From an uncultured Gemmatimonadaceae bacterium (lineage in GTDB: Bacteria > Gemmatimonadota > Gemmatimonadetes > Gemmatimonadales > GWC2-71-9), in the NCBI GenBank assembly GCA_964629425.1, contig CAZVSO010000005.1, forward strand, positions 1 through 35,392: a DNA stretch of 35,392 nucleotides, read 5' to 3'. This document shows positions 1-35,392 of the stretch, piece after piece; position 1 is the stretch's first letter, and each line of letters begins with the position of its first letter. Below the pieces are notes generated by a model that saw only the letters and a list, made by a program, of their open reading frames with translations, had not been told where the DNA came from and did no database searches. The position numbers and the translations under genes are program-made.

Positions 1-1
1 C

Positions 2-3000
2 GCCGCGCAGTTCGAGCGGCTGGCGGCGGCGCTGCCGCGGGCCGACGGCGGGCTCGAGCGGGGCGTCGCAGTGCTCGACGCCGCCGGGCGTCCCCGCGCG
101 TGGGCGGGCCGGCACCGACTCCTTCCCGCCCGGGACACGGCTGAGCTGCGTACGGTCATCACTCCATTCTACCTGTCGCTCGAGGCCCGACGCCAGACGC
201 AGGGCGGCGGCACGGCTGTGGGTACCGTCCTGCTCGACGCCGCACCCGCGGTACCGGACCGCGCCAGCGCCCTCGGCGTCGCCTTCGCCCGCCAGCACGG
301 CGTGGCGCTCCGCTTCTTCGCGCCGGGCACCAGCCCCCTCGGAACGGACGTGTTCGACTACGCGACTGACCAGGGCGACACGCTGTTCAGCGTGCAGCCG
401 CAGCCGCCCGCGCAAGGCGACGCCAAGCTCGCGGCGCTGACGCGCACGGCGGAATCGGCCCGGCTCATGCTCGTGGGTGTGTTGCTCCTCATGCTCTGGT
501 CCGCCCCGGCCGGGCGGTGGCGCTGGATCGTCGTGCTCGCGAGCGCCTGGACCTTGGGGCGCGCCGGCTCGGCCTCGACGCTCGAGCCGCTGCGCCTCCT
601 CTCCCCGGCGACGTTCTATCGGCCGGTCCTGGGCCCGTTCGGCACCTCCGCCGGCGCCGCCGCGGTCCTCGGCGTCCTGCTCCTCGTCGCCGCCGGCGCG
701 CTGTGGCGGCGCGGCCTGAAGCGTCGCTGGTGGACCGTCGTCTTGGCACTGCTCCTGGTGCTCGCCGCGCCGTTCCTCGTGCGCTACCTCGGGCGCGGCA
801 TCGCCCCGCCCGCCAGCGGCGTCGGCTTCGGCCTGTGGCTCTCCTGGGAGGCCGCCCTGGCGACCAACAGCATGGCGCTCGTGCTGCTCGCGGCCGCGCT
901 GGTGCGCGGGCCCCTGGAGCCCCGCCGGGTGCCGTGGACCCTCCCGGCCGCCTGCTTCTGGGCGACGGCCGCGGCGATCACGGGCATTTGGCTGTGGCGG
1001 CCGCAGGGCGCCTGGCCCGAGTGGTATACCTACCTCTGGTTGCCCGCGCTCGTCGGCGTCCTCGTGCCCGCGCCCCGCCGCTGGGTGCTCTTCGCGATCG
1101 CCACCGTGGCGGGCACCGCGGCGGCGCTCGTGACGTGGAACGCCGCGCTCGAGGGCCGCTTCGCGCTCGCGGCTCGCGACGTCCGGCGCCTCGGTCGCCA
1201 GGGCGACCCGGTGGCCGCGGCGCTGCTCGAGCGGCTCGGCGGTCAGGTCCTGCGCGTCGCGCCGCCGGTGGCGGCGGGCGATCTGTACGCCCTCTGGCTC
1301 CAGTCACCGCTCGCCGCCGACGCCTACCCGACGGTCCTCGCCCTCTGGGCACCCGACGGCGGCCTGCGCGCCGAGCTGCGGCTCGCCAATCTCGATCTCC
1401 CCACGCCGCTCCTGGCGACCCTGGCGCGCGGCGCCCAGCTCCGGTCCGCGGTCGCGCGCGCTCCAGGCGTCGTGGCGCCGGGTGTCGAGCGGCTCGAGCG
1501 CATTCCGGGGGTCCACTACGTCCTGGCGACTCGAATCGCCTCGGGCGACGTGCTGACCGTGGGCGTCGCACCCCGGTCGCGGCTCGTGGCGACCGACCGG
1601 GTCGCGCGGTTCCTCCGCGGCGAGCCGGTGGTCGAGCCGCCGTACACGATCTCGCTGGGGTTGCCCGGCACCGCCCTCGAGGCGCCCAGCGGCTATCTGG
1701 TGTGGACGCGCGCGGGGTGGTCGGCGCGCGGCGATCAGCGCATCGATCTGCCGGGCGGTGTGCGGCACGTGCACGTCCGGGTGGAGCTACGGGGCTTCTG
1801 GGCGCTGCTGGTGCGGGGCGCCCTCGTGGTCCTCCTCGATCTCGTGCTGCTCGCGTCGGCCTGGGCGGTCAGTTTGGCGACGCAGGAAGGCGTTCGGGTT
1901 CGTATCCCCGGCTCGCTCGCCGCGCTGCGCGCCAGCTACCGCGCACGGCTCACGGCTGCCCTGGCGGCGTTCTTCGTGCTGCCGGTGGTGGCGTTCGCGC
2001 TCTGGGGCCTGGCGCGTCTGGGCGACGAGGCCCGGCGCGACGGCGATCTCTTGATCCGCCAGACCTTGCGCAGCGCCGCGCTGGCGGCCGCGGCGGTGGC
2101 GTTGGAGTCGCCCGCCGGCCAGCGCCGGTCCGTCGTGGAGCTGGCCGGCCGGCTCGAGGCCGACCTCTGGATGTACCGCGACGGCGTCCTGGCGGGCGCG
2201 AGCGCTCCGGTGCTGACCGAGCTTGGCCTCGTGGATCCGTTCCTCGATCCGGCGGTGTACCGACGGCTCGCGCTGCATGACGAGCTGGAAGCCGCAGCCG
2301 ACGGCCGCGCCGCGGGCCGTGCGGTGCGGGTGGGTTACCGCGTGGTGCGCGCCGAGCCGCCCGGAGAGGCCGCGATTCTCGCGGTGCCCCAGCTGCTCGA
2401 CGACGAAGCGGTGCGCCTCGAGCGGGAAGACCTGGCGCTCGCCCTGATCCTGGCCGCTGTGGCTGGACTCGGGGCCGCGGGGCTGCTGGCCGGTGTGGTG
2501 GCGCGGGGGCTGACCGAGCCCGTCGCGGCGCTGCGCGAGGCGGCGCTCGCGGTGGGGCGAGGCGCGGCCCCGCCCGCCTTTCCGCCCGGCGCGCCGCAGG
2601 AGTTCGAGCCGGTGATGTCGGCCTTCGACCGCATGGCGAGCGACGTGCGTCGCGGCCGCGAGGCGCTGGAGGAGGCGCGGCGGCGAACGGCCCGGGTCCT
2701 GGCGAACGTGGCTACGGGCGTGCTGGCGGTGGACCACGGGCTCCGCGTGACGCTGGCGAACCCGCGGGCCGCGGAGCTGCTCGGCACGGCGCTCGATCCC
2801 GGCGCCGCCCTGCCCGAGGCCACGGCCCCGGCGTGGCGGCCCGTCTGGCACGCGGTCGGCGAGTTCCTCGCCGGGGGCGGCGAGGGGATCGCGGAGCGCG
2901 AGCTGGAGATCGACGGGCGTCAGATCCGCGTGCAGCTCGCCGCGCTCGGCTCGCCCCCGGACGGCTGCGTCGTCGCGCTCGACGACACCACCGCGTCGAC

Positions 3001-3700
3001 GCGCGCCGCCCGCGTCCTCGCCTGGGGCGAGCTGGCCCGCCAGGTCGCCCACGAGATCAAGAACCCGCTGACGCCGATCCGGCTCGGCATCCAGCACCTG
3101 CAGCGGGCGCGGCGGGCCGGCAGCCGGCGCGCGTCGTTCGATGCGACGCTCGAGGAGACCGCCGCGCGCATCCTGGCCGAGATCGATCGCCTGGATGGGA
3201 TCGCGCGCGCGTTCGCCCGGTTCGGGGCGCCCGCCCCGGACCATCTCCCGCTGGAGCCGGTGGATCTGCTTGCCGCGGCGCGAGAGGTCGTCCAGCTCTA
3301 CACGCTGGGCCAGGGGAGCGCCCGCGCACCGGGAGCGGCGGCGCGGATCGAGGTCGTCGACGAGGGTGCCGCGCCGGCGCTGGCGCGTCGCGACGAGGTC
3401 AAGGAAGTGCTCGTCAACCTGCTGGAGAACGCCCGGCAAGCGGGCGCGCGTCGCGTCGTGATGCGCGTGGGCGACGGCGGCCGGCGGCTCACCGTCGAAG
3501 ACGACGGCCGGGGGATCGCGCCCGACGTGCTGGCTCGCGTGTTCGAGCCGACCTTCTCCACCAAATCCAGCGGGGCCGGGCTGGGGCTCGCCATCACGCG
3601 CCGCCTGGTCGAGAGCTGGGGCGGGACGGTCACGCTGGCCAGCACCCCGGGGCGCGGCACGACCATCACCGTTGGGCTCCGGGCCGCATCCGCCGGGTGA
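2..3700 (+). CDS. Sensor histidine kinase, NtrY-like architecture (large polytopic N-terminal region, HAMP, PAS, HisKA, HATPase_c); the 5' end probably runs off the window
   Basis: The frame is open from nt 2, with no stop before the GTG at 71. There are many hydrophobic segments in the first ~650 aa. HAMP-like LTEPVAALREAALAV; PAS-like RVLANVATGVLAVDHGLRVTLANPRAAELLG; H-box HEIKNPLTPIRLGIQHLQ; N/G boxes LVNLLENARQAG, EDDGRGI, GAGLGLAITRRLVESWGG. Confidence 0.9.
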   Translation, partial: AAQFERLAAALPRADGGLERGVAVLDAAGRPRAWAGRHRLLPARDTAELRTVITPFYLSLEARRQTQGGGTAVGTVLLDAAPAVPDRASALGVAFARQHGVALRFFAPGTSPLGTDVFDYATDQGDTLFSVQPQPPAQGDAKLAALTRTAESARLMLVGVLLLMLWSAPAGRWRWIVVLASAWTLGRAGSASTLEPLRLLSPATFYRPVLGPFGTSAGAAAVLGVLLLVAAGALWRRGLKRRWWTVVLALLLVLAAPFLVRYLGRGIAPPASGVGFGLWLSWEAALATNSMALVLLAAALVRGPLEPRRVPWTLPAACFWATAAAITGIWLWRPQGAWPEWYTYLWLPALVGVLVPAPRRWVLFAIATVAGTAAALVTWNAALEGRFALAARDVRRLGRQGDPVAAALLERLGGQVLRVAPPVAAGDLYALWLQSPLAADAYPTVLALWAPDGGLRAELRLANLDLPTPLLATLARGAQLRSAVARAPGVVAPGVERLERIPGVHYVLATRIASGDVLTVGVAPRSRLVATDRVARFLRGEPVVEPPYTISLGLPGTALEAPSGYLVWTRAGWSARGDQRIDLPGGVRHVHVRVELRGFWALLVRGALVVLLDLVLLASAWAVSLATQEGVRVRIPGSLAALRASYRARLTAALAAFFVLPVVAFALWGLARLGDEARRDGDLLIRQTLRSAALAAAAVALESPAGQRRSVVELAGRLEADLWMYRDGVLAGASAPVLTELGLVDPFLDPAVYRRLALHDELEAAADGRAAGRAVRVGYRVVRAEPPGEAAILAVPQLLDDEAVRLEREDLALALILAAVAGLGAAGLLAGVVARGLTEPVAALREAALAVGRGAAPPAFPPGAPQEFEPVMSAFDRMASDVRRGREALEEARRRTARVLANVATGVLAVDHGLRVTLANPRAAELLGTALDPGAALPEATAPAWRPVWHAVGEFLAGGGEGIAERELEIDGRQIRVQLAALGSPPDGCVVALDDTTASTRAARVLAWGELARQVAHEIKNPLTPIRLGIQHLQRARRAGSRRASFDATLEETAARILAEIDRLDGIARAFARFGAPAPDHLPLEPVDLLAAAREVVQLYTLGQGSARAPGAAARIEVVDEGAAPALARRDEVKEVLVNLLENARQAGARRVVMRVGDGGRRLTVEDDGRGIAPDVLARVFEPTFSTKSSGAGLGLAITRRLVESWGGTVTLASTPGRGTTITVGLRAASAG

Positions 3701-3817
3701 CCTGAGTCACGCCAGTTCGGGGCGCAGCCCGTTATCGTACGGGCACTTGGGAGAAGCGTCGCCTCCTTGCGCTCTCGGGGTGGGTGTCCGAGGGCGTTCC
3801 CTTGTCCCGTTCGGTGA

Positions 3818-5167
3818 GTGACGATGGTGCGATACCGCTGGCTCGGGTACGGGGTCGTCGTAGCGCTGTGCGGTGGCGCCGCCCCCGCCGCCGCCCAGGG
3901 TCTGACGCTCGACGCGCGCACGGTGGCCATGGGCGGCGTCACGCTCGATCGCGGCGGTGCCATCGCGCGGTACAATCCCGCCTACCGCAACGTGCCCGCC
4001 CGCGAGGTCCACGGACGCCCGAAATCGACGATCCCGATCCCGCTCGGGCTGATCCAGGTGCTGGAGGACAGCGCCGCCTTCGACTTCGACTCGTCCTACT
4101 GGAACCCGGTGCGGGTCGTGAACTACGCCCTCACCCCGCTGGTCAAGAGCTTCTATTACCAGATCGAGGAGCCCCGCACGCCGACGAGCGACGTCGAGTT
4201 CACGATCGGCAAGAACGAGCTCATCGTCGATCTCGGCGACGCCAAGCTGCTGGTGCCGACCGAGCGGTTCGGGATCGGCGACGTGAGCCGGCTGTTCGAC
4301 ATGGGGTTCGACGTCAAGGGCGTGCGGCTTGGGGTGTCGGCCTGGTTCCATCGCGACCTCGGGATGCAGCTCGACAGCGCCCTGACGTCGTTTCTGCACG
4401 ATGCGGCACCCGCACAGACCAACACGCGCTATGGCCTCTTGGGCGACGGACTCGTCCAGGGAGGCTTCGCGCCGATGCTCGGCTATTCCGGCCGGATCGC
4501 GGGTGACACCACCCGCGGGCTCTATCTCGGCGGCGCCCTGCGCTACTACGTCGGCGTATCGTACGGGAGCACCACGGGCACGGCCGGCATCACGACGGGC
4601 GACACGATCTTCGCCGATTCCAACCCCGTGACGCCCGACCTCGTGGCCATCACGCAGTACTCGGGCACCGACCGGGGCTTCGGCACCGGCTGGGGCGGCG
4701 ACCTGGGCGTCGTCTGGATCTCAGGTCCGTTCGAGGTGGGGCTCGGCGCGACCGACATCGGCGTCACGCTCACGTGGCCGGAGGCGCGCATCGAGCGCGC
4801 CGTGTGGGACACCACGACCGATGAGATCGTGACCACGCCGATCGCGACGAGCACGGAGACCGAGACCGAGATCCCCATGGCCTGGGTGGCCAACCTCGCC
4901 TACCAGGCGGGCGAGCGGACCACGATCGGCGCGCACGTCGTCAACACCACGCGCGGGACCCGGCTCGGCATCGGGGTCGAGCAGCGCATGGGGCTCCTCG
5001 CGCTGCGCGGCGGCGTGGTGCGCGACCAGCTCAAGAAGAGCCAGTTCTCGGGCGGCATCGGGCTGCGGTTCGGGTCGTTCGGGCTCGACGTCGCCATCAC
5101 GACGTACGCCGGAGGGATCACGGGCGAGCGCGCCGTCGCGCTCGGCTCGTCGATCAGCATCTACTGA
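3818..5167 (+). CDS. Uncharacterised outer-membrane beta-barrel protein (signal peptide, C-terminal aromatic residue)
   Basis: The N-terminus LGYGVVVALCGGAAPAAAQG looks like a Sec signal peptide. The body has alternating Gly/aromatic beta-strand-like composition and the C-terminus is ...LGSSISIY. Start is GTG 3818 or ATG 3824. I recognise no specific family. Confidence 0.6.
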   Translation: MTMVRYRWLGYGVVVALCGGAAPAAAQGLTLDARTVAMGGVTLDRGGAIARYNPAYRNVPAREVHGRPKSTIPIPLGLIQVLEDSAAFDFDSSYWNPVRVVNYALTPLVKSFYYQIEEPRTPTSDVEFTIGKNELIVDLGDAKLLVPTERFGIGDVSRLFDMGFDVKGVRLGVSAWFHRDLGMQLDSALTSFLHDAAPAQTNTRYGLLGDGLVQGGFAPMLGYSGRIAGDTTRGLYLGGALRYYVGVSYGSTTGTAGITTGDTIFADSNPVTPDLVAITQYSGTDRGFGTGWGGDLGVVWISGPFEVGLGATDIGVTLTWPEARIERAVWDTTTDEIVTTPIATSTETETEIPMAWVANLAYQAGERTTIGAHVVNTTRGTRLGIGVEQRMGLLALRGGVVRDQLKKSQFSGGIGLRFGSFGLDVAITTYAGGITGERAVALGSSISIY

Positions 5168-5742
5168 TGGAGCGCACGATGCGCTCTGCCTGGGTGAGCG
5201 CGACGCTCGCGGCCGCGATGCTCGTGGCCGGCTGCGGGGAAGGCCGACTGATCCTCAACGTGGACGTCTACAGCTTCATGCAGGGCGCGGGCAACGACAC
5301 GCTGCGGTATCCCCCCCTTCCGATCCCCTCCATCCCTCCGGGGGTGTCCGACACCGTCGGGAGTGACAGCGTCAAGGTCGTGCTGCCGGGCAATTTGGGT
5401 AACTCGATCGTCGACACGGCGTACGTGTTCGTGATCGCCGATCTCGACAACGTGACGGGCACCGGGAACATCACGGTCGAGGCGTTCCTATCGGCGGATT
5501 CGAGCACGATCTTCAGCGGATCGCCGGCCTTCAGCTTCGGCGGTGCGGTGAGCCCCGGGGCGGTGACCAGGGACACGGTGTCCGCCGAGCTGGTCAGCAC
5601 GCTCAACTCTCTCTTCACGGGCAGCGAAGTGTGGCTTGCCTTCCGCGCCGTGGTCGCCAACACCGGCGCTACCGGCATGCAGGGCACCGTCCGGCTCCGC
5701 GCGCTCGATCTTCGGATCGTAGTCCAGGACGAGGTATTCTGA
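5167..5742 (+). CDS. Uncharacterised lipoprotein, translationally coupled to the upstream barrel gene
   Basis: Lipobox MLVAGC after a positively charged N-region. ATG 5167 overlaps the TGA (5165-5167) of the upstream gene. Alternative ATG 5179 is preceded by GGAG (5169-5172) at 6-nt spacing. Confidence 0.6.
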   Translation: MERTMRSAWVSATLAAAMLVAGCGEGRLILNVDVYSFMQGAGNDTLRYPPLPIPSIPPGVSDTVGSDSVKVVLPGNLGNSIVDTAYVFVIADLDNVTGTGNITVEAFLSADSSTIFSGSPAFSFGGAVSPGAVTRDTVSAELVSTLNSLFTGSEVWLAFRAVVANTGATGMQGTVRLRALDLRIVVQDEVF

Positions 5743-5764
5743 GCACCTAGGGGAGCCTTCCCCT

Positions 5765-5795
5765 TACGCACTCCCCTGACGTAGTGCGTATTTAT
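5765..5795 (+). terminator. Stem-loop followed by a T-rich run (possible intrinsic terminator or attenuator immediately upstream of ispG)
   Basis: TACGCACT (5765-5772) pairs perfectly with AGTGCGTA (5783-5790) around a 10-nt loop, followed by TTTAT (5791-5795). A smaller GGGGA/TCCCC hairpin lies just upstream. Only 5 nt separate it from the ispG GTG, so its role is uncertain. Confidence 0.35.
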
Positions 5796-5800
5796 CCGTC

Positions 5801-7018
5801 GTGACTGCGCCTCTCCGCCGCAAGACCGTGACCGTCGACATCGGCGGCGTAAAGGTGGGCAGCCCCCACCCGATCGTCGTGCAGTCGATGACCAACACCG
5901 ATACGGCCGACGTCGCCGCGACCGTCGCGCAGGTGCGGGCCCTGCACCGCGCCGGGAGCGAGCTGGTGCGGGTCACGGTCAACCACGACCAGGCCGCGCA
6001 GGCCGTGCCCGACATCGTTGCACAGGTCGACGTCCCCGTCATCGGCGACTTCCATTACAACGGGCACCAGCTGCTCACCCGTCACCCGCGGTGCGCGGCG
6101 GCACTCGCCAAGTACCGGATCAACCCGGGCAACGTCGGCGCCCGCCGGCGGGACGAGAACTTCCGGACCATCGTTCAGGTCGCCATCGACCAGGGCAAGC
6201 CCGTGCGCATCGGCGTGAACTGGGGCAGCCTGGATCAGCAGCTCCTCACCGAGCTGATGGACGAGAACGCGGAGCGCCCCGAGCCGCGCGACGCGCTGGA
6301 CGTCACGCTCGAGGCGATGGTCGCGAGCGCCATGCGATCGGCCGAGCTGGCCGAGGCCTGCGGCCTCCCGCATGACCGGATCATCCTGTCCGCCAAGGTG
6401 TCGGGCGTGCAGGACCTCGTGGCCGTGTACCGCCGGCTGGCCGCCCGGTCGGACTACCCCCTGCACCTCGGGCTCACCGAGGCGGGGATGGGCGCGAAAG
6501 GGATCGTGGCCAGTACCGCCGGCCTCGCCCTCCTGCTCCAGGAGGGAATCGGCGACACGATCCGGGTCTCGCTGACCCCTCGACCCGGGGGCGACCGCAC
6601 AGAAGAGGTGGAGATCGCTCAGCAGATCCTCCAGTCGCTGGGCTTCCGCAGCTTCACGCCCCAGGTCACCGCCTGCCCAGGGTGCGGCCGCACGACGTCG
6701 ACGTTTTTTCAGGAAATGGCGGAGCAGATCCAGACGTATCTCCGCGAGCAGCGCCCCGTATGGCAGGCGCGCTTCCCCGGGTCCGAGGGCCTGCGGGTCG
6801 CCGTGATGGGTTGCGTGGTCAACGGTCCTGGAGAGTCGAAGCACGCCGACATCGGCATCTCGCTGCCGGGGACCTTCGAGGAGCCCAAGGCCCCGGTCTA
6901 CGTGGACGGCAAGCTCAGTGTCACGCTCAAGGGCGACGCGATCGTCTCCGACTTCCTGAAGATCCTCGCCGACTACGTCGAAGCCCGTTTCGGCGCCGGT
7001 GCCGTCGCCCGGCCCTAG
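5801..7018 (+). CDS. ispG: 4-hydroxy-3-methylbut-2-en-1-yl diphosphate synthase (flavodoxin), MEP pathway
   Basis: Full-length match to the IspG/GcpE pattern: [41 protein letters not shown], and the Fe-S cysteines in TACPGCGRT and [10 protein letters not shown]. Confidence 0.95.
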
Positions 7019-7484
7019 CCGACCGCCGGCCTCGGCGGCGCTCGCACCGCTGCGCACCGTCACGCGCGTGTTCGACGAGGCGGTGCCCGTCCCGGGGACG
7101 CCGCTCCGCGTCGGGCTGGATGCCGTGCTCGGGTTGCTTCCCGGCGTGGGCGACGCCGTGAGCGGGCTCGTGGCCCTCTATGGCATGTGGGTAGGGGCGC
7201 GCCTCGGCGCCCCCGCCGCCGTACTCCTCCGCATGCTCTTCAACGTCGCCGTGGACGCGGGCGTCGGAGCCATCCCGATTGCCGGGGACCTCTTCGACAT
7301 CGGCTGGAAAGCGAACCGGCGCAACCTCGAGCTGCTCGAGCACTGGGTGGCCGCCCCCGCCGCCACGCGCCGTGCCAGCGCGATGACCCTGGCGGGCGTC
7401 GCCGCGGCTGTGCTGGCGATACTCGCGGGGCTCGTCTGGCTGGCCGTGTGGGGTGTGGGGGCGGTGATCGCGCTGTTACCCTAG
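6999..7484 (+). CDS. DUF4112 domain membrane protein
   Basis: Characteristic [20 protein letters not shown] ... [32 protein letters not shown] motifs. GTG 6999 overlaps the ispG end by 20 nt; GTG about 7066 is an alternative start. Confidence 0.75.
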
Positions 7485-7486
7485 GT

Positions 7487-7562
7487 GCGGGAGGCGGGAG
7501 GCGGGAGGCGGGAGAGGAGAGAGGGGAGAGATCCCCCCCCGTCTCCCGCCTCCCGTCTCCCG
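7487..7562. terminator. Purine-rich/pyrimidine-rich hairpin between convergent genes (candidate bidirectional terminator); the + strand also carries a G3N4 x4 motif
   Basis: GGGAGGCGGGAG occurs three times in register (from 7489, 7496 and 7503). It is complementary to CTCCCGCCTCCC (7543-7554). GGG runs lie at 7489, 7496, 7503 and 7510, separated by AGGC. The element sits between the DUF4112 stop (7484) and the csaA stop (7567). Confidence 0.4.
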
Positions 7563-7566
7563 GCCG

Positions 7567-7899
7567 TCAGCCGATCCGGCTCCCCAGCGGCACATCCCGA
7601 TCCGGCCCCACCAGCACCACGTCGCCTTCTCCGAGCATGACGCCGAGCACGAGCACCTCGGACCAGAAGTCCGCGATCTGTCGCGGCGGGAAGTTCACGA
7701 CGGCGAGCACCAGCCTGTCCCTGAGTGCTGTCGCGTCGTAGTGCTTGACGATCTGGGCGCTCGACGTCTTCACCCCTAGCTCGCCGAAATCGATCCGCAG
7801 CTTGTAGGCGGGCTTGCGCGCCTTGGGGAACTCGTCCACCTGCACGATTCGCCCCACCCGCACGTCGATCTTCGCGAAGTCGTCGTAGCCGATCTGCAT
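7567..7899 (-). CDS. csaA: tRNA-binding-domain chaperone CsaA
   Basis: 110 aa, colinear with Bacillus CsaA as I recall it: DDFAKIDVRVGRIV..EFPKARKPAYKL.IDFG...K.SSAQI ... VVNFPPRQIA.F.SEVLVLG....GDVVL..PD..VP.G..IG. Confidence 0.9.
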   Translation of the reverse strand: MQIGYDDFAKIDVRVGRIVQVDEFPKARKPAYKLRIDFGELGVKTSSAQIVKHYDATALRDRLVLAVVNFPPRQIADFWSEVLVLGVMLGEGDVVLVGPDRDVPLGSRIG

Positions 7900-8071
7900 C
7901 TCGTGTCCCCTTTTCAGGCCATGCCGGCACCCACCCCCCCGGGCCGGGGGCGAGCAGCTAACTCACTGGGGTGCAAGCGCCTGGGTGCCGCGCCGTCTCC
8001 GGGCACGTGCGTTGCCTTTGGGGTGCGCGACGGTCGCATCGGTCACACTCCAAAACGAGGGGCGGGCACTC

Positions 8072-8755
8072 ATGAGCGCAGCAATCGGACGGACCGGATG
8101 GCAGCTGGGTGTCGCCGCCGCACTCGTGCTGACCGTGGCACCCTCGGCGAGCGCGCAGCTCCGCGAGGTTCGCGAAGCGGGGACCGCGGGATTGGGCTTC
8201 ATTGTGGCGCGGCCGGTCGGCGAGTTCCGTGGCTTCACCGGCACCCGCGGCGGCTTCGCTGTCGAAGCCACCGCGGGCCTGCCCATCGGCCTGCGAGTGG
8301 CCGGATCGGCGCTGTTCTACGACCACCGCTACGACCTGGGCCCAGGGACGGGCCGTGTGGAGACCCACAGTCTCATCGCGTCGCTCGGGCTGGGCCCGCA
8401 GCTGACGATCAGCGCGGGACCCCTCAAGCTATACGGATACGGCACCATCGGCGGCGGCTACTTCACGACCTGGTTCGGCGGCGACTGCGGCTGCGGTGGC
8501 TACGGCAGCAGCTCGACGCTCGACGATTTTGCGCTCGCGCGTGAAGTCGGGGGCGGCGTGCAGCTGCGGGTCAGCGGCAGCCGCTCGCCCGTCTACCTCC
8601 ATCTCGCCGGCCGCTACGTAGACCACGATGCCGCTCGCTACGTCGTCGAGAACGGTGTTACGGCCTCGAGCGACGGCTCGATCAGCGTGCAGACCGTCGA
8701 GCGTGGGGTGCAGCTCGCGGTGGTGCAGGTCGGCGTATCCATAGGATTGAAATAG
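8072..8755 (+). CDS. Small outer-membrane beta-barrel protein (OmpA/OmpW-like size class), uncharacterised
   Basis: ATG 8072 is preceded by a GAGGGG-rich stretch. Signal peptide MSAAIGRTGWQLGVAAALVLTVAPSASAQ; Gly/aromatic-rich strands. The ORF track start at 7985 adds a non-signal-like extension, so 8072 is preferred. Confidence 0.6.
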   Translation: MSAAIGRTGWQLGVAAALVLTVAPSASAQLREVREAGTAGLGFIVARPVGEFRGFTGTRGGFAVEATAGLPIGLRVAGSALFYDHRYDLGPGTGRVETHSLIASLGLGPQLTISAGPLKLYGYGTIGGGYFTTWFGGDCGCGGYGSSSTLDDFALAREVGGGVQLRVSGSRSPVYLHLAGRYVDHDAARYVVENGVTASSDGSISVQTVERGVQLAVVQVGVSIGLK

Positions 8756-8960
8756 ACGCACGGACGGGTAGAAGGGACAGATCACAGCAGACGCGGCAAA
8801 GCTAGACGCGTAGACGCAACAGACGCACAGCGGTGAACCGGTGGTGGGATTCAGGCAGACCTGCTCACTACGACCTGTTCTCGCCTGTGCGTCTACGCGT
8901 CTGTGCGTCTAGCTTTGCCGCGTCTGATCTCCGAAACAGCCGACCTGCCGTCCCGTAGTC
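8752..8960. repeat. Intergenic palindromic element built from AGACGC-containing octamers (long imperfect inverted repeat with a ~54-nt centre)
   Basis: CAGACGCGGCAAAGCTAGACGC (8788-8809) is the perfect reverse complement of 8905-8926. AGACGCACAG (8821-8830) pairs with CTGTGCGTCT (8885-8894). AGACGC occurs 5 times on the left (8754, 8789, 8804, 8812, 8821) and GCGTCT 4 times on the right (8889, 8897, 8905, 8919). Confidence 0.65.
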
Positions 8961-8966
8961 CCTGCC

Positions 8967-9719
8967 ATGCCGGTTGCGTCGCTGGAACAGAAGCTGAACG
9001 CCCTGAAGCGCGAGGCGCGGCGCGACTGGGAGAAGCGCGTGGCGGAGCGGGCGCAGGCCATCCCGGCCCGCCGCGCGATGCCCCGGCCGGCGGCCCTCGC
9101 CACCGCTGTCACGGCGGCGTTCGTGAAGCTGGGGATCGCCGTCGTCCTGCCGTTCGTCGTGCTGGTGCGGGGCGCTGTCGCCCTGTATGGGGACCGGGGG
9201 TGGTCGACCTGGCCGGCGCTCGCGGGCGGTGCCGGACTCGCGCTCGCGGTCGTCACGTTCTACAGCGGCTGGCTCTCCCGCCGGCTGACCGGGCGCGCCC
9301 GGCTGACGCTGGTGGCCCGGTGGGTCGCCCTGCCGCTCGTGGCCTGCTGGTGCGGCTATACGCTCGTCTACGTCGCGAGCGTCAACGCGAAGAGCGAGGC
9401 CGTGCGCGCCGAGTACACCGCGACCCACCCGCTCCTGCGGGTCGCCCTCGCGACCCTGATCCTCGCCGACAGCGACCTCATGATCACTGACCTGCGCCGG
9501 GTGCCCGCGGACTATCCGCGCATGGGCCTCCCGGTGAACGACCGCACCCGGCACTACCACCAGGCCGATGGGTGGGCGCATGCGGTCGACCTGCGGACCA
9601 TCGGGCGCGGGGAGGTGAAGAACCGCCTGGTGCAGGTCTATTTCGAGCTGATAGGCTTCGCCACCCTCCAGCATACGGGCACCGCGGACCACCTGCACGT
9701 CCAGCTGCCGGTCCGCTAG
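8967..9719 (+). CDS. Membrane protein (about 3 TM) with a C-terminal domain carrying LAS/peptidase-M15-like His/Asp motifs (tentative)
   Basis: Hydrophobic segments AALATAVTAAFVKLGIAVVLPFVVLV, WPALAGGAGLALAVVTFYSGWL and WVALPLVACWCGYTLVYV. The C-terminal region reads ITDLRR...RHYHQADGWAHAVDLRT...TADHLHVQL, reminiscent of the H..G.A.D and H.H zinc ligands of D-Ala-D-Ala-carboxypeptidase-like enzymes. The family call is weak. Confidence 0.45.
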   Translation: MPVASLEQKLNALKREARRDWEKRVAERAQAIPARRAMPRPAALATAVTAAFVKLGIAVVLPFVVLVRGAVALYGDRGWSTWPALAGGAGLALAVVTFYSGWLSRRLTGRARLTLVARWVALPLVACWCGYTLVYVASVNAKSEAVRAEYTATHPLLRVALATLILADSDLMITDLRRVPADYPRMGLPVNDRTRHYHQADGWAHAVDLRTIGRGEVKNRLVQVYFELIGFATLQHTGTADHLHVQLPVR

Positions 9720-9836
9720 GTCCTCCGGGCCCGCGCCTTCCCCGGCGGTCCGGCCGGGCCATAAGGACCGTCCGCCATAGCGCCGGGCGACCGCGCACAT
9801 CATCATTGGGCGGGTCGGACATCCCCTGCGGAGCTC

Positions 9837-10280
9837 ATGATGGACTACACCGCCGCCGACTGGCAAGCCGAGATGGGCGCGCTGCGCACGGCGCACGCGC
9901 CGCCTCCCACCTGTCCGCACTGCCGCCGGACGGGCTTCTACGGCCCGCGGCAGGACGAGGGGCACCGCCGCTTTCGCATGTGCAAGTTCTGCGGGTTCAC
10001 CCAGGACGTGGACCAACCCCCGGTGTTCTACGTCGCGACCGCGCACGCGTGCGACGCCTGGCGTCGTGTGGCCGGGGCGCCCTACATCTGGTGGGTGAGC
10101 CCGGCGGCCGAGGCCTACGCGTGCGCGTACTGCCGCTCGAGCGTGACCGTGCAGAGCGCCCGGATCGCGAAGCCGTCCGACGATCCGTCGCATCCGTGGT
10201 GGCAGGTGCCGCAGGGGCTATCGTACAAGGAGTCGCTCGCCTACTGGGAGGCCCAGGGCTACTACCGGCCCTTCATGTGA
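9837..10280 (+). CDS. Cysteine-rich Zn-ribbon protein, uncharacterised
   Basis: CPHC-x19-CKFC forms a four-Cys ribbon, and there is a later CAYC pair. No signal peptide or TM. The TGA stop (10278-10280) overlaps the GTG start of the next gene. Confidence 0.6.
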   Translation: MMDYTAADWQAEMGALRTAHAPPPTCPHCRRTGFYGPRQDEGHRRFRMCKFCGFTQDVDQPPVFYVATAHACDAWRRVAGAPYIWWVSPAAEAYACAYCRSSVTVQSARIAKPSDDPSHPWWQVPQGLSYKESLAYWEAQGYYRPFM

Positions 10281-11548
10281 GCCGATCCATCCACGCCGCC
10301 GTCCTCGCGACGGCCCTCGGCCTGCCGGGAGGCGCCGTGGCCCAGGACGCCGGCGCGACCCCCGCCGTGTTCCGTCGCTTCGCGGACCAGGTCGTGAAGC
10401 TCGAGGTGGTCGAGCGCGGCTCCGGCGCGAAAGCCGAGCTGGGCTCCGGCTTCTGGGTGAGCCCCGACGGCCGGCTCGTGACCAACTACCACGTGATCGC
10501 CAAGCTGGTGCACGACCCGGATCGCTACCACGTCGAGGTGGTGGACCGGGCCGGCACGCGGCGCCGCGGGAGCGTCCTGGCCGTGGACGTGGTGCACGAC
10601 CTGGCGGTGGTCGAGGTCGCGCACCGGCCCCCCGGGTTTTTCCGGCTGGGCGCCGCGCGGATCGCGCAGGGGCAGCGACTCTACTCGCTGGGCCACCCGC
10701 ACGACCTCGGCCTCTCGATCGTCGAGGGCACGTACAACGGCCCTCTGCGGCACACGCTGCACGAGCGGATCCACTTCACCGGGTCGCTCAACCCCGGGAT
10801 GAGCGGCGGCCCCGCGATCACCGGCGCCGGCGTGGTCGTCGGGGTCAACGTCGCGACCGCGGGCAACCAGCTCAGCTTTCTGGTGCCGGTGGATCGGGCG
10901 GCGGCGCTGCTCGCCGCCCAGACGCGGGCGGCCGGCCGGCCCGCCGACAGCCTGCTCGCCGACGTCGGGCGCCAGCTGCATAGCTATCAGGACGAGTATG
11001 TGCGGAGCCTGTTCAGCGGGGCCGACTCCGCGGTCGTGCTGGGCCCGTATCGCCTGCCGACGCAGCCTGCGCCATTCTTCAACTGCTGGGCCGACGCCGA
11101 GCGCGACGAAGACGAGCCCTACGAGATCGTCTATCACGAGTGCTCGACGGACGACTACGTGTTCGTCTCCCGGGACCACTCGTCCGGCTTGCTGAGCATC
11201 GAGCATCGTCTGGTCACGAGCGACCGGCTGAACCGGTTCCGCTTCGCCGCACTCTATACGAATCAGTTCCAGGAGCTGGCCTGGGCGCCTGACGCGAGCA
11301 AGGACGACGTCACGCCGTTCCGCTGCGCCAACCGCAACGTGCGCCGGGACACGCTGACCTTCCGCACCGTGTTCTGCGTCCGCCGCTACCGCAAGTTCGC
11401 CGGGCTGTACGACGCCGTGATGCGTGCGGCGGCGCTGGGAGAGCCCGACCGCGGGCTCGTGACCACGCTGACGCTGTCCGGCGTCAGTTACGCCAACGCG
11501 CGGCTGCTCGCCCAGCGCTATCTGGAGCGCATCGCGTGGGCCCGGTGA
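10277..11548 (+). CDS. Secreted trypsin-like (S1/Trypsin_2-type) serine protease with a ~210-aa C-terminal domain of unknown family
   Basis: GTG 10277 gives the signal-like N-terminus VSRSIHAAVLATALGLPGGAVAQDAG. Catalytic triad context: TNYHVI (His), HDLAVVEV (Asp), GMSGGP (Ser). The C-terminal half (from about SLLADVGRQL) has 4 Cys and no motif I recognise. The upstream 235 codons of the ORF track entry (9572) are Arg/Pro/Gly-rich and rejected. Confidence 0.85.
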   Translation: MSRSIHAAVLATALGLPGGAVAQDAGATPAVFRRFADQVVKLEVVERGSGAKAELGSGFWVSPDGRLVTNYHVIAKLVHDPDRYHVEVVDRAGTRRRGSVLAVDVVHDLAVVEVAHRPPGFFRLGAARIAQGQRLYSLGHPHDLGLSIVEGTYNGPLRHTLHERIHFTGSLNPGMSGGPAITGAGVVVGVNVATAGNQLSFLVPVDRAAALLAAQTRAAGRPADSLLADVGRQLHSYQDEYVRSLFSGADSAVVLGPYRLPTQPAPFFNCWADAERDEDEPYEIVYHECSTDDYVFVSRDHSSGLLSIEHRLVTSDRLNRFRFAALYTNQFQELAWAPDASKDDVTPFRCANRNVRRDTLTFRTVFCVRRYRKFAGLYDAVMRAAALGEPDRGLVTTLTLSGVSYANARLLAQRYLERIAWAR

Positions 11549-12513
11549 TCTTCGTCGAGGTGCTCGATCGCCGGGGACACGTGGCCGCCAGAGCGCGGCT
11601 GGAGACGCTTCCGGCGATCGTGGGTCGAGGCTACGGCAGCACGGTCATCCTGGATGACCGCTACGTCAGCCCGGAGCACGCTCGGATCGCGCGCGACGAG
11701 GCCGGCGCGCTCGTGGTCGAGGATCTCGGCAGCACCAATGGGGTGTTCGACGCGGTCAGCGGCGAGCGGTTGTCCCGCGTCGCCCTGCGGCCCGGCCTGC
11801 AGCTGCGGGTCGGGCGGACCGTCGTGCGCTTTAGCTTCGCCGATCAGCCCGTCCCCGCCGCGCTGCCGGACCCGGCGATCACCGGCCTCGGGCGCGTGCT
11901 GGCCTCCCGCAGGACCGTGCTGGGCGTGTGCGTGGCCGCGCCGCTCCTGGTGGCGTGGCAGTCGTATCTGGGGGACTACGGCCGGGTGAGCTTCGCCGAG
12001 CCCGTGAGCGCGGCGCTCGTCAGCGTGCTGCTGCTCGCCATCTGGGCCGGGGGCTGGGCGTTCGCGTCTCGGGTGTTGGTGCACCGCCCGCAGTTCCTCT
12101 CGCATCTCGCCGTGGCGTCCGCCGGGCTGATCGCCGGCATGGCGCTCAGCACCGTGACCTCCTACGCCGAGTTCCTGCGCCCGTCCCAGCCCGGCATGTC
12201 CGGCGTCGCGGCCGTGGGCTTGGTCGGCCTCGGAGCGGCGGTGCTGTATGGCCACCTGACGCTCGCATCCTCGATGCTGCAGCGGCGTCGCGCCGTGGCG
12301 GCCGCGCTCGTGGCCGTCGCCCTCTCCGGGGTCGCCGAGCTGGTGGAGCAGGCCGACCGTGACGAGAGCGTCGACACCCTCGAGTTCTCGGGCGTCCTCA
12401 AGCCGGTGGGAACCCGCTGGCTGCGCAGCACCTCTCTTGAGTCGTTCCTCGGCGAGGTGGACCGGTTGCAGGCCCGCGCGGATTCGCTGGCGGTGAAGAA
12501 GCGGGAGCCGTGA
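11536..12513 (+). CDS. FHA-domain protein fused to about 5 transmembrane helices
   Basis: FHA signature IVGRGYGSTVILDDRYVSPEHARIARDEAGALVVEDLGSTNGVF, followed by five hydrophobic segments. GTG 11536 or GTG 11545 overlaps the protease stop (11546-11548) by 13 or 4 nt. Confidence 0.85.
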   Translation: MGPVIFVEVLDRRGHVAARARLETLPAIVGRGYGSTVILDDRYVSPEHARIARDEAGALVVEDLGSTNGVFDAVSGERLSRVALRPGLQLRVGRTVVRFSFADQPVPAALPDPAITGLGRVLASRRTVLGVCVAAPLLVAWQSYLGDYGRVSFAEPVSAALVSVLLLAIWAGGWAFASRVLVHRPQFLSHLAVASAGLIAGMALSTVTSYAEFLRPSQPGMSGVAAVGLVGLGAAVLYGHLTLASSMLQRRRAVAAALVAVALSGVAELVEQADRDESVDTLEFSGVLKPVGTRWLRSTSLESFLGEVDRLQARADSLAVKKREP

Positions 12514-12514
12514 T

Positions 12515-13753
12515 CTACGGCCGGTACGAGGGCAGCTCGACCACGTAGGCGTTCACCGTGTTGCTGCCACCCCAGTCGCTGCCGAACAGCAGCCGTGTCC
12601 CGCTGGGGCTCGGTACCACGTGCGGCTCGGCCCAGTACCCCAGCGGGCCGCTTTGCCCCCAGGAGCGGTGGTGGGCCACGCGGCACACCGCGCCCCCCGG
12701 GTTCGTGTCGGCCATGTACAGCTCGTTGTTCAGCACCGCCTGGCCGTCCGGCGTCGCGCCGATGCTCGAGACGGACACCCACGCCGGCCGGCGGTACGCC
12801 ACCGCCGACACGTGCGTACCGGACGGCGGGTAGGGGTAGCCGGTCGCGGGTCCCACGACGACGCGAGCGCGCGCGTCCGTCAGGTCGTGCGTGACGAGCG
12901 AGCCGATGTGGTTGCCCCCGAACGAGACGGTGTTGTAGGTGTCGTGGCCGTTCGCCAGTCGCCCCAGCGAAGCGTGCTCCTGCGGGTTGTCCACGTCGAG
13001 GCTCCGCAGCAGGGTCATCGAGGCGTCCAGCACGTCCCCCATGAGGTAGAAGAGCCCGCCGCTCGGGCCGGCCTGTGGCGCCACGTCGAGCGTCGTGGCC
13101 AGACGCGGGCCCTCCGTCCCCGTCCCGACGTCGTAGGCGAAGACCTCGCGCTGCGCCACCGTTTGCCGGCACGTCAGCCCGATCGCCCGCGAGTCCCAGG
13201 AGGTGAACATGGGGTCGTTGCCACTGGTCACATCGCCCGGGCAGGCGAAGGTGTGTAGCGTGTCCTTCGTTGCCGCCGCCACGTGATAGCGCACGAGCGC
13301 TCGCTGCGAGCGATTCACGTAGTAGAGGATGTCCGGGTCCGACGTGTGCCAGTAGACCTGCTCGAGATCCGCCGGCTCGATGTCGAGGACCCGGATGAAC
13401 TGGTAGGTGCGGCCGTCGTACAGCTCGTGGCGGCCGCCCACGTCGCCGGTGTGGTAGAGGATGAGGTACGACTCGTTCGCGTTCCAGGCGGGGATGGTCG
13501 AGTACATCGGCTTGAGCACGCCGCCGGCGCCGACATCGCTGATCCTCCGGATGGTCGTGCCGAATTCCGGGTCGGTCACCGCCGCGCCGACCGCTGGCCG
13601 CGCCAGCGGGGTCATGGCGTGCGGGTCCTTGTCGGTGACCAGGTTCTGGCAGAGATCGGGCGGCGGCTCGCTCGGCTCCGTGCCCGCGCAGGCGAGGGTG
13701 AGGATCGTTGCCAGCAGAATCTCGCGCGACCGCGAGGGAATCGAAGCGTGCAT
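12515..13753 (-). CDS. Uncharacterised secreted protein or possible lipoprotein, beta-propeller-like composition
   Basis: ATG at 13753 gives MHASIPSRSREILLATILTLACAG, a signal peptide with a possible lipobox Cys. The body has repeated W/Y-containing strand-like blocks. The extra 72 codons in the ORF track (to 13969) overlap yifB and are rejected. Confidence 0.6.
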   Translation of the reverse strand: MHASIPSRSREILLATILTLACAGTEPSEPPPDLCQNLVTDKDPHAMTPLARPAVGAAVTDPEFGTTIRRISDVGAGGVLKPMYSTIPAWNANESYLILYHTGDVGGRHELYDGRTYQFIRVLDIEPADLEQVYWHTSDPDILYYVNRSQRALVRYHVAAATKDTLHTFACPGDVTSGNDPMFTSWDSRAIGLTCRQTVAQREVFAYDVGTGTEGPRLATTLDVAPQAGPSGGLFYLMGDVLDASMTLLRSLDVDNPQEHASLGRLANGHDTYNTVSFGGNHIGSLVTHDLTDARARVVVGPATGYPYPPSGTHVSAVAYRRPAWVSVSSIGATPDGQAVLNNELYMADTNPGGAVCRVAHHRSWGQSGPLGYWAEPHVVPSPSGTRLLFGSDWGGSNTVNAYVVELPSYRP

Positions 13754-13891
13754 GACGGCAGGAGTATGGGCGGAGCGGCGCCGCCGGACGGTGATCGATG
13801 ACCCCTGCCAAGTGCTCGCCTCGCGTAGGTTTTCCCCCCCACGGCAATCGTTCGGTACCGGCTCCGGCGCCGAACGCCCCCATCTTGAATC

Positions 13892-15427
13892 ATGCTCGCC
13901 CGCGTCCGCTCGGCCGCGGTGCTCGGGATTGACGCCTACCTGGTGGACGTCGAGACCGACATCGCCCACGGCCTGCCCACCTTCGTCACCGTCGGACTGC
14001 CGCAGGGGGCGGTGAAGGAGGGGCGCGACCGGGTGTTCGCCGCGCTGGTCAACACGGGCTACGAGTTCCCGTTACGCAGGATTACCGTCAACCTCGCCCC
14101 GGCCGACATCCGCAAAGAAGGCTCCGCGTTCGATCTGCCCATCGCGGTCGGCATTCTTGCCGCCACGGGGCAGATCGCGAGCGAGCGGCTGGCGCGCGTG
14201 GCGGTGCTCGGCGAGCTGGGACTCGAGGGCGCGATCCGGCCGATCCGCGGGGCGCTCCCGGTCGCGCTGGCGGCTCGGCAGGCGGGGCTCGAGACCTTGG
14301 TGCTGCCGCGCGACAACCTGCCGGAGGCCGGCGTGGTCTCGGGGATCCGGGTGCTGGGCGCCTCGAGCCTGGCCGAGCTCGCGGCGTTCTTCGACGGCCG
14401 GGCGGAGCTGCCGGGCGCCGAGGTCGACGTGGCGAGCCTGTTCGCGCAAACGTCGCGCGACGACGTCGATTTCGCCGAGGTCAAAGGGCAGCAGCACGCC
14501 AAGCGCGCGCTGGAGGTGGCCGCCGCGGGCGGGCACAACATCCTGATGGTCGGCCCCCCGGGCTCGGGCAAGACCATGCTGGCGCGCCGGCTGCCGACCA
14601 TTCTGCCGCGCATGAGTCTCGACGAGGCGCTGGAGACCACGAAGATCCACTCGGTGGCGGGGGTCCTGCCGCTCGGCGAATCGCTGGTAGCGCGGCGGCC
14701 GTTCCGGGCGCCGCACCACACGATCTCGGACGCCGGGTTGATCGGCGGGGGAGCCTATCCGCGGCCGGGGGAGGTGAGCCTGGCGCACGGCGGTGTGCTG
14801 TTCCTCGACGAGCTGCCGGAGTTCCGCAAGAACGTGCTCGAGGTGCTGCGCCAACCGATGGAGGACGGGGTGGTGACGATCGCCCGGGCGGCGATGAGCT
14901 TGAGCTACCCCGCGCGGTTCATGCTGGCGGCCGCGATGAACCCCTGTCCCTGCGGTTATTACGGCGACCCGCAGCACAGCTGCTCCTGCGGTCCGCTGTT
15001 GGTGCAGCGCTACCTCGCGCGGGTATCGGGGCCGCTGCTCGACCGGATCGACATCCACCTCGAGGTCCCGGCGGTGAAGTACCGCGCGCTCGCCGAGCAG
15101 GACGGTGCCGAGCCGGGCGAGGCGGTGCGCGAGCGGGTGGACCGGGCGCGGGTGGTGCAGCGGGAGCGCTTCGTCGAGCGGCCGGGGATCTACGCCAACG
15201 CGCACATGGCGCCGCGCGACATTCGCGTGCACTGCCGGGTGTCGGATGGCGCGGACGCCCTGTTGCGGACGGCGATCACCCGCCTCGGGCTTTCGGCGCG
15301 GGCGTACCACCGCATCCTGAAGATCGCGCGGACCATCGCGGACCTGGATGGCGCGGCGGGGCTCGAGCCGAAGCACGTGAGCGAGGCGATCCAGTACCGG
15401 AGTTTGGATCGGCGCAGGGTGGGGTGA
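13892..15427 (+). CDS. yifB: YifB/ComM family Mg-chelatase-like AAA+ ATPase
   Basis: N-terminal Lon-protease-like ChlI domain (SAAVLGIDAYLVDVE...GLPTFVTVGLP, INLAPADIRKEGSAFDLPIAVGILAA). Walker A GPPGSGKTM; Walker B VLFLDELPEF; Cys cluster NPCPCGYYGDPQHSCSC; C-terminal RAYHRILKIARTIADLDG. Confidence 0.95.
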   Translation: MLARVRSAAVLGIDAYLVDVETDIAHGLPTFVTVGLPQGAVKEGRDRVFAALVNTGYEFPLRRITVNLAPADIRKEGSAFDLPIAVGILAATGQIASERLARVAVLGELGLEGAIRPIRGALPVALAARQAGLETLVLPRDNLPEAGVVSGIRVLGASSLAELAAFFDGRAELPGAEVDVASLFAQTSRDDVDFAEVKGQQHAKRALEVAAAGGHNILMVGPPGSGKTMLARRLPTILPRMSLDEALETTKIHSVAGVLPLGESLVARRPFRAPHHTISDAGLIGGGAYPRPGEVSLAHGGVLFLDELPEFRKNVLEVLRQPMEDGVVTIARAAMSLSYPARFMLAAAMNPCPCGYYGDPQHSCSCGPLLVQRYLARVSGPLLDRIDIHLEVPAVKYRALAEQDGAEPGEAVRERVDRARVVQRERFVERPGIYANAHMAPRDIRVHCRVSDGADALLRTAITRLGLSARAYHRILKIARTIADLDGAAGLEPKHVSEAIQYRSLDRRRVG

Positions 15428-15431
15428 GCCC

Positions 15432-15472
15432 TTGAGCGCGGATGCCTCTTTGATGCATATTGGTACATATGC
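15432..15472 (+). promoter_or_regulatory. AT-rich putative promoter/operator of vapBC-1 with leaderless geometry
   Basis: TTGAGC (15432-15437), an 18-nt spacer, then CATATT (15456-15461), with ATG at 15469. Inverted repeat GCATAT (15455-15460) / ATATGC (15467-15472) spans the -10 and the start codon. This is one of very few AT-rich patches in the window. Confidence 0.35.
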
Positions 15473-15681
15473 GCACGACCCTCAACATCGACGACGCGCT
15501 CTTGGCTGAGGCGATGCGGTTGACCGGGATGGGGGAAAAGACGGCGGTGGTCCGGGCGGGCCTTGAGGCCCTGATCGCTCGGGAGAACGCTCGGCGGCTC
15601 GCCGCGCTTGGCGGGAGTGAGCGGGCGCTCCGCCCGGTGCCCCGTCGCCGTCCAGCCTCCAAGAGGCGACCGCGCCGGTGA
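15469..15681 (+). CDS. vapB: Type II antitoxin, VapB family (MRTTLNIDD-type)
   Basis: MRTTLNIDDALLAEAMRLTG..KTAVVRAGLEALIARE is the typical N-terminus of VapB antitoxins paired with PIN toxins. The stop overlaps the vapC GTG (GTGA at 15678-15681). Confidence 0.85.
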   Translation: MRTTLNIDDALLAEAMRLTGMGEKTAVVRAGLEALIARENARRLAALGGSERALRPVPRRRPASKRRPRR

Positions 15682-16040
15682 TCCTCGCCGACACATCGGT
15701 CTGGGTGGACCATTTTCGGCACGCCAGCCCCGCGCTCGCATCCCACCTGATCCACGGGCGGATCGCCTGCCACGCCTTCGTCATCGGTGAGCTCGCCCTC
15801 GGCAATCTCAGCAACCGCTCGGAGATCCTCACTCGCCTGAGCGACCTGCCACAGCTCCCGGTGGCCGGTCACCCCGAGGTGCTGGAGCTCGTGGAGCGCC
15901 GCCGGCTGATGGGGACGGGCATCGGGTGGATGGACGCGCACCTCTTGGCGGCGGTGGTGCTCGCGGGCGCGACGCTGTGGACCCTCGATGCCCCGCTCGC
16001 CCGCATCGCGCGCCGGCTCCGGGTTGCGGCAGCCGGCTAG
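15678..16040 (+). CDS. vapC: Type II toxin VapC, PIN-domain ribonuclease
   Basis: ILADTSVWVDHFR (first acidic residue), FVIGELALG, and a C-terminal WMDAHLLA...TLWTLD pattern typical of PIN/VapC. Confidence 0.85.
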   Translation: MILADTSVWVDHFRHASPALASHLIHGRIACHAFVIGELALGNLSNRSEILTRLSDLPQLPVAGHPEVLELVERRRLMGTGIGWMDAHLLAAVVLAGATLWTLDAPLARIARRLRVAAAG

Positions 16041-16043
16041 GGT

Positions 16044-16391
16044 TCAGCCGCGTCGTCCTGGGGTCGCCCCAGCCCTGTCCGTGCGGCTACCACGGCGATC
16101 CCCAGCACAACTCCTCCTGCGGCTCGGTTGCTCGTGCAGCGCTACCTCGCGCGCGTCTCGGGGCCGCTGCTCGACCGGATCGACATCCACCTCGAGGTCC
16201 CCGCGGTGAAATACCGGGCCCTGGCCGACCAGGACGGTGGCGAGCCGGGCGAGGCCGTGCGCGAGCGGGTGGATCGGGCACGGGTGGTGCAGCGGGAGCG
16301 CTTCGTCGAGCGGCCGGGCGTCTACGCCAACGCGCACATGGCGCCGCACGACATCCGCGCGCACGCCGACACGCTGAGCTGGCAGCATTGA
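16044..16391 (+). pseudogene. Frameshifted internal fragment of a second yifB/comM copy (corresponds to about residues 345-450 of the intact gene)
   Basis: Nt 16073-16362 align with 14942-15232 of the intact yifB at about 89% identity by my hand count, with a 1-nt indel near 16125. Translations PCPCGYHGDPQH... and LVQRYLARVSGPLLDRIDIHLEVPAVKYRAL...RERFVERPG.YANAHMAP fall in two different frames. It lacks both the AAA+ core and the last ~60 codons. Confidence 0.85.
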
Positions 16392-16392
16392 G

Positions 16393-16427
16393 TTGACTAA
16401 GTCATCTAGCTTAGCTAACATGTATCG
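16393..16427 (+). promoter_or_regulatory. Sigma70-like promoter plus palindromic operator of the phd/vapC-2 module, leaderless geometry
   Basis: TTGACT (16393-16398), a 17-nt spacer, then TAACAT (16416-16421), then 6 nt to ATG 16428. Palindrome TAGCT-T-AGCTA (16407-16417) lies within the spacer and -10. There is no Shine-Dalgarno sequence. Confidence 0.5.
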
Positions 16428-16676
16428 ATGAAAAAGCGCGGCCCCAAGTCGTACAACGTTCACGAGGCGAAGACCCATCTTTCCCGCCTGCTCGACCAGG
16501 TGGCGGCCGGAGAGGAAGTCGTCATCGCCAAAGCCGGTGTCCCGGTGGCGCGCCTGGTGCCAGTCGTGTTGCCGGTGGATCAGCGCCCACTGGGCACCGA
16601 GAAGGGCCGCGTCTTCATCGCCGACGACTTCGACGCCCCGCTCCCGGCGGAGGTGCTGAACAGCTTCGAGACGTGA
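16428..16676 (+). CDS. Type II antitoxin, Phd/YefM family
   Basis: YNVHEAKTHLSRLLDQVAAGEEVVIAKAGVPVARLVP is the Phd/YefM N-terminal fold signature. The stop overlaps the toxin GTG (16673). Confidence 0.85.
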   Translation: MKKRGPKSYNVHEAKTHLSRLLDQVAAGEEVVIAKAGVPVARLVPVVLPVDQRPLGTEKGRVFIADDFDAPLPAEVLNSFET

Positions 16677-17062
16677 GGGTCCTGCTCGACACGCAGGTCT
16701 GGCTGTGGATGCTGGCGGCGCCCGAGCGGCTTTCCGAGCCGAGTCGGGCGCTCGTCGTTTCGACGGACAACGAGCTGTTGTTCTCCGCCGCGAGTGCCTG
16801 GGAGATCGCGATCAAATACGCGCTCGGCAAGCTGCGGCTGCCGGAGGTGCCTGGCGATCTCATTCCCCGGTTGATGACCCGCACAGGCGTCACGCCACTG
16901 CCGGTGCACCACCGCCACGCACTGCACGTGGCGACCCTGCCGGCGCGGCATCGTGATCCATTCGACCGCCTGCTGATCGCTCAGGCGCAGCTCGAGAAGC
17001 TGCCGATCCTGACCGCCGACCGGAGCTTCGCGCTGTACGACGTCGAGACGCTGCGCGCGTGA
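16673..17062 (+). CDS. vapC: PIN-domain toxin (VapC family) paired with a Phd-type antitoxin
   Basis: RVLLDTQVWLWML, SAASAWEIAIKYALGKL, and HRDPFDRLLIAQAQLEKLPILTADRSF, the typical PIN acidic residues and C-terminal DP.DR.L.A motif. Confidence 0.85.
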   Translation: MRVLLDTQVWLWMLAAPERLSEPSRALVVSTDNELLFSAASAWEIAIKYALGKLRLPEVPGDLIPRLMTRTGVTPLPVHHRHALHVATLPARHRDPFDRLLIAQAQLEKLPILTADRSFALYDVETLRA

Positions 17063-17105
17063 TCGCCTCGCCAAGCCCGGCCGCCGGGCGCATCTTAGCC
17101 TGCCC

Positions 17106-19745
17106 ATGAGCGATCCCTTGAGCGCGGTCTCCCGACTGTCGGCTGCCCTCGCCGACCGCTACCGCATCGAGCGGGAGCTGGGGCAGGGCGGCATGGCCAC
17201 GGTGTATCTCGCGCACGACGTGCGCCACGACCGCAAGGTGGCGCTCAAGGTCCTGAAGCCAGAGCTCGCCGCCGTGCTGGGCCCGGAGCGGTTTCTCGCC
17301 GAGATCAAGATCACGGCCCGACTCGACCACCCGCACATCCTGACGCTGATCGATTCCGGGGCGAGCGAGGGCTTCCTCTATTACGTGCTGCCCTACGTCC
17401 GCGGAGAATCGCTGCGCGACAAACTGGACCGGGAGAAGCAACTCGGCCTCGACGAAGCGCTCACCATCACGAAGCAGGTGGCGAGCGCGCTCGACTACGC
17501 GCACCGCCAGGGCGTGGTGCACCGCGACATCAAGCCCGAGAACATCCTGCTCCAGGAAGGCGAGGCGATGCTGGCGGACTTCGGGATCGCGCTGGCCGTG
17601 AAGCAGGCGGGCGGCAACCGGCTCACCGAAACCGGCCTCTCGCTCGGCACGCCGCAGTACATGAGCCCGGAGCAGGCCACGGGAGACCGCCAGCTCGACG
17701 CGCGCTCGGATGTCTATTCGCTGGGCGCCGTGTTGTACGAGATGCTGGCGGGAGAGCCGCCGGTGTCGGGCCCGACGGCGCAGGCCATGATCGCCAAGCT
17801 GTTGACGGAGCGGCCGACGCGCCTGCGTGTGGTTCGGGACGGCGTGCCGGAGGGTGTCGACCAGGCGGTGGCCAAGGCGTTGGCCAAGACTCCTGCCGAC
17901 CGGTTTTCCGGTGCGGGCGAGTTCGTCGCCGCGCTCCAGCACGCGACGAGGGCAGTGGCCCCGCCGTCGACTATGACGTGGCGCCGGCGCAACGTGCTGT
18001 TCGGAGTCGCCGCAGCGGTGACCGTCGTCGTCCTGGCGTTCGGGGCCTATCGCGTGATGCGCGCTCGTCCGCCGAGCTTCGCCCTGGGACGCTCCGAGCA
18101 GCTCACCGCTGACCCGGGCCTCGAGATTCAGCCCGCGCTTTCACCCGACGGGAGGGTGGTCGTATACGCCGCCGGAAACGCCGTGCGGATGCGGATCTTC
18201 ATTCGGCCGGTGGGCGGAGGCCGAACGCTTCCCTTGACGGACGATTCCACGGCCGTCGAAGCACAGCCACGCTGGTCGCCCGATGGCAACAGCCTCCTGT
18301 TTCTGGCTCGTGGCGGCGTCTCCATCGCGCCGGCACTCGGCGGCGCGTCACGACCCGTCGTGCCGGCGTCGGCCACCGCTTCCGTCGCCACGGCGGCCTG
18401 GTCCTCGGATGGCCGCGAGATCGCGTTCGTTCGCGCCGAATCCTTGCTCGTGGCTCCGGTCGACGGCGGCCCGCCCCGCCTCCTCGCGACTGCTTTCGAC
18501 CTGCATTCCTGTACCTGGTCGCCGGCCGGGAGATGGATCGCGTGCGTCACCTTGAACGCCGAGTCGGTGCTTCCCGGCATCTCGTTCGGCAATCTCGCCC
18601 CGAGCGCCATCTTGCTGTTTCCGGCCGCCGGCGGCGCTCCCGTCCGCCTGGTCGAGCCACAAGCGTTCAACCAGAGTCCCGTCTGGACGCCGGACGGTCG
18701 GCAGCTGCTCTTCATCTCCAATCGCGATGGTCCGCGCGATGTGTATGCGATGACGCTCGCGTCGTCCGGTCGGCCGCACGGCCCGCTGAATCGCCTCACG
18801 ACCGGGCTCGGCGCGATCTCGATTTCGCTATCGGCGGACGGCCGGCGGCTGGCGTACGCGGTGTATTCGGCACGGGCCAACATCTGGTCGCTGCCCATCC
18901 CGTCGGGCGCCCCCATCACGGCTGACCGCGCGATACCCCTCACCAGCGGTAGCCAGGTGATCGAAGCGATGCATGTGTCGCGCGACGGCCGCTGGCTGCT
19001 GTACGACTCGAACCTGCGCGGTAACTCGGACATCTACCGCATTCCCTTGGGCGGCGGTCCGGCCGAGCGGCTCACCGACGACCCGGCCGATGAATTCGCG
19101 GCGGATCTTTCGCCCGACGGCCGTGCCATCACGTATCACTCGTGGCGCACCGGAACGCGGGACATCGAAGTCAAGCCGCTCGACGGTGGACCCGTGGAGC
19201 GCGTCACCGCGACGCCGGCGCAGGAGAGCTACCCGCGCTGGGCCCCCGACGGTCGGGCGATCGCGTTCTTCAACCAAGTGCTGCCATTCTCCCTCTTCAT
19301 CACGCGTAGAGAAGCCAGCGGGCGTTGGTCCACCCCCATGCTGATCGGCTCGAAGATCGTGGGCAACGCCTGGTCCCCGGATGGGCTTTCCATCACCTAT
19401 GTCGAGGCCGAATCCGACAGGCGGTCCGGTGCGGTGATGGTCGTGCCGGCCGACGGTGGCCGCCCGCGCCGCGTGTTCGATCCTACACCGACGGCGCCAC
19501 CGGCCGAACAGGCCGAGTGGGGTCCCGACGGCCGGACGCTGTACTACAAGGCGCACGACTCCCAGGGACGGGCATCGTTCTGGGCGGTGAGCGCCGCGGG
19601 TGGACGACCACGCCAGCTGGTCCGGTTCGACGATCTCAACCGACCGTCGTCGCGCAGGGACTTCGCGACGGACGGGAAGCGGTTCTATTTCGCGATCGAG
19701 GACCGTCAGAGCGACGTGTTCGTGGCGGAGTTGATCTCCAGGTGA
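17106..19745 (+). CDS. Hanks-type Ser/Thr protein kinase, single TM, periplasmic TolB-like (PD40/WD40-like) beta-propeller
   Basis: Kinase motifs GQGGMATVYLA, VALKVL, HRDIKPENILL, DFGIA, GTPQYMSPEQ. TM NVLFGVAAAVTVVVLAFGAY. About 10 repeats of the (W/L)SPDGR type downstream. Confidence 0.9.
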   Translation: MSDPLSAVSRLSAALADRYRIERELGQGGMATVYLAHDVRHDRKVALKVLKPELAAVLGPERFLAEIKITARLDHPHILTLIDSGASEGFLYYVLPYVRGESLRDKLDREKQLGLDEALTITKQVASALDYAHRQGVVHRDIKPENILLQEGEAMLADFGIALAVKQAGGNRLTETGLSLGTPQYMSPEQATGDRQLDARSDVYSLGAVLYEMLAGEPPVSGPTAQAMIAKLLTERPTRLRVVRDGVPEGVDQAVAKALAKTPADRFSGAGEFVAALQHATRAVAPPSTMTWRRRNVLFGVAAAVTVVVLAFGAYRVMRARPPSFALGRSEQLTADPGLEIQPALSPDGRVVVYAAGNAVRMRIFIRPVGGGRTLPLTDDSTAVEAQPRWSPDGNSLLFLARGGVSIAPALGGASRPVVPASATASVATAAWSSDGREIAFVRAESLLVAPVDGGPPRLLATAFDLHSCTWSPAGRWIACVTLNAESVLPGISFGNLAPSAILLFPAAGGAPVRLVEPQAFNQSPVWTPDGRQLLFISNRDGPRDVYAMTLASSGRPHGPLNRLTTGLGAISISLSADGRRLAYAVYSARANIWSLPIPSGAPITADRAIPLTSGSQVIEAMHVSRDGRWLLYDSNLRGNSDIYRIPLGGGPAERLTDDPADEFAADLSPDGRAITYHSWRTGTRDIEVKPLDGGPVERVTATPAQESYPRWAPDGRAIAFFNQVLPFSLFITRREASGRWSTPMLIGSKIVGNAWSPDGLSITYVEAESDRRSGAVMVVPADGGRPRRVFDPTPTAPPAEQAEWGPDGRTLYYKAHDSQGRASFWAVSAAGGRPRQLVRFDDLNRPSSRRDFATDGKRFYFAIEDRQSDVFVAELISR

Positions 19746-22390
19746 GCCCCGACCCGACGCGCCTCGCCGCCGCCCTTGCCGACCGCTACCGGATCGAGCG
19801 CGAGCTCGGCACGGGGGGGATGGCCACGGTGTACCTCGCCCACGACGTCAAGCACGACCGCAAGGTCGCGCTCAAGGTCTTGAAGCCGGAGCTGGCCGCC
19901 GTGCTCGGCGCCGAGCGGTTCGTCGTCGAGATCAAGACGACGGCCGCGCTGCAACATCCGCACATCCTGCCGCTGTTCGACTCGGGGACGGCGAACGGCT
20001 TCCTGTACTATGTGATGCCCTTCATCGAGGGCGAGACGCTGCGGATCAAGCTCAACCGCGAGACCCAGCTCGGCATCGCGGAAGCGGTGCGAATCACCAC
20101 CGAGGTGGCCGACGCGCTGGACTACGCGCACCGCCACGGCGTGATCCACCGCGACATCAAACCGGAAAACATCCTGCTGCACGATGGCCGGCCGATGGTG
20201 GCGGACTTCGGGATCGCCCTGGCCCTGAGTGCCGCGGCGGGCGGGCGGATGACGGAGACCGGCCTGAGCCTCGGCACGCCGCACTACATGAGTCCCGAGC
20301 AGGCGACGGCCGAGAAGGACATCACCGCGCGCTCCGACATCTACTCGCTGGGCTGCGTGCTGTACGAGATGCTGACGGGCAGTCCGCCACACGTCGGCTC
20401 CTCGGCGCAGCAGATCATCATGAAGATCGTGACCGACACGGCGCGGCCAGTGACGGAGCTGCGCAAGTCGGTGCCGCCCAACGTCGCGGCCGCCGTGGCC
20501 AAGGCGCTCGAGAAGCTCCCGGCGGACCGGTTCGAGAGCGCGCGGGCCTTCGCGGGCGCGTTGACGAACGCCGTGTTCGCGCTGCCGACGTCGGCGATCG
20601 AGTCGCGCGCGGCCGGGGCGTCGTCTCCGTGGCGGGCGCGCGCCGCGGTGCCACTGGCCGCCGCCACGGGCATCCTGCTGGTCGTCGCAGCCTGGGGTTG
20701 GCTCCGCCGGGCCGAGGGACCGGTGCTCCATGCGAGCGTGCCGCCCCCCGCAGGCACGAGCTTCCTGCCCTATCCCCTGTTCCCCGCGCTGTCTCCCGAT
20801 GGTCGCACGGTGGTGTTCGCCGCCGCAAGGGGTGGGACGACCAGGCTCTACCGGCGCCCGGTTGACGGGTTTCGGACCGAAGTCCTCGAGGGGACCGACG
20901 ACGCGACGTACCCCTTCTTCTCGCCGGATGGCGCGTGGGTCGGCTACTACACGCGGGCGCGTCAGCTCCGCAAGGTCCCCCTCGCCGGCGGGCCGCCCGT
21001 CACCATCGTTGATGTCCCCTTCTGGCGCACGGCCGCGGTCTGGCGCCGCAACGGCACGATCGTGATCGCCAGCGATTTGCGGGGCCTGTACGCCGTACCG
21101 GATCACGGCGGCTCGCTGGCGCCGCTGACCGAGGTCGACACGGCCGCAGGGGAGTACCTCCACCTCAGGCCCCAGGAGCTGTCGGACGGCAGCCTGCTGT
21201 TCACGGTGTTGATGCGGGAGCGCGGGCCGATCGGCGGCGAGCATCTGGCGGTCCTCGAGCCGGGCGAGACCCGGCCGCGCCGCGTCCCCGGCGACCCGCT
21301 GCCAATTCAGGACATCTGGTCGGAGGCAACGCGGGTCACCTACGTCGAGCCCGGCTTCCTCGTTGCCCGCCCCGGCAGCGAGACGGTCGCGATGCGCTAC
21401 GACCTGCGGCGGGGACGGATGAGCGAGACGCCGGTCCCGGTGCTCGAGGGGTCGGGCGCCGTCCCCACCGTCAACCAGCAGGGCGACGTCGCCTACTACG
21501 CCTTTCCCAAGGGCGGCACCGAGCAGGCCCTGGTGCTGGTGGATCGCTCGGGATCCGCGACCCGCATGCCGGTGGCGCCGGGAATCTACTCTCACCCCCG
21601 GCTCTCGCCGGACGGTACCCGCCTCGCGATGGATCGGATCGACGACGTGTGGGTCCTGGATCTGCGCACCTATGCCTGGACTCGACTGACCACCACCGGG
21701 GAGGTCTCGGAGCCGCAGTGGTCGCCCGATGGCAGGCGCGTCGTACACTCGCGGTTCTTCGCGGGCACCGGCTACAACGGACTGGTGTGGCGCAACGCCG
21801 ACGGCAGCGGCGAAGAACACCTGGTCCATTCCGGCACCGGGGACGACTGGCCGAATGACTGGTCGCGCGACGGGCGGCACGTGGCGGTATCCGGCGGGCC
21901 GACCGGTTTCAACGTGTCCGTGGCGGACCTGGACAGCGCCCACAGCTTCCGCCCGGTGACCCGGGGCGCCACGAGCGCGAGGAACGCCAGGTTCTCGCCG
22001 GACGGCCGGTGGCTGGCCTATCAATCCAATGAGACCGGACGGATGCAGGTGTACGTCGTCGCGTTCCCCGGCCTGGATCAGAAGCGCGCTATCTCGATCG
22101 ACGGTGGGACCGAGCCGGCGTGGCGGCCCGATGGCGGGGAGCTCTTCTACCGGGATGGCGCGCGCATGATGGGGGTCGCCATTCGCACAGCGCCGACCCT
22201 CCACGTGGGGCCGCCCCGCGAGCTGTTCCGCGGAGCGTTCGAGGAGAACCAGTGGGGTGACCGCAGCTACGATGTGATGCCGGACGGGCAGCACTTCGTG
22301 ATGTTCGAGTCCGACCCGGCCTCGGCCCCCGAGCTGCGTGTCATCCGGAACTGGGTCGGGGAGCTCAGGTCCACGGTAGGCAGGCCGTAG
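19742..22390 (+). CDS. Hanks-type Ser/Thr protein kinase with TolB-like beta-propeller (paralog 2)
   Basis: GTG 19742 overlaps the TGA of paralog 1 (GTGA). N-terminus VSPDPTRLAAALADRYRIERELGTGGMATVYLA is colinear with paralog 1. HRDIKPENILL, DFGIA, GTPHYMSPEQ; TM AAVPLAAATGILLVVAAWGWL; LSPDG/FSPDG/WSPDG repeats. The 139 upstream codons in the ORF track are rejected. Confidence 0.9.
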   Translation: MSPDPTRLAAALADRYRIERELGTGGMATVYLAHDVKHDRKVALKVLKPELAAVLGAERFVVEIKTTAALQHPHILPLFDSGTANGFLYYVMPFIEGETLRIKLNRETQLGIAEAVRITTEVADALDYAHRHGVIHRDIKPENILLHDGRPMVADFGIALALSAAAGGRMTETGLSLGTPHYMSPEQATAEKDITARSDIYSLGCVLYEMLTGSPPHVGSSAQQIIMKIVTDTARPVTELRKSVPPNVAAAVAKALEKLPADRFESARAFAGALTNAVFALPTSAIESRAAGASSPWRARAAVPLAAATGILLVVAAWGWLRRAEGPVLHASVPPPAGTSFLPYPLFPALSPDGRTVVFAAARGGTTRLYRRPVDGFRTEVLEGTDDATYPFFSPDGAWVGYYTRARQLRKVPLAGGPPVTIVDVPFWRTAAVWRRNGTIVIASDLRGLYAVPDHGGSLAPLTEVDTAAGEYLHLRPQELSDGSLLFTVLMRERGPIGGEHLAVLEPGETRPRRVPGDPLPIQDIWSEATRVTYVEPGFLVARPGSETVAMRYDLRRGRMSETPVPVLEGSGAVPTVNQQGDVAYYAFPKGGTEQALVLVDRSGSATRMPVAPGIYSHPRLSPDGTRLAMDRIDDVWVLDLRTYAWTRLTTTGEVSEPQWSPDGRRVVHSRFFAGTGYNGLVWRNADGSGEEHLVHSGTGDDWPNDWSRDGRHVAVSGGPTGFNVSVADLDSAHSFRPVTRGATSARNARFSPDGRWLAYQSNETGRMQVYVVAFPGLDQKRAISIDGGTEPAWRPDGGELFYRDGARMMGVAIRTAPTLHVGPPRELFRGAFEENQWGDRSYDVMPDGQHFVMFESDPASAPELRVIRNWVGELRSTVGRP

Positions 22391-22392
22391 CC

Positions 22393-22441
22393 GTGGCCGA
22401 TCCTCTCGACCGCCCTACCGCCGCCCTCGCCGACCGCTACT
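22393..22441 (+). pseudogene. 16-codon 5' stub of a kinase paralog (MADPLDRPTAALADRY) truncated at the conserved ADRY|RIEREL junction
   Basis: GTG 22393 sits 2 nt after the paralog-2 stop, where a tandem paralog would start. The first 16 codons match the family N-terminus (..LSAALADRY), after which similarity ends abruptly. The rest of the 61-aa ORF has no kinase similarity. Confidence 0.55.
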
Positions 22442-22608
22442 CCACGACGCTTGAAACCGTCCGCCCCATAGCACTGGCCGAGATCCGGGAAGCACGCGCG
22501 CGCTATGTGGAGAGGGACTGCTGGCGCGGCGAGAGCCGGTGCGGTGAGGTCCTTGCGGGGGGTGGTCTGAGCGTCTAGACTTATATACGACTTTATAGAA
22601 AGCATGAC

Positions 22609-22860
22609 ATGGCTATTAGTATCAAGGATCCCGAGACCGACCGCCTCGCCCGCGCCCTTGCCGCCGCCACGGGCGAGTCGCTGACCGAGGCGATTCGTCG
22701 CGCGCTCCGCGACCGGCTCGAACGCGAATCGCACCGCTCCCGGCGCGGCATCGGCGTCGAAATCCGGCGGATCCAGGAGCGCCTCGCCAGGTTGCGCGTG
22801 CTCGACCGGCGAGCGCCCGAGGAGATCGTGGGCTACGACGAGCATGGCCTCCCGCATTGA
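22609..22860 (+). CDS. vapB: Type II antitoxin, VapB/FitA-like (MAISIKDPETDRLAR-type)
   Basis: MAISIKDPETDRLARALAAATGESLTEAIRRALRDRLERE is the typical N-terminus of the VapB family paired with FitB-like PIN toxins. It is preceded by an AT-rich patch (22576-22608). Confidence 0.8.
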   Translation: MAISIKDPETDRLARALAAATGESLTEAIRRALRDRLERESHRSRRGIGVEIRRIQERLARLRVLDRRAPEEIVGYDEHGLPH

Positions 22861-22863
22861 CCC

Positions 22864-23256
22864 ATGGTCATTGACACCTCGGCGATGATGGCGATCCTGA
22901 CGCGCGAGCCCGCGGCGGACCGGCTGGTGCCGGCGATTGAGGCCGACCGCACCCGCTTGGTGTCCGCGGCCACCGTTGTCGAGGCGTCCATGGTCCTCCT
23001 GGGACGCTACGGCGAGGCGGGCGACGCCCAGCTCGATCGGCTGCTGCGGGGCATCGGCGCCGAGGTCGTGCCGGTCGGCGAGGACCAGGTCGCGCTCGCC
23101 CGCGACGCCGCGCTGCGGTTCGGGCGCGGCCGGCATCCGGCAGCGCTGAACTTCGGCGACTGCTTCAGCTATGCGCTGGCGCTGGCGCGGGGCGAGCCCC
23201 TCCTGTTCGTGGGTGACGATTTCTCGCAGACCGATGTCGAGGTATGCCGGTGGTAG
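22864..23256 (+). CDS. vapC: Type II toxin VapC/FitB-like, PIN domain
   Basis: MVIDTSAMMAIL.REP, a mid-protein acidic residue, and C-terminal NFGDCFSYALALARGEPLLFVGDDFSQTDV, the classic VapC signature. Confidence 0.85.
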   Translation: MVIDTSAMMAILTREPAADRLVPAIEADRTRLVSAATVVEASMVLLGRYGEAGDAQLDRLLRGIGAEVVPVGEDQVALARDAALRFGRGRHPAALNFGDCFSYALALARGEPLLFVGDDFSQTDVEVCRW

Positions 23257-23305
23257 GTCCGCATGGCCGATGCCATCTCACCATCTTCTTGAGAGAGGTT
23301 CCAGG

Positions 23306-25981
23306 GTGACGGACGCGGTGCAGCGCCTCTCGGCCGCCCTCGCCGACCGCTACCGCATCGAGCGCGAGCTGGGGCAGGGCGGCATGGCCACCGTCTATCT
23401 CGCCCACGACGTGCGCCACGACCGCAAGGTCGCCCTCAAGGTCCTGCGCCCAGAGCTGTCGGCGATCCTGGGGGCGGACCGGTTCCTGGCCGAGATCAAG
23501 ACCACCGCCAACCTCCAGCATCCACACATCCTGCCGCTGCACGATTCGGGGGAAGCCGACGGGCTCGTGTTCTACGTGATGCCGTACGTCGAGGGCGAGT
23601 CGCTGCGGGACCGGCTGAAGCGCGAGCACCAGCTGCCCGTGGACGACGCCGTGCGGATCGCGCGCGAGGTGGCCGACGCACTGGATTACGCGCACCGGCA
23701 CGGCATCATCCACCGAGACATCAAACCCGAGAACATCCTGCTGCACGACGGGCGGGCACTGGTCGCCGACTTCGGGATCGCCCTGGCGGTCAGCCGCTCG
23801 GACGGCGGGACGCGGATGACCGAAACGGGGATGTCGCTCGGCACGCCGCACTACATGGCCCCCGAGCAGGCGATGGGGGAGCGCGAGATCACGCCGAAGG
23901 CGGACATCTACGCGCTGGGGTGCGTGCTGTACGAGATGCTGACGGCGGAGCCGCCGTTCGTGGGGGCGACGGCGCAGGCGATCATCGCGCGGGTGCTGAC
24001 GGAGGAGCCGCGCTCGCTCACGCTGCAGCGGCACACCATCCCGCCGCACGTGGAGGCGGCGGTGACGATGGCGCTGGAGAAATTACCGGCCGACCGGTTC
24101 CCGAGCGCCGCGCAGTTCGCGGAAGCGCTGAGCCGCCCCGGCGCGGTGGCGCTGCCGACGACACGTGCCCAGCCAGTGGCCCGGCTTAGGGCGTTGTCCC
24201 GGCGAGACCGGGCGCTGGCGCTGGCCCCCTGGATCGTCGCCCTGTTCGCCGCCGGCACTGCCGCGTGGGGATGGTTGGGACGGCCGCCCCGTCCGGGCAC
24301 GAGCTGGCACTACATCTCCTTCGGCGACAGTGCCGTCGTCACCACGCAGTTTCCGGCCCTGGCGCTCTCCCCCGACGGGGCGAACCTGGTCGTCAAGGAC
24401 GACATCCAGAACGGGCGGCTGTGGATCAAGCGTCGCGGCGAGCTCAATGCCGTTCCGGTCCCGGGCACCGAGCGGGCAAGCAATCCCGCGTACTCGCCCG
24501 ACGGCGAGTGGGTCGCGTTTCTGGCCGACGGGCGTCTGAAGAAAATCCGGCCCGGCGGTGGCGCGGCGATCACCCTCGCCGATTCGGCCGCTGCCCCCTT
24601 CGGTGGCGCCGCGTGGCTCGACGACGGCACGTTGATCTACGTGGGTCCGACCGGGAACGTCCTGTTTCAGGTCAACGCGGCGGGTGGCCCCAGCAGGATC
24701 GCCCTGCGCGACCCGGCGCTCGCGGGCCTCGGCCTCGGCTCTCCGGCGCCGCTGCCCGGCTCTCGGGGCGTGCTGTTCACGGTCTGCACCTCGGGATGCG
24801 TGACGATGGGTGTGCACCTGCTCGATCTGCGCACCGGACAGCGGCGGCTGCTGCTCGACGATGTGGTGACCGCGTCGTATCTGCCGAACGGTCACCTGTT
24901 GTACGTGCGCCGCGACGGTGCGGCATTGGTGGCGCCGTTCGATCTCGGCCGGCTGGAGATCGTCGGGGCCGCGGTGCCGGTGCTCGAAGGGGTGTTCGTG
25001 AACACCGGCATCACGCAGTTGGCATGGTCTCCCGCGGGGACGCTCGTGTACCTGCGCGGGACCGGCGTCGCCACGGAGCGGGAGATGGTGCAGGTCGGCC
25101 GGGACGGCACCGCGGTGCCGATCGACACGGCGTGGTTCGGCGGGTTCAACTCGTTCGCGCTCTCACCCGATGGACGGCGCCTGGCCGTGGGGGTCGGGCT
25201 GGCGAGCGGCGCGCTCGGCGTCTGGATCAAGCAGCTGGACCGCGGGCCGTTCACCCGCCTGACGTTCGGCGGGCAAGACCGGCGGCCGGCCTGGTCGCCG
25301 GACGGCCAGGTGGTCGCGTTCCTCCGGGACTCGCTCAACAACAGCAGCGTGTTCGCGCGACGGGCCGACGGCAGCACCCCCGATCGGCTGCTCGCCCGGC
25401 TCGACCGCCAGGTCCAGGAGGTCACCTGGTCGCCCGACGGTCGCTGGATCGTGATGCGCACCGACAACGGCGGCGCCGGGGCCGGCGACGTCGTCGGCAT
25501 CCGCGCCAGTGGCGACACCACGCCGGTGCCGCTCGTGGCGAGCGAGTTCACGGAGCTGCATCCGGCGGTCTCGCCGGACGGCCGCTGGCTCGCCTACGCG
25601 TCGAACGAGTCGGGCACGAACGAGGTTTACGTCCGCCCCTTCCCGACCACGACGGGTGGGCGCTGGCAGGTCTCGAACGGCGGCGGGTCGCAGCCTCGCT
25701 GGTCGCCCGACGCGCGGGAGCTGTTCTTCCTGAACGGGGAGGCGCGCCTGGTGGCGGCGCAGGTTCGGGCGGCGCCGGCGTTCGAGGTCATCGAGCTGCG
25801 TCCCCTGTTCGACGCCTCCGGGTTCACGATCGATGCCTTTCACCAATCACTCGACGTGCTCCCCCGCGGTCGGGGGTTCGCCTTCATGCGGTTGCGGCAA
25901 TCCAGCCAGACTCCGACCACAGCCCCGGTCGTTCAGGTGGACAACTGGTTCGCCGACGTGCGGGCCCGGCTGGCGCAATAA
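23306..25981 (+). CDS. Hanks-type Ser/Thr protein kinase with TolB-like beta-propeller (paralog 3)
   Basis: GTG 23306 is preceded by GAGAGAGG (23291-23298). VTDAVQRLSAALADRYRIERELGQGGMATVYLA is colinear with paralogs 1 and 2. HRDIKPENILL, DFGIA, GTPHYMAPEQ; TM ALALAPWIVALFAAGTAAWGWL; YSPDG/LSPDG/WSPDG repeats. ATG 23270 is an alternative start. Confidence 0.9.
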   Translation: MTDAVQRLSAALADRYRIERELGQGGMATVYLAHDVRHDRKVALKVLRPELSAILGADRFLAEIKTTANLQHPHILPLHDSGEADGLVFYVMPYVEGESLRDRLKREHQLPVDDAVRIAREVADALDYAHRHGIIHRDIKPENILLHDGRALVADFGIALAVSRSDGGTRMTETGMSLGTPHYMAPEQAMGEREITPKADIYALGCVLYEMLTAEPPFVGATAQAIIARVLTEEPRSLTLQRHTIPPHVEAAVTMALEKLPADRFPSAAQFAEALSRPGAVALPTTRAQPVARLRALSRRDRALALAPWIVALFAAGTAAWGWLGRPPRPGTSWHYISFGDSAVVTTQFPALALSPDGANLVVKDDIQNGRLWIKRRGELNAVPVPGTERASNPAYSPDGEWVAFLADGRLKKIRPGGGAAITLADSAAAPFGGAAWLDDGTLIYVGPTGNVLFQVNAAGGPSRIALRDPALAGLGLGSPAPLPGSRGVLFTVCTSGCVTMGVHLLDLRTGQRRLLLDDVVTASYLPNGHLLYVRRDGAALVAPFDLGRLEIVGAAVPVLEGVFVNTGITQLAWSPAGTLVYLRGTGVATEREMVQVGRDGTAVPIDTAWFGGFNSFALSPDGRRLAVGVGLASGALGVWIKQLDRGPFTRLTFGGQDRRPAWSPDGQVVAFLRDSLNNSSVFARRADGSTPDRLLARLDRQVQEVTWSPDGRWIVMRTDNGGAGAGDVVGIRASGDTTPVPLVASEFTELHPAVSPDGRWLAYASNESGTNEVYVRPFPTTTGGRWQVSNGGGSQPRWSPDARELFFLNGEARLVAAQVRAAPAFEVIELRPLFDASGFTIDAFHQSLDVLPRGRGFAFMRLRQSSQTPTTAPVVQVDNWFADVRARLAQ

Positions 25982-26182
25982 GCGAGGGGGCTCCAGCCTC
26001 GCGCAAATGGGGCGCGGCCTCATCTCAGTCAGGGATGTCGTCGCGCCTGAGTGACTGGCGGGCTCAGCCGGCGCCAACCGCCGCTCGTGGCGACCGGCCC
26101 GGCCTCCCCGTATCTTAGCCCACGCGTGACGGAATCCCTGGTGACCGGCCAGGCCGCAGTCGGCGGACAGAAGGGGCAGCGC

Positions 26183-26698
26183 ATGGGCGCCATTATGACC
26201 ACAGCGCTCGCGGGCGTCATCGCCCGCGATCTCCGCGCCCTGCGGCGCGAGCTCGAGGCCTACCCGGACGAGCGCGATCTCTGGCGCGTGGTGCCGGGAA
26301 TCGCGAACTCGGGCGGGACGCTGGCGCTCCATCTCGCCGGCAACTTCAAGCACTTCGTCGGCGCCGTGCTCGGCGCGACGGGCTACGTCCGCGACCGCGG
26401 CGCCGAGTTCTCCCGCCGCGACGTGCCGCGGAGCGAGCTGCTGCGCGAGATCGACGAGGCGCTGGCCGCGGTGCAGCGCACGCTCGCGCAGCTCGGCGAC
26501 GACACGCTCGCGCCACCGTTCCCGCAAGCCGTCGGCGGCGTCACCGTGACCACGGGCGACTTCCTCCTCCATCTCGCGACGCACCTGACCTACCACCTCG
26601 GCCAGGTGGACTATCACCGGCGCATGGTCACGGGACAGGCGGGCCAGATTCGAGCGGTCGCGGTGGACGAGCTGGGTAGCTCCCCTCCGGTCTCTTAG
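26183..26698 (+). CDS. DinB-family (DinB_2/DUF1572-like) four-helix-bundle metal-binding protein
   Basis: ATG 26183 is preceded by AAGGGG (26171-26176). LALHLAGNFKHFVG ... FLLHLATHLTYHLGQV gives the conserved His triad spacing of the DinB superfamily. An upstream in-frame GTG at 26126 is possible but adds non-conserved residues. Confidence 0.8.
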   Translation: MGAIMTTALAGVIARDLRALRRELEAYPDERDLWRVVPGIANSGGTLALHLAGNFKHFVGAVLGATGYVRDRGAEFSRRDVPRSELLREIDEALAAVQRTLAQLGDDTLAPPFPQAVGGVTVTTGDFLLHLATHLTYHLGQVDYHRRMVTGQAGQIRAVAVDELGSSPPVS

Positions 26699-26702
26699 TA
26701 CC

Positions 26703-27131
26703 TCACCCCCTGTCCTCCTCGGGGTACCTCACCCCCTGTCCCCCTCTCCCTGTCGGGAGAGGAGGGACGATGAACCGGCGCAGCAGCTCCTCGAGTATGG
26801 CACGGGACAGCTCCCGATTCGCGAGCCGCATCACCCGATAGCCCCGCGCCTCGAGCCACTCCGTTCGCGCGGCGTCGTAATCGGCTTGCGCTGGATCCCG
26901 GTGCGGGGCTCCATCAAGCTCGATGACCAGCCGCAGCGCTGGGCAGTAGAAGTCCGCGAAGAACCTCTTGAGAGGGTGCTGCCGCTTGAATTTGAGACCG
27001 AGGATGCCGCGGTTGCGCAGGAGCGTCCAGGCATGCCGCTCGGCGGGGGTTGGTTCACGGCGCAGTGCTCTCGCACGGGCGAGCTTCGTCGCGTCCGGAT
27101 AGGGGCGCCGATCCAGCCGCTGGCGCTTCAT
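26703..27131 (-). CDS. DUF559 domain protein (Vsr/restriction-endonuclease-like fold)
   Basis: ATG at 27131. LARARALRREPTPAERHAWTLLRNRGILGLKFKRQHPLKRFFADFYCPALRLVIELDGAPH ... ARGYRVMRLANREL is the DUF559 core. The C-terminal tail VPPLPTGRGGQGVRYPEEDRG is encoded by the left inverted repeat, so the exact stop is not meaningful. Confidence 0.85.
   Translation of the reverse strand: MKRQRLDRRPYPDATKLARARALRREPTPAERHAWTLLRNRGILGLKFKRQHPLKRFFADFYCPALRLVIELDGAPHRDPAQADYDAARTEWLEARGYRVMRLANRELSRAILEELLRRFIVPPLPTGRGGQGVRYPEEDRG
26721..26762. repeat. Left terminal inverted repeat with internal 8-bp-stem hairpin
   Basis: GGGGTACCTCACCCCCTGTCCCCCTCTCCCTGTCGGGAGAGG. Hairpin: 26743-26750 pairs with 26755-26762. 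An extra partial direct copy, GTACCTCACCCCCTGTCC, lies at 26698-26715 (compare 26723-26740). Confidence 0.8.
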
Positions 27132-27235
27132 GGTCCCGAATGTGACCCGACGCCGTCTGAGCGCCGATATCAAACGCGCGCGCCGTGGGGCCTTAGAGCG
27201 CGCGCCGACGCGATCGGAGCCGGCCGATAGTTCCC

Positions 27236-27276
27236 CCTCTCCCGTCAGGGAGAGGGGGTCAGGGGGAGAGGTACCC
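27236..27276. repeat. Right terminal inverted repeat with internal 8-bp-stem hairpin
   Basis: CCTCTCCCGTCAGGGAGAGGGGGTCAGGGGGAGAGGTACCC. Hairpin: 27236-27243 pairs with 27248-27255. Its reverse complement differs from the left repeat at 3 positions. Confidence 0.8.
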
Positions 27277-27277
27277 G

Positions 27278-28339
27278 TCAAGGAGCGGGGGCCAGGTGCA
27301 GAGGTCGAGCCACCATCCCCACCGGCTCGCCCTGGGACATCGCCGGCGTGGCGATCACGTAGAGCACGACGCCCGCGAACGGCGCGCGGACTTCGGTCAG
27401 GGTGGCGCCGAAGAAATCCGTGACCACGCCGATCAGCGCGCCGGCCTGCACCAGGCGATCCGGCTCCACCTTGGGATACCAGATCCCCGTCGCCGGGCTG
27501 CGCAGCACCTCGGTGCGATCGAAGAACACGGCGTGCCGCACGACCTCGGGATCTCCCGCGAGCATCTTGAGATACCGCAGGAGCCGGAACGCCCCGCGCA
27601 CGTTGCGGTCGACCATCTCCTCGGCGGCGACGCCGAGCGTACCGGCCTCAGTGGTGATCGCCGGCTTGCCGCGCAGCTGCGCCGTGTTCTGCGTGTACAC
27701 GGATGCCCGCGGGTCGCGCGGCCGCGCGGTGTCGATCACCACGTAGTCGTTGCCCCAGGCGAGCGCCATCTCTCGCGCCAGCGAGTCCACTCGCGCGTCG
27801 AGGCCGAGCTTCCCCCAGTAGGCGTAGGGCCGCAGCGTCTCGTTGCCGTCGCCCGAGTGCATGTCCACCAGATAGTCCGCCCGATCGATGATCTCGCGGG
27901 TGATGACGTGGGCGATGCGCTCGGAGATAGTGCCGTCGGGCTTGCCGGGGTACATGCGGTTCAGGTTCTTGCCGTCCACCGGGCTGTAGTACACGGTGCG
28001 CTTGAGGAACGACGGCAGGTTGGCCACGTGGACCAGCAGCACCGTGCCGCGCAGCGCCGCGGGATCGAGGGCGGCGCGCACGCGTTGCAGCGCGATGATC
28101 GGCGCGACCTCGGCACCGTGCGTCCCCGCGACCAGCGCCAGTGTGGGCCCCGGGCGACTCCCGCGCACGACCGTGATCGGGATCCGCGTGCCCGTGTCGG
28201 CGCCCGCGGGCACCTCGAGGAAGCCGGACCGCGCTTCGCCCGCCGCCGCGGTCACCGGGCCGACCGTCAGGGACGGCTGCTGTGCCCGCACCGAGCCGGC
28301 CACGAGGATGGGGATCAGGGTCAAGCGGACTGCGCGCAT
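27278..28339 (-). CDS. Succinylglutamate desuccinylase/aspartoacylase (AstE/AspA) family, M14-like zinc hydrolase, secreted
   Basis: ATG 28339 is preceded by GGAGG. Signal peptide MRAVRLTLIPILVAGSVRAQ. Family motifs LALVAGTHGAEVAP, GKNLNRMYPGKPDGTISERIAH, DYLVDMHSGD. The upstream 114 codons in the ORF track are rejected. Confidence 0.85.
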   Translation of the reverse strand: MRAVRLTLIPILVAGSVRAQQPSLTVGPVTAAAGEARSGFLEVPAGADTGTRIPITVVRGSRPGPTLALVAGTHGAEVAPIIALQRVRAALDPAALRGTVLLVHVANLPSFLKRTVYYSPVDGKNLNRMYPGKPDGTISERIAHVITREIIDRADYLVDMHSGDGNETLRPYAYWGKLGLDARVDSLAREMALAWGNDYVVIDTARPRDPRASVYTQNTAQLRGKPAITTEAGTLGVAAEEMVDRNVRGAFRLLRYLKMLAGDPEVVRHAVFFDRTEVLRSPATGIWYPKVEPDRLVQAGALIGVVTDFFGATLTEVRAPFAGVVLYVIATPAMSQGEPVGMVARPLHLAPAP

Positions 28340-28574
28340 GATGCCTCCAACCGGGAAGGAGAAGACGAGGTCCTGGCCCTCGCGGACGGCGTAGGTCGGG
28401 ATGATGTGGGGGTGGCTGCGTCCAGCAGTCCGGCCTGGGTGATGGTCATCGTGACGAATATAGACACCGTGATTTCGGCGCACAGGCGGCGCGATCCCGA
28501 CTGCGATGTGCTTGACGTCGACCGGGACCGCCCGTATGTTCGCCGCCTTCGACTCTCCTCCCCCCGGAGGTATC

Positions 28575-29885
28575 ATGTTACGCCGCCTTGCACCGGGTCT
28601 CGCGTTCGTTGTGATCCTCGCTGCGCCCCTCGACTCGCAGTCGCTGCGCAGCAAGGTGGAAGACCTGTTTCGCTTCGGCACTGGATGCGGTCCCGACGTG
28701 CTGTTGTGCCTCTACGGCAACCTCCCAGGGGTGCACGGCGAGCACTTCAACACGGCGCTCGCGCAGGGCGAGGAGAGCCTGGTCGGGTTTCTCGCCAACG
28801 CGATCGGCACGAGCGTTTCCAACGTGCCCATCAGCGCGGCGAGCAGCAGCGTCACGTTCACCTTCGAGGGCGGCTTGCCCGTCAAGACATCGGTCTCGGC
28901 CGGCCCGATCTTCGCCGAGCGCGCCCAGACCCTGGGGCGCGGTCGCGTGCTCATCGGCGGCAACGCGACGAGCGTCAACTTCCAGAGCCTGCGGGGGGTC
29001 CCCCTCACCTCGATCGTCTTCGACTTCACCCATCAGGATACCCCCCCGACGCCGTTGCTGGGGCAACCGGAGTTCGAGAACGACATTTTCGAAGTGCGTC
29101 CCACGCTCGACGTGAACGTGTTGGTCGCGTCGGTCTTCCTCACCTACGGACTCCTGGACCGGGTGGATGTCGGCGTGGCCGTGCCGCTCGTCAACACGTC
29201 CTTGACCGGGCGCAGCCTGGCCTCCCTTCGACTGTTCGGCGTCAGCGATTCGTCGCCTCACTACTTCGGGGACTCCGCCAACGCTCCTGTGTCAGAGCGG
29301 CAGCAGGAGGCGACGTCGTCCGTCGAGGGATCCGCCACCGGCATCGGCGACATCGCGGCTCGTGTGAAGGTCAACCTCAAGCAGTCCGAGCGCACCGGCT
29401 TCGCCCTGCTGGTGGACGCACGGTTCCCGACGGGCAATGAGGATGATTTCCTCGGCGCCGGCGACTTTGCGCTGCGCGGCCTCGGCATCGTCTCCGCGCG
29501 CTGGGGCGATTTCTCACCCCACGGCAACCTGGGCTATCACTTCCGCAGCGGAGATCTGCAGACCGATGCCGTGTTGGCCACCGCGGGGTTCGACCAGCTC
29601 GTCGCCCCGTGGGCCACGCTGGCCGTTGACCTGATCACGTCTTGGGAGGTAGGGGAGAGCAAGGTAAAGTTGCCGGGCCCCACCACGATCGATACCCCGT
29701 TCGTTCGCCAGGTTCAGACGTCCAACATCCCGGACCGCAGGGACCACATCATTGACGCGTCGCTGGGCGCCAAGTTCACGAGCGGCCGCAACTTCACGTT
29801 CGTCGCCAACACGATCTTCCCGATTCGGAAGAGCGGCATGCAGGCCGACGTGATCTTCACAGCGGGCCTGGAGTACAACTTCTAG
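28575..29885 (+). CDS. Outer-membrane beta-barrel, MetA-pathway/transporter-like family (tentative)
   Basis: ATG 28575 is preceded by GGAGG (28566-28570). Signal peptide MLRRLAPGLAFVVILAAPLDSQS; GIGDIAARVKVNL motif; C-terminal ...FTAGLEYNF with a terminal Phe. Confidence 0.65.
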   Translation: MLRRLAPGLAFVVILAAPLDSQSLRSKVEDLFRFGTGCGPDVLLCLYGNLPGVHGEHFNTALAQGEESLVGFLANAIGTSVSNVPISAASSSVTFTFEGGLPVKTSVSAGPIFAERAQTLGRGRVLIGGNATSVNFQSLRGVPLTSIVFDFTHQDTPPTPLLGQPEFENDIFEVRPTLDVNVLVASVFLTYGLLDRVDVGVAVPLVNTSLTGRSLASLRLFGVSDSSPHYFGDSANAPVSERQQEATSSVEGSATGIGDIAARVKVNLKQSERTGFALLVDARFPTGNEDDFLGAGDFALRGLGIVSARWGDFSPHGNLGYHFRSGDLQTDAVLATAGFDQLVAPWATLAVDLITSWEVGESKVKLPGPTTIDTPFVRQVQTSNIPDRRDHIIDASLGAKFTSGRNFTFVANTIFPIRKSGMQADVIFTAGLEYNF

Positions 29886-29898
29886 CGGGACGGCGGCT

Positions 29899-32800
29899 TC
29901 AGCGCGGTTGGGTGACGAGGGAGCCGAGCCGCCAGCTCGAGGCCTCGCGGGTGAGCGTCGCGCGGTAGGTGACATCCTGAACCGCCCGCCCCCCGCTCGG
30001 AGTCCGGAAGGACAGCGCGAGCGCGAACGCCACTTCGGCCGCGTTTCCGCTGATCGTCGGCGCGGTCGTGCGGCTGATCTTCGCAGTCAGTTGGGTGACG
30101 TCGCGCGACTCGAGCAGTTCTCGCCACTGTTGGTCCTGCTGCGCCGTCATGCCCGGATAGACCCGCCGGACCTCGGCGATCCGTCGCGACTCGAGCGCGC
30201 GCGCGAACTCGGCGAGCGCGGCGTTGATCCCGGCCTCCGCCGCCGCGCGGTCGGCGCGCGTATCGGCCGGCGCGGCGGGAGGCGGCGTGATGGTCACGTC
30301 GGCCGTCCCGGTTCGCTCTTCGCTCGTCGCGCTGATCGACGCCGTTCCCCCGGCCACCGCGGTCACGACGCCCTCGGCCGAAACCGTGGCCACGGCCGGG
30401 TTACTCGACGTCCAGCGGATGGCGCGTCCCGACAGCACCGCCCCGGCGGCGTCCCGCAGGCTCGCGGAGAGCTGCAGCGTTTCGCCTCGCTGGAGCGAGC
30501 GCGAGGCGGGGGTGATCACCACGGCGGCCACCGGGGCGGGCGTGGCCGGCGGCGGCGGCGGCGGGGGCGTCACAGTGACCGTCGCGACGGCCCGCGTTCC
30601 CTCGCTCGTGGCCGTGATGCGCGCCGAGCCTGGGGCCACCCCCGTCACCAGTCCTCCCACCGAGACCGTCGCAGCGCGCGGATGGCTCGAGGTCCAGCTG
30701 ACTGACCGGCCCGGGAGCGCCCGACCGCCGCGGTCTCTCGCCGTCGCGTTGAGCTGAAGCGTCCCTCCGGCCGGGACACGGCCATCGGTGGGTCCGAGGG
30801 TGAGCGATGCGACTCGGGCGCCCGCCGGGGCCGCTGCGGGAGCCGGCGCCCGGGCCGCCACCACGGTCAGCGTTACGCGGGTGCTGCGGGTCTCGCTCGT
30901 CGCCGTGATCACCGCCGAGCCCGCGTCCCCGGCCGTGACCAGGCCCGCGGCCGAGACGCTCGCAACAGCGGGAGCGCTCGAGGTCCACGAGACGGCGCGG
31001 TCGCCGAGCGTCCGGCCACTGGCGTCCCGCAGGGTCGCCGTGAGCTGAAGCGTGCCGCCGGCCTCCAGCGTCTGCGCCGCCGGCGTAACGGTGAGCGCCG
31101 CGACGGGCCTCGGGGTCGTGGGCGCTGGAGGCTCGGTTGCCGCTGTCGGAGCGTCGCGCGTGCGCCACGGACCGAGCAGCCACACGCCGGCTGCGACGAT
31201 CACGACGGCAACGGCCACGCCAAGAGTGGACGACCGCCAGGTGGGCCGCGCCCGCGGTCGCGCAGGCACCGGCGGTGCGGCTGCCGTCCGCTCCGCGGCC
31301 GTCTCTGCGGTCGACGCCGCGGTGACGAGCACTGTCGCGCTCGCGCTCCGCCCCTCGCTCGTAGCGCTGATCTTCACCGCGCCCGGTGCCACCGCGGTCA
31401 CGAGCCCTCCCGCCGACACCGCCGTCACCGTTGCGTCGCTGGACTTCCACGCCACCAACCGGCCGGCAAGCACGCTGCCGTGCGCATCCATGGTGGTCGC
31501 GCGGAGCTGCGCCGTGTCTCCGACGGGGAGACGCACCTCGGCCGGCGTGACGCGAACCTCCGCCACCGGCACCGGCGTCACGGTGACCTCGGCGGAGCCG
31601 CGCTGGCCCTCGCATGAGGCGGTGACCGCCGTCGTGCCCACGGCCCGGGCAGTCACGAGACCGTCCTTGGACACGCTCGCGACCGTCGAGCTGGCTGACT
31701 GCCACGTGACCGGGCGCCCCGCCAGGGCGTTGCCGCGCCCGTCGCGCGGGGTCGCCGTGAGTCGCACCGTCTCGCCCGCCGAGACCGACGGGGCCGGCGG
31801 CGTCACGGCGACCGAGGCGACGGCGGCGGGCGTCACTGTCACCGCGGCGGTGCCGCTCACGCCTTCGCTTGTGGCCGTGATCATCGCTGAACCCGCTCCC
31901 AACGCGGTGACGAGGCCGCGCGCGGAGACCGTGACGACGAGCGGGGCGCTCGACGCCCACGCCACCGGGCGGTCGGTCAGCGTCTCGCCCTTGGCGCCGC
32001 TGAGCGCCGCGGCGAGCTGCAGTGTGGCGCCCGCCTCCAGCCGGCTTGCGGCGGGCGACACGGCGATCGCCACCACCGCGGCCGAGGGCCGTTTGGCCGG
32101 CGGGATCGGGCTGGTCGGTGTTTGATGCTGCAGGGCCGGGATGCTCATGCGCGACCGGGCCAGCTCGATCATCCCCGTGCGAACGGGATCGTCGTGCGCC
32201 AGGGCGTGGCCGCCGACGCCGGCGATCGCGTCCTCGATGTGCGGCCACCGCTTCTCGGGCGCCTTCTCGAGCATGCGCATGACCGCGGCCTCGAGGGCCG
32301 GCGGACACTCGGTACGCAGCTCACGGATCGGCCGAGGCTGCTCGTTGAATTGCGCGTACATGAGCGCCATGACCGAGTCGCCGCTGAACGGCGGCCTCCC
32401 GGTCAACATCTCGTAGGTCACCACGGCGAGCGAGTACTGGTCCGACCCCCCGGTCACCGGCTTCGCCGAGCACTGCTCGGGACTCATGTAGGCCGGTGTC
32501 CCCACCGTCACGCCCGTGACGGTCAGGCCCTGCGCCTCGGTGATCTTGGCGATGCCGAAGTCGGTGACGACCGCCCAGCCTTCGTCGTCGAGCATGATGT
32601 TGGCGGGCTTGACGTCCCGATGGACGATGCCGCGCCGGTGCGCGTAGCCCAGCGCCCCGCCGACCTGGGCGAAGATCGCCTGCACCATCGGGATGGGGAG
32701 CGGCCCGACCTCACGGATGATGGAATCGAGCGGCCGCCCCTGCACGAACTTCATCACGAAGTACAGGATCTGCTCGCTGACCTTCACGGCGAAGATCGGA

Positions 32801-33189
32801 ATGATATGCGGGTGGCTCAGCGCCGCCGCGGTGCGCGCCTCACGCTTGAAGCGCTCGACCATCCCCTCGCCTTCGAGCAGGGTGGGGGAGATGACCTTGA
32901 TGGCCACCTTGCGGTCGAGGGCGATGTCGTGGGCCAGGTACACCGTGGCCATCCCGCCGCGGCCGAGCTCACCCAGGATCTCGTAGTCGCCGAGCGTCGC
33001 TGCGCGCAGCACCTCGAGCAGGGCGGCCTGCCCTCGTCCGGGGCGTGACGCCTCGACGCCGGGGATGAACGCCGTGGCGACATCGCTTTGCGGGCCCGAG
33101 ACGTCGGCCCCGCAGCTGGGACAATACCGGGAGCCGGGAGTGACCCCGGCGCCGCAGCGGCCACACGCCGGTGTGCCGATAGCTGACAT
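29899..33189 (-). CDS. Multidomain Hanks Ser/Thr kinase: N-terminal Zn-ribbon, kinase, 3x Big_2 Ig-like, single TM, 3x Big_2, C-terminal ~120-aa domain of unknown family
   Basis: ATG 33189. CGRCGAGVTPGSRYCPSCG; GRGGMATVYLA, VAIKVI, HRDVKPANIML, DFGIAK, GTPAYMSPEQ. Six ~85-aa repeats of the pattern V.V.P....L..G.T.QL.A...D..G..L..R.V.W.SS...VA.VS..GLVTA...G...ITATSEG....V.VTV. TM STLGVAVAVVIVAAGVWLLGPW at about aa 653-675. Confidence 0.9.
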   Translation of the reverse strand: MSAIGTPACGRCGAGVTPGSRYCPSCGADVSGPQSDVATAFIPGVEASRPGRGQAALLEVLRAATLGDYEILGELGRGGMATVYLAHDIALDRKVAIKVISPTLLEGEGMVERFKREARTAAALSHPHIIPIFAVKVSEQILYFVMKFVQGRPLDSIIREVGPLPIPMVQAIFAQVGGALGYAHRRGIVHRDVKPANIMLDDEGWAVVTDFGIAKITEAQGLTVTGVTVGTPAYMSPEQCSAKPVTGGSDQYSLAVVTYEMLTGRPPFSGDSVMALMYAQFNEQPRPIRELRTECPPALEAAVMRMLEKAPEKRWPHIEDAIAGVGGHALAHDDPVRTGMIELARSRMSIPALQHQTPTSPIPPAKRPSAAVVAIAVSPAASRLEAGATLQLAAALSGAKGETLTDRPVAWASSAPLVVTVSARGLVTALGAGSAMITATSEGVSGTAAVTVTPAAVASVAVTPPAPSVSAGETVRLTATPRDGRGNALAGRPVTWQSASSTVASVSKDGLVTARAVGTTAVTASCEGQRGSAEVTVTPVPVAEVRVTPAEVRLPVGDTAQLRATTMDAHGSVLAGRLVAWKSSDATVTAVSAGGLVTAVAPGAVKISATSEGRSASATVLVTAASTAETAAERTAAAPPVPARPRARPTWRSSTLGVAVAVVIVAAGVWLLGPWRTRDAPTAATEPPAPTTPRPVAALTVTPAAQTLEAGGTLQLTATLRDASGRTLGDRAVSWTSSAPAVASVSAAGLVTAGDAGSAVITATSETRSTRVTLTVVAARAPAPAAAPAGARVASLTLGPTDGRVPAGGTLQLNATARDRGGRALPGRSVSWTSSHPRAATVSVGGLVTGVAPGSARITATSEGTRAVATVTVTPPPPPPPATPAPVAAVVITPASRSLQRGETLQLSASLRDAAGAVLSGRAIRWTSSNPAVATVSAEGVVTAVAGGTASISATSEERTGTADVTITPPPAAPADTRADRAAAEAGINAALAEFARALESRRIAEVRRVYPGMTAQQDQQWRELLESRDVTQLTAKISRTTAPTISGNAAEVAFALALSFRTPSGGRAVQDVTYRATLTREASSWRLGSLVTQPR

Positions 33190-33298
33190 CGGCTGCAATA
33201 TACAGCTCCGGGGCCCGGTGCGGGCGGCATCCGCCGCCGCTGGCGACGGGGTTGGCGCGCCCCTAGCTTCGGAACTCACGCTCACTCCGGCGGCCCTC

Positions 33299-34225
33299 GT
33301 GACCGAATGGCTCCAGCAGAACGTCGGCTTACGCCCCGACATCCAAACGCGGCTCTTCGCCACACTGCTCGCCGTTGCGGCGCTGTGGCTGCTGCGCTAC
33401 TTCGCGCTGACCCTGGTCTACCGCAATGTCACCGACCCGTGGGCCCGCTACCGCTGGCGCAAGGTTACGATGTACGTGACGGTGATCACCGGGATCCTGG
33501 TGGTCGGCCGCCTGTGGATCGCCGGGCTCGGCTCGCTCGCGACGTTCCTCGGCCTCGTCTCGGCGGGCCTCGCCATCGCGCTGAAGGATGTCGTGGCGAA
33601 CCTGGCGGGGTGGGTGTTCATCATGTGGCGGCGGCCGTTCGAGGTAGGCAACCGGATCCAGGTCGGCACCCACAAGGGCGACGTGATCGATCTCCAGCTG
33701 CTGCAATTCACCTTGCTGGAGATCGGGGGCTGGGTGGACGCCGACCAGAGCACCGGCCGCCTCATCCACATCCCGAATGGCAGGGTGCTCGTCGAGCCGC
33801 TCGCCAACTACAACCGGGGCTTCCCCTACATCTGGCACGAGGTGCCGGTCCTGATCACGTTCGAGAGCGACTGGAAGAAGGCCAAGACCGTTCTCGAGGC
33901 GATCGCGACGCGGCACGCCGAGCACCTCACGCCGGAGGCGGAGCGCGACCTCGTGGCCGCCTCGCGGCAGTACCTGATCTACTTCAAGAAGCTCACGCCC
34001 ATCGTGTACACCAAGGTCGTGGACGACGGCGTGCGCCTCACGATCCGTTACCTCATCGACCCGCGCTCCCGGCGAGGCAGTGAGCAGGCGATCTGGCAGG
34101 ACGTGCTGGACGAGTTTCGCGCGGCGCCGGACATCGACCTCGCCTACCCGACGCGCCGGGCGATCGACTACACGCGCGAGGGCAAGCAGGGACTGCGAAG
34201 GTCGAGTCGCGCCTCAACCGACTGA
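33299..34225 (+). CDS. Small-conductance mechanosensitive channel (MscS family)
   Basis: TM helices are followed by the MscS signature GLVSAGLAIALKDVVANLAGWVFIMWRRPFEVGNRIQVGTHKGDVIDLQLLQFTL ... IHIPNG. GTG 33299 is the first in-frame start that does not overlap the divergent kinase gene; the exact start is uncertain. Confidence 0.8.
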   Translation: MTEWLQQNVGLRPDIQTRLFATLLAVAALWLLRYFALTLVYRNVTDPWARYRWRKVTMYVTVITGILVVGRLWIAGLGSLATFLGLVSAGLAIALKDVVANLAGWVFIMWRRPFEVGNRIQVGTHKGDVIDLQLLQFTLLEIGGWVDADQSTGRLIHIPNGRVLVEPLANYNRGFPYIWHEVPVLITFESDWKKAKTVLEAIATRHAEHLTPEAERDLVAASRQYLIYFKKLTPIVYTKVVDDGVRLTIRYLIDPRSRRGSEQAIWQDVLDEFRAAPDIDLAYPTRRAIDYTREGKQGLRRSSRASTD

Positions 34226-35188
34226 GCGGCGCTCCGTGGCGCCGGCGGGCCGCGGCACGACTGGCGTTGGGTCGCCCGCGCCCACGGGCGGTTTCACCCC
34301 ACCCACTCGGTGGGCCAGCTGGATCCAGGCGACCGCCCCGAGAATCAGTGTCATGGCCGCGAAGGTCCGTCCCGTCACCTCCTCGTCCAGCAGCAGCCAG
34401 CCGAGCAGCACGGCGATGACCGGGTTCACGTACGCGTAGGTCCCCACGATCGTCGGTGGGGCGTGCCGCAGCGCATAGGCGTAGGCGGTGTAGCCGACGA
34501 TGGAGCCGAAGACCACGAGATACGCGAGTGCCGCGAGCCCGCGGCCTGAAAACCGCCAGGCCGTCGCCTCCCCCAGCCCCAGGCCAAGAAGGGAAACGAC
34601 CAGGCCCCCGGCGAGCATTTGTATCGACGCCGCGACATAGGGGCTCGTGTCGGTCGGATGCCGCTTGAAGTACACGGAGCCGAACGCCCAGGACGCGCTC
34701 GCCGCGGTCAGTGCTATGGGGCCGCGCAAATCGGCGCGCAGCAGCTCGGCGGGACTCGTGCCCACCAGCAGCGTGGTGCCGGCGAAGCCGAGCACGAGCC
34801 CGATCACCACGCGCCGGCTCAGGTCACCCGCGCCGCCGGGCACGACGGTGTCGAAGAACGCCATCCACAACGCCACGGTGACCACGAAGATGCTGGCCAA
34901 GCCGGACGCGATGTACTGCTCGGCCCACACGACCAGCGCGTTGCCGCCCGCCAGCAGGAACAGCCCCACAATGGCCTGGGTGCGCCAGTCTCCTGGGCGG
35001 CGCGGCAGGCGGTCGCCCGCCGCCGTGGCGATGCCGAGCAGCAACACACCGGCGATGAGGAAGCGCACGCCCGCGAATAGGAACGGCGGAAGCTCCAGGA
35101 CCCCGACTCGGATCGCGAGGTAGGTCGAGCCCCAGAACACGCAGACGAGCAGATACGCTACGAGGGCCTTGCCTCGCAGGGCGGCCAT
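34214..35188 (-). CDS. EamA/DMT-superfamily transporter (10 TM)
   Basis: Two EamA-like halves: VCVFWGSTYLAIRVGV..PPFLFAGVRFLIAG and AASASWAFGSVYFKR ... YAYVNPVIAVLLGWLLLDE. ATG 35188 has GGAGG 10 nt upstream; the TTG at 35197 from the ORF track is too close to it. The 3' end overlaps the MscS 3' end by 12 nt (convergent). Confidence 0.9.
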   Translation of the reverse strand: MAALRGKALVAYLLVCVFWGSTYLAIRVGVLELPPFLFAGVRFLIAGVLLLGIATAAGDRLPRRPGDWRTQAIVGLFLLAGGNALVVWAEQYIASGLASIFVVTVALWMAFFDTVVPGGAGDLSRRVVIGLVLGFAGTTLLVGTSPAELLRADLRGPIALTAASASWAFGSVYFKRHPTDTSPYVAASIQMLAGGLVVSLLGLGLGEATAWRFSGRGLAALAYLVVFGSIVGYTAYAYALRHAPPTIVGTYAYVNPVIAVLLGWLLLDEEVTGRTFAAMTLILGAVAWIQLAHRVGGVKPPVGAGDPTPVVPRPAGATERRSVG

Positions 35189-35340
35189 AGTCGGCAAACC
35201 TCCTGCAGCACGAACACCGCGACTTGCTGGGCCGGGGAAACGGCTGGCGAACTATGCTCCACGGGTAACGCCGCAAGAGGCTAACCGGTTGCCGGCCCGG
35301 CGCCCATCCCATTCTGGCCCTCGAACACCGACACTGTCCT

Positions 35341-35378
35341 TTACTTCGGACACCGCGGCTGGCTAGTATTTTGGCGTG
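35341..35378 (+). promoter_or_regulatory. Candidate promoter with a leaderless GTG start for a gene leaving the window
   Basis: TTACTT (35341-35346), a 17-nt spacer, then TAGTAT (35364-35369), then 6 nt to GTG (35376-35378). The AT-rich hexamers stand out in GC-rich context. The downstream ORF cannot be evaluated. Confidence 0.3.
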
Positions 35379-35392
35379 TCCGACCCTGCCGC

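What the first reader, a model, noticed from the sequence alone, without database searches (positions are those of the whole stretch)
8967..12513. Candidate uncharacterised trans-envelope module: Zn-ribbon protein / secreted S1 protease with novel C-terminal domain / FHA-multipass membrane protein, preceded by a membrane LAS-like peptidase
Three genes are linked by overlapping stop/start codons: GTGA at 10277-10280, and a 4- or 13-nt overlap at 11536-11548. This implies stoichiometric co-translation.

Their predicted locations span the envelope:
- a soluble four-Cys Zn-ribbon protein (cytoplasm)
- a signal-peptide-bearing trypsin-like protease with an intact His/Asp/Ser triad (periplasm); its ~210-aa Cys-containing C-terminal half matches no family I recognise
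- a protein with a cytoplasmic FHA (phospho-Thr reader) domain fused to about 5 TM helices

A same-strand upstream gene encodes a 3-TM protein with a putative LAS/M15-like peptidase domain facing outward. Four Hanks kinases lie in the same window and no PP2C phosphatase is visible. One inferred model is that kinase-generated pThr marks are read by the FHA membrane protein to gate or anchor the periplasmic protease. I know of no described system with this gene trio.
Basis: partly seen in the sequence, partly recalled or inferred. Interest (0 to 1): 0.7.

Follow-up and report, generated by a model that had tools for sequence, protein, structure and literature searches.

The report
Conserved protease–FHA membrane protein gene pair
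The proposed three- or four-gene envelope system is really a two-gene unit, a secreted serine protease with an unclassified extra domain always encoded next to a membrane protein carrying a phospho-threonine-reader domain; the pair is found in many bacterial phyla, appears unstudied, and may link signalling inside the cell to protein cutting outside it.

Summary

The trio is not a conserved unit:
- The Zn-ribbon gene (B) and the 3-TM gene (A) occur upstream of the protease only in close relatives of this genome.
- Both are absent from 80 of 80 GTDB loci and 79 of 80 metagenome loci that carry the protease.
- B homologues elsewhere have no protease or FHA gene nearby.

What is conserved is a pair. 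C (10277-11548) is a PDZ-less HtrA-type protease. D (11536-12513) has an FHA domain, five TM helices and a periplasmic tail.
- C and D are adjacent in 79 of 80 loci found via C and 77 of 80 found via D. The exceptions are contig ends or one partial hit.
- The loci carry at least nine phylum-level labels. Nothing else nearby is conserved.

The protease C-terminal domain has no Pfam family and always sits behind this protease. Its model is distantly PsbP/Mog1/Eag-like. No paper on the pair was found.

Proposed mechanism (inferred): D docks or regulates C through its conserved periplasmic tail, coupling the cytoplasmic FHA domain to periplasmic proteolysis.

Verdict: new variant of a known kind, moderate interest.

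The parts
10277..11548 (+). Gene C: secreted PDZ-less HtrA-type (S1C-like) serine protease, 423 aa. Core member 1 of the conserved pair.
   Evidence: Trypsin_2 at E 9e-26. More than 3400 homologues. Adjacent to D in 79 of 80 and 77 of 80 loci.
10277..10345 (+). Predicted Sec signal peptide of C (aa 1-23; MSRSIHAAVLATALGLPGGAVAQ|D). No lipobox Cys.
   Evidence: Read from the sequence. Homologues share a hydrophobic N-terminus ending in A-Q. Cleavage is inferred, not computed.
10358..10912 (+). Protease domain of C (aa ~28-212). Catalytic His72 at 10490-10492, Asp108 at 10598-10600, Ser176 at 10802-10804.
   Evidence: The triad is invariant in 24 homologues. Best PDB sequence matches are DegP, HtrA2, DegS and AlgW, over aa 23-230 only.
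10919..11545 (+). C-terminal domain of C (aa 215-423). Alpha/beta sandwich with four invariant Cys (C270, C289, C350, C367). It occupies the position a PDZ domain has in HtrA proteins.
   Evidence: No Pfam or NCBIfam hit. 530 cluster representatives, with the match almost always at the C-terminal end of the protein; full-length hits are about 415-455 aa. AF2 pLDDT 88. Foldseek best matches are PsbP, Mog1, SciW/EagT6, Apa and LpqN, with TM 0.4-0.45.
11536..11548 (+). C stop / D start overlap (13 nt from GTG 11536, or 4 nt GTGA from GTG 11545).
   Evidence: The first possible D start overlaps the C stop by 4-16 nt in at least 49 of 79 loci.
11536..12513 (+). Gene D: FHA, 5-TM and periplasmic-tail inner-membrane protein, 325 aa. 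Core member 2 of the conserved pair.
   Evidence: Reciprocal adjacency.
11548..11838 (+). Cytoplasmic FHA domain of D (aa 5-101). G30, R31, S45, H48, S66 and N68 are all present in this protein.
   Evidence: PF00498 at E 9e-12. Foldseek matches to GarA, FhaA and OdhI FHA domains, target-normalised TM ~0.8. Residue conservation.
11908..12360 (+). Five-helix TM bundle of D (aa 125-275). W170, W174, R179, H190 and H240 are conserved near the predicted cytoplasmic face.
   Evidence: AF2 pLDDT ~90. Conservation over 62 sequences from several phyla. No consistent Pfam family.
12361..12510 (+). Predicted periplasmic C-terminal tail of D (aa 276-325): a flexible segment with an F..[FY]...[LVI]-K-P motif, then an amphipathic helix at 301-322 (F304, L311, D316). 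Proposed docking or cleavage site for C.
   Evidence: Topology follows the positive-inside rule read on the sequence. Helix, motif conservation. Interaction with C is inferred.
9837..10280 (+). Gene B: small cytoplasmic protein with two zinc sites, 147 aa. Not part of the conserved pair; a lineage-specific upstream neighbour whose stop overlaps the C start.
   Evidence: 17 homologues in 5.8 billion proteins. Invariant C26, C29, C49, C52, H70, C72, C96, C99. Homologues elsewhere have no protease or FHA gene nearby. Absent from 80 of 80 and 79 of 80 C-D loci.
8967..9719 (+). Gene A: 3-TM protein, 250 aa, with a C-terminal H196-x4-D201...H242-x-H244 motif. Not part of the conserved pair; a lineage-specific upstream neighbour.
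   Evidence: No family hit. Found upstream of C-D only in close relatives. A 60%-identical homologue lies near a B homologue, without C-D, in L081 and L083.

Best explanation
**Shown**
- The functional unit is a two-gene, translationally coupled envelope module, C plus D.
- C is a secreted serine protease of the HtrA/DegS type with an intact His-Asp-Ser triad.
- In C the usual C-terminal PDZ domain is replaced by a ~210-aa domain specific to this family. That domain has four invariant Cys and a predicted fold distantly like PsbP/Mog1/Eag protein-binding modules.
- D is an inner-membrane protein with an N-terminal FHA domain, a five-helix membrane bundle and a conserved ~50-aa C-terminal tail.
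- The FHA domain is predicted to be cytoplasmic and the tail periplasmic.
- C and D are inherited together across many phyla and nothing else around them is conserved.

**Inferred**
- The periplasmic tail of D binds the C-terminal domain of C.
- This tethers the protease at the inner membrane and sets its activity.
- The protein the FHA domain engages in the cytoplasm is then coupled to periplasmic proteolysis. In this genome that is probably a pThr site made by a Hanks kinase.

Genes A and B are lineage-specific upstream neighbours. They may be co-transcribed here but are not components of the module.
For: **Pairing**
- C and D are adjacent in 79 of 80 GTDB loci found with C. The exception is cut by a contig end.
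- C sits immediately upstream of D in 77 of 80 metagenome loci found with D. Two exceptions start inside D and one is an FHA-only partial hit.
- The loci are labelled Gemmatimonadota, Binatia, Myxococcota, Acidobacteriota, Desulfobacterota/delta, Beta- and Gammaproteobacteria, Verrucomicrobiia, Nitrospiraceae and Chloroflexota.
- The stop/start overlap of 4-16 nt recurs in at least 49 of 79 loci.
- Pairwise identities of C and D correlate at r = 0.91; 0 of 999 Mantel permutations reached this.
- No other gene cluster is shared by more than 14 of 80 loci.
- The commonest family among upstream neighbours is found in 6 of 74 loci, and among downstream neighbours in 9 of 67.

**Architecture**
- Triad invariant, four Cys invariant, signal peptide present.
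- The C-domain match lies almost always at the C-terminal end of the protein; full-length hits are about 415-455 aa.
- C-domain model pLDDT 88; PsbP, Mog1 and SciW/EagT6 are the top folds.
- D model pLDDT 90, with FHA, five TM helices and a terminal helix.
- Loop charges follow the positive-inside rule, placing the tail outside (read from the sequence).
- The tail motif is conserved across phyla although D averages only 31% identity.

**A and B excluded**
Against: - No physical interaction was tested. Multimer modelling was not available.
- The C-domain fold match is weak (TM 0.39-0.45, rmsd about 8 Å), so the 'binding module' reading is only a lead.
- The canonical FHA Ser (S45) is Ser in only 19 of 62 family members (Asp 25, Cys 13, Ala 4). 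pThr dependence may not be general.
- The most conserved residues of the D membrane domain (R179, H190, H240) appear to lie at the cytoplasmic face, not the periplasmic face. The membrane domain may therefore have a function of its own.
- The high C-D identity correlation is largely expected from shared phylogeny.
- No kinase or phosphatase is a conserved neighbour.
Confidence: 0.55

Rival explanations
1. D is the substrate rather than the anchor, in a DegS-RseA-like proteolytic signalling switch. An envelope cue sensed by the C-terminal domain of C activates the protease. The protease clips the periplasmic tail of D. This destabilises or re-configures D and changes what its cytoplasmic FHA domain holds, giving outside-in signalling.
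For: - C is closest in sequence to DegP, DegS, AlgW and HtrA2 proteases.
- The tail of D has a low-confidence, flexible stretch (aa 276-300, pLDDT 53-65) before a conserved helix, which would be an accessible site.
- The obligate pairing fits an enzyme with a dedicated substrate as well as it fits an anchor.
Against: - Known regulated-proteolysis substrates are single-pass proteins, whereas D has five TM helices.
- There is no sigma-factor or anti-sigma domain and no conserved site-2 protease nearby.
- No cleavage evidence exists.
Confidence: 0.25
2. This is the first reader's model: a three- or four-component trans-envelope system in which the Zn-ribbon protein B (and the membrane protein A) work stoichiometrically with C and D.
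For: - A, B, C and D lie on the same strand with no predicted terminator between 8600 and 12700.
- The B/C GTGA overlap is kept in relatives with 90% and 98% identity.
- A and B homologues lie near each other in a second lineage.
Against: - A and B are absent from 80 of 80 GTDB and 79 of 80 metagenome C-D loci.
- A 66%-identical Gemmatimonadota relative has an opposite-strand Kelch gene in their place.
- B has only 17 homologues, and those examined have no protease or FHA gene nearby.
- 4-nt overlaps are common between unrelated neighbours.
Confidence: 0.07
3. C-D is an anti-phage or conflict (abortive-infection type) module, or an accessory of a secretion system such as the T6SS. The FHA domain would act as in TagH/Fha and the protease as an effector.
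For: - The C protease domain weakly matches PADLOC RT-Protease_XI and PDC-M35A models.
- TA modules and a DUF559 nuclease-like gene are in the window.
- 2 of 67 downstream neighbours are VgrG-like.
- NCBIfam gives weak FHA similarity to TagH and GltG.
Against: - The PADLOC hits cover only the generic protease fold. D, A and B have none.
- The C-domain has no match on 72,556 plasmids or 50,697 phage records.
- Neighbourhoods are mostly metabolic or housekeeping genes and differ between loci.
- C and D identities co-vary across the loci (r = 0.91) and no variable effector domains are attached.
Confidence: 0.05
4. C and D are merely operon neighbours with independent functions: a general periplasmic quality-control protease and an unrelated FHA membrane scaffold.
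For: No direct interaction data exist. HtrA-type proteases often act as general quality-control enzymes.
Against: Reciprocal, near-obligate adjacency holds across at least nine phylum-level labels, with a conserved start/stop overlap, while every other neighbour changes. The C-domain is never seen in another architecture.
Confidence: 0.08

Closest known systems
DegS-RseA (and AlgW-MucA) envelope-stress proteolysis, HtrA/S1C family
   Same: - Periplasmic chymotrypsin-fold protease with a His-Asp-Ser triad. DegP, DegS, AlgW and HtrA2 are the best sequence matches.
- The protease carries a C-terminal non-catalytic domain.
- The partner is an inner-membrane protein with a cytoplasmic signalling domain and a periplasmic segment.
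   Different: - No PDZ domain; a PsbP/Mog1-like domain with four invariant Cys sits in its place.
- No N-terminal membrane anchor on the protease.
- The partner has five TM helices and an FHA domain rather than being a single-pass anti-sigma factor.
- The two genes are fused into one overlapping operon unit.
MarP (Rv3671c) of Mycobacterium tuberculosis, the 'Colicin_V-Tryp' architecture
   Same: A multi-pass membrane module is coupled to an extracytoplasmic S1 protease domain. NCBIfam MarP_fam_protase matches C at E 6e-12, below its cut-off. The architecture is listed in PMC2605481.
   Different: - MarP is one polypeptide (four TM helices plus protease); here the membrane module is a separate protein.
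- MarP has no FHA domain and no PsbP-like domain.
- The D membrane domain gives no CvpA/Colicin_V hit.
Membrane proteins with cytoplasmic FHA domains: FipA/FhaB (Rv0019c), Rv1747, YscD/MxiG/PrgH, TagH/Fha
   Same: An FHA domain sits at the cytoplasmic face of the inner membrane. The best NCBIfam hit is FhaB_Rv0019c at E 4e-16, over the FHA part only. Foldseek matches GarA, FhaA and Rv1747 FHA domains.
   Different: - Different membrane part: five helices plus a conserved periplasmic tail, with no Pfam family.
- Different partner: a protease.
- The canonical phosphate-binding Ser is often substituted in the family, as in the non-pThr-binding YscD/MxiG type.
PsbP / Mog1 / DUF1795 (Eag chaperones SciW, EagT6) / LpqN-Mtc28-Apa fold
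   Same: The predicted alpha-beta-alpha sandwich of the C-terminal domain gives these as top Foldseek hits (E 6e-4 to 6e-3, probability 0.9-1.0). These are non-catalytic binding modules, and Eag proteins clamp hydrophobic helices.
   Different: - TM-scores are only 0.39-0.45 and sequence identity 7-14%.
- The invariant Cys pairs and the conserved H287-x-C-S-T-D-D, H310 and R-R-Y-R motifs have no counterpart that I tested.
FHA-FHA-Trypsin fusion protein of Bacteroides thetaiotaomicron (NP_811686.1)
   Same: FHA and trypsin-like domains combined in one gene product, reported in a domain-architecture survey (PMC2605481). This is a Rosetta-stone-type hint that FHA and S1 proteases can work together.
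   Different: Known to me only from that table. It was not retrieved or compared here. The domain order and probably the family differ, and no C-domain or 5-TM module is reported.

Membership tests
HtrA / S1C (DegP-DegQ-DegS) proteases | Chymotrypsin-fold protease domain with a His-Asp-Ser catalytic triad | tested here: met
   Trypsin_2 at E 9e-26. H72, D108 and S176 invariant in 24 homologues. PDB matches to DegP, HtrA2 and DegS.
HtrA / S1C (DegP-DegQ-DegS) proteases | At least one C-terminal PDZ domain | tested here: not met
   No PDZ hit in Pfam or NCBIfam. All NCBIfam HtrA-type models score far below their cut-offs and match only aa ~25-213. The C-terminal domain model is an alpha/beta sandwich of PsbP/Mog1 type.
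FHA domain (pThr-peptide reader) | FHA beta-sandwich recognised by PF00498 above the gathering score | tested here: met
   45.7 bits against a cut-off of 20.7. Foldseek target-normalised TM ~0.8 to GarA, FhaA and OdhI FHA domains.
FHA domain (pThr-peptide reader) | Canonical phosphate-contacting residues (Gly-Arg, Ser-x-x-His, Ser/Thr-x-Asn) | tested here: inconclusive
   All are present in the window protein (G30, R31, S45, H48, S66, N68). Across 62 family members R31, H48, S66 and N68 are kept, but position 45 is Ser 19, Asp 25, Cys 13, Ala 4. Binding was not tested.
LAS / peptidase M15 metallopeptidases (claimed for gene A) | Profile or structure match to a LAS family (M15, M23, VanX/VanY, DUF882) | tested here: not met
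   No hit in Pfam at E up to 10 on the soluble domain, in NCBIfam, in a PDB sequence search or in a PDB profile search.
LAS / peptidase M15 metallopeptidases (claimed for gene A) | Zn-ligand signature H-x(3-6)-D ... H-x-H | tested here: inconclusive
   H196-x4-D201 and H242-L-H244 are invariant, but in only four sequences. The motif alone is not diagnostic.
Zinc-ribbon proteins (gene B) | Two CxxC knuckles conserved across homologues | tested here: met
   C26-x2-C29 and C49-x2-C52 are invariant in 15 sequences, and so is a second H70, C72, C96, C99 site. No Pfam family reaches its cut-off.
Known anti-phage defence systems (PADLOC-DB 2.0) | System-specific protein models matched by the components | tested here: not met
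   Only the generic protease fold of C matches (RT-Protease_XI and PDC-M35A, partial). A, B and D have no hit. No plasmid or phage copies of the C-domain were found.
DegS-RseA type regulated intramembrane proteolysis | Single-pass anti-sigma substrate, with its sigma factor and a site-2 protease in the pathway | tested here: not met
   D has five TM helices and no anti-sigma domain. No sigma factor or S2P gene is a conserved neighbour. Pathway partners encoded elsewhere are not testable here.
PsbP / Mog1 / DUF1795 fold (C-terminal domain of C) | Structural superposition with family members at fold level (TM at least ~0.5) | tested here: inconclusive
   Foldseek probability 0.9-1.0, but TM 0.39-0.45 (up to 0.50 on the target) and rmsd about 8 Å.

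The most novel reading that the evidence does not exclude
C-D is an undescribed, phylum-spanning trans-envelope switch. A cytoplasmic FHA domain reads Ser/Thr-kinase phosphorylation, or another cytoplasmic partner. It is wired through a five-helix membrane domain and a periplasmic tail to a dedicated PDZ-less HtrA-type protease. Cytoplasmic phospho-signalling would then directly gate periplasmic proteolysis, or the reverse. This coupling is not known for any bacterial Hanks-kinase/FHA pathway.
Probability: 0.3. Interest if true: 0.75.

Novelty: new variant of a known kind. Interest (0 to 1): 0.55.

Why it matters
- Hanks-type Ser/Thr kinases and FHA readers are abundant in soil phyla such as Gemmatimonadota, Myxococcota and Acidobacteriota, but few of their outputs are known.
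- HtrA-type proteases are central to envelope quality control and stress signalling, and their regulation is understood almost only through PDZ domains.
- This is a near-obligate pair of an FHA membrane protein and a PDZ-less HtrA-type protease with its own family-specific domain. It occurs in at least 593 GTDB loci and 530 clusters at 50% identity.
- It would define a new way of regulating a periplasmic protease, and possibly a direct link between phospho-signalling and envelope proteolysis.
- It also gives two unclassified domains a testable context: the protease C-terminal domain and the 5-TM-plus-tail module.
- Myxococcus and Archangium genomes carry the pair, so it could be tested genetically in Myxococcus if M. 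xanthus itself has it.

Tried and rejected
1. **Trio or quartet synteny.** tblastn of A and B against 80 GTDB and 80 metagenome C-D loci found them only in close relatives. The contexts examined for three B homologues contain no protease or FHA gene.
2. **Other conserved partners.** All-vs-all clustering of ORFs in the 80 loci and Pfam scans of the -1 and +1 neighbours found none, and no kinase or phosphatase among the top families.
3. **Family assignment of the C-domain, the D membrane part, A and B.** Pfam, NCBIfam, PADLOC and PDB sequence searches gave nothing significant.
4. **Fold search of full-length D.** It returned only FHA domains, so the membrane part stays unclassified.
5. **Fusion proteins.** One 556-aa cluster representative (P0220) has Trypsin_2, a partial C-domain and an FHA domain. 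There is no TM segment between the periplasmic and cytoplasmic parts, so I treat it as a frameshift or assembly artefact, not a Rosetta stone.
6. **Mobile-element origin.** The C-domain has no hits on plasmids or phages.
7. **Literature.** Six full-text searches combining FHA with trypsin-like, HtrA, serine protease, Myxococcus or Gemmatimonadetes found no paper on this pair. A Ferrigenium preprint that looked promising concerns an FHA-multiheme cytochrome, which is unrelated.
8. **RNA and regulatory scans of 8600-12700.** No terminator was predicted and only a spurious miRNA-model hit fell on the upstream hairpin.
9. **My GC3-based gene caller.** It often lost D to antisense ORFs. Adjacency counts therefore rest on tblastn, not on those gene calls.

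Full report
**1. Observation**

The window has about 70% G+C. Its proteins match Gemmatimonadota best.
- A: 8967-9719, 250 aa.
- B: 9837-10280, 147 aa.
- C: 10277-11548, 423 aa.
- D: 11536-12513, 325 aa.

The overlaps read directly from the sequence.
- The sequence 'TTC ATG TGA' gives a GTG start for C at 10277, inside the last codons of B.
- 'GCG TGG GCC CGG TGA' lets D start at GTG 11536 or GTG 11545, ahead of the C stop at 11546-11548.
- GTG 10277 is the only start that leaves a signal-peptide-like N-terminus. It agrees with homologue N-termini and with independent gene calls in two relatives.

The domain calls hold.
- C has Trypsin_2 at aa 56-190 and D has FHA at aa 28-93.
- A, B, the C-terminal half of C and the membrane part of D have no family hit.
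- Four protein-kinase genes lie in the window (17106-19745, 19325-22390, 23171-25981 and 29899-33363 on the minus strand). No PP2C was found among the genes scanned.

**2. The trio is not conserved, but a pair is**

The protease has more than 3400 database homologues that align over its full length. The best 80 were fetched. They carry these labels:
- Gemmatimonadota
- Candidatus Binatia
- Myxococcota (including Myxococcus and Archangium)
- Acidobacteriota
- Desulfobacterota/'delta'
- Burkholderiales and Gallionellaceae
- Gammaproteobacteria
- Verrucomicrobiia
- Nitrospiraceae
- Chloroflexota

These are MAG labels and some may reflect binning errors.

Adjacency from the C side:
- tblastn of the window proteins shows a D homologue directly downstream of C in 79 of 80 loci.
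- The one exception ends inside C.
- A and B have no hit in any of the 80 loci.

Adjacency from the D side:
- Eighty metagenome loci were retrieved with an alignment of D homologues.
- C lies immediately upstream in 77 of them.
- Two exceptions begin inside D and one is a short FHA-only match.
- A and B appear only in one close relative, L091.

Neighbourhood:
- All-vs-all clustering of every ORF in the 80 GTDB loci found no other cluster present in more than 14 loci. The larger clusters are antisense shadows of C.
- Pfam scans of the immediate upstream (74) and downstream (67) neighbours gave at most 6 and 9 members for any family. No kinase or phosphatase was among the top families.

Coupling between C and D:
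- In at least 49 of 79 loci the D reading frame opens 4-16 nt before the end of the C stop codon. The mode is 13 nt, as in the window.
- Pairwise identities of C and D across 64 loci correlate at r = 0.91 (Mantel, 0 of 999 permutations). D evolves faster, at 31% mean identity against 48% for C.
- Much of this correlation is shared phylogeny. It still shows that the two genes travel together.

**3. Where A and B belong**

- The order A-B-C-D is present in relatives whose protease is 98% and 90% identical.
- In a 66%-identical Gemmatimonadota relative the local backbone (ispG, tRNA-binding protein, a 235-aa protein) is kept. An opposite-strand Kelch gene stands in place of A and B.
- B has only 17 homologues in 5.8 billion clustered proteins. 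The three whose contexts I fetched have no protease or FHA gene nearby.
- B is nevertheless a real protein. It has invariant C26, C29, C49 and C52, a second H70, C72, C96, C99 site, and an HPWW-x-VPQ motif.
- A 60%-identical A homologue lies two genes upstream of a B homologue in another lineage that lacks C-D at that place. A and B may have a loose association of their own.
- The 'LAS-like peptidase' reading of A rests only on an invariant H196-x4-D201...H242-x-H244 motif in four sequences. Pfam at E up to 10, NCBIfam, and PDB sequence and profile searches give nothing.

**4. Anatomy of C**

- The N-terminus (MSRSIHAAVLATALGLPGGAVAQ|DAG) looks like a Sec signal peptide without a lipobox. Homologues share the hydrophobic stretch ending in A-Q.
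- The protease domain is closest to DegP, HtrA2, HtrA1, DegS and AlgW, but only over aa 23-230. All NCBIfam HtrA, DegS and MarP models score far below their cut-offs.
- His72, Asp108 and Ser176 are invariant.
- There is no PDZ domain.
- Residues 215-423 form a domain found in 530 cluster representatives at 50% identity. The match lies almost always at the C-terminal end of the protein. Full-length hits are about 415-455 aa and shorter hits look like fragments.
- The AlphaFold2 model of this domain (pLDDT 88, pTM 0.86) is a helix-flanked antiparallel sheet.
- Foldseek against the PDB gives PsbP, Mog1, the DUF1795 Eag chaperones SciW and EagT6, and the mycobacterial Apa, LpqN and Mtc28. The scores are E 6e-4 to 6e-3 and probability about 1, but TM only 0.39-0.45. 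I take this as a distant fold resemblance to non-catalytic binding modules, not as membership.
- The four invariant cysteines fall pairwise on neighbouring hairpin strands of the model: C270/C289 and C350/C367 (domain numbering 56/75 and 136/153). This is what two periplasmic disulfides would look like. It is inferred, because I had no access to the coordinates.

**5. Anatomy of D**

- The model (pLDDT 89.8) has an FHA sandwich at aa 5-101 and five TM helices at 125-146, 154-182, 187-214, 221-244 and 249-275.
- A low-confidence stretch at 276-300 precedes a terminal helix at 301-322.
- Arg-rich loops fall before TM1, between TM2 and TM3, and between TM4 and TM5. The other loops and the tail are neutral or acidic. 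This is a positive-inside pattern, read from the sequence, that puts the FHA domain in the cytoplasm and the tail in the periplasm.
- Across 62 sequences from several phyla the conserved residues are:
  - G30, R31, H48, D63, S66 and N68 in the FHA domain;
  - W170, G172, W174, R179, H190, F213, H240 and L241 in the membrane part, mostly towards the cytoplasmic face;
  - a tail motif F278, [FY]284, [LVI]288-K-P290, P297, F304, L311, [VL]315-D316-x-L-A.
- The window protein has all canonical FHA phosphate-binding residues.
- The 'S-x-x-H' serine is Ser in only 19 of 62 members, against Asp 25, Cys 13 and Ala 4. pThr recognition is plausible here but not assured for the family.
- Foldseek with the whole model finds only FHA domains. 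The membrane part has no consistent Pfam hit in five diverse members.

**6. Mechanism**

Shown: there is an obligate, translationally coupled pair. One member is a secreted, catalytically intact S1C-type protease with a private C-terminal domain. The other is an N-in, C-out membrane protein with an FHA domain inside and a conserved tail outside.

Inferred, and my preferred model (confidence about 0.55 including the shown part):
- The tail of D docks into the C-terminal domain of C. This would be comparable to a PDZ domain of DegS taking a peptide, or an Eag chaperone clamping a helix.
- Docking tethers and tunes the protease at the inner membrane.
- The cytoplasmic FHA domain provides the regulatory input or output. 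In this genome that could be pThr marks from Hanks kinases such as the four encoded in this window.

Main rival (about 0.25): D is the dedicated substrate and clipping of its tail signals inward, as in DegS-RseA. My data cannot separate the two models, because both predict the same genomics.

Less likely readings:
- Independent functions (0.08).
- The original trio (0.07).
- A defence or secretion accessory (0.05). PADLOC matches only the generic protease fold. The C-domain is absent from plasmid and phage collections. Neighbourhoods are mostly metabolic or housekeeping genes and differ between loci.

**7. Comparison with known systems and novelty**

- The module works most like HtrA/DegS-type envelope proteases with a regulatory C-terminal domain and a membrane partner.
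- It also resembles MarP-type proteases, where a multipass membrane module is attached to an S1 protease.
- It fails the PDZ criterion for HtrA membership. Its partner is unlike RseA or MucA.
- FHA membrane proteins are known (FipA/FhaB, Rv1747, YscD/MxiG, TagH), but I found none paired with a protease.
- A domain-architecture survey lists a single FHA-FHA-Trypsin fusion in Bacteroides thetaiotaomicron (PMC2605481). That is a lead, not something tested here.
- Six full-text searches found no description of this pair. The library does not cover subscription journals, so absence is not proof.
- I rate it a new variant of a known kind, with two unclassified domains and a wide, unnoticed distribution.

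**8. Verdict**

The Zn-ribbon protein, the putative LAS peptidase and the local kinases are not part of a conserved system.
- Interest: 0.55.

Noticed in passing
window 8753-8926 (intergenic, between the 256-aa ORF ending at 8755 and gene A): A long imperfect hairpin. The arms are 8788-8817 and 8897-8926 (30 nt, 93% complementary), with nested arms built from repeated AGACGC(R) heptamers. It is not repeated elsewhere in the window. Parts of both arms are conserved upstream of gene A in the 90%-identity relative (L086 4546-4666). It gives only a spurious miRNA-model hit in Rfam.
   Followed up: partly
L081 3003-3725 and 5001-5552; L083 1268-1990 and 3266-3817: A 60%-identical homologue of gene A lies two genes upstream of a homologue of the Zn-ribbon gene B. 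A CarboxypepD_reg gene on the opposite strand sits between them. No protease-FHA pair is present at that locus. A and B may therefore have their own weak association, independent of C-D.
   Followed up: partly
window 13892-16676: A ComM/Mg-chelatase-like gene (13892-15427) is followed by a PIN-domain ORF (15678-16040). Next comes an 87-aa fragment that repeats the C-terminal part of Mg_chelatase (16128-16391), then a Phd/YefM antitoxin (16428-16676). This looks like a toxin-antitoxin insertion with a partial duplication of the ComM 3' end. In the 90% relative, PIN and Phd-PIN modules flank the same gene.
   Followed up: no
window 17106-25981 and 29899-33363(-): There are three tandem Hanks-type kinases with C-terminal PD40/WD40 (TolB-like) beta-propeller repeats. 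A fourth has an N-terminal zinc ribbon and six Big_2 Ig-like repeats. This dense receptor-kinase cluster is not conserved next to C-D in other genomes.
   Followed up: partly
P0220 (556-aa cluster representative): An apparent fusion of Trypsin_2, a partial C-domain and an FHA domain. It has no TM segment between the parts, so it is probably a frameshift or assembly read-through of a C-D pair rather than a true fusion.
   Followed up: partly
window 12515-13969 (-): A convergent 484-aa ORF whose stop codon lies 2 nt from the stop of D. It has no Pfam or NCBIfam hit. It is conserved (87%) only in the 98%-identity relative and replaced by PIN toxin genes in the 90% relative. The strip immediately downstream of the pair is therefore highly variable.
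   Followed up: partly
window 11908-12360 (D residues R179, H190, H240, W170, W174): The most strongly conserved residues of the membrane domain are an Arg and two His, near the predicted cytoplasmic ends of TM2, TM3 and TM4, plus a W-x-G-x-W motif in TM2. This hints at a ligand, metal or FHA-docking site at the inner leaflet. None of my models explains it.
   Followed up: no
window 71-3700 (+): A very large (1209-aa) PAS/HisKA/HATPase histidine kinase. Its N-terminal ~850 aa have no family hit and lie in the most G+C-rich part of the window (76-78%).
   Followed up: no
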